DNA of 64,000 nt, taken from assembly GCA_903912525.1 (NCBI GenBank), contig CAIWHK010000032.1, positions 110,409-174,408 of the forward strand, in the 5' to 3' direction. Source of the stretch: an uncultured bacterium. GTDB taxonomy: Bacteria; Krumholzibacteriota; Krumholzibacteriia; LZORAL124-64-63. Under the pieces are notes generated by a model, which ran no database searches, had not been told where the DNA came from, and worked only from the letters and a program-made list of their open reading frames with translations. Shown in pieces: positions 1 through 64,000 of this stretch (its first letter is position 1; the number at the start of each line of letters is the position of its first letter). The position numbers and the translations under genes are program-made.

Positions 1-314
1 GTACCGGCGGCGATTTCGCCCGCCCAGGCCGGCAGGAAGTGGTCGCGGAACAGTTCGAACGGGGCGCCATCGCGGAACCACAGCGTTTCGTTCGTCGTCA
101 TCGCGTCGATCACGAGGTCGCGTACGCCCCGCGGACGGTCGCCCTGCAGGGCGACGAGCAGGGCACCGTAGTCCCCAATACCGTGCGCCGACATGATCTC
201 CGACAGCCGGGTCTCGACCAGGTAGGCCTTGTCGTCTCCCAGGCTGATCGAAGTCTCGCGCTCCAGGAACTCCCGGAGGCGGTCGAACTCTCGCGCACCG
301 ATCGTCGTGGCCAT
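1..314 (-). CDS. cheR: Chemotaxis methyltransferase CheR (5' part; runs off window)
   Basis: Not in ORF track; manual translation from ATG 314: MATTIGAREFDRLREFLERETSISLGDDKAYLVETRL...DAMTTNETLWFRD (CheR TTNETxFFR motif); directly downstream of cheB. Confidence 0.93.
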   Translation of the reverse strand, partial: MATTIGAREFDRLREFLERETSISLGDDKAYLVETRLSEIMSAHGIGDYGALLVALQGDRPRGVRDLVIDAMTTNETLWFRDGAPFELFRDHFLPAWAGEIAAG

Positions 315-369
315 CCCCGCTCCCGCTTGCCCAGGGTACCTGCACGGACGCGCGTGAACCGCGAACCCG

Positions 370-1461
370 TCAAACCTTCAGTGAACGCCCGGCGCCCGCC
401 AGGAACGACAGCCGGGCAGCAATGTCGTCGAGGGCGACGGATTCGTCGCTGAGCCCGGCAACATCGACGGCCCGCGGCATGCCGTAAACCACACACGTGG
501 ATTCCGTCTGCGTCAGGCACCAGCCCCCGGCCGCCTTCACCATCCGCACGCCGGCCAACCCGTCCTCGCCCATTCCCGTCAGCACCGCCGCCAGGACCGG
601 CGATGCGCTCCCGAGCCGGGCCAGAGAGCGGAACAGGACGTCCGCCGCGGGCCGCACGCTTTGCTCCGGCGGATCATCGTTCAACCGGCAGACCAGCCGT
701 CCCGCATCCCGCACGACCGCCAGGTGGCGCCCCCCCGGCGCGATGTGGACGGTCCCCGCCGCCAGGACATCACCATCGGCGGCTTCGACCACTTTCAAGG
801 CCGACTTCGCGTCGAGGCTGCGCGCCAGCGACAGGGTGAACATGGGCGGCATGTGCTGCACGATCACCACGGGCAACGGGTAGTTTGCCGGCAACCGCGG
901 GATCAGGCGCGACAACGCTTCGGGCCCGCCCGTCGACACAGCGATCGCGCTCACGGCGAATCCGCCGGGAGTTGCCCGCGGCGCCACGGCCGGCCGCGCA
1001 GGAGGCGCCGCCCGCCGGGCCGGGACCGGGACCGGAACCGCGACCGGGCGCAGGCCGCCCTGGGCCCGCACCGTCAGCACGACCGGCTCCAACTGGGTCC
1101 TCAGCAGCGTGACCGACTGCGCGAACCCACTCCCCGACGGCTTGGCCACGAACTGCTGCGCCCCACGCGAGAGCGCGGCGATCGTCAGATCGGCGCCCTC
1201 GATGCTCAGCCCGCTGACCACCACCACCGGCAAGCGGGGCGACGACGCCTTCAGGCGGTCCAGCAACTCGAGGCCGTCGATGTCCGGCAGGTGCAGGTCC
1301 AGGAAGACCACGTCCGGAGCCTGCCGGCGCGCGGCGGCCAGGCCGTCGGCGCCGTTGCCGGCAACCTCAACCTGGTCGACGCCCGGCAAACCGCGCAGTA
1401 CCTCGGACATGATCTTCTGGAAGACGAGGCTGTCCTCGATCACCAGTACTTTCAGTCCCAT
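370..1461 (-). CDS. cheB: Chemotaxis methylesterase CheB (REC + esterase)
   Basis: REC (VIEDS, FLDLHLP); catalytic STGGP, VQHMP, LTGMGEDG; start at 1461 chosen from GAGGA spacing (alternative 1470). Confidence 0.96.
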   Translation of the reverse strand: MGLKVLVIEDSLVFQKIMSEVLRGLPGVDQVEVAGNGADGLAAARRQAPDVVFLDLHLPDIDGLELLDRLKASSPRLPVVVVSGLSIEGADLTIAALSRGAQQFVAKPSGSGFAQSVTLLRTQLEPVVLTVRAQGGLRPVAVPVPVPARRAAPPARPAVAPRATPGGFAVSAIAVSTGGPEALSRLIPRLPANYPLPVVIVQHMPPMFTLSLARSLDAKSALKVVEAADGDVLAAGTVHIAPGGRHLAVVRDAGRLVCRLNDDPPEQSVRPAADVLFRSLARLGSASPVLAAVLTGMGEDGLAGVRMVKAAGGWCLTQTESTCVVYGMPRAVDVAGLSDESVALDDIAARLSFLAGAGRSLKV

Positions 1462-1479
1462 CGCCCGCATTCCTCTCCG

Positions 1480-3252
1480 CTAGACGTGGAACCTCGAGAC
1501 GAGCTCATCCATCCGCGCCGACAGGTCGGCAAGCTCCGTGGCGTTGCGCCGCGTGGCCTGGATACCCTTGTCGGTCTCCATCACGCCCTCCCGGACCGCC
1601 TGGATGGTCCGCGAGATCTCCTGCGTGCCCTTCGCGCCCTCGTTGACGCGACGGGAGATCTCCTGCGCCGCGTGGTTGGCCACGCCGCCGCTCTTGGCGA
1701 TCTCGTTCAGCGTGGCCGACTGCTCCTCGACCGCGCCGGCGATCGAGGTCGAGATCTCGTTCACTTCCTCGATCACCTTGCTGATGTTCTCGACCGCCGA
1801 CACGGCTGCCGTCGTGCGCTGCCGCATATCGTCGATCTCGCGGTTGATCTCCTCGGTCGCCTGCGTCGTCTGTCGCGCAAGTTCCTTGACCTCGTTGGCC
1901 ACGACCGCGAATCCCTTGCCCGCGTCGCCGGCGCTGGCCGCCTCGATCGTCGCGTTGAGGGCCAGCAGGTTCGTCTGGTCCGCGATGTCGGAGATCACCT
2001 CGAGCACGCGCCCGATCTTCTCGCTGGCCGCCTTCAGGTGGCCCATGATCTCCACCGTGGCCTTGCTCTGGCGGTTCGCGTTGTCGGCGATGTCGGCACT
2101 GCGCACGCTGCTCTTGGCCACTTCCATGATCGAGGCCGTCATCTCCTCGATGCTCGAGGCCACCGTATTGAGCATGTCCGACATGTCCTCGGCGCTGCTG
2201 GCGATGCCCGCGATGCTCGAGGACAGTTCCTCGCCCGCCGAGCTCACCGTGTTCGCCACGTCCGTCATCGCCAGCGAGTCGTCGGCCAGCTTGTCGCTCT
2301 GGGTGCCCAGGCTGCCGCTGGACTGCTTCAGCGTCTGGCTGCCCGACTTCATGTCGGCGATCAGCGTTCGCAGGCTGTCAGCCATCGCGTTCAGCGAGCG
2401 GCTCAGGCGCCCGATCTCGTCCTGCCGCTCGCCGTAGGCCACGCGCGAACCCAGGTCTCCGGCCGCCAGGGCGTCGGCGAAAGCCACGCTTTCCTGCAGC
2501 GGCTTGATCAGGATGCGCTGCAATGTCAACTGCAGGAGCACCGCCAGGATAACCAGCCCCGCCACGACAAGGGCGATCATACGCCCCATGCTGGCCCGGA
2601 ACGCGGCATCGGCGTGATCCAGGGACTGAATGACCTCGAAGGCGCCATGAACCTCACCGACCTTCCAGCCTTCCATGCGCGCGCCGGTGACGTCGGTGCC
2701 GTCGGCCGTGCCCCAGATGCGCCGGCTCGTCGACGGATCGCCATGGCACAGCATGCAGTTCTCCGACAGAACCACGGGCCGGAAGAAGCGCAACTTGTTG
2801 GTGGCTTCGTCGATCTCCCAATAGTCCTCCTGCCGGCCGCCCTCCAGGGCCTTGAGCGCCCGGGCCTCGATCTCGTCCGGCGTGTTGTCCGGGTTGCGCG
2901 GCGAGAACTTCGGCACCTTGAACTCGTAATCGCCATCGCGGGCGTGCGCCATCGCGGTCTGCCAACCGGCGACCACCGGCACGGCATTGACCGCCAGGTC
3001 CTGTTTTCCCTCGTCATGCCACTTGCGCAACATGTCGACGGTGAAGACGCCGCTCTGCCAGCTCTTCTCCATGTACTCGCGCGCGCCCTCGGCGGACATC
3101 GTGACCGTCCGGGCCTTGTCCACGTACTGCAGGTTGACGGAGCGTCGCTCGTCGCGCGCCCAGAGCACCGTCAGGACAGCGAACAGCGCCGTCGGCAGCA
3201 ACACGCTGGCGAGCGTAACCTTCGCCCGGATCGACAACTTCGACAGGAACAT
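1480..3252 (-). CDS. Methyl-accepting chemotaxis protein with periplasmic DUF3365/Tll0287-like c-heme domain
   Basis: Two TM helices, HAMP ([13 protein letters not shown]), signalling hairpin [37 protein letters not shown]; periplasmic PRNPDNTPD and CMLCH (CxxCH); start MFLSK at 3252. Confidence 0.93.
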
Positions 3253-3307
3253 CTCGGCGTCCTTTCTCGGACCGGACCCGCGGACCCGATCCCCCCGGTC
3301 GAACCGT

Positions 3308-3814
3308 TCAGTCCACGTTGACCGGGACGCGCTGCCCCAGGCCCTCTTCCACCAGTTTCTTGAGACCCAGGACCAGCAACAGGCGGCCGTCCAAGCGTAC
3401 AACGCCGCGCAGATGGTCGGCGTCGATCCCATTGGCGTTGGCAGGCGGCAGGTCCACGCCCTGCTCACCCGGCCGGATGACGTCGCTGATGGCGTCCACG
3501 AGCAACCCCACCGACTCGCCGGCCGGCGCCTCGTCGACCAGGCCCGCCTCGACCAGCGGGGCGACATCCTCGGGCGACTTCAGGATCAGGCAGCGCGACG
3601 TCGGCCCGATCTCGCGCAGCGGCAGCCCCAGCGACGGGCCGAGGTCCAGCACCGTGATGATCTGCCCGCGCAGGTTCAGCAGCCCGCGCACGCCGTGCGG
3701 CGCGCACGCCACCGGCGTGAAGTCGACGTTGCGAATGATCTCGCGCACCACCTGGATGTCGATCCCCAGCAGATGGCGGTCCAGGTGGAAAGACACGTAT
3801 TGCTGTTCACGCAT
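3308..3814 (-). CDS. cheW: Chemotaxis coupling protein CheW
   Basis: YVSFHL..., [28 protein letters not shown]; GGAGG RBS. Confidence 0.95.
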
Positions 3815-6719
3815 GGGTGCACACCTCCTCCATCACCTGGCGGATCGTCGTCGCCAGTCGCTCGCGGTCCAGCTTGACTTCGTACGCGTTCACGCCGGCC
3901 GCCAGGCCGGCGGCCCGGCTCGCGTCCGAAACCAGCGACGTCAACGCCACCACCGGAAGGTGCGCGTGGCGTTCCGAGGCGCGGATGTGGCGCGTCAGTT
4001 CCAAACCGTCCATCAGCGGCATCTCGATGTCCGTGACCACGAGGTCGTAGGCCTCAGGCGCCTCCGACAGCAGTCGCCAGGCCTCGCGACCGTCACAGAC
4101 GGCAGTCACTGAAGCCCCCAGCGCCTCGATGTAGTTCTTCTCGACAGCCCGGAAGAACGACGTGTCCTCGGCCAGCAGGACCCGCATGCGGTCGAGCGTC
4201 GCCGCCCGCATCCCCTGGGCCCGGTAGATCTCCGGCTCGGCCAGTTCGAACAGGCCGTGGATATCCAGGAACACCGTCAGGCGACCGTCAATCATCCCCG
4301 AACCCAGGATGCCGGCGCCGCGCAGGTTGTCCCGGTCCACTTCGACGCGCGCCGACACCACATCGTCGCACTCCCACGCGATGATACCCATCGGGTGCTT
4401 TACCAGTTTGGGGATGATCACGAAGATTTCGCGCGGCGCTGCGTCGGGCGCCTTGACCGCCAGGAAGTCGTGCAGCCGCAGCAGGCGCAGCGACCCATCC
4501 TGGAACTTCAGGTACTCATGGCCGCCGGCGTGCTGGATCTCCTCCACCGGCACGCGCTCGATGCGCGAGATCATCGCCAGGTTCAGCGCGAAGCGCTCGC
4601 CGTCCGGCGCATTGCGGAACAGCAGCAGGGTCTGGCTTTCGGTGCGGTCCAGGTAGCTGTCCGAGTGTTCGTCGCCGGCCGCGGCCTGCATCGCATCGGT
4701 GAAGCGCAGCCCGCCCAATTCGGCGATGCCGGGCACGTCAAGGATCATCGCCACCGAGCCGTCGCCCATGATCGTGGCACCGGCGTAGCAACGGGAGTCC
4801 TTCAGCGACGGCGGCAACTGCTTGACGACGATCTCCTCGCTGTCGAGGACCTCGTCCACGACCAGGCCGTACCGGTTGCCGCCCACCTTCAGCACTGCGA
4901 CATAGACGGCCGGGCGCACCGCCTCGTCACCGCGGACCAGGCCCAGCAGTGTCGACAACCTTACCAGCGGCAACAGGTGCCCACGCAGGCGCAGCACCTC
5001 CGCATCCTGCACCTGCTCGATGCGCTGGTCATCCCGCCCGTTCCGCAACCTCACCAACTCGTCCAGGCTGACCTGCGGGATCGCAAAGCGGCGCCCGCAG
5101 GCGCGCACCAGGAGCGAAGGGATGATGGCCAGCGTCAGCGGCAGCTTCAGGCGCGTGCGCGTGCCGATCCCGACCTGGCTGTCGATGTCGATGCTGCCGC
5201 CGAGGTTCTCGATGTTGGTGCGCACGACATCCATGCCGACGCCCCGCCCCGAAATGTCCGAGACCTGCTCGGCCGTCGAGAATCCGGGAGCGAAGATCAG
5301 CAGCACCGCCTCGCGGTCGTCAAGGCGCAACGCCTGTTCCGGCGTCAACAGGCCTTTCTCGACCGCCTTCGCGCGGATCCGCACCGGGTCGATGCCGCGC
5401 CCGTCGTCGCAGATCTCCACGTTCACCTGCCCGCCTTCATGGAAGGCACGCACCTCGATGCGACCACAGCGGTCCTTGCCGGCCGCCTCGCGCGCCGCGG
5501 TCTCTTCCAGGCCGTGGTCGAGCGAGTTGCGCAGCAGATGGTTCAGCGGATCGGAGAGCGCCTCGACGATCGACTTGTCCAGTTCGACTTCGCCGCCCGT
5601 GACGACCAGATCGATTTCCTTTCCCGTCGAGCGCGCCAGCTGGCGCACCTGCCGCGGCAGCTTGCCGAAGAGCGCCTCCAGCGACTGCAGGCGCGTGCGC
5701 ATGATGTTTTCCTGCAGGTTCGTCGTGACGGCGTCCAGATTGACCATCGTCGCGTTCATGCCCGGCAGTTCGCTCAGCCGCGAAGGCAGCGCCTGCCCGA
5801 TCCGGATGGCGAGATCGTCAAGGACGCGCTCGACCCGATCCACCTGCCGCCGCGTGCCGTCGTCACCGGTAGTGCCGTCCGGGCTGCCGATCGCCGCGCG
5901 CAGGCTCGACCGCGCCTCCTCGATGGCGTCGCGCGTGGCGGTGAATACCTGGTCGCCGGCCGCCGTTTCGCTGAACTTCCGGTCGAGGGCCTGCAGCAAC
6001 TGGTTGCGCGCCAGGACGAGTTCTCCCGCCAGGTTCATCAGCCGGTTGAGGAGGTCGACCTTCACCCTCAACACATCCGACCCGCCGCTGCGCACGTTTC
6101 CCGCCACCTGCGGGCCCGCCCCGGCATCAACCGTCGACGGATCGGCCGACACGGTCGCCACCTGCGCTGCGGCTGCCGACTCGTTAACCAACGGCTCGAC
6201 CGGCGCCGCATCGGGATCGGTGCCGGAATCGACCGGCGGCAGCTTCCGGAGGGGCAGGTAGCCCGAACGGCGCGGCTCGGCCGAGGCGTCCGCTTCGGGA
6301 ACCGTTTCGGCCGGCGGCGGCGTCACTGTCTCGACATTGAGGAAAGGCTCGAGGCGGCGGAAGACATCGCTGGCGTCGACCTCGGCGCAATGGGCGATGT
6401 CGCCCAGCATGGCACGCACCCGGTCGGTGCCGTCGAGCAGGACATCGACCATGCCGGGCGTGACTTCCAGCTTGCGCGAACGGACCTTCATCAGCACGCT
6501 TTCCATCGCGTGGGCGAGTTCCTGGACCGTCTTGATCCCCAGAAACCCACAGCCTCCCTTGATGCTGTGGATCCCGCGGAAGATGCGATTGACGAGCTCG
6601 AGGGCCTCGTCCGCCGAGACGCCTTTTTCCAACGCCAGCAGGTCGGGTTCGAGCGTGTTGAGGTGGTCCTGGGACTCGACGACGAGTTCCTCCAGCAATT
6701 GGCGGTCGTCCAAATCCAT
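3807..6719 (-). CDS. cheA: Chemotaxis histidine kinase CheA with two CheW domains and C-terminal REC
   Basis: HPt IFRGIHSIKG, dimerisation LMNLAGELVLARNQL, HATPase (HLLRNSLDHG, DDGRG, GFSTA, SGRGVGMDVV), CheW x2, REC (LLAED, VTDIEMP). Confidence 0.96.
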   Translation of the reverse strand: MDLDDRQLLEELVVESQDHLNTLEPDLLALEKGVSADEALELVNRIFRGIHSIKGGCGFLGIKTVQELAHAMESVLMKVRSRKLEVTPGMVDVLLDGTDRVRAMLGDIAHCAEVDASDVFRRLEPFLNVETVTPPPAETVPEADASAEPRRSGYLPLRKLPPVDSGTDPDAAPVEPLVNESAAAAQVATVSADPSTVDAGAGPQVAGNVRSGGSDVLRVKVDLLNRLMNLAGELVLARNQLLQALDRKFSETAAGDQVFTATRDAIEEARSSLRAAIGSPDGTTGDDGTRRQVDRVERVLDDLAIRIGQALPSRLSELPGMNATMVNLDAVTTNLQENIMRTRLQSLEALFGKLPRQVRQLARSTGKEIDLVVTGGEVELDKSIVEALSDPLNHLLRNSLDHGLEETAAREAAGKDRCGRIEVRAFHEGGQVNVEICDDGRGIDPVRIRAKAVEKGLLTPEQALRLDDREAVLLIFAPGFSTAEQVSDISGRGVGMDVVRTNIENLGGSIDIDSQVGIGTRTRLKLPLTLAIIPSLLVRACGRRFAIPQVSLDELVRLRNGRDDQRIEQVQDAEVLRLRGHLLPLVRLSTLLGLVRGDEAVRPAVYVAVLKVGGNRYGLVVDEVLDSEEIVVKQLPPSLKDSRCYAGATIMGDGSVAMILDVPGIAELGGLRFTDAMQAAAGDEHSDSYLDRTESQTLLLFRNAPDGERFALNLAMISRIERVPVEEIQHAGGHEYLKFQDGSLRLLRLHDFLAVKAPDAAPREIFVIIPKLVKHPMGIIAWECDDVVSARVEVDRDNLRGAGILGSGMIDGRLTVFLDIHGLFELAEPEIYRAQGMRAATLDRMRVLLAEDTSFFRAVEKNYIEALGASVTAVCDGREAWRLLSEAPEAYDLVVTDIEMPLMDGLELTRHIRASERHAHLPVVALTSLVSDASRAAGLAAGVNAYEVKLDRERLATTIRQVMEEVCTHA

Positions 6720-6792
6720 AAGTAACTGGCCTTTCACAGCTTGGGCGCCCGCGCAAACGAAAGCGCGGCATACGGTCCGACCCGTAGCCCCT

Positions 6793-6819
6793 GATTCGGG
6801 CCGCGATGCCGCAACTTGA
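6793..6819 (-). promoter_or_regulatory. Possible sigma-28-like promoter for the che operon
   Basis: Minus strand TCAA-N15-CCCGAATC, partial match to TAAA-N15-GCCGATAA, about 75 bp upstream of cheA. Confidence 0.35.
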
Positions 6820-6851
6820 TGGAAATAACTCAGAATGCCCGGAGAATCCGG

Positions 6852-7619
6852 TCAGGCGAGGTCACAGAGGAAGGCGGCGCCCCGCAGGGTCCATTGCGGA
6901 TCACAAAACCGATCCGGGCGCGCGAGGAAGCGGCCGAGCCCCCCGGTCACGACTACCGGCAGGTGCCCGTGGACGTCGTTCAGGCCGCAGATCAGAGCCT
7001 CGACCCCGCCCACACCGGCATGGAAGGCACCGGCTGACATGGCCTCGAAGGTGTCGCTTCCCGCAGCCAGCGGGACCGGCACAAACGGCACCGGCCGCAA
7101 ACGGGCGGCCCTGAGCCCGAGCTGCTCAACGGCGAAGGCCATGCCCGGAGCGATCACGCCGCCGATGAACACGCCTCCGGCCATGACGTCGATCGTCGTC
7201 GCCGTGCCCGCATCCACCACCAGCGCCCCGTCCAGTCCGGCGCCGACCGCCGCAGCCATGTTGCAGAGCCGGTCGGCTCCCGTCGCGGCAGGATCGGCCA
7301 GACGATGGCGGAACGGCAGTGAAGCCGTGTGGTCTGCACTGCGCATCTCGTGCACGAGCCCGCGCAACAGTGCCTCGACCCGCGGGACCACAGAGACCAC
7401 GACCACCGGCACGTCGCCGGCGGAGGCCAGCAGTCCGCTCGCTGCCGGGACGAACGCCGCTTCGTCCGCAGGCGATCCCGGCGTCGCCAGGCGGCCCAGT
7501 TCCCTCAGCGCCGGGGCCGGCTGCCAGGCCCCGCCCGTGCAACGGGGCAGGCGATCCTCCGCCGTCCAGGCGACGAAGCGGACGTATGTGTTCCCGACGT
7601 CAATGATCACTGCCCGCAC
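6852..7619 (-). CDS. coaX: Type III pantothenate kinase
   Basis: IIDVGNT, GADRL, VVDAGTATT, GGVIAPG, VVTGG; GTG start after AGGAGG. Confidence 0.94.
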   Translation of the reverse strand: MRAVIIDVGNTYVRFVAWTAEDRLPRCTGGAWQPAPALRELGRLATPGSPADEAAFVPAASGLLASAGDVPVVVVSVVPRVEALLRGLVHEMRSADHTASLPFRHRLADPAATGADRLCNMAAAVGAGLDGALVVDAGTATTIDVMAGGVFIGGVIAPGMAFAVEQLGLRAARLRPVPFVPVPLAAGSDTFEAMSAGAFHAGVGGVEALICGLNDVHGHLPVVVTGGLGRFLARPDRFCDPQWTLRGAAFLCDLA

Positions 7620-8544
7620 GCTCGCCTCCTTCCCCGCCATCAAGGGTCGGCAGGATGTGCACGTCGCCGACCCGCACGCTCTCGATGATTTTCCCGCCAT
7701 CCGGCAGTTCGCGCTCCACCAGCAGCGCGCCCTGGTCATCGATCCCCACCGCGCGGCCCCGGATCTCCCCCTGGCGCGTGGACAGTCGCACCCGCTGCCC
7801 GAGCAGGCTATCCAGCAGCGCCAGCGCCGGTCGGTACGACTCCCAGCCGTCGTCGCAGAATCGGTCCAGTTCGGTTTCAACGCGACCGAGCAGGCGCGCG
7901 CACAATTCGCCCAGGCGCGGCACGCGCCCACCCTCCGCGGCGACACTGGTCGCGCTGTCGCGCAGCGCCCACGGCAACTCGTGCCTGCCCGCGGACAGGT
8001 TGAGCCCCAGGCCGGCGACGACCTGCGCACCTTCGCCTGTCCCGGCGCGCTCGATGAGCAGCCCGCCCAGCTTGCGCCGGTCCACGACGATGTCGTTCGG
8101 CCACTTGAGGCGCGCGTCCAATCGTTCGCCCTCGCGCAGCACCAGCGCCGTCATCAGGCCGAGCCACACCGAAAAACCGCGGTTGAACGCGGCCCGGTGA
8201 CGCGGCACCGAAACCGACAGGTGCAACCCTCCGCAATCGACCCACTGCCGCCCCTGCCGCCCACGCCCGGCCGACTGCCGCCGCGCGACCACCACGGTAC
8301 CGGGTTTCAGCTCCTGCACCGGCGCCTGCCGGGAGCGCGCCTGCGCCACCCAGCCCCAGCCGTCCCAACGGCACAACCTTCCGACGGCCTCCTCGCCCCG
8401 GCCGCGCAGGAAGTCGTTCGTGCTGCCGACCTCGTCCAGGAGGTACAGCTGCCCGCCGTCCCGGGTGAAGCGTGGGCCGGGCAGGAACGCTTCCAGCCCG
8501 AACCAGTCCCGGTCGACGGGACCGCTGCCGCTGCGCAGCTTCAC
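7600..8544 (-). CDS. birA: Biotin-protein ligase (no N-terminal HTH seen)
   Basis: STND, QSAGRGRQGRQW, LKWPNDI, KLGGLL, GLGLN, GIDDQGALL. Confidence 0.93.
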   Translation of the reverse strand: MKLRSGSGPVDRDWFGLEAFLPGPRFTRDGGQLYLLDEVGSTNDFLRGRGEEAVGRLCRWDGWGWVAQARSRQAPVQELKPGTVVVARRQSAGRGRQGRQWVDCGGLHLSVSVPRHRAAFNRGFSVWLGLMTALVLREGERLDARLKWPNDIVVDRRKLGGLLIERAGTGEGAQVVAGLGLNLSAGRHELPWALRDSATSVAAEGGRVPRLGELCARLLGRVETELDRFCDDGWESYRPALALLDSLLGQRVRLSTRQGEIRGRAVGIDDQGALLVERELPDGGKIIESVRVGDVHILPTLDGGEGGERAGSDH

Positions 8545-9425
8545 GCGCCGCTCCGCAGGTCGAAATCCATGCCGATGTCCAGCGCCGGCGCCGAATGGGT
8601 CAGGCGCCCGACCGACACCGCATCCACGCCGGTCCGTGCATACCCGCCGATCGTCTCGAGGTTCACGTTGCCCGATACCTCGAGCTTTGTTGCCGGGGCT
8701 GTCGCGTCACGCAGGACCACCGCGGCCGCCACCTCGGCGACGGCGAAGTTGTCGAGCATGATCCACTCGACATTCAGCCCCAGCACGACCGCCAGTTGCG
8801 CCGTCGTGTCAACCTCGACCTCCACAGCCAACTGTGGGTACGTCGCCCGCGCCCGCGCGACCATGGCCGCGATGGAATCCCCCGAGGCCCAGTGATTGTC
8901 CTTCAGCAACACGCGATCGTACAGCCCCAGGCGATGGTTCACGCCGCCGCCGCAGCGGACCGCGTACTTCGCGAGCAGCCGGAAGCCGGGCAGTGTCTTG
9001 CGGGTGTCCAGCACCACACACCTCCCCTTCCCGGCTGCCGCAACGTAGCGCGCGGTTTGCGTCGCAATGCCACCAAGGTGCTGGACGAAATTCAACGCCG
9101 TGCGCTCGCCCGTAAGCAGCGAGGCAGCGGGGCCCTCCATTCGCACCAGTTCCTGCCCGGCCGCCACGGCCGCCCCGTCGGCCACCAGCGCCTCCACGCG
9201 CACGCGCGGGTCCAGCGCCCCATACACAAGGCCGACCAGCGGCAAGCCGGCGACGATGCCCGCCTGCCGCGCGACCACGGCACCGGTGGCGACGGTACCG
9301 GCCGTCACAGCCACTGCGGCGCTGACGTCGCCGCCGCCGATATCCTCGCGCAGGCTCTGCGCGACCAGTGCGTCCAGCCATTCCCCGGCCGGGAATCCCG
9401 GTGCTTCCCCCGTTTCGCGCGTCAC
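8541..9425 (-). CDS. nadC: Nicotinate-nucleotide pyrophosphorylase (carboxylating)
   Basis: ERTALNF, LDTRKTLPG, NHRLGLYD, LKDNH, EVEVD, MLDNF, SVGRLTH; GTGA overlap with uvrB stop. Confidence 0.96.
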   Translation of the reverse strand: MTRETGEAPGFPAGEWLDALVAQSLREDIGGGDVSAAVAVTAGTVATGAVVARQAGIVAGLPLVGLVYGALDPRVRVEALVADGAAVAAGQELVRMEGPAASLLTGERTALNFVQHLGGIATQTARYVAAAGKGRCVVLDTRKTLPGFRLLAKYAVRCGGGVNHRLGLYDRVLLKDNHWASGDSIAAMVARARATYPQLAVEVEVDTTAQLAVVLGLNVEWIMLDNFAVAEVAAAVVLRDATAPATKLEVSGNVNLETIGGYARTGVDAVSVGRLTHSAPALDIGMDFDLRSGA

Positions 9426-11440
9426 CCCCGGCTCCCCTCGCCGTCCAGTCCCCATTGCGCCTGCAGGTCCTCCAGGCGATCCCGCAGGGCCGCCGCCTTC
9501 TCGAACTCGAGGGCCTCCGCCGCCGCGAGCATCTCGTTCTCGAGCAGATCGGCCAGGTCGCGGGGCGACAGGTCGCGCGAGGCAACCTCGACAGGCGAGA
9601 ACCCGCCACGCCCCGATGCCGCGTGCGACCGATCACCGGCGGCCGAGGTCGCCTGCATGATCTCCTGCCGCGACTTGGTGATCGTCCGCGGCACCAACCC
9701 GTGCTCGCGGTTCCAGTCCATTTGCCTCAGGCGCCGGCGCTGGGTCTCGGCGATCGCCGCCGCCATCGAACGCGTGATGCGGTCCGCGTACATGACCACC
9801 TCGCCGTTGATGTTGCGCGCCGCACGACCCGACGTCTGGATCAGCGACCGCTCCGAGCGCAGGAAGCCCTCGCGGTCGGCGTCCAGGATCGCCACCAGCG
9901 AGACCTCGGGCAGGTCCAGTCCCTCCCGCAGCAGGTTGACGCCCACCAGCACGTCCGATTCGCCCAGTCGCAGGTTGCGCACGATCTCGATGCGGTCCAG
10001 CGCATTGATGTCCGAATGCAGGTAGGCCACCTTCACGCCGGCCTGCCCGAGGTATTCGGTCAGGTCCTCGGCCATCTTCTTGGTCAGCGTCGTGACCAGC
10101 GTGCGCTCACCGCGCGCCGTCACCACGCGAATGCGCTCAAGCAGGTCGTCCACCTGGCCCGACACAGGCAGCACCGTGATCGGAGGGTCGACCAGCCCGG
10201 TCGGGCGGATCACCTGCTCGACCACCTCGCCCCCGCACTTCTCGAGCTCCCAGTCGGCCGGGGTGGCCGAGACGAAAATCGTGCTGGGCATCAACGTCTC
10301 GAACTCGCTGAAGATCAGCGGACGGTTGTCCAGCGCGCTCGGCAACCGGAAGCCGTGCTCCACCAGGTTCAGCTTGCGCGAACGATCCCCCTGGTACATC
10401 GCGCCGATCTGCGGAATCGTGGCGTGGGACTCGTCAATGACCAGCAGGAACCCGGGCGGGAAGTAGTCCATCAGGCAGGCGGGGCGCTCGCCGGCGGCGC
10501 GCGCGTCAAAATACCGCGAGTAGTTCTCCACGCCGGCACAGTGGCCGATCTGCTGGATCATCTCCATGTCATAGCGGGTTCGCGAGGCCAGTCGCTGCGC
10601 CTCGAGCACGCGCCCGGCCTTGTCCAGTTCGTGCAGGCGATCCTCGAGGTCATGCGAAATCGCGTCGAGCACCGCGCCGGTGCCGCCCTTTTCCGCCACG
10701 AACTGTGTGGCCGGGTAGATCGCCGCCTCGCCGACCGACTCGAGGGCGCGCCCGGTCAGGGGTTCGACCCACGTCAGTGACTCGATTTCGTCGCCGAAGA
10801 ACTCCACCCGCAGGACGCGCTCCTCGAAGGCGGCGCGCACCTCGACCGTGTCGCCCCGGACGCGGAACGTGCCGAAGTCCGACTCGTGGTCGTTACGGGC
10901 GTACCGGATCGCGACCAGGTCCGCGAGCAGCTCATCCCGATCCCGTTCCTGCCCGCGCGCCAGCGCGATGATGCTCTCGCGGAACGTCTTCGGGTTGCCC
11001 ACCCCGTAGATGGCCGACACGCTGGCCACCACGATGACATCGCGCCGCGTCAGCAGGCTGCTCGTCGCGCGCAGCCGCAGGCGCTCGATCTCGTCGTTGA
11101 TGCTGGTGTCCTTCTCGATATACGTATTCGTGGCCGGGATGAAGGCCTCGGGCTGGTAGTAGTCGTAGTAGGAGATGAAGTACTCGACGGCATTGTCCGG
11201 GAAGAAGCCCTTGAGTTCGCCGTACAGCTGGGCCGCCAGCGTCTTGTTGTGGCTGAAGACCAGCGCCGGTTGATCGAGCTGGGCGATGACGTTCGCGATC
11301 GTGAACGTCTTGCCCGACCCGGTCACCCCAAGCAGGGTCTGGCATTTCTTCCCTGCGCGTGCGCCCGCCACCAGCGACGCGATCGCCGACGGTTGGTCAC
11401 CCGTCGGCGCAAATGGCGCCACCAGCCGGAAGAGGCCCAC
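9422..11440 (-). CDS. uvrB: Excinuclease ABC subunit B
   Basis: PTGDQP, GVTGSGKT, HNKTLAAQL, YYDYYQPEA, DESH, GFRLPSALDNRPL, NLLREGLDLPEV, C-terminal UVR domain. Confidence 0.99.
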   Translation of the reverse strand: MGLFRLVAPFAPTGDQPSAIASLVAGARAGKKCQTLLGVTGSGKTFTIANVIAQLDQPALVFSHNKTLAAQLYGELKGFFPDNAVEYFISYYDYYQPEAFIPATNTYIEKDTSINDEIERLRLRATSSLLTRRDVIVVASVSAIYGVGNPKTFRESIIALARGQERDRDELLADLVAIRYARNDHESDFGTFRVRGDTVEVRAAFEERVLRVEFFGDEIESLTWVEPLTGRALESVGEAAIYPATQFVAEKGGTGAVLDAISHDLEDRLHELDKAGRVLEAQRLASRTRYDMEMIQQIGHCAGVENYSRYFDARAAGERPACLMDYFPPGFLLVIDESHATIPQIGAMYQGDRSRKLNLVEHGFRLPSALDNRPLIFSEFETLMPSTIFVSATPADWELEKCGGEVVEQVIRPTGLVDPPITVLPVSGQVDDLLERIRVVTARGERTLVTTLTKKMAEDLTEYLGQAGVKVAYLHSDINALDRIEIVRNLRLGESDVLVGVNLLREGLDLPEVSLVAILDADREGFLRSERSLIQTSGRAARNINGEVVMYADRITRSMAAAIAETQRRRLRQMDWNREHGLVPRTITKSRQEIMQATSAAGDRSHAASGRGGFSPVEVASRDLSPRDLADLLENEMLAAAEALEFEKAAALRDRLEDLQAQWGLDGEGSRG

Positions 11441-11455
11441 GATTCCCCCAGAGGA

Positions 11456-12373
11456 TCAGGGTAGTGCCGATGGTTCGGCCGCAGTGAGATCGACGGTCAC
11501 CTCGCCGCCACCCGGCGGCGCCACAAGCGCACGCGGCCGACCGTTGACCGTCAAGGTAATGCCTTGCACCGTTCCCAGCCGCAGGCTGACGCCGTTCACG
11601 GCGCCCCAGTACACGACCATGCCGCCGCTACCCATCGTGTAGGCTCGCCCCGCCTCGATCCCGGCCGCAGGCAGGGTGTCGTTGGCCGCCGTTGCCCAGG
11701 CGACCTCCAGGAAGTCCGCCTCGGCGTCCCGGCGCACGGCGAGTGGCACCGGAGCGGCGGCCACCAGCTTGACGACCAGGGGCCAGGCCAGTCCGTCCGC
11801 GAAGACCGCGCCGTCACCGACGGGAGCCAGGCTGTCAGCCGTCGCCGTCGTCGCGCGCGCCGCCGCGTCCGCGAGGGTTTCCGCAGCCGCGCCGCCACCG
11901 CCCGCAACCTGCTCTTCGGCCAACGTCGCCAGGCCGGTTCCAGACCCGCCCACGGCCCCGGGCGCCACGCCTTCGTCGCCGCCCCGGGTCAACAGTACCG
12001 CACCGACGGCGAGCCCACACACGACCACGGCACCGGCCGCGATCCGCCCCCAGGGGAATCCGACACGCCGGATCCGCACATTCTCGGTGTGCGGCAGCGG
12101 CGCCACCACTGCGCGGGGCGCCTCGCCGTCCAGGCCGTCCAGCAGGGCGAGCACCTCATCCACCGGCAATCCGAGTTCCTTGGCGCAGGAACGGACGAAG
12201 CTGCGGGTGTAAAGAGGCCCGGACAGGCGATGGAATTCGTCGGCCTCGAGCGCCGCCAACATCCCGGACGGGATCTTGGTGCGCTCGGACATGTCGTCCA
12301 GCGTCCAGCCGCGCTGCTTGCGCGCGGCGCCGATCACGGCGCCAGGCGATTTGTTCGCTTCGAAATCGGACAT
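11456..12373 (-). CDS. RodZ-like HTH membrane protein
   Basis: N-terminal HTH (ARKQRGWTLDDMSERTKI..ALE..YTRSFVRSCAKELGL), one TM, C-terminal LRLG..GITLTVNG (DUF4115-like). Confidence 0.8.
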   Translation of the reverse strand: MSDFEANKSPGAVIGAARKQRGWTLDDMSERTKIPSGMLAALEADEFHRLSGPLYTRSFVRSCAKELGLPVDEVLALLDGLDGEAPRAVVAPLPHTENVRIRRVGFPWGRIAAGAVVVCGLAVGAVLLTRGGDEGVAPGAVGGSGTGLATLAEEQVAGGGGAAAETLADAAARATTATADSLAPVGDGAVFADGLAWPLVVKLVAAAPVPLAVRRDAEADFLEVAWATAANDTLPAAGIEAGRAYTMGSGGMVVYWGAVNGVSLRLGTVQGITLTVNGRPRALVAPPGGGEVTVDLTAAEPSALP

Positions 12374-12407
12374 CGATGCCTCCGCGCCGGCAGGGCCGGC
12401 GGGTTGC

Positions 12408-15173
12408 TCAGTCGAGCGCCTGGATCCGGGCCGCCAGGGTGGCGGCCTTCGCTTCGTTCTCGGCCAGCGTCTCCCGCTGCTGCGCGACGACCTGCGCCGG
12501 CGCATTCGCCGTGAACTTCTCGTTCGTCAGTTTCGCGCGCATGCCCGCCAGCCAGCCTTCCAGCTTGTCGAGTTCCTTCTGGAGCCGCTGCCGCTCCTTG
12601 TCCAGGTCGACGAGCCCCTTCATGGGCAGGAAGACCTCGACGGAACCCGCCACACCGGCGCCCGCCGGGTGAGGCGCCGGGCCGTCCGCTTCGACGGCGA
12701 CACGCTCGAGCTTCGCCAGCAGCGCGATCAGCGGTGCCTGCCTGTCCAGCGCTTCGCGCCGCCCCGCATCGGTCGTGCGCAGCACACCCTCGCCGCGAAG
12801 GCCGGGCGCCACACCGAGCTCCGCGCGCAGGTTGCGCAACACGCCCACGATCTCCATGACCTCGCTGAACTCGGCCGCAGCGCTCGCGAACGGGGCCTCG
12901 CCGGAACAGGTCGGGAACGACGACGTCATCAGGTACCCGTCGGTGGCCGGCAACCAGCTCCACAGCTCCTCGGTGATGAACGGCATCACCGGGTGCAGCA
13001 GCTTGTACGACACGCCCAGGCACAGCACCGACACGGCCAGCGCCGGCGCGCGACGATCGGGATCGCGCAGGCGCGCCTTGATCGCCTCGAGGTACCAGTC
13101 GCAGAACTCGTGACGGAAGAAGTTGAACACCTCGTACGAGGCATCGTTCAACCGCCGCCGCTCAAGGTTGGCGTCGCAATCGGCCGCCACCCGGTACATC
13201 TGCGCGATGAGCCAACGGTCGGCCAATTCCAGGTCGCCGTCGGCCACCGCCAGCGGAAGCTCGCCGCCGAACACGCCACGCCACAGCGAGCGCAGCGAAT
13301 CAGCGGGCGCCGCCTGCCAGTCGGACGCCGACGCCACAGCCGACAGGTCCAGGGTCCGCGGCGCCGGGGCGCCCTTGGCCACCTCAACGCCGGCCTCGTC
13401 CCAGTTGCCGAGCACGAGCTTCGTCGCCTGGAAGATCTTGTTGCAGAAGTTGCGCCCGACCTCGAGGGTCGTTTCATCGAAGAACACGTCGGCGCCCGTG
13501 GGCGTCAGCATGACGAGGCTGCACCGCAGCGCGTCGGCCCCGTACTTGTCCATAAGATCGACCGGATCGGGGCTGTTGCCCAGCGACTTGCTCATCTTGC
13601 GGCCCTGGCCGTCGCGGACGATGCCGGTGAACAGCACCTCGCCGAACGGCTTTTCGCCCAGGAACTCGTAGCTGGCCATCACCATGCGGGCGACCCAGAA
13701 GAAGATGATGTCCGCCGCCGTGACCAGCACCGAGGTCGGGTGGAACCGTTCGAGGTCCTCCGTCTTGTCCGGCCAGCCGAGCGGCGAGAAGGTCCACAGC
13801 CAGCTGCTGAACCAGGTGTCCAGCACGTCGGGATCGCGCAGCAGGTTCGTGCCGCCGCACTTGTCGCAGACCGTCGGCTCGGACGCCGCCGCGATCTCGG
13901 CCCCGCAACCCTGGCAATACCAAACCGGGATCTGGTGCCCCCACCACAACTGCCGGCTGATGCACCAGTCGCGGATGTTCACCATCCAGTTGTTGTAGAC
14001 GCCTACCCAGCGGTCCGGGTACAGGCGGATCTCGCCGTCGGCCACCGCCGCGAGCGCCGGCTTGGCCAACTGGTCCATGCGCAGGAACCACTGCTTCGAC
14101 AGGTACGGCTCGATGATGGTGCCGCAGCGGTCATGATGACCAACCTGGTGTACGTGCTTCTCGACCTTGTCGAGCAGCCCTTCCGCTTCGAGCGCAGCGA
14201 CGACTTCCTTGCGGGCTTTCTTGCGGTCGAGCCCGGAAAAACGCCCCGCCTGCTCGTTCATGACTCCCGCCGGCGTCATGCAGATGACCTGCGGCAGGCC
14301 ATGTCGCCGCCCGACCTGGAAGTCGTTCGGGTCGTGCGCCGGCGTGATCTTGACGAATCCTGTGCCCTTCTCCGGGTCGGCATGATGGTCCCCGATCACG
14401 GGGATCTCGCGATCGGTCAGCGGCAACTTCACGAGCTTGCCGATGAACTGCTTGCGCTCCGGGTCGTTCGGGTGCACGGCGACCGCGACATCGCCGAACA
14501 TCGTTTCCGGCCGCGTCGTGGCCACGGTCACGTACCCCGAGCCGTCTGCGAGTGGATACCGAAGGTGCCACAGGCTGCCCTCGACCTCGCGGTGTTCCAC
14601 CTCGTCATCGCTGATAGCGGTCAGGTCGTGCGGGCACCAGTTCACCAGGTAGACGTCGCGGTAGATGAGGTCCTTCGCGCGCAGGCGAAGGAACGCCTCG
14701 GTCACCGCGCGGTTGCGCGCCTCGTCCATCGTGAACGCTTCGCGGCTCCAGTCGAGTGAACAGCCCAGCCGCCTGATCTGCGTCGTGATGCGGCCGTGCG
14801 TGTGTTCCTTCCACTCCCAGGCGCGGCGAAGGAACTCCTCGCGGCCGGCATCGCGCTTGTCGAGTCCCTGCTCCGCCATTTGCCGCGACACCACCTGCTC
14901 GGTCGCGATGCTGGCGTGGTCGGTGCCGGGCACCCACAGCGTCGGCCGACCCTTCATGCGCGCCCAGCGGATGAGCGTGTCCTGGACCGAGTTGCCCAGG
15001 CAATGCCCCATGTGAAGGATGCCGGTCACATTCGGCGGCGGCAGCGTGATCACGAACGGGTCGCCAACGGCGTCTGCAGCCGGGCTGAACAGGCCGGCTT
15101 CCTCCCACTGCCGGTACCACTTTTCCTCAAGGCCACCGGGGGTGTATTGGGCCATCTCACGAAGGTCAGCCAA
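12408..15173 (-). CDS. valS: Valyl-tRNA synthetase
   Basis: PPPNVTGILHMGH, DWCISRQLWWGH, DPDVLDTWFSS, KMSKS, C-terminal coiled coil; TTG start 7 nt after AGGAG (alternative ATG 15155). Confidence 0.98.
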   Translation of the reverse strand: MADLREMAQYTPGGLEEKWYRQWEEAGLFSPAADAVGDPFVITLPPPNVTGILHMGHCLGNSVQDTLIRWARMKGRPTLWVPGTDHASIATEQVVSRQMAEQGLDKRDAGREEFLRRAWEWKEHTHGRITTQIRRLGCSLDWSREAFTMDEARNRAVTEAFLRLRAKDLIYRDVYLVNWCPHDLTAISDDEVEHREVEGSLWHLRYPLADGSGYVTVATTRPETMFGDVAVAVHPNDPERKQFIGKLVKLPLTDREIPVIGDHHADPEKGTGFVKITPAHDPNDFQVGRRHGLPQVICMTPAGVMNEQAGRFSGLDRKKARKEVVAALEAEGLLDKVEKHVHQVGHHDRCGTIIEPYLSKQWFLRMDQLAKPALAAVADGEIRLYPDRWVGVYNNWMVNIRDWCISRQLWWGHQIPVWYCQGCGAEIAAASEPTVCDKCGGTNLLRDPDVLDTWFSSWLWTFSPLGWPDKTEDLERFHPTSVLVTAADIIFFWVARMVMASYEFLGEKPFGEVLFTGIVRDGQGRKMSKSLGNSPDPVDLMDKYGADALRCSLVMLTPTGADVFFDETTLEVGRNFCNKIFQATKLVLGNWDEAGVEVAKGAPAPRTLDLSAVASASDWQAAPADSLRSLWRGVFGGELPLAVADGDLELADRWLIAQMYRVAADCDANLERRRLNDASYEVFNFFRHEFCDWYLEAIKARLRDPDRRAPALAVSVLCLGVSYKLLHPVMPFITEELWSWLPATDGYLMTSSFPTCSGEAPFASAAAEFSEVMEIVGVLRNLRAELGVAPGLRGEGVLRTTDAGRREALDRQAPLIALLAKLERVAVEADGPAPHPAGAGVAGSVEVFLPMKGLVDLDKERQRLQKELDKLEGWLAGMRAKLTNEKFTANAPAQVVAQQRETLAENEAKAATLAARIQALD

Positions 15174-15508
15174 GGATCCACTCCTGTCGCCGCGGTCGCC
15201 CGCGCGGGCGGAAATGTCAACGGTCAAGCGAGTTGGCAAATTAGCATTCGCGTCAGACGTGGGCAACGGGATTACCATCAGGGACGCCCGACACCGACAG
15301 ATCGGGCGTCCAGATGGGGTCTTTTGAGGTCGCATGTGATGTTTTGCTAAATTAACGGACGAAGGATCAAGTAAATTTACCCTTATTCCGAAAAATATGC
15401 TTCCGACTGCCTAGAAAATGGAGTAAGTTCACAAGTGGAGAGCGCAGGAAATCGCCCTTAACGTCCCGCTCTGAAAGGACGTGGGACTAACATCAGTGGG
15501 GGATCCAC

Positions 15509-16099
15509 ATGCGAAAGTTTCTACTCGGATTGTTCATGCTTCTGGCTCTGGCTGGCAACGCGTCGGCCCAGCTCGACCCGGATAATGATGGCATCGGCGT
15601 CTACTTTGACCCCTGCGCCTGCAACAACTGCATCACGATGCCGGCTGGGGCGCACCGGGCGTTCCTCGTCATCACCCATCCCACCAGCCCTGCGGGCGTG
15701 CATGGATGGGAAGCCAAGATGTGGGCGGAGGGTCCCGTCTTCATCACCAACGTCGACGTGCTGGGCAATAACATCAACGTCGGCACGGCGCCTGAGTACA
15801 TGGTCGGCATCGTAGATCCTCTGATCAACCCGTTCACCTATCCTGCGGTGGTCGTGGCGATCATTGATTTCTACGTGACGAGCACGGCGTCCCCGACGTA
15901 CTTCTACATCGACGGCATCCGCTTCCACTCGCTGGCGGAAAAGATGCCTGCTTACCTGGACGGATCGAACACCGATGTCATCAAGCTGCTGCGGCAGTCG
16001 ACTGGTGGCCGGACCTTCCCGGTGGCCACGATCAACGGCGAATGCGCGGTCCCGGCCGAGACCGAGACCTGGGGCGGGGTCAAGTCCCTGTTCCGCTAG
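15509..16099 (+). CDS. Secreted protein of unknown function with C-terminal TWGGVKSLFR motif
   Basis: Sec signal MRKFLLGLFMLLALAGNASA|Q, beta-rich body, GGGGG RBS, own terminator. Confidence 0.88.
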   Translation: MRKFLLGLFMLLALAGNASAQLDPDNDGIGVYFDPCACNNCITMPAGAHRAFLVITHPTSPAGVHGWEAKMWAEGPVFITNVDVLGNNINVGTAPEYMVGIVDPLINPFTYPAVVVAIIDFYVTSTASPTYFYIDGIRFHSLAEKMPAYLDGSNTDVIKLLRQSTGGRTFPVATINGECAVPAETETWGGVKSLFR

Positions 16100-16126
16100 T
16101 TCACTGACGCGTGCCGTCTGACGATT

Positions 16127-16161
16127 GCGGGGCCCGGCGATAAGCGGGCCCCGCTTCTTTT
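16127..16161 (+). terminator. Intrinsic terminator
   Basis: GCGGGGCCCG-N8-CGGGCCCCGC followed by TTCTTTT. Confidence 0.9.
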
Positions 16162-16200
16162 GCCGCCACGCCCCACGGCCGCCGGGCCATGATCCGGCGC

Positions 16201-16228
16201 TTGGCAGGAACAGCGCACATGCTACAAT
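16201..16228 (+). promoter_or_regulatory. Sigma-70 promoter (extended -10) for the PDZ-PP2C gene
   Basis: TTGGCA-N16-TACAAT with TG one base upstream of the -10. Confidence 0.55.
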
Positions 16229-16291
16229 GATCGCCAGCCACGGTCGTGACCGTGAGGCATTGAACGGGCCCCCACGCGCGGAGCGCACGAC

Positions 16292-18811
16292 TTGCGGCAC
16301 CCGGCGGGCTATCGGCAGACCAGGTTCGAACGGCTTTCACGCGGCGCCGCCCTCCTGCTCGCCGCCCCTCTCCTGCTCGCTCTCTCGCTACCCACCGCGT
16401 TCCACATCGTCAAGCGCGCCGAATACGGTTTTGCCGTGCTCGACATGCACGTCCTGCGCGTCGACCCCGATGGCCCGGCCGAGCGGGCCGGCATCCGCGC
16501 GAAGGACCGTCTGGTTGCCGTGAACGACCGGCCTGTGGCGCGGATGTTCGACTACTATGCGGCGACGGCCGGACATTATCGGCACGAAATGCTGACGCTC
16601 CGACTGGCGCGGGGAACGGCCGAATTCGAGGCGCATGTCGTCCCCGACACGCCCGACCAGTCCGCAATGGTCACGCAGTACACGCAGTGGATCAGCGGCC
16701 TCGCCTTTCTCCTGATCGGCTGGTGGGTACTGGCGCGCAGGGCCGATCCGGTGGCGCGCAATTTCTTCGCCATGTGCGGCATCTTCGCCTTCTTCCTCAT
16801 CGACATCCCGGAAATCGACAACAGCGTCTACGTCGTCCTGAAGTACCACGCGCGCGCGCTGCTGCAACTGCTCCTGCCGGCCTATGTGCTGCTGTTCTTC
16901 CTGCAGTTCCCCACCCCCTGGCGCGCCGGCGCCCCGCAACACGCGCGCCTGCGGTGGGTGCTGCTGCCGGCCTGGTTCCTGTTCCTGCTGGCGACGATGA
17001 ACGAAGCCCTTCGCGGCGCCCGACCGACCGGCCTGCCGGACCAGGCGATCGCGGCCGTGTCCCTCGCCTACATGCTCGCGTGCTTCATCATCGGCCTCGG
17101 GCGTTTCGCGCGCGGCACGCTGCGGCGTGATCGCCCCATCCTGCGCACGAAGATGCTCGTCATCCTCGTCGGATTGACCGCCGGCCTCGTCCCGTTCCTG
17201 GTGACGATGGCGCTCGGGACGATCGCCCCCGGCGCCAGCGTCCCCCACCTGCGCTACCTCGGGTTGTCGCTGCTCCTGGTCCCGGCCAGCTTCGCGCTGG
17301 CGATCATGCGCTACGGTGCCCTCGATACGGCGTTCGTCGTGCGCATCGGCCTGATCTACGGCACGCTCACGTCACTGATTGTCGTGGGCTACCTGTCGGT
17401 GACGGTGGCCGTCGGCACCTTCCTGTCGTCGCGCTTCGCCGTCGATTCCTCGCAGGTGCTCGTCTTCCTGGTTGCCGGCACGGCCCTGGTCATCGCCCCG
17501 CTCCGCAACCGGATCCAGGCGCTGGTCGACCGGGCCTTCTACCCGTCGCGCCGCGCCAATCGCGACGCCATCGCCCGCCTGACCGACCGCCTCACCGGGT
17601 TGATCGAGGTCCAACCGGTCCTCGATCATCTCGCGGCGTCGCTCGGCGAGCTCTTTCGCCCCCGCACGTTCGCCATCGTCCTGGCCACCCCTGGTCCGCA
17701 GCGCGGCTTTGCCGTCCGCACCTTCTGGTCACCGTCGCCGGAAACGCCCCCCGGGCCCTGGCCGGCCCTTCCGGCCGAGAACCTCCTGGCGCCGCTGCTG
17801 AACCGGGTCCGCCGCCCCGTGTTCTGCGAAGAGCTTGAGGACCAGGGACCCGAGCAGTCCGCCGATCCCGCGTGGCCCCTGCTGCACCAGCTCCAGGCCG
17901 AACTCCTGGTGCCCCTGGTCTCGGGAAACCGACTGCTGGGCTTCCTGGCCTTCGGTCCCAAGTGCGGGGGACAACTCTACGGCCAGGAGGACGTGAGCAA
18001 CCTGCAGATGCTCGCACTCCAGGCCGGCCCCGTCGTCGAGAGCCGCCAGCTCTACGAGGACCGCCTGCGGGGCAAGCGCCTGGAGACCGAACTGGCCGTC
18101 GCCCGGGGCATCCAGGCCAATCTTTTGCCTGTGGCGCCCCTGGTCCTGCCGACGTGCACCATCTGCGGGCGCAACGAACCCTGCCGCACGGTGGGCGGCG
18201 ACTACTTCGACTATTTCGCTGTCGAGAACGGAGGCGTCGCGCTGGCGATCGGCGACGTGTCGGGAAAGGGCATCCCCGCCGCGCTGATGATGAGTTCGCT
18301 CCGCGTGGCCTTCCGCCTGGCCGCCGAGGCCGCCGCCTCCCCGCGGGACGTGGTCGCGCGCATGAACCCGGTCGTCGCCTCGCTCGTGGGCCCGAGCAAC
18401 TTCATCTGCTTCTTCTACGCGGTCTGGAGCCCGACCGAAAGCCTGCTGCGCTACTGCAATGCCGGCATGGACCCGCCGGTCGTCCTGCGCCCCGGCGCGT
18501 CCCACCGGCAGTACCTGCGCAAGGGTGGCCCGGTGCTCGGGGTCGAACCGGAGTTTGCCTATCGCGAGGGCGCCATCTCCCTGGCCCCCGGCGACCGCAT
18601 CTTTCTCTATACCGACGGCCTGACCGAACAACGCGATCCCCAGGGGCGTTTCTTTGATGCCGAGCGCCTGATCGAGCTGGTCGAGCAGGATGCCACCCGC
18701 CCACCTGAGGCCATCCTCGAGCACGTCTTTGCCACTGTGAATGCTTTCGGCCACCAACACCGCTCGGACGATCAGACCGCCATGTTGATGCAAATCCACA
18801 AGTTGGACTGA
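16292..18811 (+). CDS. Membrane sensor phosphatase: PDZ + multi-TM + GAF-like + SpoIIE/RsbU PP2C
   Basis: PDZ (VDPDGPAERAGIRAKDRLVAVN), about 10 TM helices, ELAVARGIQANLLP, VGGDYFD, IGDVSGKG, NAGMDPP, YTDGLTE, DDQT. Confidence 0.9.
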   Translation: MRHPAGYRQTRFERLSRGAALLLAAPLLLALSLPTAFHIVKRAEYGFAVLDMHVLRVDPDGPAERAGIRAKDRLVAVNDRPVARMFDYYAATAGHYRHEMLTLRLARGTAEFEAHVVPDTPDQSAMVTQYTQWISGLAFLLIGWWVLARRADPVARNFFAMCGIFAFFLIDIPEIDNSVYVVLKYHARALLQLLLPAYVLLFFLQFPTPWRAGAPQHARLRWVLLPAWFLFLLATMNEALRGARPTGLPDQAIAAVSLAYMLACFIIGLGRFARGTLRRDRPILRTKMLVILVGLTAGLVPFLVTMALGTIAPGASVPHLRYLGLSLLLVPASFALAIMRYGALDTAFVVRIGLIYGTLTSLIVVGYLSVTVAVGTFLSSRFAVDSSQVLVFLVAGTALVIAPLRNRIQALVDRAFYPSRRANRDAIARLTDRLTGLIEVQPVLDHLAASLGELFRPRTFAIVLATPGPQRGFAVRTFWSPSPETPPGPWPALPAENLLAPLLNRVRRPVFCEELEDQGPEQSADPAWPLLHQLQAELLVPLVSGNRLLGFLAFGPKCGGQLYGQEDVSNLQMLALQAGPVVESRQLYEDRLRGKRLETELAVARGIQANLLPVAPLVLPTCTICGRNEPCRTVGGDYFDYFAVENGGVALAIGDVSGKGIPAALMMSSLRVAFRLAAEAAASPRDVVARMNPVVASLVGPSNFICFFYAVWSPTESLLRYCNAGMDPPVVLRPGASHRQYLRKGGPVLGVEPEFAYREGAISLAPGDRIFLYTDGLTEQRDPQGRFFDAERLIELVEQDATRPPEAILEHVFATVNAFGHQHRSDDQTAMLMQIHKLD

Positions 18812-18893
18812 TTTCCTCCATCAGGCCCTGAATTTGCTGAAGGTTTCCCGGACAGGGTGGCGCCGCCTGCCGCCCGCCGGCCAATGGAAAACC

Positions 18894-18920
18894 TCAAGGA
18901 ACGCAACGGCCGACCGATCC
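18894..18920 (+). promoter_or_regulatory. Possible sigma-28-like promoter upstream of the small ORF
   Basis: TCAA-N15-ACCGATCC versus consensus TAAA-N15-GCCGATAA. Confidence 0.35.
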
Positions 18921-18970
18921 CTAAGCAAGGAACTCCTGAATCCTCGAACTGGAGAAAGGGGGGGATCGAG

Positions 18971-19036
18971 ATGGAAAGTGGGATGATCCTGTTGACGTTG
19001 TCGTTGCTCGATCTCTTTTGGTGGTTGAGAAAATGA
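18971..19036 (+). CDS. Small hydrophobic 21-aa ORF MESGMILLTLSLLDLFWWLRK (leader peptide or small membrane protein)
   Basis: Purine-rich RBS region GGAGAAAGGGGGGG, ATG..TGA, tandem Trp codons at 19019-19024, strong terminator just downstream. Confidence 0.55.
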   Translation: MESGMILLTLSLLDLFWWLRK

Positions 19037-19050
19037 CCAGCGCTCGCTAG

Positions 19051-19093
19051 CCCCTGGCTGCTGGCACCATGCCACAGCCAGGGGTATTTTTTT
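19051..19093 (+). terminator. Intrinsic terminator overlapped by an alternative hairpin (19037-19064)
   Basis: CCCCTGGCTG/CAGCCAGGGG 10-bp stem plus inner TGGCA/TGCCA, then TATTTTTTT. Confidence 0.9.
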
Positions 19094-19131
19094 GCCCGGT
19101 CGCGAACACGATCGCACCCGGACTTCCGCAT

Positions 19132-19668
19132 TCACGGCCGCAGCAGACCCTCGACAGCATGCTGATAGGTCGCCAGCGACTGCGCACCGATCCAACGCCG
19201 ACGAATGACGCCATCCGGACCCACCAGGAATGTCGTGGGCAACTGGTCGATGTTCCCGAAGGCGGGCGTCAGGTCGGGCTGGGCACCCTGCATCGCGACC
19301 GGAATCGTCAACGCCTGCCGCGCCACCACCGACCGCACCTTCCCCTCCCCCTCCTGCCCGATCGCCACGGCGATGACCAGGAGGCTGTCCGGATGGGCCC
19401 GACTGAGTTCCTGGAGATGGGGTAACGCCCGCAGGCAGGGACCGCACCAGGTATCCCAGAAATCGACGATGACGACCTTGCCGCGCTGCGCACCCAGATC
19501 CACGGACTTGCCCTCCAGGGTCGTGAGCGTCAGGGCCGGCACAACCGTGCCCTCGCGGCCTCCGCTCACCTTCGCCGCCGATGCGGCACGGCAGCCCGCC
19601 AGTGCCAGGGCGGCCACGACCATTGCGGCCACGGCCGGTCGCCACTGGGACCTCGAGATCTGAGCCAT
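19132..19668 (-). CDS. TlpA/ResA-family thiol-disulfide oxidoreductase lipoprotein
   Basis: Lipobox LALAGC; GKVVIVDFWDTWCGPC; LPTTFLV. Confidence 0.9.
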   Translation of the reverse strand: MAQISRSQWRPAVAAMVVAALALAGCRAASAAKVSGGREGTVVPALTLTTLEGKSVDLGAQRGKVVIVDFWDTWCGPCLRALPHLQELSRAHPDSLLVIAVAIGQEGEGKVRSVVARQALTIPVAMQGAQPDLTPAFGNIDQLPTTFLVGPDGVIRRRWIGAQSLATYQHAVEGLLRP

Positions 19669-19832
19669 GCGCGTCTGCCTTTCTTCATGAGCCGGGCGGC
19701 AGGCGCCGCCCAGACCCACGGTTAGTCCCGGAACCAATCCTTGTCCATCGGGCTATATCGCTTATTCTAGGCGCGCCCCGGCCCCAAGCGCCACCAGTGA
19801 GTTCCGAACAGCGTTCCAGGAAGAGGCTCCTG

Positions 19833-21668
19833 ATGCATGCCAACCGTCGGCTATGGCCGTTGTTCCCCCGGCGCCGTCGCACCCTCCGGGCTGCGGGCCT
19901 CATGGCCTGCCTCCTGGCCGTTGCCGCGCCCCAGGCCCACGCGCTTGACATCGCCGTGACGGTGCGCGGAAATGCCGTCGAAATCGGCCGCGACCTCGTC
20001 CTGGACATCGTGGTCACCCCTGCGGCAAGCGAGTTCCTCGACTCCGGCAGCCTCAAGCTCGAGGTGAACACTCCGGACGACAGCGCCCTGCTCGGCACAC
20101 CCTACCCCCCGAAAGTGACCGCCGGCGACGGAGGCGCGCTCGTCATCGAGTGGGCCGCTCCCGTCACCGGCAAGGGACGCCCGGGCGGGCACGGCCTGTC
20201 GGTGCGCGCCGCCGCCAGCACGGTCGACGGCCAACCGCTGTCCGCTGCCTGGGACGGCAAGATCACGGCGGCCTATGGCAAGGGCTGGTCCGCCGACCGC
20301 ATCCAGAACTTCCTGGACCGCCGCGGACTGCCGTTCTTCCTGGTCCTCGTCTTCGGCTTCGGCCTGCTGATGAGCCTGTCGCCGTGCATCTACCCGATGA
20401 TCCCGATCACCCTGGCGGTCATCGGCGCGCGCAGCCAGGAGAAGGGCGCACTCCACGGCCTCGGCCTGTCGGCCACCTACGTGCTGGGCATGGCCCTTGT
20501 CTACGCGATCCTCGGCGCCCTGAGCGCCTCGGTGTTCAGCGGCATCACGGCCTTCATGCAGAGTCCGGTGGTGGTCGGCCCGATCGCCGTGCTCCTGCTG
20601 GTGCTCGCTTTCAGCATGTTCGGCGCCTTCGAACTGCAGGCCCCTTCCTTCCTGCGTGACCGGCTGTCCGGCCCCGGCGGCGCCAAGGGCGGTCTTCTCG
20701 GCGTGTTCGCCATGGGCCTGGTCGCCGGGCTCGTCGCCTCGCCCTGCGTCGGCCCTTTCCTCGCCGCGCTCCTTGTCTGGGTGGCCACGACCGGCAACTG
20801 GGTGCTCGGCTTCTTCGCCCTGCTCACCTTCGGCCTCGGCATGGGCATGCTGCTGATCGGCGTCGGCACCTTCCCCGCGCTGCTGGGCACGCTCCCGCGC
20901 AGCGGCGGCTGGATGGACACGGTCAAGCGGGGCATGGGCCTGCTGCTGGTGGTCATGGCGTTCTGGTTTGTGCGGCCCGGCGTGGTCCTTCCCGCCGCCG
21001 TGTACTACCCGCTCGCCGGCGCGGCCGCGATCGTCACGGCCGTATTCATGGGCGCCTTCGATCGTCCACAGGAGTCCTGGGGTTGGTGGCCGCGCGCGCG
21101 CATGGCGCTGGGACTGGTCGTGTTCCTGGCCGGCGTGTGGTTCATGCTGGGCTCGTTCCTCGCCCACGGGTTCCTGATGCCATCGCCGTTCGGCGCGGCA
21201 ACGACCTCCGTCGGCGAGGCGCCGCCCGCGACCGCTTCGACGGCCGTGTCGCGTCCGGACGCCGCACCCGCCGGCGCCCCGGCGGCGCATGCCAAGGTCG
21301 CCTGGGAAGTCGTCACCACCGGCCCCGATGCGCGCCCGCGCCTCGATGCGCTGCGCGCGGCCGCGAAGGCCGAGGGCAAGCCCGTCATCATCGACTTCTG
21401 GGCCTCGTGGTGCATCTACTGCAAGAAGCTGGACAAGCTCGTGTGGACCGACGCGGCCGTGGTTGCCGAGTCGGCGCGTTGGAAGACAATCAAGGTCGAC
21501 GCCACCGCGACCGACGACGCCGACATGACCGCGATCAAGGAAGAGATGGGCGTGACCGGGCTGCCCCGCGTCGTGTTCATCGACAGCCAGGGAACGATCC
21601 TGCAGGACCGCTCGTCGGGCTTCGTGCCGGCGACCGACATGCTCGCCCTCATGCAGGGCGTGCGCTGA
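19833..21668 (+). CDS. dsbD: DsbD-like thiol:disulfide interchange protein
   Basis: Signal peptide; TM domain with SLSPCIYPMIP and ASPCVGP; C-terminal thioredoxin DFWASWCIYC. Confidence 0.88.
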   Translation: MHANRRLWPLFPRRRRTLRAAGLMACLLAVAAPQAHALDIAVTVRGNAVEIGRDLVLDIVVTPAASEFLDSGSLKLEVNTPDDSALLGTPYPPKVTAGDGGALVIEWAAPVTGKGRPGGHGLSVRAAASTVDGQPLSAAWDGKITAAYGKGWSADRIQNFLDRRGLPFFLVLVFGFGLLMSLSPCIYPMIPITLAVIGARSQEKGALHGLGLSATYVLGMALVYAILGALSASVFSGITAFMQSPVVVGPIAVLLLVLAFSMFGAFELQAPSFLRDRLSGPGGAKGGLLGVFAMGLVAGLVASPCVGPFLAALLVWVATTGNWVLGFFALLTFGLGMGMLLIGVGTFPALLGTLPRSGGWMDTVKRGMGLLLVVMAFWFVRPGVVLPAAVYYPLAGAAAIVTAVFMGAFDRPQESWGWWPRARMALGLVVFLAGVWFMLGSFLAHGFLMPSPFGAATTSVGEAPPATASTAVSRPDAAPAGAPAAHAKVAWEVVTTGPDARPRLDALRAAAKAEGKPVIIDFWASWCIYCKKLDKLVWTDAAVVAESARWKTIKVDATATDDADMTAIKEEMGVTGLPRVVFIDSQGTILQDRSSGFVPATDMLALMQGVR

Positions 21669-21677
21669 GGACAGCGA

Positions 21678-22493
21678 CTACTGGAACCGGATCTCGCGGC
21701 GGCCGCCGATGTCGAAGACCTTGAGCGGCCCGCCGTCGGGGTTCTCCGTCAGCACTTCCACCACGCCGTTGCCGTCGAGATCGAACAGTTCAATGCGGCC
21801 GAAGAACGGCTCGTCCTCCCACTTGATGTCGCCGGAACGCGCATCGATGACCTTACCAGAATTCAAGACGACATCAGCGCGCCCGTCCCCGTCCACGTCG
21901 CCGCAGCGGACCTCGGTCGCCGCATACTCGGCGATGCTCGTGAACTGCTTCGTGAACGTGCTCCCGTCGACATAGACCAGCCGCGCGTCGGCGATCATGA
22001 CGATCTCGGCCGCCGGATCCTCGTCGACGTTCGCCGCCGTGAAGGCGGTGATCTGGCTATACTCGCCCGAGAGCGATTCCCACAGCGGCGCGAAGCCGTC
22101 GAGTGCCCAGGCATAGACCCGCGCTCCGCCGGTCCGGCAGAGCAGCGCGTCGTCGAGCCCATCGCCGCTCAGGTCGGCCACGAGCACTTCCTCGGGGATG
22201 CCCGCCAGTTGATTGCTTTTCCAGATCGTCCGCGAGCCGCGACCGTCCATCTTGACGACCTGCACGGTGCCGAAACGCTCGGCGACCGCAAAGTACATCC
22301 CGGTCTCGCCCTGCAGCGGCTCGAACTGCACGAAGTGGTCCAGCCCGTCCGCCATCCGCGACAGGTCGCGGTACTGGCGGTAGCTCAATTCGGTCTGGGC
22401 GCCGGCGGAAAGCGACAACCCCGCCACCGAAGCGACGACCAGGGCAACGAACGCGCAACGACGGCGCGAGCAGGGAGAAAGCAGGGCACGCAT
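21678..22493 (-). CDS. Secreted FG-GAP/VCBS-repeat protein
   Basis: Signal ..SLSAGA|Q; repeats ADLSGDGLDD, ANVDEDPAAE, GDVDGDGRAD, FDLDGNGVVE. Confidence 0.8.
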   Translation of the reverse strand: MRALLSPCSRRRCAFVALVVASVAGLSLSAGAQTELSYRQYRDLSRMADGLDHFVQFEPLQGETGMYFAVAERFGTVQVVKMDGRGSRTIWKSNQLAGIPEEVLVADLSGDGLDDALLCRTGGARVYAWALDGFAPLWESLSGEYSQITAFTAANVDEDPAAEIVMIADARLVYVDGSTFTKQFTSIAEYAATEVRCGDVDGDGRADVVLNSGKVIDARSGDIKWEDEPFFGRIELFDLDGNGVVEVLTENPDGGPLKVFDIGGRREIRFQ

Positions 22494-22625
22494 GCGAACC
22501 TCGGTCCGCGCCTGCATCCGGGCGCGGTGGACTGGCGTGACACATTGACTAGACAAGCCAGGGGATCTTCGTGAGCGGAGTATAGTCGATCCGCGCGGCG
22601 CGACCACTCCTTTGCCGCAGGGCGC

Positions 22626-23294
22626 CTAGAACGGAAACGGCAGTCCCGCCCCGGCGGCCACCGTCCAGGCCGTGTAGTCGACACCGCCTTTGTGGAAGTA
22701 GCGCAGCTGGCCCTTCACCATGAGCAGCCTGCCGCTGGCGAACCGCCACTCCCGACCGTACTCGGCGACCAGCGACCAGTACTTGAGCGGCAGGGCCCCC
22801 GCATCCTCCCCGCCATCAGCGCTGCTGGCCCCGATGCCGCCACCCCAGAACGGCACGGCAACCCGGTCCCCATTGCCGGTCCCGGCGCCCAGGCGTTGGT
22901 AGCGCCGCAGGATCAGGTCGGCCGACAGCGTCCGTCCACCCTGGCCCAGCGACAGCCGTTCCGCCTGCAGGACCATGCCGGTGTTCCAGTCGTAGAGGAA
23001 ATCAAGAAAACCCGCGGCTTCCGCCGGGCGGAAGATGACGCCGCCGCCAACGACCGGCTGCCCCTGATCGTGGTCGAACGCGCCTCCAAGGCCGAGGGTT
23101 CCAAAGACCACCGGCGCTTCGTCGGGAGAGCGATTCAGGCGGCTGGCCGGCAGCGCCAGCCGGGAGTTCGCAGCGGACTTCGGCTCGGCTGCCGTGGCCA
23201 GGCCCGGCCCACCGAAGACGCCCGCCAGCACCGTCGCCAGCGCCAGCGACCGCGCGAAGCGGGAAACGGACCCATTCAACAGATCGTCTCGCAC
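22626..23294 (-). CDS. Putative small outer-membrane beta-barrel protein
   Basis: GTG after AAGGA; signal peptide; amphipathic beta-strands (PFWGGGIG, VAEYGREW, VKGQLRYF); C-terminal Phe. Confidence 0.65.
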   Translation of the reverse strand: MRDDLLNGSVSRFARSLALATVLAGVFGGPGLATAAEPKSAANSRLALPASRLNRSPDEAPVVFGTLGLGGAFDHDQGQPVVGGGVIFRPAEAAGFLDFLYDWNTGMVLQAERLSLGQGGRTLSADLILRRYQRLGAGTGNGDRVAVPFWGGGIGASSADGGEDAGALPLKYWSLVAEYGREWRFASGRLLMVKGQLRYFHKGGVDYTAWTVAAGAGLPFPF

Positions 23295-23359
23295 AGGGAT
23301 TCCTTTCTTCGACGCCCGGGAGCGGCGCACCGCGGCGCCAACACAATCCCGGGAGTTCA

Positions 23360-23375
23360 TGCAAGGCCGGTGCCA
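23360..23375 (-). promoter_or_regulatory. Sigma-54 -24/-12 promoter
   Basis: TGGCACCGGCCTTGCA = TGGCAC-N5-TTGCA, 66 bp upstream of the OM barrel gene. Confidence 0.75.
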
Positions 23376-23512
23376 GACAGTGCCGCAAACGACGACGGCA
23401 AAGCCTTGCCGCACAAGCACCTGCGGTGTACCCTGAAAGGGCGCGCGCCCGGCAGGGCCGGCCGCTGACCTCAATCCTGACATGCGCCGGGGAGCCGCCC
23501 AGTGAGCATCCA

Positions 23513-24148
23513 GTGAACAGCCCAGCCGTCCCACCGGACGCCGTGCGGATCCTCGGCGGCGATGGATCCGCAGAAATGACGGAACAGCGGTCCCGGTTCC
23601 TGGGCTACGCCTTCGCCGCCGACAGCGAGGATGCCGCGCGCGACGCCATCGCCGCCATCGCGAAGCGCCACCACGATGCGCGCCATACCTGCAGCGCGTG
23701 GCGACTCGGCTCACCGCCCCCGCCACGCGAATACCGGAACGACGATGGCGAACCGTCCGGCACCGCAGGCGAACCCCTGCTGGCGTCGATCCGCAAGCTG
23801 GACCTGACCAACACTGTCGTCGTGGTCGTTCGCTGGTTCGGCGGTGTCAAGCTGGGTCCTGGCGGACTCGCGCGCGCCTACGGCCGGACGGCGACCATGG
23901 CCCTCGAAGCGGCCCCTGTCGCGCTGCTGCCTCTGGGGCGCACGTACGAGCTGCGCTTCCCGTATCACCTGCGGCAGGCCGTCGAGCGGCTGGTGACCCT
24001 GCGGGGCGGCCTGACGCGCACGGCCAACTACGGTGTGGATGTCGCGTGGGATGTCTGGCTGCCCCACTCCGGCTGCCCCGGTTTCGCGGAGGCGGTCGTC
24101 GAGGCGACCGCCGGGCTTGTCGTTGCGCGGGAAACCACCGCGGACTGA
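23513..24148 (+). CDS. yigZ: YigZ/IMPACT-family protein
   Basis: SRFLG, ARHTCSAW, DDGEPSGTAG, VVVRWFGGVKLGPGGLARAY. Confidence 0.93.
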   Translation: MNSPAVPPDAVRILGGDGSAEMTEQRSRFLGYAFAADSEDAARDAIAAIAKRHHDARHTCSAWRLGSPPPPREYRNDDGEPSGTAGEPLLASIRKLDLTNTVVVVVRWFGGVKLGPGGLARAYGRTATMALEAAPVALLPLGRTYELRFPYHLRQAVERLVTLRGGLTRTANYGVDVAWDVWLPHSGCPGFAEAVVEATAGLVVARETTAD

Positions 24149-24188
24149 GCGGGCGCGGGACCACAGCCCAACCGACGCCGCAGAAACG

Positions 24189-24219
24189 ACGGGGCCCCGG
24201 TCACTGACCGGGGCCCCGT
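24189..24219. terminator. Perfect 15-bp inverted repeat, probable bidirectional terminator
   Basis: ACGGGGCCCCGGTCA-C-TGACCGGGGCCCCGT between convergent yigZ and sigma genes. Confidence 0.85.
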
Positions 24220-24314
24220 TTGTTCGCTCGTTCGTCTGCTCGTCCATCCGCGCGCCCTGTTCCCCGGGACCGGTGAGCCGCACCGGCCGCGTGAAAGGGC
24301 GTGTCGGTCCGCCC

Positions 24315-25313
24315 TCAGACCTGCCGGTCCTCGGCGTAATCCTGCATGTACTTGAACGTCTTGCTGCACCGGATCTTCTCGAACGCCTCTTCCTTGATCT
24401 GGCGGATGCGCTCGCGCGTCAGGCCCATGATCTGCCCGATTTCCTCGAGCGTCAGTTCCTGATCCGTCCCGAGCCCGTAGTACAGCTTGAGAACCTTGGC
24501 CTCGCGGTCCTTCAGGTCACCCAGCATGCGCCCGATGCTCGTGTTCAGGTCGTCGTCCATCACCTTGGCGTCAGGGCCCTCGCTCCCCGTGTCCTCCAGG
24601 AAGTCGAGGTAGGTGCTGTCCTCGTCGTTGCCCACGAAATCATCCAGGAAGAAATTGTCCTGCATGAGGGGCAGTGTGTCCTTGACCTCGTCGACCGAAA
24701 GACCGAGGAACTTCGCGATCTCCTCCGGCTCCGGCTTGCGACGCAGCTTCTGCTGCAGCTCGCTGCTGGCCTTCTTGATCTGGTTCAGCACGCGCGCGCG
24801 GTTCAGCGGCATGCGAACGATCTTGCTGTGGTTCGCCAGCGCGGCCAGGATCGACTGGCGGATCCACCACACCGCGTACGAGATGAACTTGAAGCCGCGC
24901 GTCTCGTCGAAGCGCTGCGCCGCCTTCAGCAGGCCCAGGTTGCCCTCGTTGATGAGGTCCTCCAGGGGTACGCCGTAGTGCGCATATTCCTTCGCGATCG
25001 ACACCACGAAACGAAGGTTCGCCTTCACCAGCTTGTGCAGGCTCTCGTTGTCGTTGGCGTGGATGCCGCGGGCCAGTTCGCATTCCTCGTCGCGGGTCAG
25101 CAGCGAGTACGCCTTGACCTCCTGGAAGTACAGGTCGAGGTTGCTCATCAGCTGCGCAGCGGGAGCGGCCTGCTCCTGCGCTGCACGGGTGCCCCGGCGC
25201 GCCTTGGCGCGCGGGCGCGGGGCCGGCTTCACATTCGCCGTCGCAGCCGACGCTGCCTTGCCGCCGGCAGCAACCTTCTTCGCTGCCCGGACCTGCTTGA
25301 CCGCCTTGGCCAT
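24315..25313 (-). CDS. RpoD/SigA-family sigma-70 factor lacking region 1.1
   Basis: LVKANLRFVVSIAK, DLINEGNLGL, FKFISYAVWWIRQSI, TLEEIG..LTRERIRQI; Ala/Lys/Arg-rich N-tail. Confidence 0.93.
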   Translation of the reverse strand: MAKAVKQVRAAKKVAAGGKAASAATANVKPAPRPRAKARRGTRAAQEQAAPAAQLMSNLDLYFQEVKAYSLLTRDEECELARGIHANDNESLHKLVKANLRFVVSIAKEYAHYGVPLEDLINEGNLGLLKAAQRFDETRGFKFISYAVWWIRQSILAALANHSKIVRMPLNRARVLNQIKKASSELQQKLRRKPEPEEIAKFLGLSVDEVKDTLPLMQDNFFLDDFVGNDEDSTYLDFLEDTGSEGPDAKVMDDDLNTSIGRMLGDLKDREAKVLKLYYGLGTDQELTLEEIGQIMGLTRERIRQIKEEAFEKIRCSKTFKYMQDYAEDRQV

Positions 25314-25658
25314 GATCTGCCTCTTTTCGCGCTTGCCCATGTGGGGGCCCGGCGACCGGCGCCGGGATGTTGTTCTCGTTTCTTGATCGCCCTATTACAA
25401 GTTGCATACCACTGAAGTCGATTTCGGCGCACCTTTGTATACTTTTGCAACCTTCTCAATGCCAGCATGTTACGACGCTCACTGGCCGACTCTCGCGAGC
25501 CTGCCGGAGCACGCTGTTTCCGGCTTTGTCAATTTGTCAAAACGAGCCCGTCGTCCTCCGTCAGAATGTCAATGGACCTGCGCCTGCGGACGGTCTGGTG
25601 CCGCGCCCGGGCCCCTGTTACTGTTGGCCGCCGAACCACCAGCGAAAGCGGCTGCCCG

Positions 25659-27866
25659 ATGCTTCCGGACCGGAAAGAACCCACGCGGCCGACCCCCCCC
25701 CTGGCTGGACCGTCGCGGGCGACGATGCCTGCGCAGGCGTTGACGGCGCTCATCGTCATGACCCTCGCCTGTGTACTCTCCTGGCATCCGCTCGAGGATC
25801 TCGACATCTGGTTCCACGACCGCGCGGGCGCCGATTTCATGGCGACCGGACCCCTTCCCGCCCAGAACCACTACAGCTTCACCGAGCCCACCCATGCCTG
25901 GCTGAACCACGAATGGGCCTTTCAACTGCTGGCGCACGCCGCCGGCCCGCACGGCCACGCCACCGAGGGCGCGGTCGCCGGCTGGAACCTGTTGCGGTTG
26001 CTGCTGGCGGCGGCAATCGTCGCCGCTCTCCTGTTGGGCGACGGCGGCCTGCGCCGCCTGCGTGGCGAAGGGAGCGCACTGGCCGCCGCCTGGCACGGGC
26101 CGCTCCTGCTGGGCAGCCTGACACTGCTCTGGCCCCGCTTGCTGCTCCGGCCCGAACTCGTGTCCTACGTCGCGCTCGTGTTCCTCGTCCGCTGGACCGA
26201 GGACCTCCGCACCGACCTGTCGAACGACGGGATGGTCGGCCTTCACGCGCGCGACCTGGTCGACCCGCGCCACCGGGCCGGGCGCCTGTTCTGGCTGACG
26301 CTCGTCTGGGCACAGTGCCATGGTTTCTCGGCTGCGGCCCCGCTGCTGGTGGCCCTTGGGCTGCTTGCGCCGGCCCCAGGGCAGGCCCTGTGCCTTCCCA
26401 ATGGCCGCTCCCTGCGCGCAGCCGGTCTTGTCGTCGCCGCCACACTGGTGGCCCTCGTGGCAACGCCCAACGGCCTGCAGGGGCTGGCGTTCCCCTTGCG
26501 CGCGATCGGACAGTTCGGCGGGGGCGCCAACCTGCGGAACACGATCGCCGAACTGGCGCCGCTCCTGCGCACGCCGGACATGCTCGGCCTGACAACCGCC
26601 TTCTTCGAGGCCAGCCTGGCCGTGGGCGCCGCCATGGTCATCGCCGGCTGGCGCCGCATCGGTGTGCTGAGGATCGTGCTGTGGCTGGCGATGGCGGCGG
26701 CGACGTTCAGCAGCCAGCGGGCGTTGGGCCCCTATGGCATCGCCTTCGCCCTGCTGGGCCTGCGGGGGACCTTGCCGAACGCCCTGCGCGCAAGATTCGG
26801 ATCACGCGGTGCCGGGGCCCTGGTGTGCGCCGGCGCCGCCACCGGCCTGGTGACGGCCATCCTGTGGGGCGCAGCCGTGACCAGCGACCGATTCTACCTG
26901 GCCGAGGGCGTGACGCGCCGCTTTGGCAATGGACTGGCGACGGCACAGTACCCGGTGGAAGCCGCCGCGACACTCGCCGGGCGCCCGGGTGCCCACGTTT
27001 TCGCCAACCTCGGCGCCAGCGGCCTGCTCCTGGGTACCACGCGGGCCCTGCCGTTCGTCGACGGGCGCACGGAAGCCTATTCCCCGGTGCTGTGGCGCGA
27101 ATACCTCGACATCAAGTCCGCGGGCGACCGCGCGCTGTCGTTGTTGGACGCCCGCCAAGTCGAAGCCGTTTGCCTGGCCAACCCCGGTGGTCCGTTCGCG
27201 GCGTTGGCGGCGGACCTTGTCGCCTCCCACCGCTGGAACCTTGCCGCCGCCGAGGGCGCCGGCCTGCTCTTCGTGCGCGAAACCCTGCCCTTCGGCCCGG
27301 ACGCCGCCGAGCGCATGGAGACCGCCAAGCGCGCCGTGCTCCTGGAAGCGGCCGATCGCCAGCAGGCTGCGGCCCGCACGCCGTCGCTGTCGCCGGCACG
27401 GGCCGCCGACGGCCTTCTGGCCGCCGCCACGCTGTACCGCCTTGCCGGGGCTGACGACCAGCGACGAGAATGTCTTTCGGCCGCGGCCGCCCGCTCGCCG
27501 CGCCATGCACTCGCGCGCCACAACTACGGCAATCAGCTGCTGGCCGACGGACGACCCGATGCCGCACTGGTCGAGTTCCGTGCCGCAGCAGCAGCCAACC
27601 GGCGAATGGCCGGGCCGCGCCTGAACGCAGGTGTCTGCCTGATGAAGCTGCAGCAACCGGCCGAGGCCGCCCGTTGGTTTGCCCGGGCCACGCGCGTCGA
27701 TTCGCAGTCGTTCGAGGCCTGGGCCAATCTGGCGGTGGCCCGAAACGCAGCGGGGGACCGGGCCGGCGCGTTGTCGGCTGTCGACCGCGCCCTGGCCCTG
27801 TCCCCCGCCAATGCCCGCCTGGCAGGCTTGCGTGATTCCCTGCGCCGGGGCGCCCCCGCTCAGTAG
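25659..27866 (+). CDS. Multi-TM membrane protein (GT-C glycosyltransferase-like) with C-terminal TPRs
   Basis: EDLDIWFH after TM1, WLNHEW, LRPE, WAQCHG, FVDGRTEAY; TPRs (ARHNYGN, RLNAGVCL, AWANLAVA); start uncertain. Confidence 0.65.
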   Translation: MLPDRKEPTRPTPPLAGPSRATMPAQALTALIVMTLACVLSWHPLEDLDIWFHDRAGADFMATGPLPAQNHYSFTEPTHAWLNHEWAFQLLAHAAGPHGHATEGAVAGWNLLRLLLAAAIVAALLLGDGGLRRLRGEGSALAAAWHGPLLLGSLTLLWPRLLLRPELVSYVALVFLVRWTEDLRTDLSNDGMVGLHARDLVDPRHRAGRLFWLTLVWAQCHGFSAAAPLLVALGLLAPAPGQALCLPNGRSLRAAGLVVAATLVALVATPNGLQGLAFPLRAIGQFGGGANLRNTIAELAPLLRTPDMLGLTTAFFEASLAVGAAMVIAGWRRIGVLRIVLWLAMAAATFSSQRALGPYGIAFALLGLRGTLPNALRARFGSRGAGALVCAGAATGLVTAILWGAAVTSDRFYLAEGVTRRFGNGLATAQYPVEAAATLAGRPGAHVFANLGASGLLLGTTRALPFVDGRTEAYSPVLWREYLDIKSAGDRALSLLDARQVEAVCLANPGGPFAALAADLVASHRWNLAAAEGAGLLFVRETLPFGPDAAERMETAKRAVLLEAADRQQAAARTPSLSPARAADGLLAAATLYRLAGADDQRRECLSAAAARSPRHALARHNYGNQLLADGRPDAALVEFRAAAAANRRMAGPRLNAGVCLMKLQQPAEAARWFARATRVDSQSFEAWANLAVARNAAGDRAGALSAVDRALALSPANARLAGLRDSLRRGAPAQ

Positions 27867-29257
27867 CGGACGTCGACCGTGTAGGTCAGCACCGTCTCGC
27901 CGCCGGCAGCCACGGGCACGGCGAACGAAATGGTCGAGGCATCGACCTTCTTCGCGGGCAGCGACGACGCCTTCATTTCCCAGAATCCGCCCACCGACTC
28001 GACAACCTCCACAACCACCGACTCGGTCTTGTGATTGCGCAGCGTGATCGCGAAGCTGTAGCGGTAACGATCATCCGCCACCTTGCTGCTGTCGGTGCGC
28101 ACGCGCTTCGCGACCAGGTCGAACGCATTCCCGGTGTGCAACTGGACGGTCTCGTCGACCGGCGTGTGGTTGATCCGGTCCTCGCCCAGCAGTTGGCGAC
28201 CGCCGCTGGCCGACTTCCCGTACACCCGCACGACGCCCGCCGGCAACGGCTTGCCCAGCGCGTTCGACGCGCGGTTGGCGAAAGAGTAGAACACCTCGAC
28301 CGGGGGGGCCTGTGACATGTCACCCATGCCGCGGAAATAGTACTCCTGCCCCGTCAGGCGATAGTGCCGCTCGACCTTCATGCCCTGCGCCTCGAACAGG
28401 GCGATCTGCTTGATCTGGTTGTCGAGCAGCGTGGTCGGGCGTTGCAGCGTGTACATGTGGTAGTCGTACAGTTCCTCCTGCACGAACCCGCCGTCGCGCG
28501 TGGCCATCATCGACATTTCCGCCATCATCACCTGCTTGGGCGCCACCTGGTTGACGTCGCCCGCGACCAGCAGCAGCTTCGCGTCCTCGAACGCGCCCCC
28601 GCTGCGGTTGTCGACCGACACCCACGCCTGCAGGTCGCCGCGCTGGCCGGCGGCATCCAACTGCAGCACGTAGTCGGCCTGCCAGGACATGCCGTGCGTC
28701 ACGTACGAAGCCTCGAGGTCCGTCGCGCCCTTGCGCTCGCTGCTCGCCAGCCAGACCAGTGTCGGCCGGTCGCGCAGGTTCGCCGGCAGCGCAGGCAGCG
28801 CCAGCCGACCCGGCACGTCGAACACGATCTCGCCGCCGACCCGGAACACCGGGCCGTCGCTCATGCCCAGCAATGTGCCCTGCACGCGCTTGCCATCTTC
28901 CTGGATCCAGGACAGGTCCTTGCCCACGTACTTCTCGAGGATCCGCTGGCGCGACATCAGGTCGAATTCGTAGTTCTGCTCGAGCAGGTCGAACGACTTG
29001 TCGCCCGGCGCATTGACCAGCAACGTCACCGGGTCGATCTGCGCCGGCACGTCCCGGAACTCCAGCCGGAACACCCCTGCGGGAAGGTCCACCGCACGGG
29101 TCTCCCGGACCAGGGCCAGGTCGCGGTTGTAGACCGTGACGTCCACCCCGCGCCGCGCGGCAGCGCCGCTGACGACCGGCGGCGGCGCGTCGGCGGCCAG
29201 GACCGCAACCGCCTGCAGGGCGACGATGAACCAGGGAGCTACAAACCTGGGCGTCAT
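27860..29257 (-). CDS. DUF4139/DUF4140 secreted protein
   Basis: VTVYNRDLALVRE, LLEQNYEFDLMS, SWQADY, PLPAGVVRVY, LGEDRINHTP, GNAFD; AGGAGG RBS. Confidence 0.88.
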   Translation of the reverse strand: MTPRFVAPWFIVALQAVAVLAADAPPPVVSGAAARRGVDVTVYNRDLALVRETRAVDLPAGVFRLEFRDVPAQIDPVTLLVNAPGDKSFDLLEQNYEFDLMSRQRILEKYVGKDLSWIQEDGKRVQGTLLGMSDGPVFRVGGEIVFDVPGRLALPALPANLRDRPTLVWLASSERKGATDLEASYVTHGMSWQADYVLQLDAAGQRGDLQAWVSVDNRSGGAFEDAKLLLVAGDVNQVAPKQVMMAEMSMMATRDGGFVQEELYDYHMYTLQRPTTLLDNQIKQIALFEAQGMKVERHYRLTGQEYYFRGMGDMSQAPPVEVFYSFANRASNALGKPLPAGVVRVYGKSASGGRQLLGEDRINHTPVDETVQLHTGNAFDLVAKRVRTDSSKVADDRYRYSFAITLRNHKTESVVVEVVESVGGFWEMKASSLPAKKVDASTISFAVPVAAGGETVLTYTVDVRY

Positions 29258-29311
29258 GAGCCAACCTCCTGAAATTGCCTGCAACTGCCGGGATGCGCCC
29301 CCGAATCGGGG

Positions 29312-29338
29312 TAAAGTCGCTCCCGTCCGGGCCGATCA
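29312..29338 (+). promoter_or_regulatory. Sigma-28 (FliA/SigD) promoter
   Basis: TAAA-N15-GCCGATCA, one mismatch to consensus, about 105 bp upstream of cheY. Confidence 0.75.
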
Positions 29339-29443
29339 CCTTGCTGCCCCGGGGAAGATCATGCCGGAACCGCGAGCCCGCCACCGGCGGGGCGCGATTA
29401 CGGTGAACAGGGTAGCGCCATCGGCGTTCCCGCGGAGGATCCT

Positions 29444-29830
29444 GTGAGCCACGCCGTCCTGATCGTCGATGACGCCGACTTCATGCGTGACATCCTGCGC
29501 GAAATCGTCCAGGACCTGGGTTGGACCGTCGCCGCCGAGGCGGCGGACGGTACGCAGGCGATCGCGCTCTACCGCCAGCAGAAGCCCGATCTCGTTCTGC
29601 TCGACATCACCATGCCCGGCATGGACGGCAACGAGGCGCTCCAGGCGATCCTCGAGCACGATCCTGCAGCCCGCGTGGTGATGATCACGGCTCTCGGCCA
29701 GAAAGAGCAGGTGCTGGCGGCGATCAAGCTGGGCGCCCGCGACTTCGTCATCAAACCGTTCGACACCGAACGCGTCGCGGCGACCCTCACCCGCCTGCTC
29801 GGCATGCCCCAGCCCGTAGGCGCGCCCTGA
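29444..29830 (+). CDS. cheY: Single-domain CheY-type response regulator
   Basis: VLIVDDADFMR, LLDITMPGMDG, ITALGQ, FVIKPF (resembles Bacillus/Thermotoga CheY). Confidence 0.82.
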   Translation: MSHAVLIVDDADFMRDILREIVQDLGWTVAAEAADGTQAIALYRQQKPDLVLLDITMPGMDGNEALQAILEHDPAARVVMITALGQKEQVLAAIKLGARDFVIKPFDTERVAATLTRLLGMPQPVGAP

Positions 29831-29867
29831 GCCGGAAACATCGACCGATCACAGCCCGCAGAACCGG

Positions 29868-30743
29868 CTAGTTCGCGCCGCGCTGTTCGCGCGCGGCGCG
29901 CGCCTGGCTGTAATGCAGGCGCGCCTGTTGCGGCATGCCCAGGGCGTCGCAGGTAAGTGCGAGCTGGTAGTGCAGGCGCCCGTCCTCGGGCGTGTATTCG
30001 AGAGCCTGTTCCAGCGCCAGACGCGCCTCTTCGTAGCGCTCCAGCTTGTGCAGGCAGGTCCCCAGGTAATACGGCACGCGAACCAGGCGTGGGTCCAGCT
30101 TCCACGCAGCCTCGAAACGCTTGCAGGCATCGGCGTACATACCGCACTTCATCAGGCACAGCGCCGCGTAGTACTGCCCGCGGGTGAAGCCGGCATCGCA
30201 GCCGAGCGCCCGCTCGAAACACTCCAGCGCGCGCGTGTATTCCGCCTCGCCGTAGTGCACGAGCCCGAGATTATGGTAACCCTCCGCATCGGGTTCGATG
30301 GCGATGGCCGCCTCGAAGGCACGGATCGCCTCCAGCGTTCGGCCGGCCTCGGCATAGATCGCCCCGAGGTTGTGGTGGGCCACCGCGCTGTCGTTGCCCT
30401 TTTGCGTGGAACGCCGGTACCACAGCACGGCCTCGTCGCGGCGACCGAGGCGGTCGCAGCACACGCCCAGGTTCGTCAGGTAGGCCGTCGCATCCGGCTG
30501 CAGTTCCACGGCCTGCCGCAGGACCAGTTCCGCGTCCTGCGGCTGGTCCAGCTTCATCAGCACGCAGCCCAGCCGGTACAGCCAGTCGTGGCGCCGGGAA
30601 TCCTCCGCCAGGGCCAGCTCATAGGCTCGGCGCGCTTCGTCCAGGCGACCGGCATTTTCAGCCAGGCGCCCATTCTCGAAAAGCGCGGCTCCCGACGGGT
30701 TGTCGTTCCCTTGGGGCCTGTTGTCTTGTTCGCGGGAAGTCAT
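29868..30743 (-). CDS. Cytoplasmic TPR-repeat protein (about 8 TPRs)
   Basis: Repeated YRLG, NLGV, HNLGA, HNLGL, YYLG helices; no signal peptide. Confidence 0.9.
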   Translation of the reverse strand: MTSREQDNRPQGNDNPSGAALFENGRLAENAGRLDEARRAYELALAEDSRRHDWLYRLGCVLMKLDQPQDAELVLRQAVELQPDATAYLTNLGVCCDRLGRRDEAVLWYRRSTQKGNDSAVAHHNLGAIYAEAGRTLEAIRAFEAAIAIEPDAEGYHNLGLVHYGEAEYTRALECFERALGCDAGFTRGQYYAALCLMKCGMYADACKRFEAAWKLDPRLVRVPYYLGTCLHKLERYEEARLALEQALEYTPEDGRLHYQLALTCDALGMPQQARLHYSQARAAREQRGAN

Positions 30744-30807
30744 TGCGGGAATCTAGCGGCCATGCCGACGATGGTCAATCGAGTTCGCTCTTCAGGCAGC
30801 AGCAACC

Positions 30808-31641
30808 CTACAGCGGGGATTCGTCGTCGATCACGACCTCCAGGAGCAGCCTTACCGGCTCCCTCCCCTGCAGGAGGCGCCTCGGGATACGCACCGGGAC
30901 GACCACCGACGGCCGCAGCTCGTGGTAGATGGCCTCACTCAACGCGCGGGTCGTCTCGCCGATTTCCGTGCCCGGCAGGGGCGGCCCGTAGTCCAGCCCC
31001 AACGGGCTGGCCGGCTCGGGCTGCGCCATGGGGGCCGGCTCGGGCGCCACGGGCACCAGCGCAGGCGCCGCCGCCGACGGGTTGGCCGCCAGGTGGTTCA
31101 CGGTCAGGCCGAGAATGGCCTTGAGGGTCTCGCGCGCGCCGTCTCCGTTGGCAGCGTTGGCGGGGAACGAGAGCAGCCCCCAGGGATTCAGGAGGCTCTC
31201 GAGGCGGTCCACGGGCAACGTGTCGGCCCGGTCACGACGGTTGTACTGGATGACGATGGGCACTCGCATGAGATCGAGGTCCCACGACTCGAGGTACGAC
31301 TTGAGTGCCTCCAGAGCCGCCAGGCTCTGGTCAAGCATGGCCGCACTGGAGTCCACGACGAACACGACCCCGTCAAACGGGGGATGCATGTCGCGGCCGG
31401 CGGCGCGCGGCCGCTCACGCCCCGCGTCGATGGCCTGCACGAGAACCTGCCAGTCACCCTGGCCCCCGTGCCGGACCCGGAAGGCGATCTGCCGCTCCGG
31501 ATCGTCCGTTGCCAGCAGCAGGCGCTGCTCCGGCGGGATCGACCGGTGGATCACCCTCAGGTTGGCGCGCTTGCCGGCGCTGGCGGGCCCGTAATAGAGC
31601 ACGCGGCAGGTCCGGGTGGCTGTCAGCTGCGAGGTGGTCAC
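30808..31641 (-). CDS. MglA-like small GTPase homolog with degenerate G motifs and C-terminal extension
   Basis: CRVLYYGPASAGKRANL, DGVVFVVDS, PIVIQYNRRD, ETLKAI parallel MglA CKIVYYGPGLCGKTTNL, DGVVFVADS, PYVIQYNKRD, DTLKAV. Confidence 0.82.
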   Translation of the reverse strand: MTTSQLTATRTCRVLYYGPASAGKRANLRVIHRSIPPEQRLLLATDDPERQIAFRVRHGGQGDWQVLVQAIDAGRERPRAAGRDMHPPFDGVVFVVDSSAAMLDQSLAALEALKSYLESWDLDLMRVPIVIQYNRRDRADTLPVDRLESLLNPWGLLSFPANAANGDGARETLKAILGLTVNHLAANPSAAAPALVPVAPEPAPMAQPEPASPLGLDYGPPLPGTEIGETTRALSEAIYHELRPSVVVPVRIPRRLLQGREPVRLLLEVVIDDESPL

Positions 31642-31707
31642 GGCACCCTTCCTGGGCTCACGGTTGGCAGCCCCGTCATCATGCCGGCGGCGCTGTCGGC
31701 CAGTTCA

Positions 31708-31723
31708 AGCAAGCCACGTGCCA
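31708..31723 (-). promoter_or_regulatory. Sigma-54 -24/-12 promoter
   Basis: TGGCACGTGGCTTGCT = full TGGCACG-N4-TTGCW consensus, 67 bp upstream of the MglA-like gene. Confidence 0.8.
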
Positions 31724-31779
31724 CGAAACAACAAGCATCTTCTTGTCATTTCATCAGATCACGCGCCGTCCCCGGCAAC

Positions 31780-31795
31780 GGGCAAGCATTTTGCA
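31780..31795 (+). promoter_or_regulatory. Possible divergent sigma-54 promoter
   Basis: GGGCAAGCATTTTGCA (GG-N10-GC with TTGCA) upstream of the 31874 ORF. Confidence 0.45.
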
Positions 31796-31873
31796 ACATC
31801 GACCGGGAATCACAGGGCAGTCCGGCACACGGGGCCACCCCGAAGACCGGCCACCACCCGGCAGGAGCAGTTC

Positions 31874-32317
31874 ATGACGACGACGAATACGGACAAGATC
31901 CTCAAGACCATGTTCTCGCGGTTGTTGCAGGTCGAGGTCGACGAGCCCCTGCTGCACAAGCTCTGTGCGGTCATCGACAGCGTCACCGAGCGCGTGGGCG
32001 GCAATTTCGACCTCGAGACCGTTCAGGGCCAAAACACCTTCCGGGCGCTGCTATGCTCGATGGTCGTCCACGGCTGGGGAAACGGCATGCACCCCTTCCA
32101 CAATCCGCAGACCAACCAGGACGGCAACCCCGTCGAGGTCCGGGTCAGCAAGGACATCCTGATGTCGATGCAGGACCTGCAGGCGCTGCGCTACGTGAAG
32201 AAGGACTCGCAGGGCCGGGTCAAGCAGGCCCTGTTCGAGCCCGACCACAACGTGCGGGTCCGCCAGCAGATCGACGACATCCTGTCGGAAATCAGCCAGG
32301 ACAAGTGGAATTCCTAG
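31874..32317 (+). CDS. Hypothetical cytoplasmic protein (147 aa)
   Basis: AGGAG RBS, strong GC3 codon bias, own terminator; no family recognised. Confidence 0.8.
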   Translation: MTTTNTDKILKTMFSRLLQVEVDEPLLHKLCAVIDSVTERVGGNFDLETVQGQNTFRALLCSMVVHGWGNGMHPFHNPQTNQDGNPVEVRVSKDILMSMQDLQALRYVKKDSQGRVKQALFEPDHNVRVRQQIDDILSEISQDKWNS

Positions 32318-32339
32318 CCGCTTCCGTCCGGAATTGAAA

Positions 32340-32375
32340 AGAGCCGACCGCACCGTCAATGGTGCGGTCGGCTCT
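32340..32375. terminator. Bidirectional intrinsic terminator
   Basis: AGAGCCGACCGCACCG-TCAA-TGGTGCGGTCGGCTCT with an A-run on the left and ATTT on the right, between convergent genes. Confidence 0.88.
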
Positions 32376-32393
32376 ATTTGTCCGTCCGAGAGA

Positions 32394-32957
32394 TCAGAAT
32401 ACCTGAGTGCCCCCCGCCAGAATCTCGTTCAGGGCATCACGGAAGTACTCGGTGGAACCGGCCACCTCGGGCGTGACCTTGTCCTTGTACAGCTCCCACG
32501 ACTTCTTGATCTCGGGACCGAGCGCCTCCAGCAGGTTGCCGTCGGCAAGCGCCCTCTCGTAGACCTCGCGGTTGTAGACCTTGATGTCCGACACGAGGGC
32601 GCGCGCGAGCATCTCTTCCTTGCTCCGGCGACGGCGGGTCTGGACAGGCTGGTCCATGACTGCCGTCCCGGTCGGCGCGCCCGGCCGCTCGAGTGACGCG
32701 GCAGGTGCGAACGTCGCCGCCGACGCCTGCGCGCGAGGCGCCAGGCCGACAGGCTCGAACGGGTCAGCCACGGTCTGGACCGGCTCGGGAGCCCTGGTCA
32801 CAGCCTCCACGGCCTCTACTGCCTCCGTCTCGCGCGCGGTCCCGTCCAGGACGAAGACCCCGCGACAGGACGGGCAACGGACGCGGACCTGGCGCGGCGG
32901 CACGCGCTCGGGATCCAGGCGATAGCGCGCGTGGCAATCGGTGCACGAGGTGATCAT
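32394..32957 (-). CDS. MJ0042-type zinc-ribbon protein with C-terminal RomX-like domain
   Basis: CTDC..YRL..VRCPSC zinc ribbon, Ala/Pro linker, then LARALVSDIKVYN...YKDKV...FRDALNEIL; AAGGAG RBS. Confidence 0.78.
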   Translation of the reverse strand: MITSCTDCHARYRLDPERVPPRQVRVRCPSCRGVFVLDGTARETEAVEAVEAVTRAPEPVQTVADPFEPVGLAPRAQASAATFAPAASLERPGAPTGTAVMDQPVQTRRRRSKEEMLARALVSDIKVYNREVYERALADGNLLEALGPEIKKSWELYKDKVTPEVAGSTEYFRDALNEILAGGTQVF

Positions 32958-33005
32958 CAACCCGCTCCTTTGGGATGGCTGGAAACCGGACTCCGGGCCC
33001 GTCAG

Positions 33006-33032
33006 GTTTCGGCCGCTGCCGTCAGGAATTTA
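33006..33032 (-). promoter_or_regulatory. Sigma-28 (FliA/SigD) promoter
   Basis: Minus strand TAAA-N15-GCCGAAAC, 49 bp upstream of the zinc-ribbon/RomX-like gene. Confidence 0.65.
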
Positions 33033-33041
33033 GCAAAGATT

Positions 33042-34258
33042 GGGTTGTGCCATCGAGATTGTGTCTGGCCCGGGCCATGCCCGGGCCAGACATGAAACAC
33101 ACCGACGATTCATTCAATCCGCCCCACTGCCCAAACGCCAAATGCCAATTCCACGGGCAGTTGCACGCGGGTTGGCGCTTCAAACGCATTGGCACCTTTG
33201 AGCGACAGGCCGCCCCACACTGTATCCAGCGGTTCCTCTGCCTTCACTGCCACCGGTCTTTCAGCACCCAGACCTTCTCGACCACTTACTGGCTCAAGCG
33301 CCCTGATGTCCTGCCCCAGCTCCTGACCAAAACCAACGGCTGCATGGCAAACCGACAGATCGCCAGGGACTTGAGGGTCGCCCCCTCGACCATCGACGGG
33401 CAGCTCGCCAGGCTCGGCCGCCATTGCCTGCTCTACCACGCGGAGCGGATGACGACGGCGGTTCCGGTGAGCCGCGTCGCCATCGACGGATTCGTCACCT
33501 TCGAGCACTCCCAGTTCTGGCCGTTCCATCACCACCTGGCCGTCGAGCCCGAATCGGATTTCATCGTCTACTTCACCGACAGCGAGGTCCGCCGTTCCGG
33601 ATCCATGACGCCAGCCCAGAAGCGCAAGCGCGAACGATTGGAGACCGCTCTGGGCCGACCGGACCCGAAGGCGGTGTACAAGGATGTGAAGCACCTGCTC
33701 GAGGTGGTGGCCGGCAGCCAGCCGCACCTGACCATTTTGAGCGATGAGCATCGGACCTATCCGCAGGCGATCAAGTCACTTGGGTGTGCAGTGACACATC
33801 TGGTGACCTCGAGCAAGGAGCGCCGCGATGCCGGCAACCAGCTGTTCCCGGTAAACCTGGCGGATCTCCTGCTGCGGCACAGCAGTGCGAACCACAAGCG
33901 TGAGACGATCGCTTGGTCGAAGCGTCGGCAGGCGAGCGCGGAGCGGCTGGCGATATTTCTGGTCTGGCGGAACTACATGAAGAGCCGACGGGAGAAGCGG
34001 CCCCGAGGGCCGACGCCGGCCGAGGTTCGGGGGATTGTCGATCATCGAGTTACGGTCGAGGAGTTGCTGGAGCAGCGGATCTTCGTCAGTCGGACCAGCC
34101 TGCCCGCGCGGTGGGTCGACTACTATTGGCGAGAGATTGAGACAAGGGCTCTTCCGCAGCAGCGGCGGCACGCGCTCAGTTACGCGGCCTGATCTGCGAA
34201 AGAGAACCGGCCGCGCCCTTCTGCTGCGCGGTCGGACACAATTTCAGCGGCACAACCC
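33042..34258 (+). mobile_element. Insertion sequence (1217 bp) with 24-bp imperfect terminal inverted repeats
   Basis: Left GGGTTGTGCCATCGAGATTGTGTC (33042-33065) versus right GACACAATTTCAGCGGCACAACCC (34235-34258): 20/24 complementary; encloses one transposase; no target duplication seen. Confidence 0.85.
33092..34192 (+). CDS. IS1/IS1595-like transposase (Zn ribbon + HTH + DDE-like core)
   Basis: CPNAKC..RFLCLHCHRSFS, HTH RQIARDLRVAPSTI, VAIDGF, ILSDEHRTY, LLRH..HKRETIAWSKR. Confidence 0.8.
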   Translation: MKHTDDSFNPPHCPNAKCQFHGQLHAGWRFKRIGTFERQAAPHCIQRFLCLHCHRSFSTQTFSTTYWLKRPDVLPQLLTKTNGCMANRQIARDLRVAPSTIDGQLARLGRHCLLYHAERMTTAVPVSRVAIDGFVTFEHSQFWPFHHHLAVEPESDFIVYFTDSEVRRSGSMTPAQKRKRERLETALGRPDPKAVYKDVKHLLEVVAGSQPHLTILSDEHRTYPQAIKSLGCAVTHLVTSSKERRDAGNQLFPVNLADLLLRHSSANHKRETIAWSKRRQASAERLAIFLVWRNYMKSRREKRPRGPTPAEVRGIVDHRVTVEELLEQRIFVSRTSLPARWVDYYWREIETRALPQQRRHALSYAA

Positions 34259-34269
34259 GGGCCGTCGGT

Positions 34270-35229
34270 TCAGGGGCGGTAGACGAGGTCAGCGACCAGT
34301 CGGCCGGCCTGCTGGAGTGAGGCCGCCGAGCAGAATTCCGGCCGGTCGGCTGTGGTATGCCAGCGCGGGTCGTCGAAGTCGATCAGGTCGACGGCAGGCA
34401 CGCCCGCCTGCAGGAACGGCACGTGGTCGTCGTAGACCTGCCGCCCCGGGACGGGCTCGAACATGTCCAGCCCCAGGCCGGCGGCCCGCTCGAAGACCGC
34501 GGCGGTCCAGTCCGGGGCCAGCGCCAGCGAGTAGCCTTCCTGCGGAACGCGCGCACCGGCCCTGCCGACCATGTCCAGCAGGACCAACCCGCGGCAACGC
34601 GTCGCATCCAGCGGGCTGCCGAATGCCCCCAGCGACGCCGCCAGATACCGGCTTCCATGGCAAAAACCTGCGGCATCGTGCTGCCGACCCGAATCCTCGG
34701 CGTCCAGGAACAGGAGGTCGACGCCCCGGGGCGGCGGCGATGCTCCCAGCAACTCGATCAGGTGCAACAGAACTGCCGTGCCGCTGCCGCCGTCGTTGGC
34801 GCCGGGAACGGGCTCGGTACGGCGGGCAGGCACGGGATCCTGGTCCGCCCATGGTCGCGTGTCGTAGTGCGCCGCGAGCCACAGGCGCTCGCCTCCCTCG
34901 GGCCCTGCCGAGACAATGATGTTGCAGGCGTCGACACCGCTGCCCTTCGGCCCCAGCGGAGCGCTGAAGTGCTGTTCGCTGACCCTGAGGCCGGCCTTGC
35001 GCGCGGCGTCGATGACCATGGCGCGCAGGGCCAGGTTTCCCGCCGAACCAGGCGTCCGCGGACCGAGCGCACATTGCCGGCGAACAAGGTCCAGGGCGCG
35101 GTCTCCGGAAAACGCGGGCACGGCAACCGGTGCCCCTGCATGCGCCGGCGCAATGACAGCCGCCCCGAGGACTGCAGCCACGGCCAGCCCGCGCAAACGG
35201 CGCGCAACGAATGGCGTCCTAGAAAACAA
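34270..35229 (-). CDS. M28-family zinc enzyme, glutaminyl cyclase-like
   Basis: Signal peptide; GPRTPGS, AAHYDTRPWADQD, GANDGGSG, LDAED, LLDMVG, DDHVPF, WHTTAD; overlaps sprA stop. Confidence 0.85.
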   Translation of the reverse strand: MFSRTPFVARRLRGLAVAAVLGAAVIAPAHAGAPVAVPAFSGDRALDLVRRQCALGPRTPGSAGNLALRAMVIDAARKAGLRVSEQHFSAPLGPKGSGVDACNIIVSAGPEGGERLWLAAHYDTRPWADQDPVPARRTEPVPGANDGGSGTAVLLHLIELLGASPPPRGVDLLFLDAEDSGRQHDAAGFCHGSRYLAASLGAFGSPLDATRCRGLVLLDMVGRAGARVPQEGYSLALAPDWTAAVFERAAGLGLDMFEPVPGRQVYDDHVPFLQAGVPAVDLIDFDDPRWHTTADRPEFCSAASLQQAGRLVADLVYRP

Positions 35230-38200
35230 AAGTCGCCTCCACTCCGAGGCCGAGAGTCGTGCTGTGCTGTCCGGTGGCGATGTTGTTGCTCCGGGCGAAT
35301 TTGAAACGGAGCGCCCCGTTCAGGTTCTTGGATATCTGGTATGTAAAGCGCGGGTCCAGGCTGAGGCGCTTCTGCCCTGTCGGCGCCGTGTCCGCGAAAC
35401 CGGGATTCACACGGTCGGTCCGGTCCGACTGGTACGCCAAGTCGACGTCAAGCGTAACGTTCTGGCTCGAGCCGGGTCGGTACAGGCCCATCTTCGCCAG
35501 GAACTGCTCGGCGCGGAACTGGTGGCGCACCTGCAGCCCGTACCTCGCCTGGTTGGTCTTGGTCATGACGCCGTTGCCGCGCACCTCGTCCCACTTCAGG
35601 TTCGCATTGAGCGTCGCCGACAAACCACTCGGGAAGGTGAACGACCAACGGGGCTGGACCGTCGTCGAGTAGGTCGGACTGAAGACCGTCGCAGTGTAGC
35701 CGTTCACCGTCAGGCTCTTCTTGTAGCCGACATTGAAGCTGGACGAACGGAACCAGCCTTCCCCCTCCTTGCCGCCTCCGCCAAGCAGTCGCCACTTCTC
35801 GATACCCGACAGGGAAACCTGGACGTCGGGCCACTCCTCCCGCAGGCTGCGCGATTCCGAACCCACTTGTTCCCGCACGGTGTTGTTGCTGGCATACTTG
35901 AGATCCAGCGACAATTGCCGGGTCAATTTCGTGTTGGTGGCCAGGGTCACGGACTCCTGTTCGTCGAAGCCGCGCGCCGCAAACCGCGTTGCGTCGACAT
36001 CGAGTCCTGACGTGAAGCCGGCCTCGTACCAGAAGCTCGCCGGATCCAACAGGCGGACGTAGCTGCTGTTCCGCCGCCGGGTCAGCGTCACCTTCACCGG
36101 TTGCGTATTGCGCAGGGCCGAGACAAACGGCTCGACCAGCGTGCGCGGCCCGAAGCCGTGGCCAGCGCCGGTCGTCGCCTCAGAGGCGGGCGGCGGCCCT
36201 GCACCCGGGACGACGACACCGGTCGCCGCGCCGCCGCGCTGCTCCTCCTGCTCCCGCGCGATCCGTTCCTCGGCGGCCGCGATGAGCCGTTCATCCTCGC
36301 GGCGCTGCCGCTCATCGGGCGTCAGCAGCAGGTCGTCTTCCGCGGCAACGGGTGTCGTCGCCCTCGTCTCCGGCGTACCGGCGCCTCCCCGGGACTGCGC
36401 CGTGTCGCCGACCGCGGGTGCCGTATTCGGCATCGTCGGCGACGCTCCGGGAGGCCGGCGGGATTCGCGTTCCTCGAGGCGGCGCTGCTGCGCGAGCATC
36501 TGATCGCGCTGGGAATCGGACCGGCGCTGCTCAGGGAAGACGGCCTTGACGGCATCACCGACGGGCACCTGCAACCGCAGGTCCCAGCCGCCCGAATTGG
36601 ACACCGAACGCACACCTTCGGGATCACCGGGCTGGCGTGTCGCCGGATCGTGAATGTCGGCGAATCCCCCTGTGAACTGCAGCGAAGGATTGAGCCGGTC
36701 GACCAGGCGCAGGGCCAGCCGGGCCGGCACGAGGAACGGGCTGGACGACAGCTTCACGCCCTTGGGCGGCGCGAAGGTGATGCGCAGGTCGTAGCTCCGC
36801 CGGTTCTCCTGGCCGATATTGACGCCGCCCACCTTCTCCTCCCGCATCAGGTCACGGTCGGAGTTCACGCCGAACGCGATGTCGGCGATCGACAACGGGG
36901 AATAGTCCAAGGCCCCGGTGAGCTTGCCGATCCGCTTGCGGTCGACCGGGCGCACCGTCACCAAACCGTTCTCGGCGATCGTCGTGGTCGCACCCTCCGT
37001 CGAACTGAAGCTGGCGCCGAGGGCGACGCGACGAGGCACGACGGAAAGGCCCTTGATGATCGGGAACCAGCGGAACACCGGATAGGCACCAAGGGTGTAG
37101 GAGCCCTGGATGCGAAGGTCGAAATTCAACGAGCCCTGCAGGCTCTTGCTGCGGAGGAGCTGCAGAGGGCTGTCCGTCTTCTCGCGCGAGCCGCTCAACT
37201 GCACGGACCAGGGGTCGACCATGTATCGCAGCAGCGCCGCCTTCGCCGGGGTGTGGTTGAGGCGGGCCGAGAACTGCTCGCGAGTGGAGATCGTCGACAT
37301 CGCCGACAGCATGTCGGGGTCGATGATCTCGATGTCGCTGTTCGTGACGTACTTCGGCCGGTCAATCGACTGTCGGCGGCTTCCGTTGACAGGCAACCGG
37401 AAGCCGGCCAGCGGCAGAAAGTCCTCGACATTAAAGCTGTTCGTCAGGTTCCACTCGCCCTTGTCGACACCGCTGCCGGTGCGCTTATCCAAGCCGTGGT
37501 ATTCGTCGTCGGTGTGACGCCAGTCGAAATCGACCTTGAAGACGTCGGCCATGTTCAGGCGCACGCCGGCGCGCTCGGCCACGCCCTGGTCCCGCTTGAT
37601 CCCCTCCAGCCTGACGTCATTGATGTAGAAGTACCCGTTGGCCGGTGCGCTCAGGGCGTTGTTGGCCACGCAGACGAAATAGCGGCGGACCCGACGCAGG
37701 TCGGGACGGCCGACGACCCGGACGCGGTACTCGTCCCCCGACTCCATATCGGGCACGATCGCATGCAGGCTTCCATCCTCGGCCAGGTCGCCCGTCTTCG
37801 CGTTCGACAGCTCGGCAAGGCCGATCGAGGACCGGTGCCAACCGGTCTTGGCGGCACCGTCGCTGAAGCGGTAGGCCACCTCGTAGTAGTTGAGCGAGTC
37901 GGCGCCGACCCGGAACAGCAGGTCGAGGTCGGCGGTGCCGTGCGACGGGTTGAACCAGTACCATGACATGTTCCGGTAGCTCGTGTAGTCGTCGCCGCGC
38001 GGAGAGACCTGCTTGCTGATGCGCATCAGGTGACCGCGTTCGAGGTCCTGGAAGTTCAGGACCAGCGACTGCTCCTTGTCCGGGATGTTGTTCTCGACAT
38101 GCACGCTGAACGGGGGCGAATAATCGGGGTTCTCCTTGTTGTTCACTTCGCCGAGGAAGAACTCCTCGTCCGGCAGCCGTTCACCGCGGCTGAGCAGTTG

Positions 38201-41200
38201 TTCGCCGTCGATGCGGCGGACGCCCTCGCGTTCCCACCGGCTGCCCAGGAAACGGAGGTCCGACAGTTGCAGGTGGACGGTCGACGGCGCGCCGGCAGTC
38301 TCGTTCTCGTACCAGACGCGCGCGTGCGTCACCGCCTTGATGTTGGCGACCGTTCCCGCCGAGACCGAATCGAGCGCGGCAAGCGGGATGCGGTACTTAC
38401 GCCAGGCGATCCCGGCCGCCACGAGATCCCCGACGTTGTCGTAGTCACGCACGACGTCGACCAGAGCCGGCGTTTCCTTCAGGTCGATCGCCACGGTGTA
38501 GAAGCCGTCATCCTTGTCCAACCGCCCGTTGGCGTTCAGGTCCTCGGTATCCTCGCGGTTGTTGCGCGCGGTGTTGTTGATGCGCGGGAACGGGTCGTCG
38601 GCGCCGACGAAATCGGCGTCATAGAGCTTTCCATCGGAAGCATCGCCGTCCAGGCCGATGTCCTCGTCATAGGTCCACACGCCGTCAGGCTGGTTGTTGA
38701 CAATGCCGTCTTCCCGCTGGAGCGAATCGGTGACCAGGTTGCCTTGCGTATCCTTGGGCCAGAACCCGTCCTCGTTGATGTAGCCGAAATCGAAGTGCAG
38801 TGTTCCCGACCGCAGGGTCGTATCCGGCACTGCATCGTTGACCCAGACCTCCACGAACTGCGACTTCGACAGGTCCAGCCCGGTCCGGCTGATGCCGCGC
38901 ATGATGCCGCCCCAGTTCTCCGGTCTCCAGAGGCCGTCGGCGCGCAGGTAGAGATCCATAGCCGTCTGGGTCTCATCCCGCTCCTGGTTGACCAGGTCCG
39001 GGTTCAGGTAGCGCCGCAGCACGCGCTCCTTGGGCAGGAACCAGCGCAGCGTCGGGACACGATCCTCGGGCTCGAACTTCCGCGAGTCGATATGTTCGGT
39101 CAACCAGCCGGCTCCCAGTATGGGCTGACTGGCCCACGACCAGCCCAGGCGGTTGAGGGAGACCATGTCGGAGGCGTCCACGCCCTCGAAGTCCTCCAGG
39201 TAGACCTGGCCCTTGGTGTTTGGGTTGGGCATGCTGAGCGCCAGCTCACCCAGAAACTGGAGGCTGCTTTCGCGCTCTGAGTCGTTCCGGCTGAGGAAGT
39301 TCGCCACCGACGTCAGGAACCGCGGCTTGAACGTGTGCAGCAGGTTCACGTTGCCGACCATGTTCTTGCTCGGCTCCTCGCCCAGCTTCGCTTTCTCGCC
39401 GACGATCGCCTCGCTCTGGTACAGCAGGCTCGTCGCCAGCTTGCTGTCGCGCCCGAGGTCGTAGCCCAGGCTGAGGCCCATCAGGCTGGTGTTCCCGCCG
39501 CCCATGAACGGCGCGAACTGGTAGTCGACCGAGATCTTGCTGTCGGCCGTCAGGTTCGCGGCATCACCCTTCAACTGGATCTCGCCGAAGGTGTAGTCGA
39601 TCTCGTAGTCCACGTTGCGTGTCAGGGTCCGCCCGTCGACAGTGACCGTCTCCGAGCCTTCCTCGATATTCGAGGCGCCCAGGCTGATGCTGCTGCTGGC
39701 CGCCGCGTGGCGGGCCACGATGTTGAATTCGCTGTGGGTGACCAGTTCGCTCTGCTGGGTATCCTCGGCGTAAATGCGGCTGAGGCCGGCGATGCTCAAC
39801 TGCAGGAACGTCCCCGTCCACGCGAAGTTCTCCACGTCGGCGTACTCCGCGTACTTCTCCGGCGGCGCGTTGAACGGCTCGGGAAAATCGAGGGGGAACT
39901 TCAGCAGCCCCTTCACGAGGTCGATCAGGTACGGGTTGTCGGCGTCGGCGAGCCCGTCATGTATCGTCTCACCCTGCGGGTTGGTCCGGTCCAGGCCGAA
40001 GACGCGGATGTAGTCGATCTTGTTCGCGCTGTCCTGCGCCGGCTGGCTACTGCCGGGATCATTCTTCTCGATGCGCAACTCGAACGTGGCAGGATCGATG
40101 TTCGCGCCGCCCAGCGAATAGATGTTCCGCAGCACGTACTTGAAGACGTGCGGAACCGTGTCCGTGGACAGCGACTTCAGGAGCTTCATGCGGTAATAGC
40201 TGCCGGTGCCGCCGGTGACGGTCTGCACCGGCGAGCCGATGACCTCGGGATTGTCGCCGATCCGTGCGACTTCGCCGCCCTGCGCGTCCTCGACGATGTA
40301 GACCACAGCCAGCACGTCGGAGGCGTCCATCTGCGTGCGCATGTCGATGGCGATGAGACCGCCGTTGCTGTCGAGCATCGGGTCGAACGCCGTATATTCA
40401 CGCCAGCGCGGGCCGTAATCGTGCGGCGCGGTAAAATCGATGCTGCCGTCACCCCACGCCCCGAAGCCGAGGCTGTCGACATAGACCGCCACGTTGGAGA
40501 TGTCACCGGGCTGGAACGTCCCGGTGGGCATCAGTTCGAACACCTTGACCGAACTGTACCGGATGCGCTCCCCGTTCCGGCGCCCGAAGGGCTCGGACTC
40601 GGGCAGGTCGAGGCGGAAGAAGCGGTTGTTGAGGTACGCGTACGCGGGGATGATGTTGTCGGAAACCTGCCCACCCTTGGCGTTGAACTGCTTGGAACTG
40701 GACTCCGCCTTCTGCTTGGACGCGACGACGGTGAATTCGGCGCGCCCGACCTGGCCGGTGACCTTAACGCCGAACAGGCCGGATTTGTTCGAGCTGTAGC
40801 CCATCAGCTGGCTGCCCGGCAGGGTCAGGCCGACGTCGCCCGTTTCGATCGTCTTGATGATCTCGTCGTCCAGGCCGCGGTACATCAACTTGATCTTCGT
40901 GGCGTCCGGGCCCATCTGCTGGCTGTTGTGGTCGACCTCGAGGATGATCTTCTCGCCGATGGTGCCCGAGAGGTTGATCGACAGCTGCTGCTCCATGTCG
41001 AGCGTCGGGAACAGGGACTGGCTGCTGACGCGCTCGCTGGCGACGAACGGCTTGGTCACCGTGCTCTCGCCGCTGAGGGCGATGTGCTCGCGTCCAGTGA
41101 TCTTGATCTGGGTCTTCTCGCCCTTGCCGATGATCTTCTCGAGTGTGCGCGGCAGCTTCACGGGAATCGTCAGGTTGATCAGGCCCGAGTCCTGCGTCCC

Positions 41201-41809
41201 CTTGGATCCACCAGTCACGTTCAGCGCGTCGGTCCGTCCGAGTGTCGTCGCCACGGTATAGCTGCGCAGCGAGTAGGCGCCGATGTCGTCGACGAACAGG
41301 TCCACCACGTCGTCCCCAACCGGTCGCGGCGGGTACCACGTGAACCCGCCGGGCAGGGTGTCGGCGAGAGGCATCAGGTTGAAGTAGCGCGGGTGCCTGA
41401 CCCGGGTGACGATGCCCAGCAGGTCATTGTATTCGACCAGGCTCTCCTGCCGCACGAGATCGACGTTGGCGCGCTGGCGCCACTGGCGACGCCAGATCGT
41501 GGACGCGTCCGGCTGCCGTCCCGGCTCGCGCAGCGGATCGACACCCTGCCGGAGCAGGCGCTCCCGCAGGATCAGGCGCTCAGGGCCAAGGAGGCGCGGG
41601 TCATCCGTGGTCCGCAACAGGACGTCCAGGCCGGGCACCGGCGCGCCGGCTGGCGCGGCCGCGTCGACGGGCGCATCACTCTGGGCCTGGGCCCCCGCCG
41701 GCAGGCACGCGAACCACGCCAGGGCAGCCACCACGGACCACAGCCGGCAACCGGCGGGGAACCAGCCCCGCCAACATGGGTTTCCGAGCCTGCCAGATGA
41801 CCGGGACAA
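35219..41809 (-). CDS. sprA: Type IX secretion translocon SprA/Sov homolog (about 2200 aa)
   Basis: LDMEQQLSINLSGTIGEK, IKLMYRGLDDEIIKTIETGDV, GLFGVK, SETVTVDGRTLTRNVDYEIDY, WGGIMR, EDLNANGRLD, beta-barrel C-terminus ending in F; TTG start after AAGGAG. Confidence 0.9.
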   Translation of the reverse strand: MSRSSGRLGNPCWRGWFPAGCRLWSVVAALAWFACLPAGAQAQSDAPVDAAAPAGAPVPGLDVLLRTTDDPRLLGPERLILRERLLRQGVDPLREPGRQPDASTIWRRQWRQRANVDLVRQESLVEYNDLLGIVTRVRHPRYFNLMPLADTLPGGFTWYPPRPVGDDVVDLFVDDIGAYSLRSYTVATTLGRTDALNVTGGSKGTQDSGLINLTIPVKLPRTLEKIIGKGEKTQIKITGREHIALSGESTVTKPFVASERVSSQSLFPTLDMEQQLSINLSGTIGEKIILEVDHNSQQMGPDATKIKLMYRGLDDEIIKTIETGDVGLTLPGSQLMGYSSNKSGLFGVKVTGQVGRAEFTVVASKQKAESSSKQFNAKGGQVSDNIIPAYAYLNNRFFRLDLPESEPFGRRNGERIRYSSVKVFELMPTGTFQPGDISNVAVYVDSLGFGAWGDGSIDFTAPHDYGPRWREYTAFDPMLDSNGGLIAIDMRTQMDASDVLAVVYIVEDAQGGEVARIGDNPEVIGSPVQTVTGGTGSYYRMKLLKSLSTDTVPHVFKYVLRNIYSLGGANIDPATFELRIEKNDPGSSQPAQDSANKIDYIRVFGLDRTNPQGETIHDGLADADNPYLIDLVKGLLKFPLDFPEPFNAPPEKYAEYADVENFAWTGTFLQLSIAGLSRIYAEDTQQSELVTHSEFNIVARHAAASSSISLGASNIEEGSETVTVDGRTLTRNVDYEIDYTFGEIQLKGDAANLTADSKISVDYQFAPFMGGGNTSLMGLSLGYDLGRDSKLATSLLYQSEAIVGEKAKLGEEPSKNMVGNVNLLHTFKPRFLTSVANFLSRNDSERESSLQFLGELALSMPNPNTKGQVYLEDFEGVDASDMVSLNRLGWSWASQPILGAGWLTEHIDSRKFEPEDRVPTLRWFLPKERVLRRYLNPDLVNQERDETQTAMDLYLRADGLWRPENWGGIMRGISRTGLDLSKSQFVEVWVNDAVPDTTLRSGTLHFDFGYINEDGFWPKDTQGNLVTDSLQREDGIVNNQPDGVWTYDEDIGLDGDASDGKLYDADFVGADDPFPRINNTARNNREDTEDLNANGRLDKDDGFYTVAIDLKETPALVDVVRDYDNVGDLVAAGIAWRKYRIPLAALDSVSAGTVANIKAVTHARVWYENETAGAPSTVHLQLSDLRFLGSRWEREGVRRIDGEQLLSRGERLPDEEFFLGEVNNKENPDYSPPFSVHVENNIPDKEQSLVLNFQDLERGHLMRISKQVSPRGDDYTSYRNMSWYWFNPSHGTADLDLLFRVGADSLNYYEVAYRFSDGAAKTGWHRSSIGLAELSNAKTGDLAEDGSLHAIVPDMESGDEYRVRVVGRPDLRRVRRYFVCVANNALSAPANGYFYINDVRLEGIKRDQGVAERAGVRLNMADVFKVDFDWRHTDDEYHGLDKRTGSGVDKGEWNLTNSFNVEDFLPLAGFRLPVNGSRRQSIDRPKYVTNSDIEIIDPDMLSAMSTISTREQFSARLNHTPAKAALLRYMVDPWSVQLSGSREKTDSPLQLLRSKSLQGSLNFDLRIQGSYTLGAYPVFRWFPIIKGLSVVPRRVALGASFSSTEGATTTIAENGLVTVRPVDRKRIGKLTGALDYSPLSIADIAFGVNSDRDLMREEKVGGVNIGQENRRSYDLRITFAPPKGVKLSSSPFLVPARLALRLVDRLNPSLQFTGGFADIHDPATRQPGDPEGVRSVSNSGGWDLRLQVPVGDAVKAVFPEQRRSDSQRDQMLAQQRRLEERESRRPPGASPTMPNTAPAVGDTAQSRGGAGTPETRATTPVAAEDDLLLTPDERQRREDERLIAAAEERIAREQEEQRGGAATGVVVPGAGPPPASEATTGAGHGFGPRTLVEPFVSALRNTQPVKVTLTRRRNSSYVRLLDPASFWYEAGFTSGLDVDATRFAARGFDEQESVTLATNTKLTRQLSLDLKYASNNTVREQVGSESRSLREEWPDVQVSLSGIEKWRLLGGGGKEGEGWFRSSSFNVGYKKSLTVNGYTATVFSPTYSTTVQPRWSFTFPSGLSATLNANLKWDEVRGNGVMTKTNQARYGLQVRHQFRAEQFLAKMGLYRPGSSQNVTLDVDLAYQSDRTDRVNPGFADTAPTGQKRLSLDPRFTYQISKNLNGALRFKFARSNNIATGQHSTTLGLGVEATFVF

Positions 41810-42057
41810 ACGCGGGATCTCCTTGATGGCGCGGAGTCGGCCGGCAAAATACTGCTGGTCCGGCCGTCGCCCGTCTACGAAAATGGTCAGGCTGTGCCCT
41901 CGGAGGGGCCCATCCTTCCGGCTCCCGCACCGGGAGTCGTGAAAAGTCCGGCTCGGACAGGCCATCCCGGAACGCTCGGCACCCGGTTCGCCGGACGTCG
42001 GCGACGGGGCGCACGCGGCCTCAGCGGCTTGCCGCCGCCACAACCACGAAAGCGTCT

Positions 42058-43464
42058 ATGCGCTTGATTAACAGGCACTTGCTCACTGCGACCGCAGGGC
42101 CCTTTGTCTTCGGCTGGGTCGTGATCACGTTCCTGCTGATGATAGATGTCCTGTTCAGGTACGTCGATCTGTTTGTCACCAAGGGCGTTCCGTTCCTCCT
42201 GGCCACACGGGTCCTGGGCCTGAGCCTGGGGCATACTTTTGCATTGTCCGTGCCAATGGCGGTGCTGGTCGGCGTGCTGATGGGCGTCGGGCAACTGGCC
42301 GCCGATCATGAAATTACGGCGATGCGCGCCAGCGGGCTCAGCCTGTGGTCGATCGCCCGCCCGCTGTTCCTGGCCGCCGCCCTGATCACGGCCACCCAGG
42401 CAGCCTACAACCACTACGTCTACCCCCGGTCCAACCACCTGCTGGTCAACCTGTTGCAGGACATCGGCCGGCAGAAACCGATGCTGGAAATCCGCGAGCA
42501 CCAGTTCACCGACCTCAATGACAAGCTGACCATCTACGTGCGGCACAAGGACGACCGGACCGGCGTCATCGGCGAAGTGTCCATTTTTGAAAAGGCCCAG
42601 CCCGGCGACCCGTCACCGCGGCTGACGATCGCCGCGCGCGGCCGGATCATCCCCGACCACGACCAGAACCTGCTGCGGATCGAACTCGAAGACGGGGAAA
42701 TCCACGAGATCCCCGATGCCCAGAAACCCGGGACCTACCAGCTGACCCGGTTCAAGCGGCACAGCCTCGTCGTCGAGCACATGGAACAGGATTTCCAGGA
42801 ATCCGACCGGACGGCCCGCGGCGACCGCGAGATGGACCTGAAGGAACTGCGCGCGGCGATGCGGCAGGAGATCGGCCACCAGGACGACGTGCGCGCCCGC
42901 GTCCGCGAACTCGCGGCCGGCGTGATCGACGAGCAGTGGAAGGCCCTCGACGCCGACGGACGCGACGACCTGATCAGCGCGGGCGCCGCCGGGGACCGGC
43001 CCCCGGCGCAGGTGCTTGACGGGCGGTTCCGGGTGACCCGGCAGAAAGTCGAGCGGGCGCTCGAGCAGGACCGTTACCAGGTGCGCCTGTTCGAGAGCTA
43101 CCAGATGAAGGCGAACAAGTACGGCGTCGAGTACCACAAGAAGTTCGCCATTCCGGTCGCGTGCGTGGTTTTCGTGCTGCTGGGGGTGCCCATGGCGGTG
43201 GCCGGCTCCCGCAGCGGCCGGGGCATCAGTGTCTCCCTGGCGCTCGCGGTGTACCTCATCTACTACGCGTTCCTGATGGGCGGAGAAAAGCTCGCTGACC
43301 GCGGCAAGCTGGACCCCATCGTGGCCATGTGGAGCGCCAACGTCGTCCTGACCGCGATCGGCATCCCGCTGTTCGCGCACACCGTGCGCGAAGGCCGCCT
43401 GCCGGACCTGCCGCGACCGTGGCGGCGGCGCGCCGTGCACGACGGCACGACTGGGGCGCACTGA
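42058..43464 (+). CDS. lptF: LPS export permease LptF
   Basis: LAADHEITAMRASGLS, periplasmic jellyroll, VEYHKKFAIP, AMWSAN. Confidence 0.88.
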   Translation: MRLINRHLLTATAGPFVFGWVVITFLLMIDVLFRYVDLFVTKGVPFLLATRVLGLSLGHTFALSVPMAVLVGVLMGVGQLAADHEITAMRASGLSLWSIARPLFLAAALITATQAAYNHYVYPRSNHLLVNLLQDIGRQKPMLEIREHQFTDLNDKLTIYVRHKDDRTGVIGEVSIFEKAQPGDPSPRLTIAARGRIIPDHDQNLLRIELEDGEIHEIPDAQKPGTYQLTRFKRHSLVVEHMEQDFQESDRTARGDREMDLKELRAAMRQEIGHQDDVRARVRELAAGVIDEQWKALDADGRDDLISAGAAGDRPPAQVLDGRFRVTRQKVERALEQDRYQVRLFESYQMKANKYGVEYHKKFAIPVACVVFVLLGVPMAVAGSRSGRGISVSLALAVYLIYYAFLMGGEKLADRGKLDPIVAMWSANVVLTAIGIPLFAHTVREGRLPDLPRPWRRRAVHDGTTGAH

Positions 43465-44537
43465 TGGCCATCATCCACCGCCGCCTCCTGCTGACCTTCC
43501 TGCGCTACCTCGGGTTGGGGCTGGTGGGTGCGCTGATCCTGTTCACGCTTGTGGACCTGCTCGAGCACATGGGCAGCCTGGTCGACAATTCGGCCACCAC
43601 CAGCGAGATCCTGCGGTACTACCTCTACAAGGCCGCCTGGATCGTCGACATCGTCCTGCCGATCGCCATGCTCATGGCCACGCTGTTCTCGGTGGGCCAG
43701 ATGGCCCGTTACCTGGAGCTGACCGCCCTGTTCGCCGCCGGCTGGTCCCTGATGCGGGTCACCCGCCCGTTGGTTGTTCTCGCCGCCGGGGTGTCACTGA
43801 TGTCCCTCGGCTGGCGCGAGTTCGTGCTCCCCAAGGCCAACGTCGAGCGCGACCGGGTATGGGAAGTGGAGATCCACGGCCGCGCCGACCTGATCCGGCC
43901 GACCCAGAACATCGCCCTGACGGGGCCGGACGGACGACTCTACTACGCTCGGCGGTATGACCCGGGCAACAGCCTGCTGACCGGCCTGAAGATCGTGACA
44001 CGCCAGGGTGCGCGGATCACCGAACGGATCGACGCCGCGCGCGCCGAATGGGATGGCGAGCACTGGACGCTGGTCGACGGCACGCGCCGTGTGTTCGAAG
44101 GCGATGCCGAGCGGCTGACGACCTTCACGCGCCTGACCGCCACCGACCTGACCATCAAGCCGAAGGCCTTCGAACGGGACCGCATCGCGCAGGAGGACAT
44201 GAACATCCGCCAGCTGCGGGAATACGTCGGCCTGGTGCGCCAGACGGGCGGCAACCCCCGCTCAGCCGAGGTGGACCTCCAGTTCAACCTGGCGTTCCCG
44301 CTGGTCAACCTGATCGTCGTGCTGATGGGTATCGTCCTGGCCTCCGGGCCCCGGAAGACCACGGTTGCCTCGGGATTCGGGCTGACCATCGCCGTCAGCT
44401 TCGGGTACTACCTGTTCATGAACTTCGGCCGGGCGCTGGGGCACGCCGGCGTGGCGCCCCCGGTCCTGGCCGCCTGGGCCGGCAACCTGTTCTACGGATT
44501 GGCCTTTGCCGGACTGTTCCTGCGGGCCCGGCGCTAG
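43464..44537 (+). CDS. lptG: LPS export permease LptG
   Basis: ELTALFAAGWSL, IDAARAEWDG..W, LAFPL, PPVLAAWAGN; TGATG overlap with lptF. Confidence 0.88.
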   Translation: MAIIHRRLLLTFLRYLGLGLVGALILFTLVDLLEHMGSLVDNSATTSEILRYYLYKAAWIVDIVLPIAMLMATLFSVGQMARYLELTALFAAGWSLMRVTRPLVVLAAGVSLMSLGWREFVLPKANVERDRVWEVEIHGRADLIRPTQNIALTGPDGRLYYARRYDPGNSLLTGLKIVTRQGARITERIDAARAEWDGEHWTLVDGTRRVFEGDAERLTTFTRLTATDLTIKPKAFERDRIAQEDMNIRQLREYVGLVRQTGGNPRSAEVDLQFNLAFPLVNLIVVLMGIVLASGPRKTTVASGFGLTIAVSFGYYLFMNFGRALGHAGVAPPVLAAWAGNLFYGLAFAGLFLRARR

Positions 44538-44687
44538 GGACCGATGGCGGCTGATTTGGCTGGACTCCTTGCCTGGGCCGTCCTAGCTTGGTAAATTGAA
44601 TGCACAGGCAGACCGGTCCCGGGCCGCGTCCCGGGATCGCTGATCGGCACCGCCTCAGGCGACCCCACAGGGAGAGCAAGCTAGCCC

Positions 44688-45368
44688 ATGAAACGCGTTT
44701 CCATCCGCCTGGCGATCTGCCTCGCCTCCGTCCTGCTGGCCCTGCTCGGAGCGGGCTGCAAGGAAAACAGCAAGCCGCGCATCACCCGCATCAACGTCAG
44801 CCCTGCCTGCGGGGTGGTGCCGGTCGAAGTCGTGGCCACCGCCTACGCTTCCGGCGGCGACGAGTCGGGCGACCCGCTCGGCGGCAACAACAACCTCGAG
44901 ATGAACTGGGCCTTCGGCGACGGCGGCAACGGTTCCACCTCGGTGGCGTACCACACGTTCAACCAGGCAGGGACCTACAACGTCGTCGTGACGGCTGTCG
45001 ATCCCGCCGGGGAAACGGCCAGCGCCACGGTGCCGGTGACGGTGCTCCCGGACAGCCTCGTGGTCGAGCCTTCGACCAACTTCCCGTCCGGCACGGTCAC
45101 CACGAGCGACATCGTCCACTTCGCGGCCGCGGTGACCACCTGCGACGTCGATTTCCCCGGCGTGCCCGGCGACGCCGTGAAGTTGTCGTTCCGCTGGCAG
45201 ATGAATGACGCGACCCACCAGGTCTACACCGGCTCGAACCCGTCCTTCAGGTTCGTCACGGCCGGCGAGTACGACGTGAACCTGACGGTGACCTATGCGG
45301 CCTGGGCCGTGACCCGGCACAGCACGATCCACCTCACGGTCACCGCGCCGCCGACCGGGGCCAACTGA
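44688..45368 (+). CDS. PKD-domain lipoprotein
   Basis: Lipobox LLGAGC; WAFGDG..HTFNQAGTYNVVVT and a second PKD-like FVTAGEYDVNLTV. Confidence 0.85.
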   Translation: MKRVSIRLAICLASVLLALLGAGCKENSKPRITRINVSPACGVVPVEVVATAYASGGDESGDPLGGNNNLEMNWAFGDGGNGSTSVAYHTFNQAGTYNVVVTAVDPAGETASATVPVTVLPDSLVVEPSTNFPSGTVTTSDIVHFAAAVTTCDVDFPGVPGDAVKLSFRWQMNDATHQVYTGSNPSFRFVTAGEYDVNLTVTYAAWAVTRHSTIHLTVTAPPTGAN

Positions 45369-45410
45369 CCTCACGTCGGGCGCCCCCGGGCGACCCGAAC
45401 TGATGAAAGC

Positions 45411-45446
45411 AGCGGCGGGGCTCCGGGAGCCCCGCCGCTTTCGTTT
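45411..45446. terminator. Intrinsic terminator between convergent PKD gene and metK
   Basis: AGCGGCGGGGCTCC-G-GGAGCCCCGCCGCT followed by TTCGTTT. Confidence 0.85.
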
Positions 45447-45485
45447 GTCTTCTTCGTTTGTCTTCCGTCGTTCGTCGAAGGCGCC

Positions 45486-46631
45486 TCAGCGCACAGCGGC
45501 CTTGAGCTTGTCCGCGAGGTCGCGACGCTCCCACGAGAAGTCCTGGTCGTCGCGCCCGAAGTGGCCGTAGGCTGCCGTCGGCGAGAACACCGGCTTGCGC
45601 AGGTCCAGACGGGTGATGATGCCCTTGGGCGTCATGTCCGCCACCTCGCGGATTGCCGCGACGATCTTCTCCTCGGGCACCTTCGCCGTGCCGAAGCAAT
45701 CGACATTGATCGACACCGGCTCGGCGACGCCGATCGCATAGGCCACCTGCACCTGGCAGCGGTCGGCCAGGCCGGCCGCCACCACGTTGACGGCCAGATG
45801 CCGGGCCGCGTAGGCGCCAGAGCGGTCAACCTTCGTGGGATCCTTGCCGCTGAACGCGCCGCCGCCATGGCAAGCACTGCCGCCATAGGTGTCGACGATG
45901 ATCTTGCGGCCGGTCAGGCCGCAGTCACCCTGCGGGCCGCCCACGACGAAGCGACCGGTCGGGTTGATGTGCTTCTTGTAGCCCGCGTGGTCGACCTTGA
46001 ATTCCTTCAGGACCGGCTCGATCACGTGCACCGTAATCGCTTCCTGCAGGTCGGACAGCTTGACGGCATCATCGTGCTGCGTCGAGACGACGACCGTCTC
46101 GACCTTGACCGGCAGGTTGTTCTCGTAGAGGCAGGTGACCTGCGTCTTGCCGTCCGGGCGCGCCCAGGGCAGCGTCCCGTCCTTGCGTCGGGCCGCCAGG
46201 CGCTGCGCCATGCGGTGCGCCAGGGTGATCGGCAGCGGCATCAGGACGTCGGTCTCGCGGCAGGCGTAGCCGAACATCAGGCCCTGGTCGCCGGCGCCGC
46301 CCGGGTCGACGCCCATGGCGATGTCCGGCGACTGCTTGTCGATCGACACCAGCACGGCGCACGAGTCCGCGTCGAAGCCGATCGCGGAGGACGTATAGCC
46401 GATGCGCCGGATCGTATCGCGAACCAGGGTCGGGATGTCTACGTACGTCGAGGTCGTGATCTCGCCGGCAAGGCAGGCCATGCCCGTGGTGACCAACGTC
46501 TCGCAGGCGATGCGACCGGTCGGGTCCTTCGCCAGGATGGCGTCGACGACCGCATCGGAGATCTGGTCGGCCACCTTGTCGGGATGACCCTCGGTCACCG
46601 ACTCGCTCGTGAACAGGTACTGGTTACTCAT
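45486..46631 (-). CDS. metK: S-adenosylmethionine synthetase
   Basis: [49 protein letters not shown]. Confidence 0.99.
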
Positions 46632-46683
46632 GTCGACGATCCTTCCCCTCGTATCCGGGCCGCCCACGCTGTGGCGACCGGCC

Positions 46684-47763
46684 TCAAACGTTGTGCGCCC
46701 TTGCGAGCGCCTCCTTCAACCTGACGATGCGATCGACCGGGACCGGGTCCACGTTAGCAAGAACCGCCAGATGGCAGCTCAGATAGTCGCCGTACTGCAC
46801 CAGTGACATGACCCTCGACAGGGCATCAGCCCCTCCGCCCCGCAACTCATGCACCACGCCGAACTGCCCGGTCAGCAGTTCGCGGGTCAGCCCGACGCGC
46901 AATGACGTCCGGGGATGCTCGTCGGCCGCGCGCAGGATCAGCAGCGCGAACCGCTCGCGGTCCGCGGGATCGAGGCACCAGCCCACGAGGTCGTTGTGGT
47001 CCAGCTCGGGAAACGCCGCCAAAAGGGCCGGCAGCTTGCTGTTCTCGTTCAACTGCGCCTTCAGGCGCATGCCTGCAGCGTGGCTTTCTCCCCCGCAAGT
47101 GTAGATCACCGGCACACGGCCCGCCAGTTCGCGGGCCAGGGCACCGGCCGCCACGTTCCCCTCCGGATCGCTCTCCCAGCCGGCGACCTCCGGACCCCAC
47201 GGGCGACGGCGCGCGGGGTCGGCGCGGTCGAGCGCGGCGGCCGCCGCCTCGAGCGCCACAGCCGGGTCGGCAATGACCCCCAGCCGGCCCAGGACGCGGA
47301 CCAGGGCCCCGAACCCGTAGCCGACGCTGGCGCGGGGCGGCAGCCCGCCCGGCAGCACGACGATCGGCACACCATCTGTCGCGGCCAGGGCCGCCAGTTC
47401 CCCGCCGGTGGTCACCGCCAGGCGCCGGCAACCGCGCTGCCCTGCAGCCGTGTAGGACGAAAGGGTCTCTTCCGTGCCGCCGGAATAGCTGGCGGCGATC
47501 ACCAGGTCGTCGGCACCCACCCATGCGGGCAGACCGTAGTCGCGCCAGACGGTCAGGGACACGCCACCGGCCGCCAGCAGTGGCTGCGCCAAGTCGCCCG
47601 CGATGGCCGAGCCTCCCATGCCGCACATCACGATCCGCCGGACGCCTGGGGCCGGCGTGATCGTCTCGAGGCCGGCCAGACCCGCGCTCTCACGCAACTG
47701 CCCCGGCAGCGCCGCGACCAGCTGGAACATCCGCCCCGCCCCACCCTCGGGCCAACGGCTCAT
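46684..47763 (-). CDS. Bifunctional phosphoglucose/phosphomannose isomerase (SIS)
   Basis: [46 protein letters not shown]. Confidence 0.9.
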
Positions 47764-49517
47764 GCCGGACCTCCCTCTGCCGCGCGCTCGCGCTTCCGGG
47801 TGGCGATATAGTCCGCCAGCCAGGCGTCGGCCTCGTCCGCCGTGGTCATGGCCAGCAGGTGGTCGGCCACCGAGCGCGCCTCGGAATAGGGTGTCCAGCG
47901 GATGACCTGCTTGACCTTCGGCAAAGCGGCGCCGTGCGTACTGATCTCGTCGAGGCCCAACCCGAACAGCACCTCCGCCAGGCGCGTCTCCGCGCTCATC
48001 TCGCCGCACAGGCCCGCCCAGATACCGGCATTATGGGCAGCGTCGACCGTGAGCTTGATCGAGCGCAACACCGCCGGGTGCAAGGGGCGATACAGGTAGG
48101 AGACCCGGCTGTTGCCACGGTCCATGGCCAGCGTGTACTGGATGAGGTCGTTGGTGCCGATGCTGAAGAAGTCGCACTCGCGGGCCAGAAGGTCCGCCGC
48201 CAGCACCGCTGCGGGAGTCTCAATCATCACGCCAACCTGGATGTCCGGTACGTGCGGTTTGCCTTCGGCCGCCAGCTCGGCCACGGCCTCGGCGCAGACT
48301 TCGCGCGCCTGCCGCAACTCCTCCACACCGGTGATCATCGGGAACATCAGCTTGGCCGAACCGGCCGCGGCCGCGCGGTAGATGGCCTTGACCTGCGTCT
48401 TGAACAGAACGCGATTGGCCAGCGAGAAGCGGATGCCCCGCCACCCGAGGAACGGGTTGTACTCGCGCTTGGCGCCCAGGTAGTCGGAGACCTTGTCGCC
48501 GCCGACGTCGAGCGTGCGGAAGATGACGGGGCGTCCCCCCATGCGGCGCACGATCTCGTTGTAGATGCGGACCTGGTCGTCCTCGGTCGGGATCGTGCCA
48601 TGCTGGAAGAACAGGTACTCGGTCCGCAGCAGGCCGATGCCCTCGGCGCCGCGCGCCAGCGCCTCCTCGACCTCGATCGGCAGCTCGATGTTGGCCATCA
48701 TCTGCACGCGGCGACCGTCAGGCGAGATTGCGGGCAGGTCCCGCAGGTACGCAAGCTTCTCGTTGACGACGACCTGCTGACGCGTCAGGACGCTGAAACG
48801 CTGGCGAGTGTCGTCATCCGGCTCGACCAGCACCTGTCCCCCGGTGCCGTCGACGGCGACAATGTCGCCAACCGCCAGCTGCGCCGCGGCGCCGCGCAGA
48901 CCCACGACCGCGGGCACGCCCAACGAACGCGCGAGGATGGCGACATGGCTGGTGTTGCCGCCCTCGTCCATCACGAAGCCGAGCACGTTGTAGCGCCCGA
49001 GCGCCGCCGTGTCGGACGGGGTCAGGTTCCGCGAGGCGATGATGCTGGGCACCGCCGGCGGCACCGGGCCGACCACGGCGCCGTCGGTGAACCCGCGCAG
49101 CACGCGCTGTTCGACGTCACGCAGGTCGTTGACGCGGTCGCGGAAGGTCGCATCCTCGATCTCGAGGAAGCGCGCCGCGAGGTCGCCCACCGTGCGCGCG
49201 AAAGCCGCCTCGGCGTTGATGCGCTCGAGGCGGATGGCCGCCAGGGTGGCGTCCCAGATCATCTCGTCTTCGAGGATCAGCAACTGGCTGGAAAGGATGG
49301 CGCCTTCTTCGCTGCCCAGTTCGTGGGTCAGCTGCTCGCTGAGGTCACGGATCTGGTCGCGGGCGCGCTCGACCGCGACGCGGAAGCGCTCGATCTCGAC
49401 CGGCACATCCTTGACGGCCACGGCGCGGCGCCGCGGCACGATGGTGGCAAGGCGGATCGTGTGGATGGGTCCGAGAGCGAAACCGGGTGAGGCGCCGATG
49501 CCCGCAAGGGTCCGCAC
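47760..49517 (-). CDS. ptsI: PTS Enzyme I
   Basis: GIGASPG, GGNTSHVAILARS, GIGLLRTE, RTLDVGGDK, NPFLGWRGIR, MIETP, IGTNDL, GLCGE. Confidence 0.97.
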   Translation of the reverse strand: MRTLAGIGASPGFALGPIHTIRLATIVPRRRAVAVKDVPVEIERFRVAVERARDQIRDLSEQLTHELGSEEGAILSSQLLILEDEMIWDATLAAIRLERINAEAAFARTVGDLAARFLEIEDATFRDRVNDLRDVEQRVLRGFTDGAVVGPVPPAVPSIIASRNLTPSDTAALGRYNVLGFVMDEGGNTSHVAILARSLGVPAVVGLRGAAAQLAVGDIVAVDGTGGQVLVEPDDDTRQRFSVLTRQQVVVNEKLAYLRDLPAISPDGRRVQMMANIELPIEVEEALARGAEGIGLLRTEYLFFQHGTIPTEDDQVRIYNEIVRRMGGRPVIFRTLDVGGDKVSDYLGAKREYNPFLGWRGIRFSLANRVLFKTQVKAIYRAAAAGSAKLMFPMITGVEELRQAREVCAEAVAELAAEGKPHVPDIQVGVMIETPAAVLAADLLARECDFFSIGTNDLIQYTLAMDRGNSRVSYLYRPLHPAVLRSIKLTVDAAHNAGIWAGLCGEMSAETRLAEVLFGLGLDEISTHGAALPKVKQVIRWTPYSEARSVADHLLAMTTADEADAWLADYIATRKRERAAEGGPA

Positions 49518-49518
49518 C

Positions 49519-49797
49519 TCAGCCCTCCGATTCCGGTTGCCCCAGGCCGACTTCAATCAGGTGCTTCAGCGCCGCCAGAGCGGCCACCTCGTCGGGCCCA
49601 TCGACCTCGACCAGGACGACCGTGCCGTATTCCGCCGCCAGACTGGCCAAACCCATGATGCTCTTGGCGTTGGCGATGCGACCCTCGAAGCGGATGGTCA
49701 CTTCGGAGGCAAACGACTTCGTCAGCTTGACGATCCGCCCAGCTGCTCGCAGGTGGAATCCGACCGGGTCGGACACTCGGGCCGTCGCCGACGTCAC
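49519..49797 (-). CDS. ptsH: PTS phosphocarrier HPr
   Basis: GFHLRAA (His15) and NAKSIMGL (Ser46). Confidence 0.95.
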   Translation of the reverse strand: MTSATARVSDPVGFHLRAAGRIVKLTKSFASEVTIRFEGRIANAKSIMGLASLAAEYGTVVLVEVDGPDEVAALAALKHLIEVGLGQPESEG

Positions 49798-49845
49798 AAT
49801 GTGCGCTTTCGGTGGAAGGCAGTTTTGAAACCAGGATTCAGCATA

Positions 49846-50658
49846 TTAACTCCCTTTGGGGCCCAACGCAAAGGCCAGCAGCAGGGCCAGGACCCCGGTG
49901 GCCAGCACCATGAATTCGCCCGCCCAGCGTCGCCGGACCACGACCGGCAGGCCCAGGGCAGCGACGAGAACGGCCAGAAGCGCCCACGGCGTTGTTCCGA
50001 CCTGCCCGCTGCCCTCCCAGGCATGGCGCAGCAGCCAGCCGGCCGAAAGACCGGCCAGCACCCTGACCGCCCGCTTGGCCCCGGCGATCGCCCGGTGCCA
50101 GCGCGGGTCGCCCAGGAGCGAGACGATGTCGTAGCCGGCCGCGTAGCCGCGCCCGAGCGCTCGCCAGCGCCAGACCAACTGCCCCGCACCCACGACCAGA
50201 CCCAGGGCGACCACGAGCCAAACCTGGCCCGCCAGCGCCAGGGCGCAGCCGAGCAGGGCCACCATCGGGCGCAGGCCCAGCCAGAACAACTGGTCCCCCA
50301 GCGATGCCAGCGCACGCGCCAGGGAATCACGGAAGATTTGCGCCTGGCCCCGGGGCAAGCCCCCGACGCCTTCACGTTCGCGCTCCAGCCTGAGCAGCCC
50401 GCCGATGACGTAACCGGCCAGGTAGGGGTTCGTGTTGAAGAACTCGTAGTACCGGCGGCAGAACAGCCGGTCGCGCTCCGGATCGCGTTCGCGGCCACGC
50501 AGCCACGGCATCAGGCAGACCAACAAGCCCAGGTTCTGCATACGCTGGTGGTTCCAGGAAGCCTGCAGCCCCAGCGAGCGGAAGAACACGGCGCACCGCA
50601 GCCCCTTCGGCAGGCTGGCCACGGTGTCACTGGCGCCGGGCCTGACCGGTCCACTCAC
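49846..50658 (-). CDS. PTS mannose-family IID component
   Basis: LQASWNHQRMQNLG, FFNTNP, LASLGDQLFW..LRP. Confidence 0.88.
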   Translation of the reverse strand: MSGPVRPGASDTVASLPKGLRCAVFFRSLGLQASWNHQRMQNLGLLVCLMPWLRGRERDPERDRLFCRRYYEFFNTNPYLAGYVIGGLLRLEREREGVGGLPRGQAQIFRDSLARALASLGDQLFWLGLRPMVALLGCALALAGQVWLVVALGLVVGAGQLVWRWRALGRGYAAGYDIVSLLGDPRWHRAIAGAKRAVRVLAGLSAGWLLRHAWEGSGQVGTTPWALLAVLVAALGLPVVVRRRWAGEFMVLATGVLALLLAFALGPKGS

Positions 50659-51422
50659 GTCAGCACCCCCAGCGCCCAGCCCGCGATCGCGCCGGCGCCG
50701 ACCCAGCGCCAGTGCCGACCGACTCCGTAGCGCTCCAGGACCGCTCCCACGCCCAGCGCGGAGGCGAGCACGGGTACCCAGGCCATCGCGCCCCTCAGCC
50801 CCGCCGGAAGCGCCTCGAAGGCAGGCACCCACAGCCCCGCCATCGCCAGCACGCCCACTCCGCCGTAGAGCACGCCGCGCACCAGCGTGGCAGCCAGGCA
50901 TCGCCCGTGGATTCTCTCCACCCGCGAGAGGTTCCCGTCGCGCAGCGTCCGGCGCCCCTGCAGCATCCAGATGAGATGCAACCGGCGCTCGGCCTGAATC
51001 AGGGGATGCCCACCGAGGCTCCACAGGGCTGCCCCCAACAGCAGCCAGCCGGTCAGCGCCAGATCACCGCGCGGCGCCCCTTCGGTCAGGCCGTGGAACC
51101 CCCCGAGCGCCGCCGGCACCTTGCCGGCGAGAATCGCGCCGCCCACCGCGGCCACGGCGCCGGCCGAGGCGTCCCCGGTCACCGTCTGGCCCACGGGAAG
51201 GTTCATCACCAGCGCGAGCTGGAGCGGCAGCCCGACAGCCAGCCCGAGCAGCGGATGTCCGCACACCAGGCCCGCCACCGCGGCGGCCGGCAAGGGTTGG
51301 CTCAGCCAGGTCTGCCCGAGCGCCGTGTCATCGAGCGCGAGCAGACCCGACAACAAAGCCAGCCAGCCCAGGAGCGCCCAATGCGCCCCGGTGAACCCGC
51401 CCATCATGTCGATGGCGGTCAC
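50655..51422 (-). CDS. PTS mannose-family IIC component (divergent)
   Basis: LD..GQTWLSQPL..GL..G..LQL..PVG; position between IIB and IID. Confidence 0.8.
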   Translation of the reverse strand: MTAIDMMGGFTGAHWALLGWLALLSGLLALDDTALGQTWLSQPLPAAAVAGLVCGHPLLGLAVGLPLQLALVMNLPVGQTVTGDASAGAVAAVGGAILAGKVPAALGGFHGLTEGAPRGDLALTGWLLLGAALWSLGGHPLIQAERRLHLIWMLQGRRTLRDGNLSRVERIHGRCLAATLVRGVLYGGVGVLAMAGLWVPAFEALPAGLRGAMAWVPVLASALGVGAVLERYGVGRHWRWVGAGAIAGWALGVLT

Positions 51423-51916
51423 AGGCGCGGCTCCATGGCGGCCAGTTGCTCGGCTCCCAGCACATGCTCGCGCCCGCCAGGGACCTGCTGTGCGTAAAGG
51501 GTCAGGCCCGCGACCAGAAGGCGGCGCATCGCCTCGATGTCCAGCCTGTCGATGAAGACGAAAGGAAGCATCTCGACCTTGCCCGTCCCAAAATGCATCC
51601 CGCCGATGTTCACCGACGGCAGCGGCGCGCCGAGATGGGCCAGGTCGCTCATTTCAGCGGGTGTCGCGGTCAGGACGATGATGCGTTCGCTGACGGTCTC
51701 GCCGCCGCGCAGCGCCGCCGCCGCGCGGGCCAACGACAGGACCGAGACGGCAATGGAAGGCGGCACCGAACTGGCGTAGACACGGCTCTGCCAGGGGTCG
51801 GCGGCGATTTCGTTGCTGGCCAGGATGATGCGATCCGGGCGCAGGCGCTCGCTCCAGCCGACGGTGACCTGCCCGTGGATCAGGCGGTCGTCGACGCGGG
51901 CCAGGACGACGGGCAT
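51419..51916 (-). CDS. PTS mannose-family IIB component
   Basis: RVDDRLIHGQV, VNIGGMH, QQVP. Confidence 0.94.
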   Translation of the reverse strand: MPVVLARVDDRLIHGQVTVGWSERLRPDRIILASNEIAADPWQSRVYASSVPPSIAVSVLSLARAAAALRGGETVSERIIVLTATPAEMSDLAHLGAPLPSVNIGGMHFGTGKVEMLPFVFIDRLDIEAMRRLLVAGLTLYAQQVPGGREHVLGAEQLAAMEPRL

Positions 51917-52312
51917 CTAGCGGCCCCCGACCAGCGTGATCGCCTCGCGACCCTTGCGCACGAGGCGACTGACGAGTTCGTCGAACTCGTCGTTCTCGCG
52001 CCAGGTCAGGAAGCCGAGCAGCATGGCGAGGTTCACCCCGCTGATGATGGCCCGCCCCGGCTCGTGGCCGCAGGCCAACTGGGCAGCCGTGGCGCAGCTG
52101 CCGCCGTAGTCGTCGACGAGGATCACGCCGCCCGGAGAGCCGGTCGCGCTCCCTTCCTCCAGCCAGGCCGTGAGATCGGCCTTGAGGTCGGGCAGCGACT
52201 TTCCGCTGTTGCTCATGGCCGTCAGGCCCTCGACCGGTCCGAGGATGAGCCCGGTGACCCGCACCAGTTCGGCGCCGATGTTCCCGTGCGTGATGACAAG
52301 GCAGCGGATCAT
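51917..52312 (-). CDS. PTS mannose-family IIA component
   Basis: ITHG, LVDDYGGS, ISGVNLAMLL. Confidence 0.92.
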   Translation of the reverse strand: MIRCLVITHGNIGAELVRVTGLILGPVEGLTAMSNSGKSLPDLKADLTAWLEEGSATGSPGGVILVDDYGGSCATAAQLACGHEPGRAIISGVNLAMLLGFLTWRENDEFDELVSRLVRKGREAITLVGGR

Positions 52313-52337
52313 CCCGCCATCCTTCCCGCGGAGCGCG

Positions 52338-53306
52338 TCATTCGCGGTCCTGCTCGAGGTAATCGCGCAGCCGGCTGCTCGAACGCATCGACTCGAGGAT
52401 GCGCTCGTTGAGCACCTGCGCCGCGTCGTAGCCGTAGATCTTCAACATGAAGTTCAGGGCGATGACTTCGCTGATCACCGTGATGTTCTTGCCCGGGAAC
52501 AACGGCACAGCCACCTGCGGGATGCGCACGCCCAGGATCTCGGTCTGCCGGTTCTCCAGCCCCATACGCTCGTAGTCGGCTGCGTCGTCCCACTCCTGAA
52601 GCTGCACTTCGACCTCGACGCGCTTCTGCATGCGGATGGCGCGGATGCCGAAGATGGCCTGGACATCGATCACGCCGACGCCGCGGATCTCCAGATGGTG
52701 GCGGAGCACCTCGCGGTGGCCGCCGATGAGGACGTCCTCGGCGGTGCGGCGAATCTCGACGATGTCGTCGGCAACCAGTCGGTGGCCGCGCTCGATCAGG
52801 TCGAGCGCGCATTCGCTCTTGCCGATGCCGCTCCGCCCGGTGAAGAGCAGGCCCACGCCGTACACGTCCACGAGCGTGCCGTGGACCTCGGTCCGCGGTG
52901 CGAACCGGCGCTCGAGGTTGTGGGCGAGCTCGGTCATGAATTCGACCGCCGGCAGCGTCGAGCGGATAAGCGGAAAGTCGCGCTCGCGGGCCAGCGACAG
53001 GACGCCCTCGGGCACCGTCTGGTCCATGGCGATGAAGATCACCGGCGGGTCCAGGCTGAGCACGCGCTCGACGGCGACCCGCTGCTCAGCCTCCGAGAGC
53101 GTCGCCAGGTAGGCCGTCTCGGACTCGCCGAAGACCTGGATGCGGGAGGGCAGGAAGTTCTCGGCGAAACCCATCAGGGCCATGCCGGGACGGTGGACGT
53201 CGGGAGCCAGCACCGGCAGCGGCCGCGCAGGCAGCGGCACGAGCGGTTCCAGCAACAGGGTCTCCCGGAGTTCCTGGAAGAGGCCCTGGACCGTCACGTT
53301 GGACAT
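52338..53306 (-). CDS. hprK: HPr(Ser) kinase/phosphorylase
   Basis: HRPG, RIQVFG, HGTLVDVYGVG, GRSGIGKSE, HRLVADD, LEIRGVGVID. Confidence 0.97.
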   Translation of the reverse strand: MSNVTVQGLFQELRETLLLEPLVPLPARPLPVLAPDVHRPGMALMGFAENFLPSRIQVFGESETAYLATLSEAEQRVAVERVLSLDPPVIFIAMDQTVPEGVLSLARERDFPLIRSTLPAVEFMTELAHNLERRFAPRTEVHGTLVDVYGVGLLFTGRSGIGKSECALDLIERGHRLVADDIVEIRRTAEDVLIGGHREVLRHHLEIRGVGVIDVQAIFGIRAIRMQKRVEVEVQLQEWDDAADYERMGLENRQTEILGVRIPQVAVPLFPGKNITVISEVIALNFMLKIYGYDAAQVLNERILESMRSSSRLRDYLEQDRE

Positions 53307-53367
53307 CGGTGCGTCTCCCGCCTTCAAACGCAGGGCGGGGACCCGTCGGCCCCCGCCCCCGTCACGT

Positions 53368-53895
53368 TCAGTCCTGGGTCGGTTCCATGTGACCCAGGGC
53401 GCCGTCGGCGCGCCGGTAGATCACGCCCAGCCGGGAATTGGCCGAGTTGCGGAACACCAGGAATGGCACCGAACCGCCGGCGAACCGCGCCTTGGCCTCG
53501 TCAATGTCGAGGTCAGGCAGGACCAGGCCCTCCGCCTCGTCGATGCTGATGGCGCCGAGGTCGCCGTCCAGAAGCGCCCGGCCGAGGCCACCGTCCTCGC
53601 CCTTGTGGCGGTCGGTCATGCGATCCTTGAACTTCGTCAGCTGCTTCTTGAGGCTTTCGACCATCTCATCGACAGCGTATTCGGGCTCCTGGCCCTCGCC
53701 CGTGGCCCGGAACTCGTGGTTCTTGAGGTGGAGCACCGAATCGGCCACGAACTGCCCGGCATCGTGGTCGATATTGATTTTGAAACTCTGGACCGGTCGC
53801 GGAATGAACTTCTCCAGTTTCCCGATCGCCGCCTCTACGGTCTCCCGCTGGTCATCCTTGAGGGTGAAGTGGCGGGCCTTGATTTCCATCAGCAT
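53368..53895 (-). CDS. hpf: Ribosome hibernation promoting factor (long form)
   Basis: EIKARH, YAVDEMVESLKKQLTKFKDR, C-terminal FLVFRN..VIYRRADG; follows rpoN. Confidence 0.9.
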   Translation of the reverse strand: MLMEIKARHFTLKDDQRETVEAAIGKLEKFIPRPVQSFKINIDHDAGQFVADSVLHLKNHEFRATGEGQEPEYAVDEMVESLKKQLTKFKDRMTDRHKGEDGGLGRALLDGDLGAISIDEAEGLVLPDLDIDEAKARFAGGSVPFLVFRNSANSRLGVIYRRADGALGHMEPTQD

Positions 53896-53961
53896 GGCGT
53901 CCTCCTCGCTGGCTGGCGAATTCTCCGCGCTGCAGTCCGGTTTCCCGTGACTGAACCGATT

Positions 53962-55446
53962 CTAGAACTGCTTGCGCATACGCGCACTCAAAATCCCCAT
54001 CTGTTCCCTGTATTTGGCCACCGTACGCCGGGCAATTTTCAGGCCCCCTTCCTGGAGCATATCGACAATTTTCTTGTCCGACAAAGGCCGGGCCGTGTTT
54101 TCGGCGTCAATGATCTCCCGGATCATGATCTTGACGGCCTTGGCCGACACGTCCTCGCCGGTGTCGGAGTCCAGGCCGGCGCTGAAGAAGAACTTCAGGG
54201 GGAACACCCCGCGCGGGGTCTGCACGTATTTCTGACGTGTCACGCGCGAGACGGTCGACTCGTGCATCCCAATCGTCGAGGCGACCTGCTGCAGGGTGAG
54301 CGGGCGCAGCGCGATGGCGCCCTTCTCGAAGAACTCGCGCTGCTCACCGACGATCGCCTCCATCACCTTGATCATGGTGCGGCGGCGCTGCTCGATGGTC
54401 TTGATGACCCACTCCGCATGACGCTTGCGTTCGTCGATGAACTTGACCGCATCCTCGCTCGTCTGGACGGTGCCCTCGTAGGCCTGGCTCACCCGCAACC
54501 GCGGGATATTGCCGTCATTCAGGTAGACGGCGTACTCGAGCCCGTCCTCGTCGACCTTCACGACCTCCAGGTCGGGCACGATGGCGCGCGCGCCCACGGT
54601 GTTCAGCGAGAGACCCGGTCGCGGATCGAGTTCACCGATGCGCTGGGCGACTTCCTGCACCTGCTTGACCGTCAGGTGCAGGTCGCGGGCGATGTCGTTG
54701 AACTTGTGGTTCTTCAGGGCCTCGAAATGTTCCTTGACCACCGTGGCCTCGTCCGATTCGGCCAACCCGTGGGCCTCCAGCTGCAGCAGGAGGCATTCCT
54801 GGAGGCTTCGCGCAGCGACGCCGGGCGGGTCGAACCCCTGCACCACGCGGAGCACCGCCTCGACGGCCGCCTGGGAGACGTCGAAGTAGGTCGCGATCTC
54901 CTCCACGCTGCAGCCGAGGAGCCCGTCCTCGTTGAGACAGCCGATGATGTACTCGCCGATCGAGCGCTCGATTCCATCGGGCACGGCCAGGTGCAGCTGG
55001 TCGGTCAGGTCCTCCTGGCCGCTCGGCACGTATTTCTGGGGACGTTCAAGTTCGTCCTCTTCGTCCCAGCCCTGGTCCAGCGACACGGACTGGAAGCCGT
55101 CGTCGAAACTGTCGGCCCAGTCGCGCCGCTCTTCCATGTTGTCACCCACGCCGTCGTCGGCGCCGTCGCGCAGATCCTCGTCCGCATCCGGCCCTTGCTC
55201 GGAATCCGGATCACGCTCGTCGGCCGCCGCGCCGTCCGGGCTGTCCTCGGACTGGTCGCTGCCGTCCGGTTCCTCGTCCGCTTCGATCTCTTCGAGCAGC
55301 GGATTGCCCTGGAGTTCCAAGCGCAGGATCTGCTCGAGCTCCAGCGTCGGCACCTGCAGCAGCTTGAGGGCCTGTTGCAGGCGCTGGGTCATGACCAGCT
55401 GCTGGCGCAGCTGCATGCTCTGTCGCAATCCGAGATTCGGTGCCAT
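53962..55446 (-). CDS. rpoN: RNA polymerase sigma-54 factor
   Basis: LQQALKLLQ, NPLLE, DPPGVAARSLQECLLLQL, HESTVSR, PLSD, RpoN box ARRTVAKYRE. Confidence 0.98.
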   Translation of the reverse strand: MAPNLGLRQSMQLRQQLVMTQRLQQALKLLQVPTLELEQILRLELQGNPLLEEIEADEEPDGSDQSEDSPDGAAADERDPDSEQGPDADEDLRDGADDGVGDNMEERRDWADSFDDGFQSVSLDQGWDEEDELERPQKYVPSGQEDLTDQLHLAVPDGIERSIGEYIIGCLNEDGLLGCSVEEIATYFDVSQAAVEAVLRVVQGFDPPGVAARSLQECLLLQLEAHGLAESDEATVVKEHFEALKNHKFNDIARDLHLTVKQVQEVAQRIGELDPRPGLSLNTVGARAIVPDLEVVKVDEDGLEYAVYLNDGNIPRLRVSQAYEGTVQTSEDAVKFIDERKRHAEWVIKTIEQRRRTMIKVMEAIVGEQREFFEKGAIALRPLTLQQVASTIGMHESTVSRVTRQKYVQTPRGVFPLKFFFSAGLDSDTGEDVSAKAVKIMIREIIDAENTARPLSDKKIVDMLQEGGLKIARRTVAKYREQMGILSARMRKQF

Positions 55447-55520
55447 TGATGTGTGCCTTCCCTGGCCCGCCGCCCGGTTCCGTCCGGGGGCGCCTGTTTC
55501 GGCCTTGCGGGCCGGAACGT

Positions 55521-56261
55521 CTAGAGCCGGAACTTCTCGCCCAGGTAGATCTCCCGGGCCTTGGGTGATGATACGATCTCGGCGGCGCTGCCCGCCAGTT
55601 CGATGCGTCCCTCGAACAGGATATACGCGCGATCGGTGATCGTCAGCGTCTCGCGGACGTTGTGGTCCGTGATCAGGACCCCCAGGCCGCGGTCCCGCAG
55701 GGCGGAAACCACGCTTTGCAGGTCAGCGACCGCAATCGGGTCGATTCCCGCGAACGGCTCGTCCAGCAGCATGAACTTGGGTTCGGTGACCAGCGCGCGC
55801 GCGATTTCCACCCGCCGGCGCTCGCCGCCGGAAAGTTCGTAGCCGCGGCTGCGCCGGATGTGGGTCACGCCCATCATCTCCAGCAGTTCCTCGAGCCGGC
55901 GCCGGCGGTCCGCGCCACTGAGCTTCCGGCTCTCGAGAATCGCCATCACGTTCTGCTCGACGGTCAACCGCCGGAAGATGGACGAGTCCTGCGGCAGGTA
56001 GCCGATGCCCAGGCGCGCCCGCTTGTACATGGGCAGGCGCGAAAGGTCGCGTCCGTCCAGGCTGACTCTGCCGCTGTCGGGCGTGATGAAGCCGACGATC
56101 ATGTAGAATGACGTGGTCTTGCCCGCCCCGTTCGGACCGAGAAGGCCGACCACCTCGCCCTGCCGCAACTCGAGGTCGACGTTGTCGACGACGGCGCGGC
56201 TGCGGTAGACCTTTCGCAGGCCCTCGGCCCGGAGCACCGAATTGTTGCCCGTTTCGCTCAT
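55521..56261 (-). CDS. lptB: LPS export ABC ATPase LptB
   Basis: [64 protein letters not shown]. Confidence 0.97.
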
Positions 56262-56869
56262 GGGCGCTCCCCTGCTGCGGTGGCCGGGTCCGCCACCTCG
56301 GCCTTCACGTCGCGTTTGATCTCGACGTACTCGAGATCCGGCGTGGCGTCGAGCCCGTTTCCGGTCAGCACGTCCGTCCCGCGAGTGAAGCGGTTGGCAA
56401 CGTCGTTGCGGATGCGGCCCGTCTCGTTGTCGAAGAACAGCTCGGGCGTCTGCAGCCGCCGGCCATCGTCGGTCGTGATGTCGACTGTGCCCCAGACGTG
56501 GACAGCGCGCGTGCGCTGGTTCACCTTGCCGCTGTCGGCGTCCAGCACAGACCAGTGCTCGCCGGCGCGGTAGAAATCCATGTGCACATCGACCAGGTCG
56601 ACGTCCTCGCGATCGGCGAAGCGGCGCATCGACTGGCTGCCGAGCACCCAGGCACGCACGCCCTGCTCGGTCTCCGTCAGCGTGTAGTCCGTGAACTCCT
56701 GGACGGGCCCCTCCGGACGGACGGACGGTACCCCGCGTACGGCGGCTCCGCCCGAAGCCGGCTGGTCCGATCGCCCGCAACCGCCAAGAGCCAGGAAGCC
56801 GGTGGCTGCCAGGCAGACAGCTGCCGCCGGCAGGCTGCGGCTTTGGTTGTGGCGTCGGAAGTCGCTCAT
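56258..56869 (-). CDS. lptC: LPS export protein LptC
   Basis: N-terminal anchor (LALGGC), [27 protein letters not shown] jellyroll; upstream of lptB. Confidence 0.82.
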
Positions 56870-57879
56870 GACCCGCCCTTGTCGACCGGCGCCGCCGGCG
56901 CCGTCTCCACGTTCCATCGTCGGTGGTACCAGACCCACTCCGCCGGGTTCCGGCGAATGCGGGCCTCGAGGTGGCTGTTCATCCATTGCAGGCAGGCCGT
57001 CACCTGCTCCTGCCGTGGCGCCGCGTCTTCGGCCCGCCACGGCGGCGCATGCCAGACCTCGTGACCCCGGCCGTCGACGGTCCTGGCCATGGCCGTGACG
57101 ACCACCGTCGCCTGCAACCCCACCGCCAGGCGCGCCGGCCCCGTCGGCGTCGGCGCCGGCCGGCCGAAGAACGGCACCGGCGCGCTGTCAACGGCCGTGT
57201 TCTGGTCCACCAGGATCGCCGCCACTCCACCGCTGCGCAGGCAGGCCAGCAGCGGCCCCGCACCATCCTCGCGCCGCAGAAGGGACAACCCCAGCGACTC
57301 GCGCCGGCGCGCAAGCCACCGATCGACCGCCGGGTTGCGGACCGTGCCGGTTACCACGTGCAGGGGCCCCGCACCGCGTGCCGCCAGCTCCCGCCCCAGC
57401 CAGGCGCCGTGGAGTTCCCAGCAGCCCAGATGCCCCGAGAGCACGAGCACCGCGCGCCCGGCCGCACGTTCGGCCACGATCAGGTCCACCAGGCCCCGGC
57501 CATCGGCATCCGGCAGGTCTGTGACCGCCGCTGGGCCGTCCAGCAGCCGTCCGGCCACGAGTGTGTCGAACAGGTTGCTTCCGGCAGCGTCGGCGCTGGC
57601 CCGCAGCAACTGCGTTCGCCGGCGGTCGTCCAGTTCGGGCAGCGCCCAGGCGAGGTTCGCCGCCGCCTGGGCCCGTTCGCGCGGCCGCACCAGCAACGCC
57701 AACCGGGCCAATGCACGCCCGCAGGCCCTACCCACCGGGACCGGGAGCAGATCCGCCACGCCAGCCACCGCCAACAGCAACAGCCAATACAGGCGCCGAC
57801 GCAGGCGCCGCCACCAGGGCAATCGCTGATGGCCGTTCCGGCCGCGACCGCCCCCGCCCGGGTTACGGAAGGCCCGCAC
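56866..57879 (-). CDS. lpxL: Lipid A late acyltransferase (LpxL/HtrB family)
   Basis: [39 protein letters not shown]; start approximate. Confidence 0.85.
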
Positions 57880-57941
57880 CGCGGCGCCCCGCGCCTTTCG
57901 GCCCCGGTTCACAGGATCCGGGCGCAGGGGAGCGGCCGTCA

Positions 57942-57957
57942 AGCAGGAAATGTGCCA
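57942..57957 (-). promoter_or_regulatory. Sigma-54 -24/-12 element upstream of lpxL-lptCB-rpoN
   Basis: TGGCACATTTCCTGCT (GG-N10-GC) preceded by an AT-rich AATCAATTAAATG tract. Confidence 0.6.
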
Positions 57958-58036
57958 TGCATTTAATTGATTGAGAGACGCCATGTTAGCGCTCAGGCGC
58001 AGCATTTCGGCGTCAGCCGCCGGCGGCAGGCGAGAA

Positions 58037-59053
58037 TCACAGCAACCCCGCTCGCAGGATGTCGTGGATATGCAGGAGCCCGGCCGGCCGGCCAGCGGCG
58101 TCCGAAACGATCAGCAGGGTGACCGCACCGCCCTCACGGCGCTCCATCAGGCGAAGGGCGCGGATCGCCAGTTCCCCCGGCCCGATCGTCAGTGGCCTGG
58201 GGTTCATGACCTCGGTGATCGGCAGGTCCAGCGCCTCGCCACGGTCGAGCAACACCCGCTTGATGTCGCCGTCGACGCACAGCCCCACCAGAAGGCCGTC
58301 GTCATCCACGACGCAGGCGCCGCCGAGGCGCTTGCCGACGATCTCGGGCAGCGACTGGCGCAGCGTGAAGCGATGGGAGACGACCGGCAGTTCATCGCCG
58401 GCGTGCATCAGTTCGCCCGCCGTCAGCAGCAGGCTGCGGCCGAGCGCGCCGCTCGGGTGGAACATCGCGAAGTCCTCGGCGGCGAAACCGCGCTGCCGGA
58501 TCAGGGCGACGACCAGCGCATCGCCCATCGCCATCGCCGAGATCGCGGAAGTCGTCGGCGTCAGGTTCAGCGGGCAGGCCTCGCGCTCGAACGGTGTGTG
58601 CAGCACGACGTCGGCCGCGCGGGCGGCATCGCTCAGCGCGTCGGCTGTGATGACGATCGCCTGCATGCCGAAGGTGTGGCAGAACGCCAGCAACGCCGTC
58701 ACCTCGGGGTTGGCGCCGCTGCGCGAGACGGCCACCAGCACGTCGCTGCCGCTGACGATCCCGAGGTCACCGTGCGCCGCCTCGACCGGGTGGATGAATT
58801 GGCTGGGCGTTCCCGTGCTCGTCAACGTGGCCGCGAGCTTCCGCGCGACGAATCCGCTCTTGCCGAGACCCGTCACCAGCACGCGCCCCTGCGCACCGAG
58901 AAGCAGCCGAACGGCAGCACCAAACGAGGCGTCGAGCGAGGCCGCCACCATCTCAAGCGCGTCGGCTTCCTGTCGGATCGCATCGCGTCCGATGGCGACC
59001 AGCTCGTCGTCCGCAAGCTCGGGCACCGGACGCCCCGGTTCGGGCCGGCTCAT
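58037..59053 (-). CDS. kdsD: Arabinose-5-phosphate isomerase (SIS + 2 CBS)
   Basis: GLGKSG..ARKLAATLTSTGTP, EAAHGDLG, EACPLNLTPTTS, FHPSGALG, CBS pair. Confidence 0.95.
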   Translation of the reverse strand: MSRPEPGRPVPELADDELVAIGRDAIRQEADALEMVAASLDASFGAAVRLLLGAQGRVLVTGLGKSGFVARKLAATLTSTGTPSQFIHPVEAAHGDLGIVSGSDVLVAVSRSGANPEVTALLAFCHTFGMQAIVITADALSDAARAADVVLHTPFEREACPLNLTPTTSAISAMAMGDALVVALIRQRGFAAEDFAMFHPSGALGRSLLLTAGELMHAGDELPVVSHRFTLRQSLPEIVGKRLGGACVVDDDGLLVGLCVDGDIKRVLLDRGEALDLPITEVMNPRPLTIGPGELAIRALRLMERREGGAVTLLIVSDAAGRPAGLLHIHDILRAGLL

Positions 59054-59724
59054 GCTTCCTCCGGGGCGTTGCCTTGGTCCGAAGAGAGTTCGCGGTGGTT
59101 CGGCTGCCAGGCCTTGTCCCGCAACCGCTCGAGCGCCAGGCCGTACAGGCCGGCGCTCTTGAGCACGAGGTCGACGACCTCGCGCACGGCACCCGCTCCC
59201 CCACGGGCCTGCGTCACGTACAGGCACTGGTGACGGACCTCCTGCGGCGCGTCGGGAACAGCGACCGGCACGCCTACCTGGTGCAGGGCCGGCAGGTCGA
59301 TGACGTCGTCGCCCATGTAGAGCGCATCGGCCGCGGCGCAACCGGTCTCGCGCAGGATCTCGCCAAGGGCCTCGACCTTGTCGAAGCGCCCGAGCTTGAT
59401 CGCGTCGAAGCGCAGTTCGGTGCAACGGCGCTCGACGACGGCGCTGTGGCGGCCGGTCAGCACGGCCAGCTTGATTCCGGCCACCCGGCCCAGGACCAGG
59501 CCCAGGCCGTCGCGGCTGTGGAACGCCTTGTAGGCCTCGCCCTGCGCTCCGTAGATCATGCGGCCGTCGGTGAGCACGCCGTCGGCGTCGAGCACGATCA
59601 GGCGTACGCGGGCCAACAGGTCGGCCAGGTCGTTTCCGGCGCGCACGACGGCTTCCTGCCGGTAGTCCTCGTCGCTGGACGGCGGCCAGGCGAAGTCCCG
59701 CGGGTAGGTGGGCTTGTCGGTCAT
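59050..59724 (-). CDS. kdsC: KDO-8-phosphate phosphatase (HAD)
   Basis: LDADGVLTDG, FHSRDGLG, YMGDDVID, GGAGAVRE. Confidence 0.94.
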   Translation of the reverse strand: MTDKPTYPRDFAWPPSSDEDYRQEAVVRAGNDLADLLARVRLIVLDADGVLTDGRMIYGAQGEAYKAFHSRDGLGLVLGRVAGIKLAVLTGRHSAVVERRCTELRFDAIKLGRFDKVEALGEILRETGCAAADALYMGDDVIDLPALHQVGVPVAVPDAPQEVRHQCLYVTQARGGAGAVREVVDLVLKSAGLYGLALERLRDKAWQPNHRELSSDQGNAPEEA

Positions 59725-60572
59725 CGGCCTTCGCTTTCGAGGAAGAGTTCGCGCCCGCGCGCGAGTTGCGTCAGCAACGGCGCCGCCGCCTCGAGCGGCA
59801 ACTGGCTGGCCGCGTCGCTGCGGGCCCGGGCGGGCTCAGGATGGACTTCGAGGAAGATCGCATCGGCGCCGGCGGCGATGCCGCAGCGCGCCAGCAGCGG
59901 GATCATCTCCGGCTGACCACCGGTGACCTGGCCCGTGCTGCCGGGCGACTGCACGGCGTGCGTCGCATCCATCACCACCGGGCATCCGAGGGCGCGCATG
60001 GACGCGATGCCGCGAAAGTCCACGACCAGGTCGCGGTAGCCGAAGAACGAGCCGCGCTCGGTCAGAAGCACGCCGCCGCCCCCGGCCGCACGCACCTTGC
60101 GCGCCGCGTGGCCAAGGTCGCCGGGCGCCAGGAACTGGCCCTTCTTCACGTTGACGATGCGACCGGTGCGGCCCGCGGCCTCAAGCAGCGAGGTCTGTCG
60201 GCAGAGGAAGGCGGGTATCTGCAGCACCGTGGCCACCTCGGCAGCGGCCACCGCCTCGTCCGGTTGATGGATGTCCGTCAACACCGGAACGCCGGTTTCC
60301 CTGCCGATGCGCTCGAGCAACCGCAGGCCCTCCTGTGCGCCGGGCCCGCGGTAGCTGTCGCCGCTGGTCCGGTTGTCCTTCGCGTAGCTGGCCTTGAAGC
60401 AGTACCCGAGCCCGAGCCCACGGCAGAGCTCGGCCAGGTGGGCCGCAACCGCGAGCATCTCGTCGGGATCCTCAAGGACGCACGGACCCGCGATCACGAA
60501 CAACGGCAGCCCGCGACCGACGCGGTGGGCACCGATGGCGACCGGCTCGGCCACGCGCAGGTTGTCTTCCAT
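59721..60572 (-). CDS. kdsA: KDO-8-phosphate synthase
   Basis: IAGPCVLE, KASYAKDNRTS, QIPAFLCRQT, NVKKGQF, ERG, DATHAVQ, EVHP. Confidence 0.97.
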   Translation of the reverse strand: MEDNLRVAEPVAIGAHRVGRGLPLFVIAGPCVLEDPDEMLAVAAHLAELCRGLGLGYCFKASYAKDNRTSGDSYRGPGAQEGLRLLERIGRETGVPVLTDIHQPDEAVAAAEVATVLQIPAFLCRQTSLLEAAGRTGRIVNVKKGQFLAPGDLGHAARKVRAAGGGGVLLTERGSFFGYRDLVVDFRGIASMRALGCPVVMDATHAVQSPGSTGQVTGGQPEMIPLLARCGIAAGADAIFLEVHPEPARARSDAASQLPLEAAAPLLTQLARGRELFLESEGR

Positions 60573-60593
60573 CACGATGGGATCCTTTCGGCA

Positions 60594-62249
60594 CTAGCCT
60601 GCCGCGCTCTCGGCGGCCGGGGACGATTTGCCGTCGCGATGCCCCACGGCCGCGGCCACGAAGGCGCGGAACAATGGGTGCGGGCGACGCGGGCGCGACT
60701 TGAGTTCGGGGTGGAACTGCGCCGCGATGAAGAACGGGTGCCCCGGCAGCTCGATGATCTCGGCGAGCAGGCCGTCCGGCGACAGGCCGGAGAAGACAAC
60801 ACCCGCGCGCGCGAATACCTCGCGGTAGTCGTTGTTGACCTCATAGCGGTGACGGTGGCGCTCGGAGATCTCGATCCGCCCGTAGCAGCGGTGCGCGAGC
60901 GTGCCAGGCTCGATCTGGCAGGGATAGGCCCCCAGCCGCATCGTGCCGCCGAGGTTGACGATGCCCTTCTGCTTCTCCATCAGGTGGATGACCGGGTGCG
61001 GCGTGCCCGGGTCGAACTCGGCGCTGCCGGCCCGCTCGAGGCCGACGATGTCACGGCCGATCTCGATCATCGCGCACTGCAGGCCCAGGCAGATGCCGAG
61101 GAACGGGATGCCCTGTTCACGCGCGAAGCGGACGGCGTTGACCTTGCCCGGGATGCCGCGATCGCCGAAGCCGCCGGGCACCAGGATGCCGTGGCAGCCG
61201 GCGAAGATCTCGCGCAGCCGCGCGTCGCCGACATCGGGACCCTCGAGCGATTCCGAATCGACCCACACCTGGTCGACACCCACGTGGTTGGGAATGCCGG
61301 CGTGGATGAACGCCTCGCTGACGCTCTTGTAGGCGTCCTTCAGCTCGATGTACTTGCCGACGATGGCAATGCGCACGCGGTCGGGCGGGTTGAGGATGAG
61401 CCCCACCATGCGCCGCCACTCGGTCAGGTCGGGCTCCGGCGTGACGAGCGCCAGCTTCTTGCAGAGCAGCCGGTCGAAGTCCTGCTCGTGCATCGTCAGC
61501 GGCACTTCGTAGATGCTGGCCACGTCGCGGCCGTCGATGACGTTCGCGTACGGCAGGTTGCAGAACAGCGCGATCTTGCGGCGCGCCTCCTCGCCGATCG
61601 GCTGGCTGGTGCGGCACATCAGGAAGTCCGGCTGGATACCGATGCTGCGCAGCTCGCGCACCGAATGTTGCGTGGGCTTGGTCTTGATTTCCCCGGCGGC
61701 GGCGATGTAGGGCACCAGCGTCAGGTGCAGCGAGGCTGTGTCCTCCGGTTCGCTCTCGAGGCGGAACTGGCGAATGGCCTCGAGGAACGGCAGGCTCTCG
61801 ATGTCGCCGACGGTGCCGCCGATCTCGGTGATGACGACGTCGACCGAGGGGTCGCTCTGCGCCGGCAGCAGGATGCGACGCTTGATCTCATCGGTGACGT
61901 GCGGGATCACCTGCACCGTGCGGCCGAGGTACTCGCCCTTGCGTTCCTTGGCGAGGATGGTCTCGTAGACGCGGCCGCTGGTCAGGTTGTGGATCTGCGC
62001 AAGGTCGGTGTCGGTGAAGCGCTCGTAGTGACCGAGGTCCAGGTCGCATTCGGCGCCGTCGTCGAGCACGAACACCTCGCCGTGCTGGAACGGGCTCATC
62101 GTGCCGGGGTCGACGTTCAGGTAGGGGTCGAACTTCTGCAGGACGACCTTCAGCCCGCGCGCCTTCAGCAGGTTGCCCAACGAGGCGCTCGCGATGCCCT
62201 TACCCAGGGCCGAAACGACCCCGCCGGTCACGAATACGTACTTGGCCAT
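60594..62249 (-). CDS. pyrG: CTP synthase
   Basis: TGGVVSALGKG, DPYLNVDPGTMSP, KTKPTQ, VPGGFG, GICLG, ERHRHRYE, QFHPE. Confidence 0.99.
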   Translation of the reverse strand: MAKYVFVTGGVVSALGKGIASASLGNLLKARGLKVVLQKFDPYLNVDPGTMSPFQHGEVFVLDDGAECDLDLGHYERFTDTDLAQIHNLTSGRVYETILAKERKGEYLGRTVQVIPHVTDEIKRRILLPAQSDPSVDVVITEIGGTVGDIESLPFLEAIRQFRLESEPEDTASLHLTLVPYIAAAGEIKTKPTQHSVRELRSIGIQPDFLMCRTSQPIGEEARRKIALFCNLPYANVIDGRDVASIYEVPLTMHEQDFDRLLCKKLALVTPEPDLTEWRRMVGLILNPPDRVRIAIVGKYIELKDAYKSVSEAFIHAGIPNHVGVDQVWVDSESLEGPDVGDARLREIFAGCHGILVPGGFGDRGIPGKVNAVRFAREQGIPFLGICLGLQCAMIEIGRDIVGLERAGSAEFDPGTPHPVIHLMEKQKGIVNLGGTMRLGAYPCQIEPGTLAHRCYGRIEISERHRHRYEVNNDYREVFARAGVVFSGLSPDGLLAEIIELPGHPFFIAAQFHPELKSRPRRPHPLFRAFVAAAVGHRDGKSSPAAESAAG

Positions 62250-62319
62250 GCTTGCCTTTCGCTTGTGATCCCGTGGCGATCCCGGTAAAAGCGCATCGAC
62301 CCGCGGACGTGCCGCGCGG

Positions 62320-63129
62320 TCAGCGTTCCGTGGGCCAGCAGGCGCGGACGCGCTCAAGGTCGGCCGGCGTATCGACGCCCACCGGCCCGGACCCGATGGT
62401 CACGACGCCGATGCGCATGCCGTTCTCCAGGGCGCGGAGCTGTTCGAGGCCCTCGGCCTGTTCGAGCGGCGTGGGCGCCAGCGAGGCGAACCGCAGGAGG
62501 GCCTCGCGCCGGAAGGCGTAGATCCCGACATGCCGGAGGGCGACCTGGTGGCCCACCTCTTCCCTGCCGGGGAACATACCGGGAATCGGCGCCCGCGAAA
62601 AGTACAAAGCCCGACCGTCCCGGCCGGTGACGACCTTCACGACGTTGGGTTCGCGCCAGGGGCCGGCTTCGGCGAAGCGGTGCCCACACGTGCCGATGTC
62701 CCAGCCGGGCTCGTTCTGCATGAACGCGATCAGGGCCTCGACGTCGCCTGGCGGCAGCAGGGGTTCGTCGCCCTGCAGGTTGACCACGAGGTCCTCGGCG
62801 TGGCGGGCGGCGATCTCGGCGATGCGGTCGGTGCCGGTGGGGTGTTCGGCGGTCATCTCGCAGGGCAGGCCCGCGGCCGTGACCACGTCGAGGATGCGCC
62901 GGTCGTCGGTGGCGACCAGCACGCGGTCGGCCGTCCGCACACGCATCGCGTTCTCGGCCACGCGCACGATGAGCGGCTTGCCGGCGACATCGGCCAGGGC
63001 CTTGCCGGGGAAACGGGACGAGCCGTAGCGGGCGGGGATGACGACCAGGACGCCACCGGGGCTCCGGCCGTGGCCAACAACGAAGCCCACCCCGGGCGGG
63101 GTGGGCTTGGTGTTCTTGTCGCTGTTCAT
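62320..63129 (-). CDS. kdsB: CMP-KDO synthetase
   Basis: IPARYGSSRFPGK, TGTDRI, NLQGDEP, YFSRAPIP, HVGIYAF, LEQLRALE, VDTPADL. Confidence 0.96.
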   Translation of the reverse strand: MNSDKNTKPTPPGVGFVVGHGRSPGGVLVVIPARYGSSRFPGKALADVAGKPLIVRVAENAMRVRTADRVLVATDDRRILDVVTAAGLPCEMTAEHPTGTDRIAEIAARHAEDLVVNLQGDEPLLPPGDVEALIAFMQNEPGWDIGTCGHRFAEAGPWREPNVVKVVTGRDGRALYFSRAPIPGMFPGREEVGHQVALRHVGIYAFRREALLRFASLAPTPLEQAEGLEQLRALENGMRIGVVTIGSGPVGVDTPADLERVRACWPTER

Positions 63130-63132
63130 GGG

Positions 63133-63387
63133 CTACAGCGGCAGGATGTTGACCCGCTTCTTGGTCCCGCGGAAGTCCTGATACTCCACGGTCCCGTCGA
63201 CGAGCGCGTACAAGGTGTCATCGCTACCCTTGCCCACGTGCTTGCCCGGGTGGATGCGGGTGCCGCGCTGCCGCACGATGATCGTGCCGGCGCTGACCGT
63301 CTGGCCGCCGAACCGCTTGACGCCCAAGTTCTGCGGATTGGAATCGCGCCCGTTCCGGGTTGATCCGCCAGCTTTCTTATGAGCCAT
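63133..63387 (-). CDS. rpmA: 50S ribosomal protein L27
   Basis: [28 protein letters not shown]. Confidence 0.99.
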
Positions 63388-63448
63388 GTCGCACCTTCTC
63401 CTGTCGTGGTCCCGCGCGGCCGTCCGGCTCGCTGCGGGCCGATTCGTC

Positions 63449-63760
63449 TCAGCCGGTGATGCCGGTGATGCGGATCTGCGTGAACGGCTGACGGTGGCCG
63501 GTCTTGCGACGGTAGTTCTTCCGCCGCTTCTTCTTGAAAATGACGACCTTGCGGCTCAGCCCGTGGGCGATAACCTCGGCCTTGACCGAAGCCCCGGCAA
63601 CGATCGGGCTGCCGACCTTGACCGACGCGCCATCCGACACCATCAGGACCTGGTCGAAGCTCAGCATGGCGCCGACTTCGTCCGCCAGCAGCGGCACCTG
63701 CAAGGTGGTGTCCGGCATGACCCGGAACTGCTGCTCCTTGATCTTGACTACAGCGTACAT
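63449..63760 (-). CDS. rplU: 50S ribosomal protein L21
   Basis: [33 protein letters not shown]. Confidence 0.99.
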
Positions 63761-63889
63761 CACGTTCCTAACCCGTTAGGTGGGCAAAAGGACGCGCGGG
63801 CGCACCCGGGCGTCCCGCCAGCCGGCCCGGCCCGTCCGGCCAACCCCCGAAAAGGGGACCGGGGCCTGCCGCCTTTGACACAAGCGGGA

Positions 63890-63919
63890 ATAATAGTGCC
63901 GCGCCGGCGGGGCCGTCAA
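63890..63919 (-). promoter_or_regulatory. Sigma-70 promoter of the rplU operon
   Basis: TTGACG-N18-TATTAT on the minus strand. Confidence 0.6.
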
Positions 63920-63966
63920 GGCCCGGGAGGGTGATTTTTCGACCACCCGCCCCCTCCCGTGACAGG

Positions 63967-63994
63967 TTGACATCAGGCTGGGCGGCCTTAATCT
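63967..63994 (+). promoter_or_regulatory. Divergent sigma-70 promoter for a gene beyond the window
   Basis: TTGACA-N16-TAATCT followed by GAGGAG at the window edge. Confidence 0.5.
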
Positions 63995-64000
63995 GAGGAG

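Follow-up and report, generated by a model that had tools for sequence, protein, structure and literature searches.

A conserved C-terminal tail on exported proteins of Krumholzibacteriota and Eisenbacteria: a likely sorting signal with a possible link to type IX secretion

INTRODUCTION

The described C-terminal signals that come closest to the tail reported here include those of type IX secretion systems (T9SS). One source (PMC10994853) describes, for type A C-terminal domains (CTDs), a Lys close to the C-terminus that is almost invariant and matters for function, and states that CTD motifs mainly specify the fold, the SprA-PorV site being reported to recognise the shape of the CTD. Smaller signals are covered in a second source (PMC11969387), in which Prevotella intermedia has short CTDs of 40 to 55 aa that are cleaved and glycosylated, and only the last 22 residues of Hbp35 of P. 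gingivalis are absolutely required to secrete and attach GFP. Short T9SS signals therefore have precedent.

Other readers also act at the end of the polypeptide chain. The beta-signal of outer membrane proteins (OMPs) presents a C-terminal aromatic residue that is read by BamA and by DegS-type PDZ sensors, and PDZ readers need a free C-terminus. Here, a gene from an uncultured bacterium of the phylum Krumholzibacteriota was analyzed, the product of which ends in TWGGVKSLFR. The first-pass annotation had proposed that this ending is a minimal C-terminal secretion or anchoring tag, possibly read by a SprA-type translocon or by an unknown processing enzyme. No Pfam or NCBIfam model covers the tag, and a literature search, judged mostly at abstract level, yielded no published description of it.

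RESULTS

The target gene and its product

The window, i.e., the whole stretch of 64,000 nucleotides that was analyzed, contains the target gene at 15509..16099 on the + strand. According to the ORF list and the sequence, this gene encodes a 196-aa exported cohesin-like protein with a C-terminal tag; all parts of it described below lie on the same strand. Read by eye, the N-terminus is a Sec signal peptide, MRKFLLGLFMLLALAGNASA (residues 1 to 20, 15509..15568), with a cleavage site between A-S-A and Q, and the C-terminal end of the protein reads ...INGECAVPAETETWGGVKSLFR-stop.

The AlphaFold2 model, which was generated from 71 family members, consists of one beta-sandwich spanning residues 28 to 175 (15590..16033) with a pLDDT above 90. 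Residues 2 to 14, within the signal peptide, form a helix detached from the fold, and nothing folded was predicted beyond residue 175; the tail is of low confidence (pLDDT about 55), and residues 188 to 194 in it are drawn as a short helix. A Foldseek search of the PDB returned, among the matches listed at an E value of ≤0.001, cohesin modules only (e.g., 6kgd, 5nrm, and 2ccl), with TM-scores normalised to the target of up to 0.68. The body has no Pfam match, Cohesin (PF00963) included. On the basis of the predicted sandwich and the Foldseek cohesin matches, the modelled target is a single cohesin-like module with a flexible appended tail.

The flexible tail that follows the signal peptide and the cohesin-like beta-sandwich, VPAETETWGGVKSLFR-stop, comprises the 16 residues V181 to R196 (16049..16096) and has two parts. 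Column counts and the family alignment delimit a V-P-A-E-T-E linker (residues 181 to 186, 16049..16066), and motif scans delimit the core T-W-G-G-V-K-S-L-F-R (residues 187 to 196, 16067..16096), which ends in a free C-terminus. The TAG stop codon stands directly 3' of the tag (16097..16099). The tail had been placed at 16045..16099, with a start 4 nt too early, the true start being 16049. The target protein has no transmembrane segment and no T9SS CTD, judged from the sequence and from Pfam and NCBIfam searches that returned no match. The original picture of a Sec-exported protein in which a globular domain is followed by a linker and TWGGVKSLFR-stop, with neither a membrane anchor nor a T9SS CTD, thus agrees with the signal peptide, the AlphaFold2 sandwich, and the tail.

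The target gene can reasonably be regarded as monocistronic, as had been claimed, because a terminator-like GC hairpin of 10 GC pairs followed by a T-run (16127..16154, + strand) and a promoter-like site (16201..16228) separate it from the next gene; the upstream gene, valS, is divergent. A gene encoding a membrane PDZ-GAF-SpoIIE phosphatase is located 3' of the target gene, an arrangement shared by 6 of 10 orthologous loci linked to valS.

Consensus and statistics of the tag

The genome that carries the target gene (4.29 Mb in 72 contigs; GC content of 68.7%; 97.75% complete) was scanned for further copies of the tail. Forty-five stop-to-stop ORFs were found to end in [ST]WG.[IVLM]K..[YFW].{0,3}, and 40 of these 45 have the exact ending [FY]R-stop. 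When all six frames were read, 45 occurrences of the core motif were terminal and one was internal, at a distance of 7 residues from an end. Shuffling of the ORF tails, repeated 20 times, gave 0 motif matches each time. The DNA pattern W-G-x-[LIVM]-K-x-x-[FY]-R-stop yielded 51 matches in this genome versus 0 for the reversed control. The strictly terminal position expected by the first-pass annotation was thereby observed over the whole genome. A 24-column hidden Markov model (HMM) of the tails picked up 78 ORFs in which no more than 6 residues separate the tag from the end.

The resulting consensus is V-P-x-E-x-x-[ST]-[WF]-G-x-[VLI]-K-[ASG]-[LMT]-[FY]-R-COOH; a Cys frequently precedes it by a few residues. 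Counts over 46 tails for the V-P-x-E part were 37 for V, 32 for P, and 29 for E. The alignment of the target family showed C179, V181, K192, L194, and R196 to be nearly invariant.

Tagged proteins of the genome

About 78 proteins, or about 2% of the open reading frames of the genome, carry the tag, with a median length of 217 aa. After removal of the signal peptide and the tail, BLAST comparison of their bodies gave 56 clusters, the largest of which has 7 members and includes the target. A strict signal-peptide rule was passed by 71 of the 78 tagged ORFs versus 215 of 800 control ORFs scanned alike, and an exported look is common to all 78; a laxer rule, passed by 357 of 600 controls, was dropped. 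The Pfam gathering cut-off was passed by 20 of the 78 proteins, and 53 had no Pfam match at an E value of ≤0.01. The 20 assignments are Beta_helix (five), LTD (five), and PPC (two), as well as CHRD, DUF4114, DUF642, AhpC-TSA, CBM_20, TSP_3, Temptin_C, and Kre9_KNH. Most tagged bodies are thus typical surface or extracellular-type modules; periplasmic-looking bodies are present too, namely, a ResA/TlpA-like redoxin and small dihaem-cytochrome-like proteins. The statement in the first-pass annotation that similar tails end many unrelated secreted proteins is borne out by the diversity of these bodies and their Pfam domains and by the enrichment in signal peptides.

Sub-threshold NCBIfam matches of the bodies were to choice-of-anchor C, PEP-CTERM PepA, MYXO-CTERM MtsC, and GlyGly-CTERM ExeM proteins. 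Some tagged bodies therefore resemble proteins that have other anchors elsewhere, which supports a role of the tag in sorting or anchoring.

Conservation among homologs and replacement by PEP-CTERM tails

The tail is terminal in the target family as well. Of 120 homologs, all named hypothetical and, where the organism is named, assigned to Krumholzibacteria or simply to "bacterium," 118 terminate with the tag or with a variant close to it, e.g., ...TFDGVKALYR. The remaining two, which end in unrelated sequence, are short fragments of 123 and 112 aa. Among 78 homologs of the DUF642 family, 71 end in the tag (68 by the regular expression and 3 variants by eye); in one, 10 residues follow the tag, and one is truncated. 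Three distant DUF642 homologs (P0314, P0315, and P0318) carry PEP-CTERM-type tails instead, and P0315 matches PF07589. In related proteins, a known sorting signal thus occupies the place of the tag.

Distribution across genomes

Analysis of further genomes revealed the DNA pattern in 145 of 151 genomes of the same phylum, with a total of one match of the reversed control, and in 77 of 81 genomes of Eisenbacteria. These are two of the lineages for which such tails had been named. Members of the taxonomic family from which the window comes contain tens of pattern matches per genome. In Gemmatimonadota, no match was found in 60 further genomes, the pattern being limited to one contig of the seed genome. 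The Eisenbacteria and Gemmatimonadota tallies each include one genome flagged as unpublished (G170 and G351). The reversed control gave one or two matches in each large survey. Two genomes that have no match to the strict pattern, G005 and G014, carry W-S and F-S variants, so that the pattern counts are lower bounds. One genome that was labelled "Latescibacterota" (G152) belongs to the phylum of the target.

A longer pattern, applied to one genome per species, identified at least 131 stretches, which, where named, were mostly from Eisenbacteria or Krumholzibacteria. All 139 tails read among the matches listed for this pattern end at a true stop codon. Single matches were found in metagenome-assembled genomes labelled Legionella (on a 1.7-kb contig), Planctomycetota, and Gemmatimonadota, and these may reflect bin contamination. 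A viral scan gave three loci, among which a single tagged ORF was clear.

Relation to type IX secretion

The genome encodes SprA, a PorU-PorV pair (C28), and at least five PorV-like paralogs, together with abundant CTD cargo (126 TIGR04183 matches, or 152 terminal CTDs by a custom HMM). The tag and the T9SS CTD never occur on the same protein in this genome, and none of the 78 tagged proteins matches any CTD model. The CTD-bearing ORFs have a median length of 821 aa versus 217 aa for the tagged ones; because of these different size classes, the tag and the CTD may follow different routes. The genes of the two classes are neighbours more often than controls. For 10 of 78 tag genes, the gene immediately upstream is a CTD gene (controls, 34 of 1,870), and 26 of 72 have a CTD gene at a distance of no more than 1 kb (controls, 219 of 1,661). 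In Eisenbacteria tag arrays, FlgD_ig-type CTD proteins are the only recurrent neighbour family (9 of 19 loci). One CTD cargo protein, of 782 aa, has an N-terminal domain to which five of the tagged cohesin-like paralogs match.

Comparison of the C-terminal ends revealed a partial likeness at the level of sequence. Local CTDs end in [KR][ML][TV]L[VL][KR]-COOH, and the tag ends in K[AS][LM][FY]R-COOH. The tag has an invariant K at position -5 and R as the last residue, and the local CTDs have K/R at -6 and K/R as the last residue; the registers are one residue apart.

The possible reader that had been pointed out 20 kb from the target gene, an SprA-type T9SS translocon gene, was confirmed at 35219..42043 on the - strand (Pfam SprA_N; E value, 7e-13), at a distance of 19 kb; a specific link to the tag was not supported. 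The Pfam model finds SprA in 117 of 151 genomes of the phylum, and all five "negatives" that were retested have SprA. SprA is also encoded in 80 of 81 Eisenbacteria genomes and 48 of 61 Gemmatimonadota genomes. Phylogenetic profiling against sprA, one of the checks suggested by the first-pass annotation, consequently does not discriminate, and the nearby SprA gene carries no specific weight, because SprA is near-universal in the tag-bearing phyla and common in Gemmatimonadota, where the tag pattern was not found in 60 further genomes. The latter result also indicates that a T9SS alone does not imply the tag. A complex prediction for PorV (C28) and the target, made without control runs, gave a score of 0.00, a value that carries no weight for or against binding.

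A C25 peptidase paralog encoded beside tagged cohesin-like genes

As for the processing enzyme, one lead was found, namely, a PorU-type C25 peptidase paralog encoded beside tagged cohesin-like genes; this is a lead and not a proof. In the genome of the target, an operon (contig C4, 9785-16898) comprises a dockerin-like homolog (9785-10465) and, at 10649-11227 and 11662-12330, two cohesin-like paralogs of the target that carry the tag; it ends in a gene (12432-16898) for a 1,457-aa protein with C25 and FlgD_ig domains. The order of a dockerin-like gene, 1 to 4 tagged cohesin-like genes, and a C25 peptidase paralog with a FlgD_ig CTD is conserved. Sequence windows upstream of the C25 paralog were taken from the first-listed genome of 20 genera of the target's taxonomic family; g19, g21, g23, and g24 were left out, the C25-paralog matches of g19 and g21 being cut by contig ends. 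One to four same-strand tag-ended ORFs were present in 17 of these 20 windows, a dockerin-like gene in 18, and a cohesin-like match in 15. The tag-array clusters of G254, G267, and G152 each contain a dockerin-like gene as well, and a Peptidase_C25 plus FlgD_ig gene lies downstream of the arrays, directly in G267 and within about 2 kb in G254 and G152. Tagged genes are located upstream of a C25 gene in G031, too. Across clusters, the C25 paralog is alike over its full length, with 25 to 28% identity; with the main PorU, it shares the C25 and CTD parts only.

The association was also observed where tags are rare. In the tag-poor genome G089, the single match to the strict pattern falls in the C25-paralog operon. 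In G020, G022, and G071, the single strict-pattern match lies 2 to 4 kb from a weak match to the N-terminal part of the paralog, on the same contig and strand, positions that were read from match coordinate tables only.

For comparison, the surroundings of the best-scoring C25 gene, in windows of up to 17 kb, were scanned with the same regular expression. One of 40 such windows, one per genus with G031 included as an already known positive, held a tag-ended ORF. A general linkage of the tag to PorU was rejected, as 2 pattern matches were observed around the best-scoring C25 gene versus 2.4 expected. The N-terminal part of the paralog is strongly matched in the target's taxonomic family only and is weakly matched or not found elsewhere (e.g., 2 of 10 genomes in family f2). 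Eisenbacteria gave only weak matches to this part, in 50 of 81 genomes, and a tagged gene was found upstream of the best paralog matches in 0 of 26 loci (4 of an initial 30 had no tblastn match, and 4 of the 26 had no upstream sequence). In view of the weak paralog matches outside the family and of the Eisenbacteria loci, the operon may concern the cohesin-like family rather than the tag in general.

A tricorn-like S41/PDZ protease flanks the tag arrays in G254 and, by position, in G267. It was rejected as a general reader of the tag, as the three such genes of the target's genome are not adjacent to tag genes.

DISCUSSION

The tail of the target protein is very probably a portable sorting or anchoring tag, a C-terminal signal whose likely home is the T9SS world. 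Coupling to type IX secretion, with processing by a PorU-like peptidase, is favoured tentatively and with slightly less than even confidence. In such a route, the tag would belong to the type IX secretion and attachment world of the tag-bearing phyla. Once exported by Sec, a tagged protein would be recognised via its free C-terminus, i.e., the invariant Lys, the hydrophobic pair, and the terminal Arg, and would reach the cell surface. A PorU-like C25 peptidase would cut in the V-P-x-E linker and attach the protein to a surface glycolipid, in the way PorU treats CTD cargo. In the case of the target, a dockerin-like partner would be held by the cohesin-like module anchored in this way. The full form of this proposal, an undescribed second type IX sorting branch in which a tag of 16 residues without a membrane helix and a dedicated C25 transpeptidase paralog fix about 2% of the proteome to the surface and support cohesin/dockerin display, is rather unlikely.

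Several results stand against the type IX route. The tag is far too short to form a folded CTD of the shape that the SprA-PorV site is reported to recognise (PMC10994853), AlphaFold2 draws a helix and not a strand in the tail, at low confidence, and the redoxin and cytochrome-like bodies look periplasmic. Gemmatimonadota commonly have SprA but lack the tag pattern in all 60 further genomes, the best-scoring C25 gene shows no general linkage to the tag, and the Eisenbacteria paralog loci have no upstream tagged gene. Alternatively, the tail may be a docking peptide that is independent of T9SS processing, i.e., a miniature dockerin that stays uncleaved and binds an envelope receptor or scaffold non-covalently. 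The shortness of the tag, its strictly terminal position, the high conservation of both of its halves, and its restriction to two phyla among the genomes surveyed are consistent with such a peptide; no sortase-type gene is generally adjacent, and any of the CTD cargo proteins encoded next to tag genes could be the receptor. Docking is nevertheless somewhat improbable, as the search revealed no receptor candidate, the crossing of the outer membrane would be left unexplained, and the conserved C25-paralog operon fits processing better than passive docking.

The helix drawn by AlphaFold2 at residues 188 to 194 would instead suit an amphipathic C-terminal anchor, in which the last 9 to 10 residues form a short helix in a leaflet of the inner or outer membrane, comparable to the membrane-targeting helices of the MinD and FtsA type. 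On such a helix, W, V/L/I, L/M, and F/Y would share one face, with K and R at the edge, and the tagged periplasm-type redoxin and cytochrome-like bodies would be in place. For the last 9 residues, the hydrophobic moment is raised when computed for a helix (0.50 versus 0.38 for shuffles), but just as much when computed for a strand (0.57 versus 0.38), so this measure was discarded as a discriminator between helix and strand. Invariant W-G, K, and terminal R together with a conserved V-P-x-E across two phyla argue for a protein reader rather than a lipid surface, and most bodies are extracellular-type modules; a membrane anchor of this kind is accordingly improbable. A protein reader of a different type would be a periplasmic PDZ-type protease or stress sensor for which the tag serves as a signal in maturation, turnover, or envelope-stress sensing. 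The strict dependence of the tag on a free C-terminus, the tricorn-like S41/PDZ protease beside the arrays of G254 and, by position, G267, and the PDZ-GAF-SpoIIE phosphatase gene that is kept 3' of the target in 6 of 10 loci fit this idea. It is very unlikely in view of the terminal Arg, which is atypical of PDZ ligands, the location of the genome's own tricorn-like genes away from tag genes, the large share of open reading frames (about 2%) that would bear a degradation tag, and the exchange with PEP-CTERM tails, which points to sorting. Finally, the target belongs to a 7-member paralog cluster, and the tail might be taken for a remnant of one expanded paralog family or for chance. Paralogy and chance are effectively excluded by the 56 body clusters with unrelated Pfam domains, by the absence of matches in 20 shuffles, and by the reversed DNA control, which gave 0 matches in the genome and one or two per large survey.

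If it is a sorting signal, the tag marks about 2% of this genome's open reading frames and, in at least two widespread uncultured phyla, tens of proteins per genome. Current annotation calls these proteins hypothetical and predicts no destination for them; a model of the tag would improve the prediction of surface proteomes in tag-bearing lineages. For the type IX route, the C25 paralog is a concrete enzyme candidate, and the tag bears on the minimum size of a type IX-type signal. A display tag of 16 residues could also serve engineering. If the transpeptidase reading is true, cellulosome-style display would exist in Gram-negative-type uncultured phyla.

Comparison of the tag with known systems revealed common features with the T9SS type A CTD (TIGR04183/PF18962 and the FlgD_ig-like PF13860). 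Both are located at the extreme C-terminus of Sec-exported, mostly surface-type proteins, after a flexible linker; the conserved Lys near the end of the tag and its hydrophobic-hydrophobic-basic ending partly resemble the CTD ends, in a register one residue apart. Tag genes also coexist and cluster with CTD cargo genes, and a C25 paralog is encoded beside one tagged family. The two differ in that the tag has 16 to 20 residues and no fold, whereas the CTD has 40 to 100 residues and three to seven strands. The tag is not detected by CTD models, has its own invariant W-G and upstream V-P-x-E, and did not turn up in the searched Gemmatimonadota, many of which encode SprA.

Like PEP-CTERM, LPXTG, GlyGly-CTERM, and MYXO-CTERM, the tag is short and portable and is found on many unrelated exported proteins. 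The likeness to PEP-CTERM extends to the same position in DUF642/choice-of-anchor C homologs and to a Pro-x-Glu signature ahead of the rest of the signal. In contrast to these tripartite signals, the tag has no transmembrane helix and no basic cluster; only 10 residues come after V-P-x-E-x-x, a Lys among them and one Arg at the very end. The exosortase model PF09721 had 0 matches in the genome of the target, which is 97.75% complete. The OMP beta-signal is likewise a conserved motif bound to the free C-terminus of an exported protein, but the tag ends in Arg and is carried by a soluble beta-sandwich, not by a barrel; the local PorV-type barrels end in ...YRF, ...VRF, or ...VEF. A last parallel is offered by the anchoring scaffoldins of cellulosomes, which combine cohesins with an SLH or sortase-motif anchor. 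The target differs from them in having no Pfam Cohesin match and a Gram-negative-type host. Its body is cohesin-like, the tag stands where the anchor would be, and its paralogs are encoded beside a dockerin-like protein, a putative binding partner.

Several genes encoding the C-terminal tag lie beside genes of type A C-terminal domain (CTD) proteins

Analysis of tagged genes elsewhere in the genome revealed a conserved operon, outside the window, at positions 9785-16898 of contig C4. In this operon, a dockerin-like gene is followed by one to four tagged cohesin-like genes and then by a PorU-type Peptidase_C25 paralog, which itself bears a FlgD_ig CTD. The operon was also found at further loci (L206, L207, L208, L241, and L277-L296). 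When one genome per genus of the window's own family was examined, tagged genes were located upstream of the C25 paralog in 17 of 20 genera. In genomes G254 and G267 only, the cluster is headed by a tricorn-like protease. The G254 protein (L207:131-3493) was assigned by Pfam, with a PD40 propeller, a Tricorn PDZ domain, and Peptidase_S41; the G267 protein (L206:955-4260) was assigned by position.

Four cassettes of the window's own genome (C8:16453-18660, C9:108931-110310, C10:102369-104590, and C62:32617-34824) consist of a CTD-ended open reading frame (ORF) followed directly, after 16 to 60 nt, by a gene for a tagged beta-helix protein of approximately 385 amino acids. The CTD-ended ORF comprises about 320 to 336 amino acids and, on C9, only 70. 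A fifth beta-helix paralog, on contig C23, has no adjoining CTD-ended ORF. A single-strand gene run on contig C7 (1855-9393, reverse strand) includes genes for a 1,291-amino-acid CTD protein, a PorV-like barrel (389 amino acids), a 575-amino-acid CTD protein, and a tagged 263-amino-acid protein. Contig C65 encodes a 782-amino-acid T9SS CTD cargo protein (38756-41104, reverse strand), whose gene is followed by a tagged gene. The N-terminal domain of this cargo is the same cohesin-like domain as that of the target's paralogs, with identity of up to 70% across 150 amino acids.

Isolated occurrences of the tag

Lone tag matches were detected in metagenome-assembled genomes titled Legionella, Planctomycetota, and Gemmatimonadota (L004, L078, and L080, from G155, G154, and G153). 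These matches may derive from bin contamination. The Legionella-titled match sits on a 1.7-kb contig, and the tag pattern was present in 0 of 60 other Gemmatimonadota genomes. Among the viral-collection matches, an 8.1-kb IMG/VR contig classed as viral carries a 259-amino-acid ORF ending in DSTWGQVKSLYR (L255:2501-3280, reverse strand); the two remaining matches had no clear tagged ORF.

Genes downstream of the target

A gene located approximately 3.5 kb downstream of the target (19581..21668, forward strand) encodes a thiol-disulfide transporter of the DsbD type, in which a thioredoxin domain occupies the C terminus. As a separate observation, many tagged proteins have a cysteine immediately ahead of the tag. 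The product of the next gene downstream of the target (16292..18811, forward strand) is a membrane protein in which a PDZ domain close to the N terminus is followed by GAF and SpoIIE/PP2C phosphatase domains. Judging from its sequence, the PDZ domain would be periplasmic, with several transmembrane segments following it. The order of valS, the tagged cohesin-like gene, and the PDZ-GAF-SpoIIE phosphatase gene is preserved in 6 of 10 valS-linked orthologous loci from related genera.

Follow-up and report, generated by a model that had tools for sequence, protein, structure and literature searches.

A free-standing micropeptide gene conserved beside a PDZ-7TM-GAF-PP2C phosphatase gene throughout the Krumholzibacteriota

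The window considered here, a stretch of 64,000 nucleotides from the genome of an uncultured bacterium of the Krumholzibacteriota, contains a very short open reading frame (ORF) between the gene of a membrane phosphatase (PP2C in the following) and the convergent gene tlpA. The ORF and the features surrounding it, some of which are predicted, are arranged as follows.

16292-18811, plus strand: gene of the PDZ-7TM-GAF-PP2C phosphatase (Pfam), the upstream partner, with a putative TTG start
18823-18838, plus strand: predicted sigma-54-type -24/-12 promoter AGGCCCTGAATTTGCT, with GG at 18824-25 (-24) and GC at 18836-37 (-12), 12 nt past the PP2C stop
18849-18970, plus strand: predicted 5' leader of ~122 nt, its start near 18849 being placed from the -12 element
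18893-98 and 18914-18, plus strand: leader motifs CTCAAG and CCGAT, with 15 nt between them (16 to the invariant CGA)
18955-18964, plus strand: strong Shine-Dalgarno region AAAGGGGGGG, 6 nt ahead of the ATG
18971-19036, plus strand: micropeptide ORF of 21 codons plus TGA (ATG at 18971, TGA at 19034-19036), with the product MESGMILLTLSLLDLFWWLRK
19033-19050, plus strand: mini-frame ATG ACC AGC GCT CGC TAG, whose ATG shares TG with the TGA of the ORF and which ends at the foot of the terminator
19051-19093, plus strand: intrinsic terminator, with the stem 19051-19060/19075-19084 and an inner stem GGCA/TGCC, followed by TATTTTTTT
19132-19737, minus strand: tlpA, convergent and outside the unit

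According to Pfam, the phosphatase combines a PDZ domain (residues 52-115), a multi-pass transmembrane region, a GAF domain (442-582) and a SpoIIE/PP2C domain (646-835). Families f3, f4, f6 and f9 share this PDZ-TM-GAF-SpoIIE architecture, one of them additionally matching HisKA_7TM, and the N-terminal 430 aa are detected in 190 of the 208 genomes of the phylum. On the other side of the unit, the product of tlpA is recognized by Pfam as a TlpA/ResA-like redoxin; since its gene is convergent, the window has no co-directional gene downstream of the unit. This neighbor is specific to family f1 and does not lie beside the unit in f6, f9 or Eisenbacteria. The downstream neighbors found elsewhere vary and are usually convergent, including genes for amine oxidase, aminotransferase, ArsP, Band 7, FG-GAP, TrpA, YtxH and peptidase C25 proteins, and no conserved downstream gene was found among the loci compared across families.

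The original prediction for this region, made from the letters of the window, described the ORF with its seven Leu codons, four of them TTG, and a tandem TGG at 19019-19024, the terminator behind it and the convergent tlpA gene, all of which read as claimed; the other three Leu codons are one CTG and two CTC. From these features it proposed an attenuator-like unit, with an amino-acid-sensing RNA, a relic attenuator, a small membrane protein or a type I toxin as possible roles. Comparison with relatives separates these proposals. The ORF belongs to a free-standing micropeptide gene, which has a predicted promoter and a terminator of its own, and which is not an amino-acid-sensing switch.

The evidence for this begins with the distribution of the peptide. 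A set of 208 genomes was scanned, the label Krumholzibacteriota being taken from the titles of public records; we take this phylum to belong to the FCB group. Throughout the phylum, the orthologous phosphatase gene is followed by a peptide of 13-28 aa which ends in [ILV]-D-[LI]-[FL]-W-W-L-[RK]-[KR]. Conservation of the peptide in relatives, which the original prediction proposed to look for, was thus found: the strict end motif occurs exactly once each in 86 of the 208 genomes, and a variant ORF is present in 32 of 32 further genomes that lack the strict motif and were sampled by the position of the PP2C orthologue, although these counts overstate independence because the genomes are related. 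A reversed control pattern gave 0 matches. The variant ORFs lie about 60-330 nt past the PP2C stop; 27 of them were recovered by an automatic filter, four by reading the frames and one, whose start is uncertain, by a looser scan. The unit is single-copy in its own genome, and is kept in all seven of the remaining genomes of its genus as well as throughout the family. Linkage to PP2C was seen at 15 of the 15 first loci holding the ORF, among 19 loci returned, and is kept in distant families at 27-30% PP2C identity.

The peptide consists of a variable hydrophobic N-terminal part and a nearly invariant end, I/L-D-L-F-W-W-L-R-K. Across the relatives, Leu is encoded by TTG, CTG, TTA, CTT, CTC or CTA and Arg by AGA, AGG, CGC, CGT or CGA, with the residues unchanged. 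The ORFs are 13-28 codons long and each is preceded by a ribosome-binding site (RBS), in which GAAAGGGGG is conserved throughout the family; the basic residues that follow WWL vary from one to three, so that the spacing between WW and the stop is variable as well. Judging from the synonymous changes, the retention of start, stop and RBS, and the changes of length in whole codons, the ORF is under selection at the protein level. Among the proposed roles, that of a small membrane protein or type I toxin is the one which this conservation backs.

Two further lines of sequence comparison were pursued and set aside. Synonymous-site conservation of the last eight codons is not above the level of conserved PP2C residues, whose codons are ~50% identical, and therefore gives no evidence of RNA-level constraint. 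At two loci, the ORF is reached by an open frame of 841 codons; a PP2C-ORF fusion was considered, and the frame proved to be an alternative one in G+C-rich DNA rather than that of PP2C. In addition, a likeness between the peptide and the second membrane span of the phosphatase (consensus GLAFLL.GW.VL.RR) was noticed, which is too short and too low in complexity to be weighed.

Genes of 13-23 codons are missed by gene callers. The exact peptide is not present in a collection of 15 billion proteins, and no Pfam or NCBIfam family was found for it, the sole match being a sub-threshold one to MYXO-CTERM (13.1 bits; cut-off 15.85). The motif was likewise not found in the library of papers searched, where its ends matched only unrelated texts on fish transglutaminase, and, judging from titles and abstract openings, small proteins are not a subject of the listed papers on the phylum. 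The micropeptide is nevertheless among the best-conserved sequences of the phylum, and is common to phages and very small genomes as described below.

Directly past the PP2C stop, the unit has a predicted promoter of the sigma-54 type, which is independent of the phosphatase gene and whose motif is conserved in sequence and position. The element of the window scores 20/24. Elements of at least 19/24 are present in 78 of 112 distinct units, compared with 4 of 112 on the reverse-complement control, and their positions cluster at ~-90 or ~-148 from the start codon. As in known sigma-54 promoters, GG and GC are spaced by 10 nt in a TGGCAC-N5-TTGC-like context whose distance from the gene is fixed, and rpoN is present in the own genome, in which the sigma-54 activator domain gives about 17 strong matches. 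Unlike in these promoters, the -24 box of the window reads GGCCC instead of GGCAC, and activity of the promoter is a prediction; an upstream activator site would fall within the 3' coding part of the PP2C gene. The original prediction had named, as one ground for its rejection, a terminator that serves only the PP2C gene; this does not hold, since the predicted promoter is placed after the PP2C stop and ahead of the ORF. If active, the promoter would add a candidate to the short list of micropeptide regulators under sigma-54 control. A sigma-70 scan of 18500-19500 returned 0 sites.

The long leader contains conserved positions of its own. In alignment A4 (46 units), A14, G16, C33, G34 and A35 are invariant. 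CTCAAG-N-CCGAT was also considered as the promoter of a regulon and was rejected, with 14 matches in the own genome against 6 in the control and with the motif lying inside the leader in this clade. RNA-library contigs that match the window exactly span 18861-19035, 19037-19274 and 19246-19448; they are unstranded and may partly derive from the convergent tlpA transcript. In RNA run X17, 0 contigs fall on the PP2C body or dsbD, where absent cover carries no meaning, and runs X18-X20 yielded mostly tlpA and short mismatched pieces, which are likely from relatives.

Within the leader, the original prediction paired CGATCCC (18915-18921) with GGGATCG (18962-18968) beside the RBS, as in type I toxin mRNAs. 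The stem forms in the window's own fold, but its conservation did not stand: 75.6% of cells are paired compared with 74.9% after shuffling, and one of seven pairs shows a compensatory change (a single cell, which 184 of 500 shuffles equal or exceed).

The terminator, in contrast to this stem, is real and maintained by compensatory change. It has a folding energy of -29.0 kcal/mol, and in 36 units its main helix is 93.9% paired, with compensatory changes in 7 of 10 pairs and a covariation that 0 of 500 shuffles match. The region as a whole also folds better than shuffled sequences (z -3.36 and z -2.51 in two folds). Together with the conservation of CTCAAG and CCGAT as sequence, this folding would suit a non-coding small RNA, or simply the 3' end of the PP2C transcript, in which the ORF is incidental. 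Such an explanation is hardly credible given the protein-type pattern of changes and the predicted promoter between the PP2C stop and the ORF. Moreover, a search of Rfam at permissive E-values gave five weak matches, all far under their gathering scores, with the best at 20.4 bits against 36.2. The observations leave room, however, for a dual function of both RNA and peptide.

The three overlapping stems to which the original prediction assigned the 1:2, 2:3 and 3:4 geometry of ribosome-mediated attenuators exist thermodynamically, with -3.2 kcal/mol for stem 1:2 and -11.8 kcal/mol for stem 2:3. In the sequence of the window, 2:3 excludes 3:4 and the tandem Trp codons stand in the ORF, so that a classical attenuator or antisense switch sensing Trp or Leu can be drawn. 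However, the 2:3 antiterminator lacks covariation, with 63.1% of cells paired compared with 61.7% after shuffling (outer helix 55.4%), and the segment 19022-19093 reaches -20.9 kcal/mol with 2:3 enforced against -36.2 kcal/mol in the terminator state, which is thus favored by ~15 kcal/mol. The 1:2 stem is uninformative as regards covariation, its 5' arm lying in coding sequence that does not vary. Trp-Trp and Leu are not control codons, since W-W-L lies inside a nearly invariant octapeptide, which is also kept in other lineages and in phages with other contexts; furthermore, the downstream gene varies, and tlpA is convergent only in family f1. The resemblance to trpL and TnaC consists of a short ORF with Trp codons, a terminator hairpin close behind it and conserved C-terminal residues, and it ends with the lack of a conserved alternative hairpin and of a regulated downstream gene, and with a peptide that is conserved even without the hairpin. 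Taken together, these results render a Trp- or Leu-sensing device, be it an attenuator, its relic or an antisense switch, extremely improbable. The locus illustrates how an attenuator-like scheme drawn from a single sequence dissolves under comparison with relatives.

A cis-acting role could also be exerted by the peptide itself. As a leader or arrest peptide, it would place its C-terminal residues in the ribosome tunnel at AGA-AAA-TGA, and reinitiation at the overlapping ATG would modulate read-through of the terminator. The conserved part is indeed formed by the last 8-9 residues, forms down to 13-15 aa exist, and the stop codon is TGA in 92 of 112 units. The window's ORF uses rare codons, also at its 3' end, AGA-AAA-TGA: in five neighboring genes, AGA accounts for 0 of 271 Arg codons, AAA for 5% of Lys and TTG for 6% of Leu. 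The mini-frame that begins at the overlapping ATG ends 0-3 nt ahead of the hairpin in most f1 units. Among units with an overlapping ATG or GTG, a stop within 35 nt is found in the mini-frame in 69 of 84, compared with 24 and 23 in the other two frames, whereas units without the overlapping start keep such a stop in 6 of 28 in each of the three frames. The stop in the overlapping frame is thus kept only where an overlapping start exists, which is the pattern that reinitiating ribosomes would select and which also counts in favor of a coding ORF.

Several observations speak against such an arrest peptide, which we regard as very unlikely. There is no conserved downstream gene to control, the spacing between WW and the stop is not constant, and the mini-frame is missing in genus g34 of f1 and in families f3, f4 and f9. 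The N-terminal part stays hydrophobic, which would be needless for a peptide acting in the tunnel, and the main ORF stops 17 nt ahead of the hairpin, beyond the footprint that a terminating ribosome is generally known to occupy. Finally, phage copies are often without the hairpin.

These phage copies are part of a wider distribution. The same peptide was found in Eisenbacteria, in three genomes of ~1 Mb, two of which hold two tandem copies, and on tailed-phage contigs, where it is located amid genes for RusA, HNH/endonuclease VII, a sigma factor and terminase. The phage copies keep the peptide and often lack the hairpin, and hence the peptide is not cis-acting. In the three ~1-Mb genomes, whose assemblies are possibly incomplete, the SpoIIE domain gave 0 matches each and rpoN was not detected; the gene upstream of the peptide has a Pfam receiver domain above the cut-off in one, below it in another and none in the third. 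From its occurrence on phage contigs and where no PP2C was found, it follows that the peptide can work without the PDZ-7TM-GAF-PP2C phosphatase. A scan of contigs for the motif returned at least 120 loci, about 87 of them true and about 33 chance-like, so that the spread outside the phylum is a lower bound. A tblastn search recovered the peptide from none of 50,697 phage records and 72,556 plasmids, which says little because of the short query and the low-complexity filter.

On balance, we favor, with limited confidence, a trans-acting, membrane-targeted micropeptide which is tied to the pathway of the neighboring phosphatase. The sigma-54-type promoter would produce a ~245-nt transcript (about 18849-19093) comprising the long leader, the strong RBS, the 21-codon ORF and the intrinsic terminator. 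The peptide would then be directed to the cytoplasmic membrane, as suggested by a hydrophobic run which is followed by WW and one to three basic residues, and its Trp-Trp pair and basic end would be positioned at the interface. In the shortest forms, of 13-15 aa (e.g., MRIELVDLLWWLRKR), only 8-14 residues are hydrophobic, few for a segment that should cross the membrane. The octapeptide D-[LI]-[FL]-W-W-L-[RK]-[KR] may serve as a specific binding motif, through which the peptide could act in the signaling pathway of the phosphatase within the phylum, either as a membrane-embedded modulator of this enzyme, as a ligand of its putatively periplasmic PDZ domain or as a tightly switched output of the pathway. 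The link to the phosphatase is favored by the conserved PDZ-TM-GAF-SpoIIE build and by the invariance of G46 in its orthologues, to which we return below.

Among known systems, small membrane proteins that modulate sensor proteins, such as MgrB and SafA with PhoQ, come close to this picture. Like these, the micropeptide is a very small hydrophobic protein with its own, separately regulated gene and a link to a membrane-bound signaling enzyme. It differs from them in being half their size or less, at 13-23 aa, in its neighbor, which is a PDZ-7TM-GAF-PP2C phosphatase instead of a histidine kinase, in its sigma-54-type promoter and in its presence on phages and in partner-less genomes, and its binding to a partner is putative. 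The peptide provides a handle on this uncharacterized sensor phosphatase, which is nearly universal in an uncultured phylum, and the eight-residue motif can be synthesized and assayed directly for PDZ binding, membrane activity and toxicity.

Alternatively, the peptide could be autonomous and resemble type I toxins, depolarizing or perturbing the membrane, or blocking a conserved membrane protein, when induced. Outside induction, a silent sigma-54 promoter and a structured leader would prevent its synthesis, in place of an antisense RNA, and the adjacency to the phosphatase would be regulatory or historical. Carriage on phages or prophages, the tandem copies in two small genomes, the rare codons and the long leader, which pairs with the RBS in the window's fold, all fit such an element, as does the presence of the peptide in genomes without detected PP2C. 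Type I toxins are, however, generally patchy in distribution and multi-copy, whereas the micropeptide is present as one copy per genome in one syntenic place across the phylum. Its sequence conservation is also far stronger, and the near-identity of the octapeptide in different phyla and in phages points to a specific protein partner more than to general damage of the membrane. On the minus strand, neither a sigma-70-like promoter in 18500-19500 nor a conserved element in the alignments was noticed, and no antisense RNA gene was seen; the RBS-masking stem lacks covariation, and Pfam and NCBIfam toxin models gave 0 matches at E <= 1. The build itself fits the membrane type I toxins described in a review (PMC8309996): these toxins have a mostly cytosolic C-terminus in which positive residues matter for anchoring, one is still toxic when shortened to 15 residues, of which at least 10 are hydrophobic, and another requires two C-terminal basic residues. 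With the Ldr, AapA1 and Ibs classes, the micropeptide shares a tiny hydrophobic helix and a cationic C-terminal pair, which the review (PMC8309996) calls important, and in that class activity is possible at 15 residues. The micropeptide is accordingly a small hydrophobic peptide with a charged tail, as type I toxins are. Weighing both sides, we consider a toxin-like role the main alternative and a possible but rather unlikely explanation.

Within the favored reading of a peptide tied to the phosphatase pathway, a more specific variant is that the octapeptide D-L-F-W-W-L-R-K is exported as a signal and received by the periplasmic PDZ domain of the neighboring phosphatase. Peptide signals of similar size are familiar from Gram-positive cocci, where the SHP and XIP pheromones act via cytosolic RRNPP receptors after import. 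The precursors of streptococcal ComS/XIP, of the double-tryptophan type, and of SHP are unmodified, ~15-25 aa long and conserved in their active, C-terminal 7-9 residues including Trp-Trp, and their genes stand beside a sensor or regulator gene, as is the case here. Such streptococcal pheromones are a subject of, e.g., PMC5131902. In contrast to these systems, the neighbor is a membrane-bound phosphatase whose PDZ domain presumably faces outward, the peptide has a basic end and its export is putative; a cytosolic receptor of the RRNPP type was not found beside the unit, where the PDZ-TM-GAF-PP2C protein is located. We regard this variant as doubtful. If it is true, the unit would constitute a sigma-54-switched peptide signaling cassette in a presumed diderm phylum, and tailed phages and very small, symbiont-sized genomes would have acquired copies of the signal in order to eavesdrop on the pathway or manipulate it. 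Hints in this direction come from three observations. Some phage-contig and Eisenbacteria forms carry an N-terminal extension resembling a signal peptide, one phage-contig form being Ala-rich directly before the Asp. The PDZ domain of the phosphatase sits between membrane spans 1 and 2, probably on the periplasmic, outward side. Lastly, G46 is invariant across 21 orthologues; it belongs to a YGF stretch close to the N-terminal end of the PDZ domain, which we take to be part of the carboxylate-binding loop of this domain.

The conserved entity at this locus is a peptide and not an RNA switch. A micropeptide ORF lies in a 320-nt gap, single-copy within the window's genome, between two convergent genes, with valS, an HTH gene and uvrB farther upstream on the other strand. 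Direct reading confirmed the ORF as first described, including the seven leucines of its product, four of them encoded by TTG, and the tandem TGG TGG at 19019-24.

Features of the locus and related genes (window coordinates)
16292-18811, + strand: left neighbour (the phosphatase), in which PDZ, GAF and SpoIIE/PP2C domains flank a multi-pass membrane region
18823-18838, + strand: sigma-54-type promoter AGGCCCTGAATTTGCT from consensus scoring, beginning 12 nt 3' of the PP2C stop
18971 (ATG) to 19034-36 (TGA), + strand: micropeptide ORF, read from the sequence, product MESGMILLTLSLLDLFWWLRK
19033-19050, + strand: ATGA start/stop overlap (A-ATG-A) with a 5-codon mini-frame, its TAG (19048-50) at the terminator foot
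19132-19737, - strand: right neighbour, a TlpA/ResA-like redoxin (tlpA), followed by a DsbD gene
about 53968-54444, - strand: rpoN (Sigma54_DBD, 210 bits), ~35 kb from the unit

When 40 relatives were searched at the DNA level, the gap was present in 7/7 same-genus genomes, and six genomes of other genera matched it at E <= 2e-5, always over the 3' half of the ORF and the hairpin. The ORF is present in 15 of the 19 loci returned, each time with the PP2C orthologue on its 5' side and a convergent TlpA-like gene on its 3' side; the remaining four (L015, L017-L019), short matches due to chance, were set aside. Across the alignment of relatives, the start and the RBS GAAAGGGGG are kept, the ORF has 19-23 codons with a hydrophobic but variable first half and ends in (I/L)IDLFWWLR(K/R) before the stop, and the arms of the hairpin that follows change together. 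When degenerate DNA for D-[LI]-[FL]-W-W-L-R-[KR]-TGA was run on 208 genomes of the phylum, this strict pattern matched once each in 86 and the reversed control in none. Leaving out the window's own genome, matches fell in the window's family, f1 (73/90), and in families f6 (5/10) and f9 (7/13), with none in f2, f3, f4, f5, f7 or f8. The Leu and Arg codons of these matches vary widely in synonymous form, which indicates that selection acts on the protein.

For a count independent of the motif, the DNA 3' of the PP2C orthologue's stop was read in 32 genomes lacking a strict-pattern match (f4 6, f3 6, f7 1, f8 1, f9 4, f6 4, f1 10). A variant ORF occurs in all 32, of which 27 were recovered by filter, four by reading frames and one by a looser scan with an uncertain start; examples are MRIELVDLLWWLRKR (f4), MFAWCMIIDLLWWLR (f3), MFWIYLIDLLWWLRR (f9), MTSQDFLGLVSLLADIFWWLRR (f6) and MLPIAIFLIIDIFWWMR (f8). 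The gene is therefore phylum-wide; kinship among genomes means that all such counts overstate independent events. The peptide first noticed in the window thus proved to be conserved in relatives, its constant part across the phylum being [ILV]-D-[LI]-[FLWY]-W-[WF]-[LIM]-[RK] plus 0-2 more basic residues. Many public contigs that carry the locus and the phylum's PP2C orthologue are labelled 'uncultured Fibrobacteraceae', 'Latescibacterota', 'Gemmatimonas' or 'Chitinivibrionia', in disagreement with the kinship found from genome comparison; others are labelled Candidatus Krumholzibacteriia/-ota.

The original prediction had read three overlapping stems, 1:2 (19022-39), a 2:3 antiterminator (19037-64) and a 3:4 terminator (19051-93), as an attenuator or antisense switch. 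All three can be drawn, with predicted energies of -3.2, -11.8 and -29.0 kcal/mol, and over 19022-19093 the terminator state is ~15 kcal/mol more stable than the fold with 2:3 enforced. Among 36 f1 units spaced as in the window, the main helix of the terminator is paired in 93.9% of cells and compensatory at 7/10 pairs, a covariation reached by 0/500 shuffles. The 1:2 stem is paired in 91.9% of cells and cannot covary, since its 5' arm encodes the invariant W-W-L. The antiterminator is paired in 63.1% of cells versus 61.7% when shuffled and has no covariation. Moreover, what lies 3' of the unit varies from family to family and is mostly a convergent gene, so that both the attenuator and the antisense switch lack their defining parts. 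A proposed RBS-masking pairing, CGATCCC/GGGATCG, is formed in 75.6% of cells versus 74.9% when shuffled and is compensatory at 1/7 pairs (one cell; 46 units), and the CGA of its leader arm is invariant in these units with or without a pairing partner. Directly 3' of the terminator T-run, (T)GCCC (19094-19098 in the window) is kept in most f1 units of the unit alignment A2, and the flanks beyond it are not conserved.

Expression of the unit appears to be linked to sigma-54. For each of 112 distinct units, the preceding 200 nt were scored against the sigma-54 consensus (GG-N10-GC required, maximum 24); 78 units scored >=19 versus four in the reverse-complement control, and 108 versus 14 scored >=18, while a stricter regular expression matched 48/119. 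Measured from the start codon, the sites of f3, f4, f6, f9 and some of f1 lie at ~-85 to -105, and those of the window's clade at ~-145 to -150. From its sigma-54 element, a transcript of ~245 nt starting near 18849 is predicted. One RNA library gave contigs with the same sequence as the window, spanning 18861-19035, 19037-19274 and 19246-19448; they show neither strand nor level and may in part be tlpA RNA. Some 17 strong sigma-54 activator-domain matches occur in the genome, and none of them adjoins the unit. Rfam gave only sub-threshold matches at 18824-18886 (+), to narK RNA (15.4 bits) and sul1 RNA (20.4 bits), which cover the sigma-54 element and a G+C-rich hairpin with which the predicted leader opens, and which are probably meaningless. 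Two leader motifs, CTCAAG and CCGAT (18893-18918, +; 15 nt apart, 16 nt to the invariant CGA), are near-invariant in the 46 units of the window's clade and have no conserved pairing partner there; in another clade CTCAAG stands directly 3' of the sigma-54 element's -12 GC, and the motifs are possibly a relic duplicate promoter.

Within the phylum, the sole constant neighbour of the micropeptide is the PDZ-7TM-GAF-PP2C gene, whereas its other surroundings change. Orthologues of the phosphatase's N-terminal PDZ/TM part occur in 190/208 genomes, with none in the 7 genomes of f2, and the PDZ-TM-GAF-SpoIIE build is kept in f3, f4, f6 and f9. Most f1 genomes contain two PDZ/TM matches, hence a phosphatase paralogue; the micropeptide motif was found just once per genome. 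On the reading that we hold to be somewhat better than an even bet, the promoter after the PP2C stop would switch on the transcript, and the micropeptide would then work in the pathway of the neighbouring phosphatase as modulator, ligand or output. A bolder reading, in which the octapeptide at the C-terminus is exported as a signal and read by an outward-facing PDZ domain, we consider improbable. The basic N-terminus and two flanking membrane spans would place that domain outward. G46, invariant in 21 orthologues, is presumably part of the PDZ carboxylate-binding loop.

The peptide itself, a hydrophobic run followed by Trp-Trp and a basic tail, has the form of a membrane-interface anchor as judged from its residues. 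The suggestion of a small membrane protein or type I toxin survives, the peptide being conserved at the protein level; the main rival to work in the phosphatase pathway is an autonomous toxin-like membrane peptide, which we think less likely. The form of the peptide agrees with features given in a review of membrane-active type I toxins (PMC8309996), and this rival stays strong because phages, and genomes in which no PP2C was detected, also carry copies. Against it, the octapeptide is letter-perfect across phyla and phages, which points to a specific partner.

Scanning a single genome for every species gave at least 120 loci; among the matches listed, ~87 were true units and ~33 chance-like, so that the spread beyond the phylum is a lower bound. 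Outside the phylum, the matches listed include true units in Eisenbacteria, one directly after a GAF-SpoIIE gene, and three ~1-Mb genomes of 41-49% G+C carry the micropeptide (L249 5913-6179, L250 5601-5893, L251 4893-4919), two of them as two tandem copies with strong RBSs. Neither a SpoIIE domain nor rpoN was found in these three possibly incomplete genomes. The small gene just upstream matches the receiver domain above the Pfam cut-off in one genome and below that score in another, with no match in the third, and ZIP transporter and Fur genes are near. The peptides of these genomes closely resemble f1 forms, which suggests a transfer.

A scan of viral contigs yielded 15 loci with the motif. 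Eleven have ORFs of 13-21 codons with strong RBSs (peptides from the viral contigs include MEKFWLAIAVIDLFWWLRK, MHYEIFLGLALIDLFWWLRK, MSFIFLLDLLWWLRR and MKSINLIDLFWWLRR), and four have ORFs of 34-78 codons with a signal-peptide-like N-part before the octapeptide. The five records inspected are tailed phages with terminase, tail, primase and RusA genes; the micropeptide sits ahead of the packaging module, where its neighbours are accessory or late-junction genes (RusA, HNH/endonuclease VII, sigma factor, calcineurin-like phosphoesterase), and the hairpin 3' of the ORF is not conserved in the phage copies.

Five neighbouring genes seldom use several of the ORF's codons (there AGA makes up 0/271 Arg codons, AAA 5% of those for Lys, TTG 6% for Leu and TTT 9% for Phe), and GC3 is 0.71 in the ORF versus 0.88 in these genes. 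Between genera, synonymous identity in the last eight codons is not above the ~50% of conserved PP2C residues, so no extra RNA-level constraint is needed. Among 84 units with an overlapping ATG or GTG, a stop (TAG, TGA or TAA) follows within 35 nt in the overlapping frame in 69, versus 24 and 23 in the other two frames; the 28 units without an overlapping start give 6, 6 and 6, a contrast that is not a clean test because the two groups are largely different clades. The simplest reading would be that ribosomes sometimes restart after the micropeptide and that selection stops their running to the transcript end; a regulatory role of the mini-frame is at most a possibility. On the minus strand, a weak terminator-like hairpin followed by ATTTTCTC (19035-19052) overlaps the end of the ORF. 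The conserved AGA-AAA codons are complementary to its T-run, and the hairpin might terminate transcription of the convergent tlpA.

Follow-up and report, generated by a model that had tools for sequence, protein, structure and literature searches.

The window examined here, that is, the whole stretch of DNA analysed (64 kb), carries at 29312..33032 five small genes, encoding a CheY receiver, a seven-repeat TPR protein, a 277-aa MglA paralog, a 147-aa orphan and a 188-aa zinc-ribbon protein. Because of the strands on which they lie, these genes form four transcription units, and gene calls and strands thus bear out the layout proposed in an earlier note on this DNA. The cheY gene (29444..29830, +) encodes a stand-alone receiver of 128 aa, with Pfam Response_reg as its only domain (109 bits, E 1.9e-31); its translation shows the acceptor residues (DD at 9-10, D54, T82 and K103), the top PDB match is Thermotoga maritima CheY (E 1.9e-32), and the closest other cheY paralog in the genome is 39-42% identical. 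The TPR gene (29868..30743, -) lies 64 nt downstream of the MglA-like gene and in the same direction; its product, of 291 aa and about seven repeats (seven TPR_2 stretches), is predicted to be cytoplasmic. In the PDB it matches engineered consensus TPR and OGT, and no SgmX-specific similarity was found in profile and PDB searches; it is a generic, consensus-like TPR protein, and its earlier reading as an SgmX-type effector is not sustained by these generic matches. The MamA, LcrH and Tgl models were also tried, and all scored below their cut-offs.

The 147-aa gene (31874..32317, +), whose product belongs to no known family and is restricted to the phylum, had its start fixed by orthologs, in preference to a longer ORF of 233 aa. 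It is the most conserved gene of the module (dN/dS 0.037-0.071 against four congeners), occurs as a single copy in 149 of 151 genomes and always adjoins the zinc-ribbon gene, from which it is separated by a terminator-like, bidirectional hairpin with a 15-bp stem (32340..32375) located between the two convergent genes. The N-terminal helices of its structural model align weakly with sigma-factor region 2, with a Z of 7.4 that is within noise.

Each unit is preceded by a motif of an alternative sigma factor. An exact TGGCAC-N5-TTGC match (TGGCACGTGGCTTGC, 31709..31723, -) lies 82 nt upstream of the MglA-like start and would serve the MglA-like/TPR operon; it recurs with at most one mismatch, 57-99 nt before the start, in all 28 loci examined in the family of this genome, and for other families it lies within 300 nt upstream in 13 of the 16 loci, so that the predicted sigma-54 promoter of the module is phylum-wide. 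A second, sigma-54-like element, GGCAAGCATTTTGC (31781..31794, +), lies 80-93 nt upstream of the 147-aa gene and is off consensus in two places, the first T and the C of GGCAC; it is the sole match in the 64-kb window, none of 100 shuffles has one, and the form xGGCA(A/G)Gxxxx(T)TTGC is found, with at most two mismatches, upstream of the 147-aa gene in 26 of the 28 family loci. The sigma-28 (FliA)-type motifs are TAAAG-N14-GCCGATCA, about 105 nt upstream of cheY (29312..29338, +; one mismatch), and TAAAT-N14-GCCGAAAC, 46 nt upstream of the zinc-ribbon gene (33006..33032, -; two mismatches); these are the only two matches in the window to TAAA-N15-GCCGATAA with at most two mismatches. The cheY site is among just eight with at most one mismatch in the 4.29-Mb genome. 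By number alone, sigma-28 and loose sigma-54 matches are not rare, for 15 of 100 shuffles give at least two of the former and 44 of 100 at least six of the latter; the weight of the motifs therefore rests on placement and on conservation in relatives. The cheY-type motif stands at the equivalent position in 15 of the 28 family loci and that of the zinc-ribbon gene in 17, mostly 71-77 nt upstream of the start; TAAAG-N14-G(T/A)CGAT is also carried by two of the five flagellin genes of the genome, a third having a GCCGATAA -10 element. The genome encodes fliA, flhA and flagellar genes, as well as rpoN, which a gene search places in the window itself (53962..55446, -). The motifs claimed in the earlier note are thus real and conserved. 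The tie to a flagellar hierarchy and a CheY holds in this flagellated family and fails in other families, where sigma-28 motifs are missing and a different receiver, 29% identical, lies within the MglA-TPR operon.

The 188-aa protein (ZnR-RomX; 32394..32960, -) joins a zinc ribbon of the MJ0042/ZitP/GltJ type (residues 2-37; 32850..32957, -) to a RomX-type three-helix domain (residues 111-188; 32397..32630, -) through a variable, Pro/Ala-rich linker (residues ~40-108). The ribbon scores 48.6 bits with Zn_ribbon_4 (cut-off 30.3) and, by profile comparison, matches 2nb9 (E 1.1e-5) and the GltJ ribbon 7zok (E 7.2e-4). Residues 111-181 align with residues 5-75 of the solved RomX structure 8ZNA (E 3.8e-9; profile 7.6e-12), and the RomX-type domain, to judge by sequence, is genuine, as had been suspected at first reading. 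R14 and D19 of RomX correspond to R120 and D125, which are kept in 15 family rows of the A3 alignment (changed in the family-f2 row L061) and in 17 loci of families f1 and f3-f9, while the position of R11 is Met. In a preprint, R11/R14 and D19 mutants of RomX lose exchange activity, and the tail Trp is said to contact RomR-REC (10.1101/2024.02.20.581209); ZnR-RomX lacks this Trp, since it ends seven residues past the aligned region. No second RomX-like domain was found in the genome by tblastn.

The 277-aa protein (30808..31641, -) was assigned by phmmer against the PDB, Foldseek and motif reading. Its nearest PDB relative is MglA (E 8.8e-18, the next being Sar1/Arf at 3e-3), MglA structures make up all of its best 12 Foldseek matches, and it consists of a G domain (residues ~10-190), a disordered Pro/Ala linker and a conserved C-terminal motif, VVVPVRIPRRLLQGREPVRLLLEVVIDD. 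Its nucleotide motifs are degenerate (GPASAGKR, DAGR, NRRD), which agrees with its first description as an inactive-looking GTPase: in this clade, the tailed MglA no longer has Thr in the P-loop and in switch I, Gln in switch II or Lys in NKxD. GKR is found in 25 of 28 family orthologs, with a varied G4 (NRRD, NGRD, NRRP, NQSA and others), while GKT/S and NKxD are kept in three deep-branching family members and in all 16 tailed MglAs of other families. In the tree, a single branch (support 93/91) divides the GKR sequences from the others, and motif loss apparently happened once, in a clade with a very long stem.

This genome is not devoid of a normal switch. A canonical mglB-mglA pair, with the sole Roadblock gene of the genome accompanying mglA, lies on another contig (C6); at the module locus there is no mglB, as first noted, and no RomR-like protein (a receiver with a Pro-rich tail) is found among 54 receiver ORFs. 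ZnR-RomX may act only on the canonical MglA/MglB, the 277-aa pseudoGTPase being an outgoing remnant outside the circuit. Besides the long stem and a freely drifting G4, this possibility draws on 22 of 60 family genomes in which the paralog was not found, the best match there being canonical MglA or none; the paralog is therefore dispensable. A case in point is G131, the sole paralog-less family locus examined, from which it is cleanly missing while RomX helix 1 still reads LARALVSDI. Moreover, the helix-1 Asp is lost in f2 alone, which is without canonical mglA, though some members keep an intact tailed MglA; yet the f2 pattern amounts to one evolutionary event. Against a remnant, dN/dS of the MglA-like gene against four congeners (0.075-0.165) is as low as that of the TPR gene, and the paralog remains under purifying selection; its ORF is intact with the tail motif in 25 of 28 family loci (the exceptions, L048, L050 and L057, may be broken genes or ORF-extraction faults), and its sigma-54 promoter is kept in all 28. 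A remnant thus seems unlikely.

The synteny is extensive. Gene order is identical for all five genes, the TPR gene included, in every one of the 28 family loci, so that the clustering expected at the outset is confirmed in relatives. Flanking genes are also syntenic in the family (23 of the 28 loci have DUF4139, and 18 have an M28 peptidase), and this synteny is lost outside it. In another 20 loci of the phylum (Krumholzibacteriota, a name taken from homolog names in sources), which represent eight other families plus an additional genus, the ZnR-RomX and 147-aa genes are always adjacent, with a tailed MglA nearby in 16 and a TPR gene likewise in 16. In family f2, four genomes lack any match to the MglA family; the loci of two of these (G001 and G005) were examined, and both still hold the ZnR-RomX, 147-aa and TPR genes. 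The ZnR-RomX and 147-aa genes form the core of the module, which can therefore do without MglA. FlhA is found in 86 of 151 genomes (in none of nine in family f8) and sigma-28 motifs are missing outside the family, so that a flagellar role is not ancestral. The local cluster is the family-specific form of a phylum-wide module. Some versions of this module have inserted genes for a lipid A acyltransferase, a GT4 and an MFS protein.

Of the 20 loci from other lineages, 16 have an RsbW-like HATPase_c_2 gene between the ZnR-RomX and 147-aa genes, as do 4 of 30 first-set loci. Its presence in most other families hints at partner switching rather than polarity, and the module might be a general signalling device (sigma-factor or envelope control) in which the MglA and RomX domains merely mediate interaction. 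The inserted genes, the weak sigma-factor likeness of the 147-aa model and the occurrence of the module in lineages where FlhA was not found and in MglA-less genomes would fit; but it is precisely the clade of this window that has lost this kinase-like gene, the sigma-28 promoters of the family are common to its flagellin genes, and characterised MglA and RomX proteins, in the literature as far as available, all act in polarity or motility, which makes such a device improbable. That the genes are neighbours by descent only, with cheY a flagellar chemotaxis regulator under its usual FliA promoter and the rest unrelated, is very unlikely: unrelated flanks do share the family synteny and a chemotaxis-type cheY (at least 50% identity) neighbours the module in just 1 of 20 loci outside the family, yet the core pair outlasts the flanks, MglA and RomX are known to function as a pair, and one control region is common to the divergent promoters.

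The favoured reading, held tentatively, is that of a partly decayed local form of a phylum-wide cytoplasmic regulatory module that would set or switch the polar placement or use of motility organelles; the anatomy of the module is well supported, and from it I infer the function in polarity or motility. The first helix of the RomX domain, which keeps the Arg and Asp required for RomX action on MglA, would dock on a G domain of the MglA type. As in GltJ, the zinc ribbon would offer another docking site, one that can be switched. The TPR protein may act as scaffold or effector, possibly holding the conserved acidic tail of the MglA paralog, and the 147-aa protein may be a lineage-specific partner. 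The tailed MglA of the clade most likely does not cycle GTP any more and would persist as a scaffold that needs no nucleotide, leaving the actual switching to the canonical MglA/MglB pair, which ZnR-RomX may serve, being the only RomX-type candidate for an exchange or recruitment factor found in the genome. With FliA-type promoters upstream of cheY and ZnR-RomX in this family, the module would be expressed along with late flagellar and chemotaxis genes. Of the rewired MglA/RomX circuit first proposed, the paralog, the RomX domain and the clustering stand; the canonical switch lies elsewhere, no SgmX-specific likeness was found, and the link to cheY is confined to the family. The gene set points to an undescribed variant of the Myxococcus-type cell-polarity switch.

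A TPR protein is reportedly a partner of the Bdellovibrio MglA, and a TPR neighbour or partner is thus a feature in common with this locus. Likewise, SofG of M. xanthus and the Bdellovibrio MglA are MglA-family members without mglB (PMC4316618); they are described as active GTPases, whereas the paralog here has GKR for GKT and no switch-II Gln. Bdellovibrio MglA works with RomR (PMC3983030). The earlier statement that no description of such a system is known outside myxobacteria and Bdellovibrio needs qualifying, for MglA/MglB are already described as widespread (PMC4316618), and the preprint reports Foldseek matches in which a RomX fold is linked to receiver and Zn-finger domains (10.1101/2024.02.20.581209). 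Those fusions are predicted models with no genomic context, whereas here zinc ribbon and RomX are combined in one protein, with no receiver.

With the MglA/MglB/RomR/RomX module of M. xanthus the locus shares a G domain of the MglA family and a three-helix domain of the RomX type in which the helix-1 Arg/Asp are kept, and the genome has a canonical mglB-mglA pair as well. It differs in that no RomR-like protein was found, the RomX domain sits behind a zinc ribbon and linker without the C-terminal Trp stretch, the MglA beside it is a long-tailed orphan paralog whose motifs look dead, and sigma-54 and sigma-28 type promoters and an extra 147-aa protein are present. As to GltJ (AgmX) of the M. 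xanthus gliding machine, MglA-GTP binds its linker and frees the zinc ribbon, which then recruits MglB (PMC11135422). ZnR-RomX differs from it in being small and predicted soluble and in its C-terminal domain, RomX-type rather than GYF, and resembles it in having a zinc ribbon of the same type, a variable flexible linker and a C-terminal protein-binding domain.

The 3.7-kb stretch holds a family-specific, reduced form of a module that extends over the whole phylum. It comprises a stand-alone receiver gene, cheY (29444-29830, plus strand), the genes of a 291-aa TPR protein (29868-30743, minus) and of a 277-aa MglA-like protein (30808-31641, minus), a 147-aa ORF (31874-32317, plus), whose start at the Met at 31874 is taken from the orthologs, and the gene of a 188-aa zinc-ribbon protein, ZnR-RomX (32394-32960, minus); a hairpin with a 15-bp stem (32340-32375) lies between the convergent 147-aa and ZnR-RomX genes. 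Since the TPR gene follows the MglA-like gene by 64 nt on the same strand, the five genes make up four transcription units; one weak sigma-70 match (30778-30750, minus) is also found between these two. A 233-aa ORF considered as the fourth gene is too long, the orthologs beginning at Met 31874.

The earlier note had treated the five genes as a single module, and they do stand together, in one order and orientation, in all 28 loci with an MglA-like ortholog examined in the family of the window's organism; the sources name the homologs Candidatus Krumholzibacteria or Krumholzibacteriota. The flanks are family-specific, with a DUF4139 gene in 23/28 and an M28 peptidase gene in 18/28. Twenty further loci, centred on the 147-aa gene, represent eight other families and, within the window's family, an additional genus. 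There the ZnR-RomX gene adjoins the 147-aa gene in 20/20, a tailed MglA (an MglA paralog with a linker and a conserved C-terminal motif) is nearby in 16/20, TPR-gene matches, some of them other TPR genes, in 16/20, and a receiver gene in 11/20. A sixth gene sits between the zinc-ribbon and 147-aa genes in 16/20 of them and in 4 of the first 30 loci; in most lineages it follows the ZnR-RomX gene directly, on the same strand (L081:7399-8310, minus; L083:9750-10679, minus; L087:5169-6002, plus; also L053-L055 and L061). Its product, of 277-309 aa, has a C-terminal RsbW-like HATPase_c_2 domain, preceded by about 150 residues that belong to no Pfam family; in the other families the N-terminal half matches no Pfam family even at E 10, which leaves a receiver-like reading of that half unsupported.

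Some loci carry additional genes. In two families (L083:5779-9283, L087:7668-9701) lipid A acyltransferase, GT4 glycosyltransferase and MFS genes separate the tailed MglA from the 147-aa gene, and those of L083 are co-directional with the latter. In the window, the ZnR-RomX promoter region is separated from the M28 peptidase gene by a 405-aa ORF (32975-34192, plus; likely true start about 33092). NCBIfam (E 1e-3) gives it weak N-terminal matches of the IS1/ISL3 zinc-binding type, and the same genome has at least four more near-full-length copies, at 80-87% identity, with fragments at contig ends; among 30 related loci the ORF recurs in L043 only, there between the 147-aa and ZnR-RomX genes. 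It looks like a mobile element.

Two readings of the earlier note, that the zinc-ribbon protein ends in a RomX-like domain and that the cluster includes an MglA-like GTPase with inactive-looking motifs, proved right. In the zinc-ribbon protein, Pfam places an MJ0042-type zinc ribbon at the N-terminus (48.6 bits), and residues 111-181 align with residues 5-75 of solved RomX (8ZNA), a three-helix bundle, at E 3.8e-9; a profile of 16 orthologs improves the RomX match to 7.6e-12 and also matches zinc ribbons (2nb9 at 1.1e-5, GltJ at 7.2e-4). Among the helix-1 residues of RomX required for action on MglA, the equivalents of R14 and D19 are present (R120 and D125), and that of R11 is M117. The protein ends seven residues past the aligned stretch, with a conserved ...ILAxGxxVF end, and the residues by which RomX contacts the RomR receiver (L75, R76 and W87, in helix 3 and the C-terminus) are not found in it. 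The helix-1 motif LAR(A/V)LVSDI, holding the R14/D19 equivalents, is kept in families f1 and f3-f9, as well as in G131, a genome devoid of the MglA paralog. In family f2, which has no canonical mglA and some members of which have no MglA at all, the helix-1 Asp is lost; as this pattern amounts to one event, it is a weak hint that the client of the RomX domain may be canonical MglA. No second RomX-type domain was found in the window's genome by tblastn.

The 277-aa protein is a member of the MglA family as judged by sequence and predicted fold. Its G domain is nearest to MglA (phmmer E 8.8e-18, vs 2.9e-3 for Sar1), and Foldseek ranks 1-12 for the predicted fold, in which the G domain has a pLDDT above 90, all go to MglA (E 4e-14 to 9e-13), followed by Rab7 at 5.6e-9. 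The nucleotide-binding motifs are degenerate, reading GPASAGKR, PERQIAF, AIDAGRE and NRRD in the alignment, vs GxxxxGKT, DRTLFF, TVPGQ and NKRD in MglA. The P-loop thus departs from GxxxxGK[S/T]; the switch I DRTLFFDF, with its Arg-Thr, and the catalytic Gln of the switch II PGQ are absent, PERQIAFRV and AIDAGRE being aligned in their places; and the N/TKxD of G4 is missing, with clade variants that include NRRP, NRRA, NQSA and NRTG, from which the Asp is gone. A disordered Pro/Ala linker follows the G domain, and after it a C-terminal motif of 30 residues is conserved.

The tailed MglAs of other families retain GxxxxGKT and NKxD, and share the C-terminal motif, in 16/16 cases. Within the family, three deep-branching loci (L053-L055) retain both GKT/S and the HATPase_c_2 gene; the other 25/28 have GKR, a variable G4 and no HATPase_c_2 gene, which was lost in the clade with the GKR paralog. 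In a maximum-likelihood tree of 60 G domains, from which L048, L050 and L057 were excluded for truncated or doubtful ORFs, there are three clades: canonical MglA (the ordinary mglB-partnered protein; support 98/93), the tailed MglAs from the other families (94/94) and, on a very long stem, the family's module proteins (100/100). A single change suffices for GKR (93/91). Because of that long stem it is uncertain where the module proteins attach, and their orthology with the tailed MglAs is argued from synteny and from the tail that both have. Outside the module, L060 (G084:C92, 2448-3038) encodes an MglA-family protein of a third kind, 196 aa long with GKT/VPGR/NKRD and on a very long branch.

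The dN/dS of the MglA-like gene against four congeners is 0.075-0.165, similar to that of the TPR gene and rough given a dS of 0.5-1.2, and on this estimate the gene is not dead in the genus of the window's organism. No MglA-like ortholog was found in 22/60 family genomes; in G131, the only such locus examined, the gene is cleanly gone between the 147-aa and TPR genes. Most likely, the local paralog no longer cycles nucleotide and, where kept, acts as a scaffold.

An intact MglA is encoded elsewhere in the genome, as a canonical mglB-mglA pair on contig C6 (MglA of 194 aa, motifs intact). In PMC4316618 an mglA is termed coupled when mglB lies within four genes; no mglB lies that close to the MglA-like gene, the sole Roadblock match in the genome being on C6, beside canonical mglA. 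The absence of a local MglB reported in the earlier note therefore stands, and of the components to be sought genome-wide, mglB, fliA and flagellar genes were found and a RomR-like ORF was not: among 54 receiver ORFs none has the RomR layout of a receiver and a Pro-rich tail of at least 120 aa, by a crude architecture search that a divergent RomR may escape. The genome also encodes six T2SSE-type ATPases and a flagellar gene set.

Of the five products the 147-aa protein is the most conserved, at 62-97% identity, and the dN/dS of its gene is 0.037-0.071 against the congeners (likewise rough). Its gene is single-copy in 149/151 genomes sampled across nine families, and only 25 representative clusters match it at E 1e-3 or better among 1.84 billion representatives; the cluster names found all read 'hypothetical protein'. 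Neither Pfam nor NCBIfam gives a match to it. With its AlphaFold2 model (pLDDT 80.8), the best Foldseek match in the PDB has an E of 0.29; the highest Z from VIA-align against 48,161 chains is 7.4, over the N-terminal helices 1-72 only and within the stated noise, and the ESM Atlas returned no usable match.

The cheY product is a single receiver domain with the acceptor residues (Pfam REC). Thermotoga maritima CheY is its best solved relative (E 1.9e-32), the top seven PDB rows are all CheY, down to 8e-30, and its scores with the NCBIfam CheY models fall short of the equivalog cut-offs (115.8 vs 200). The receiver of the other families, usually encoded inside the MglA-TPR operon, is 29% identical to the window's CheY and best matches a Thermotoga TrrA-type regulator in the PDB; it is a different protein, which places the chemotaxis-type cheY in the family-specific layer of the cluster and not in its core. 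The TPR protein is matched by generic TPR models, by structures of consensus or OGT-type TPRs and, in a comparison set that has no SgmX sequence or model, by nothing more specific. A separate chemosensory set, 23 kb from the module (370-6737, minus), comprises CheB (370-1470), an MCP with Tll0287-like and HAMP domains (1480-3567) and a CheA-CheW-receiver hybrid (3807-6737), all on the minus strand. Two genes from the module lies that of the T9SS translocon SprA/Sov (35219-42043, minus; 2274 aa; TIGR04189 492 bits vs a cut-off of 200).

Predicted promoters add a regulatory layer. An exact TGGCAC-N5-TTGC lies 82 nt upstream of the MglA-like start, and a sigma-54 motif with at most one mismatch is found 57-99 nt before that start in 28/28 family loci and within 300 nt in 13/16 loci of other families. 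A second sigma-54-like element, GGCAAGCATTTTGC, upstream of the 147-aa gene, is kept in 26/28 family loci. The rpoN gene is inside the window, and there are 18 Sigma54_activat matches at E 1.7e-27 or better, none adjacent. The pattern TAAA-N15-GCCGATAA, at up to two mismatches, has two matches only in the window, correctly oriented before cheY and the zinc-ribbon gene, with one and two mismatches; sigma-28-type motifs recur there in 15/28 and 17/28 family loci, respectively, and practically nowhere outside the family. FliA (262 bits vs a cut-off of 189.6) is encoded next to flhA, and of five flagellin genes two have TAAAG-N14-G(T/A)CGAT and a third a GCCGATAA -10 element, putative sigma-28 motifs that provide an internal positive control. 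Motif counts alone are not significant, hence conservation carries the promoter argument: on that evidence sigma-54 control would be ancestral, and cheY and the RomX-domain gene, by their predicted promoters, joined the FliA regulon in the flagellated family. The strict sigma-28 consensus, at up to one mismatch, has eight sites in the 4.29-Mb genome, one of which (contig C39, about 14669, plus) precedes an ORF with the N-terminus …GFTLMEIV…, a motif recognised by eye that looks like a type IV prepilin leader. Metatranscriptome contigs from four runs, two of them of one sample, contain 150-216-nt pieces of the TPR, MglA-like, 147-aa and ZnR-RomX genes with 0-9 differences; such contigs are strandless, have no transcript start and may come from DNA carry-over. 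Two contigs from the same sample stop at 32986/32987, which is 26-27 nt upstream of the ZnR-RomX start codon; at best this is a weak hint.

The rpoN gene (53962-55446, minus) has its classic neighbourhood (51419-55446, minus), with a hibernation factor (53368-53895), an HPr kinase (52338-53327), both also on the minus strand, and PTS EIIA/EIIB genes. A few kb from the module, a PDZ-GAF-SpoIIE (PP2C) phosphatase (16292-18811, plus) and an RpoS/RpoD-like group-2 sigma factor (24315-25340, minus; below all equivalog cut-offs) are possibly parts of a partner-switching system.

Taken from the families of its proteins, the mechanism would run as follows: the RomX domain would bind an MglA-type G domain via helix 1, the zinc ribbon and linker would offer a switchable second site, as in GltJ (PMC11135422), the TPR protein would serve as scaffold or effector, and the 147-aa protein would be a partner within the module. 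The predicted entry of cheY and the RomX-domain gene into the FliA regulon suggests that the module helps to place polar motility organelles or to switch them. A role strictly linked to motility has weighing against it the occurrence of the module in genomes where FlhA was not found (it was found in 86/151) and in others without MglA, together with the RsbW-like gene of the ancestral module. A further proposal is that a Ras-like GTPase paralog has become a maintained pseudoGTPase scaffold within a phylum-specific polarity module, that the most conserved member of this module, the 147-aa protein, is a new kind of partner or regulator for proteins of the MglA/RomX type, and that in the flagellated family the module ties Ras-like polarity control to the flagellar sigma-54/sigma-28 hierarchy; we regard it as unlikely. 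A three-chain co-fold of the 147-aa protein, the RomX domain (105-188) and the full MglA paralog scored 0.00 against a mark of 0.32, in a design unlike the tool's calibration and with the controls unfolded, and is no evidence either way.

In the literature on Krumholzibacteriota motility and on bacterial and MglA pseudoGTPases nothing on the module was found, nor were a sigma-54-controlled tailed MglA, an MglA-family pseudoGTPase or the 147-aa family found in print. The proteins are small and soluble, and binding, nucleotide and exchange assays are therefore feasible without culture; they are material for studying how RomX domains recognise G domains, what bacterial pseudoGTPases do, and how a Ras-like switch is wired into flagellar gene control. 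MglA and MglB are described as widespread, with orphan paralogs such as SofG (PMC4316618), and RomR as narrowly distributed, RomX having been found by co-occurrence with it (PMC9481161); the RomX preprint reports receiver and Zn-finger domains as frequent companions of RomX-fold models (10.1101/2024.02.20.581209). What is known of polarity control by MglA and RomX comes almost entirely from Myxococcus; the module adds a whole uncultured phylum that keeps RomX in a zinc-ribbon adaptor, a second, tailed MglA under predicted sigma-54 control, a natural series from intact GTPase through likely pseudoGTPase to gene loss, and a small protein, conserved to a very high degree and without a convincing structural match, that always accompanies ZnR-RomX/MglA-type genes.
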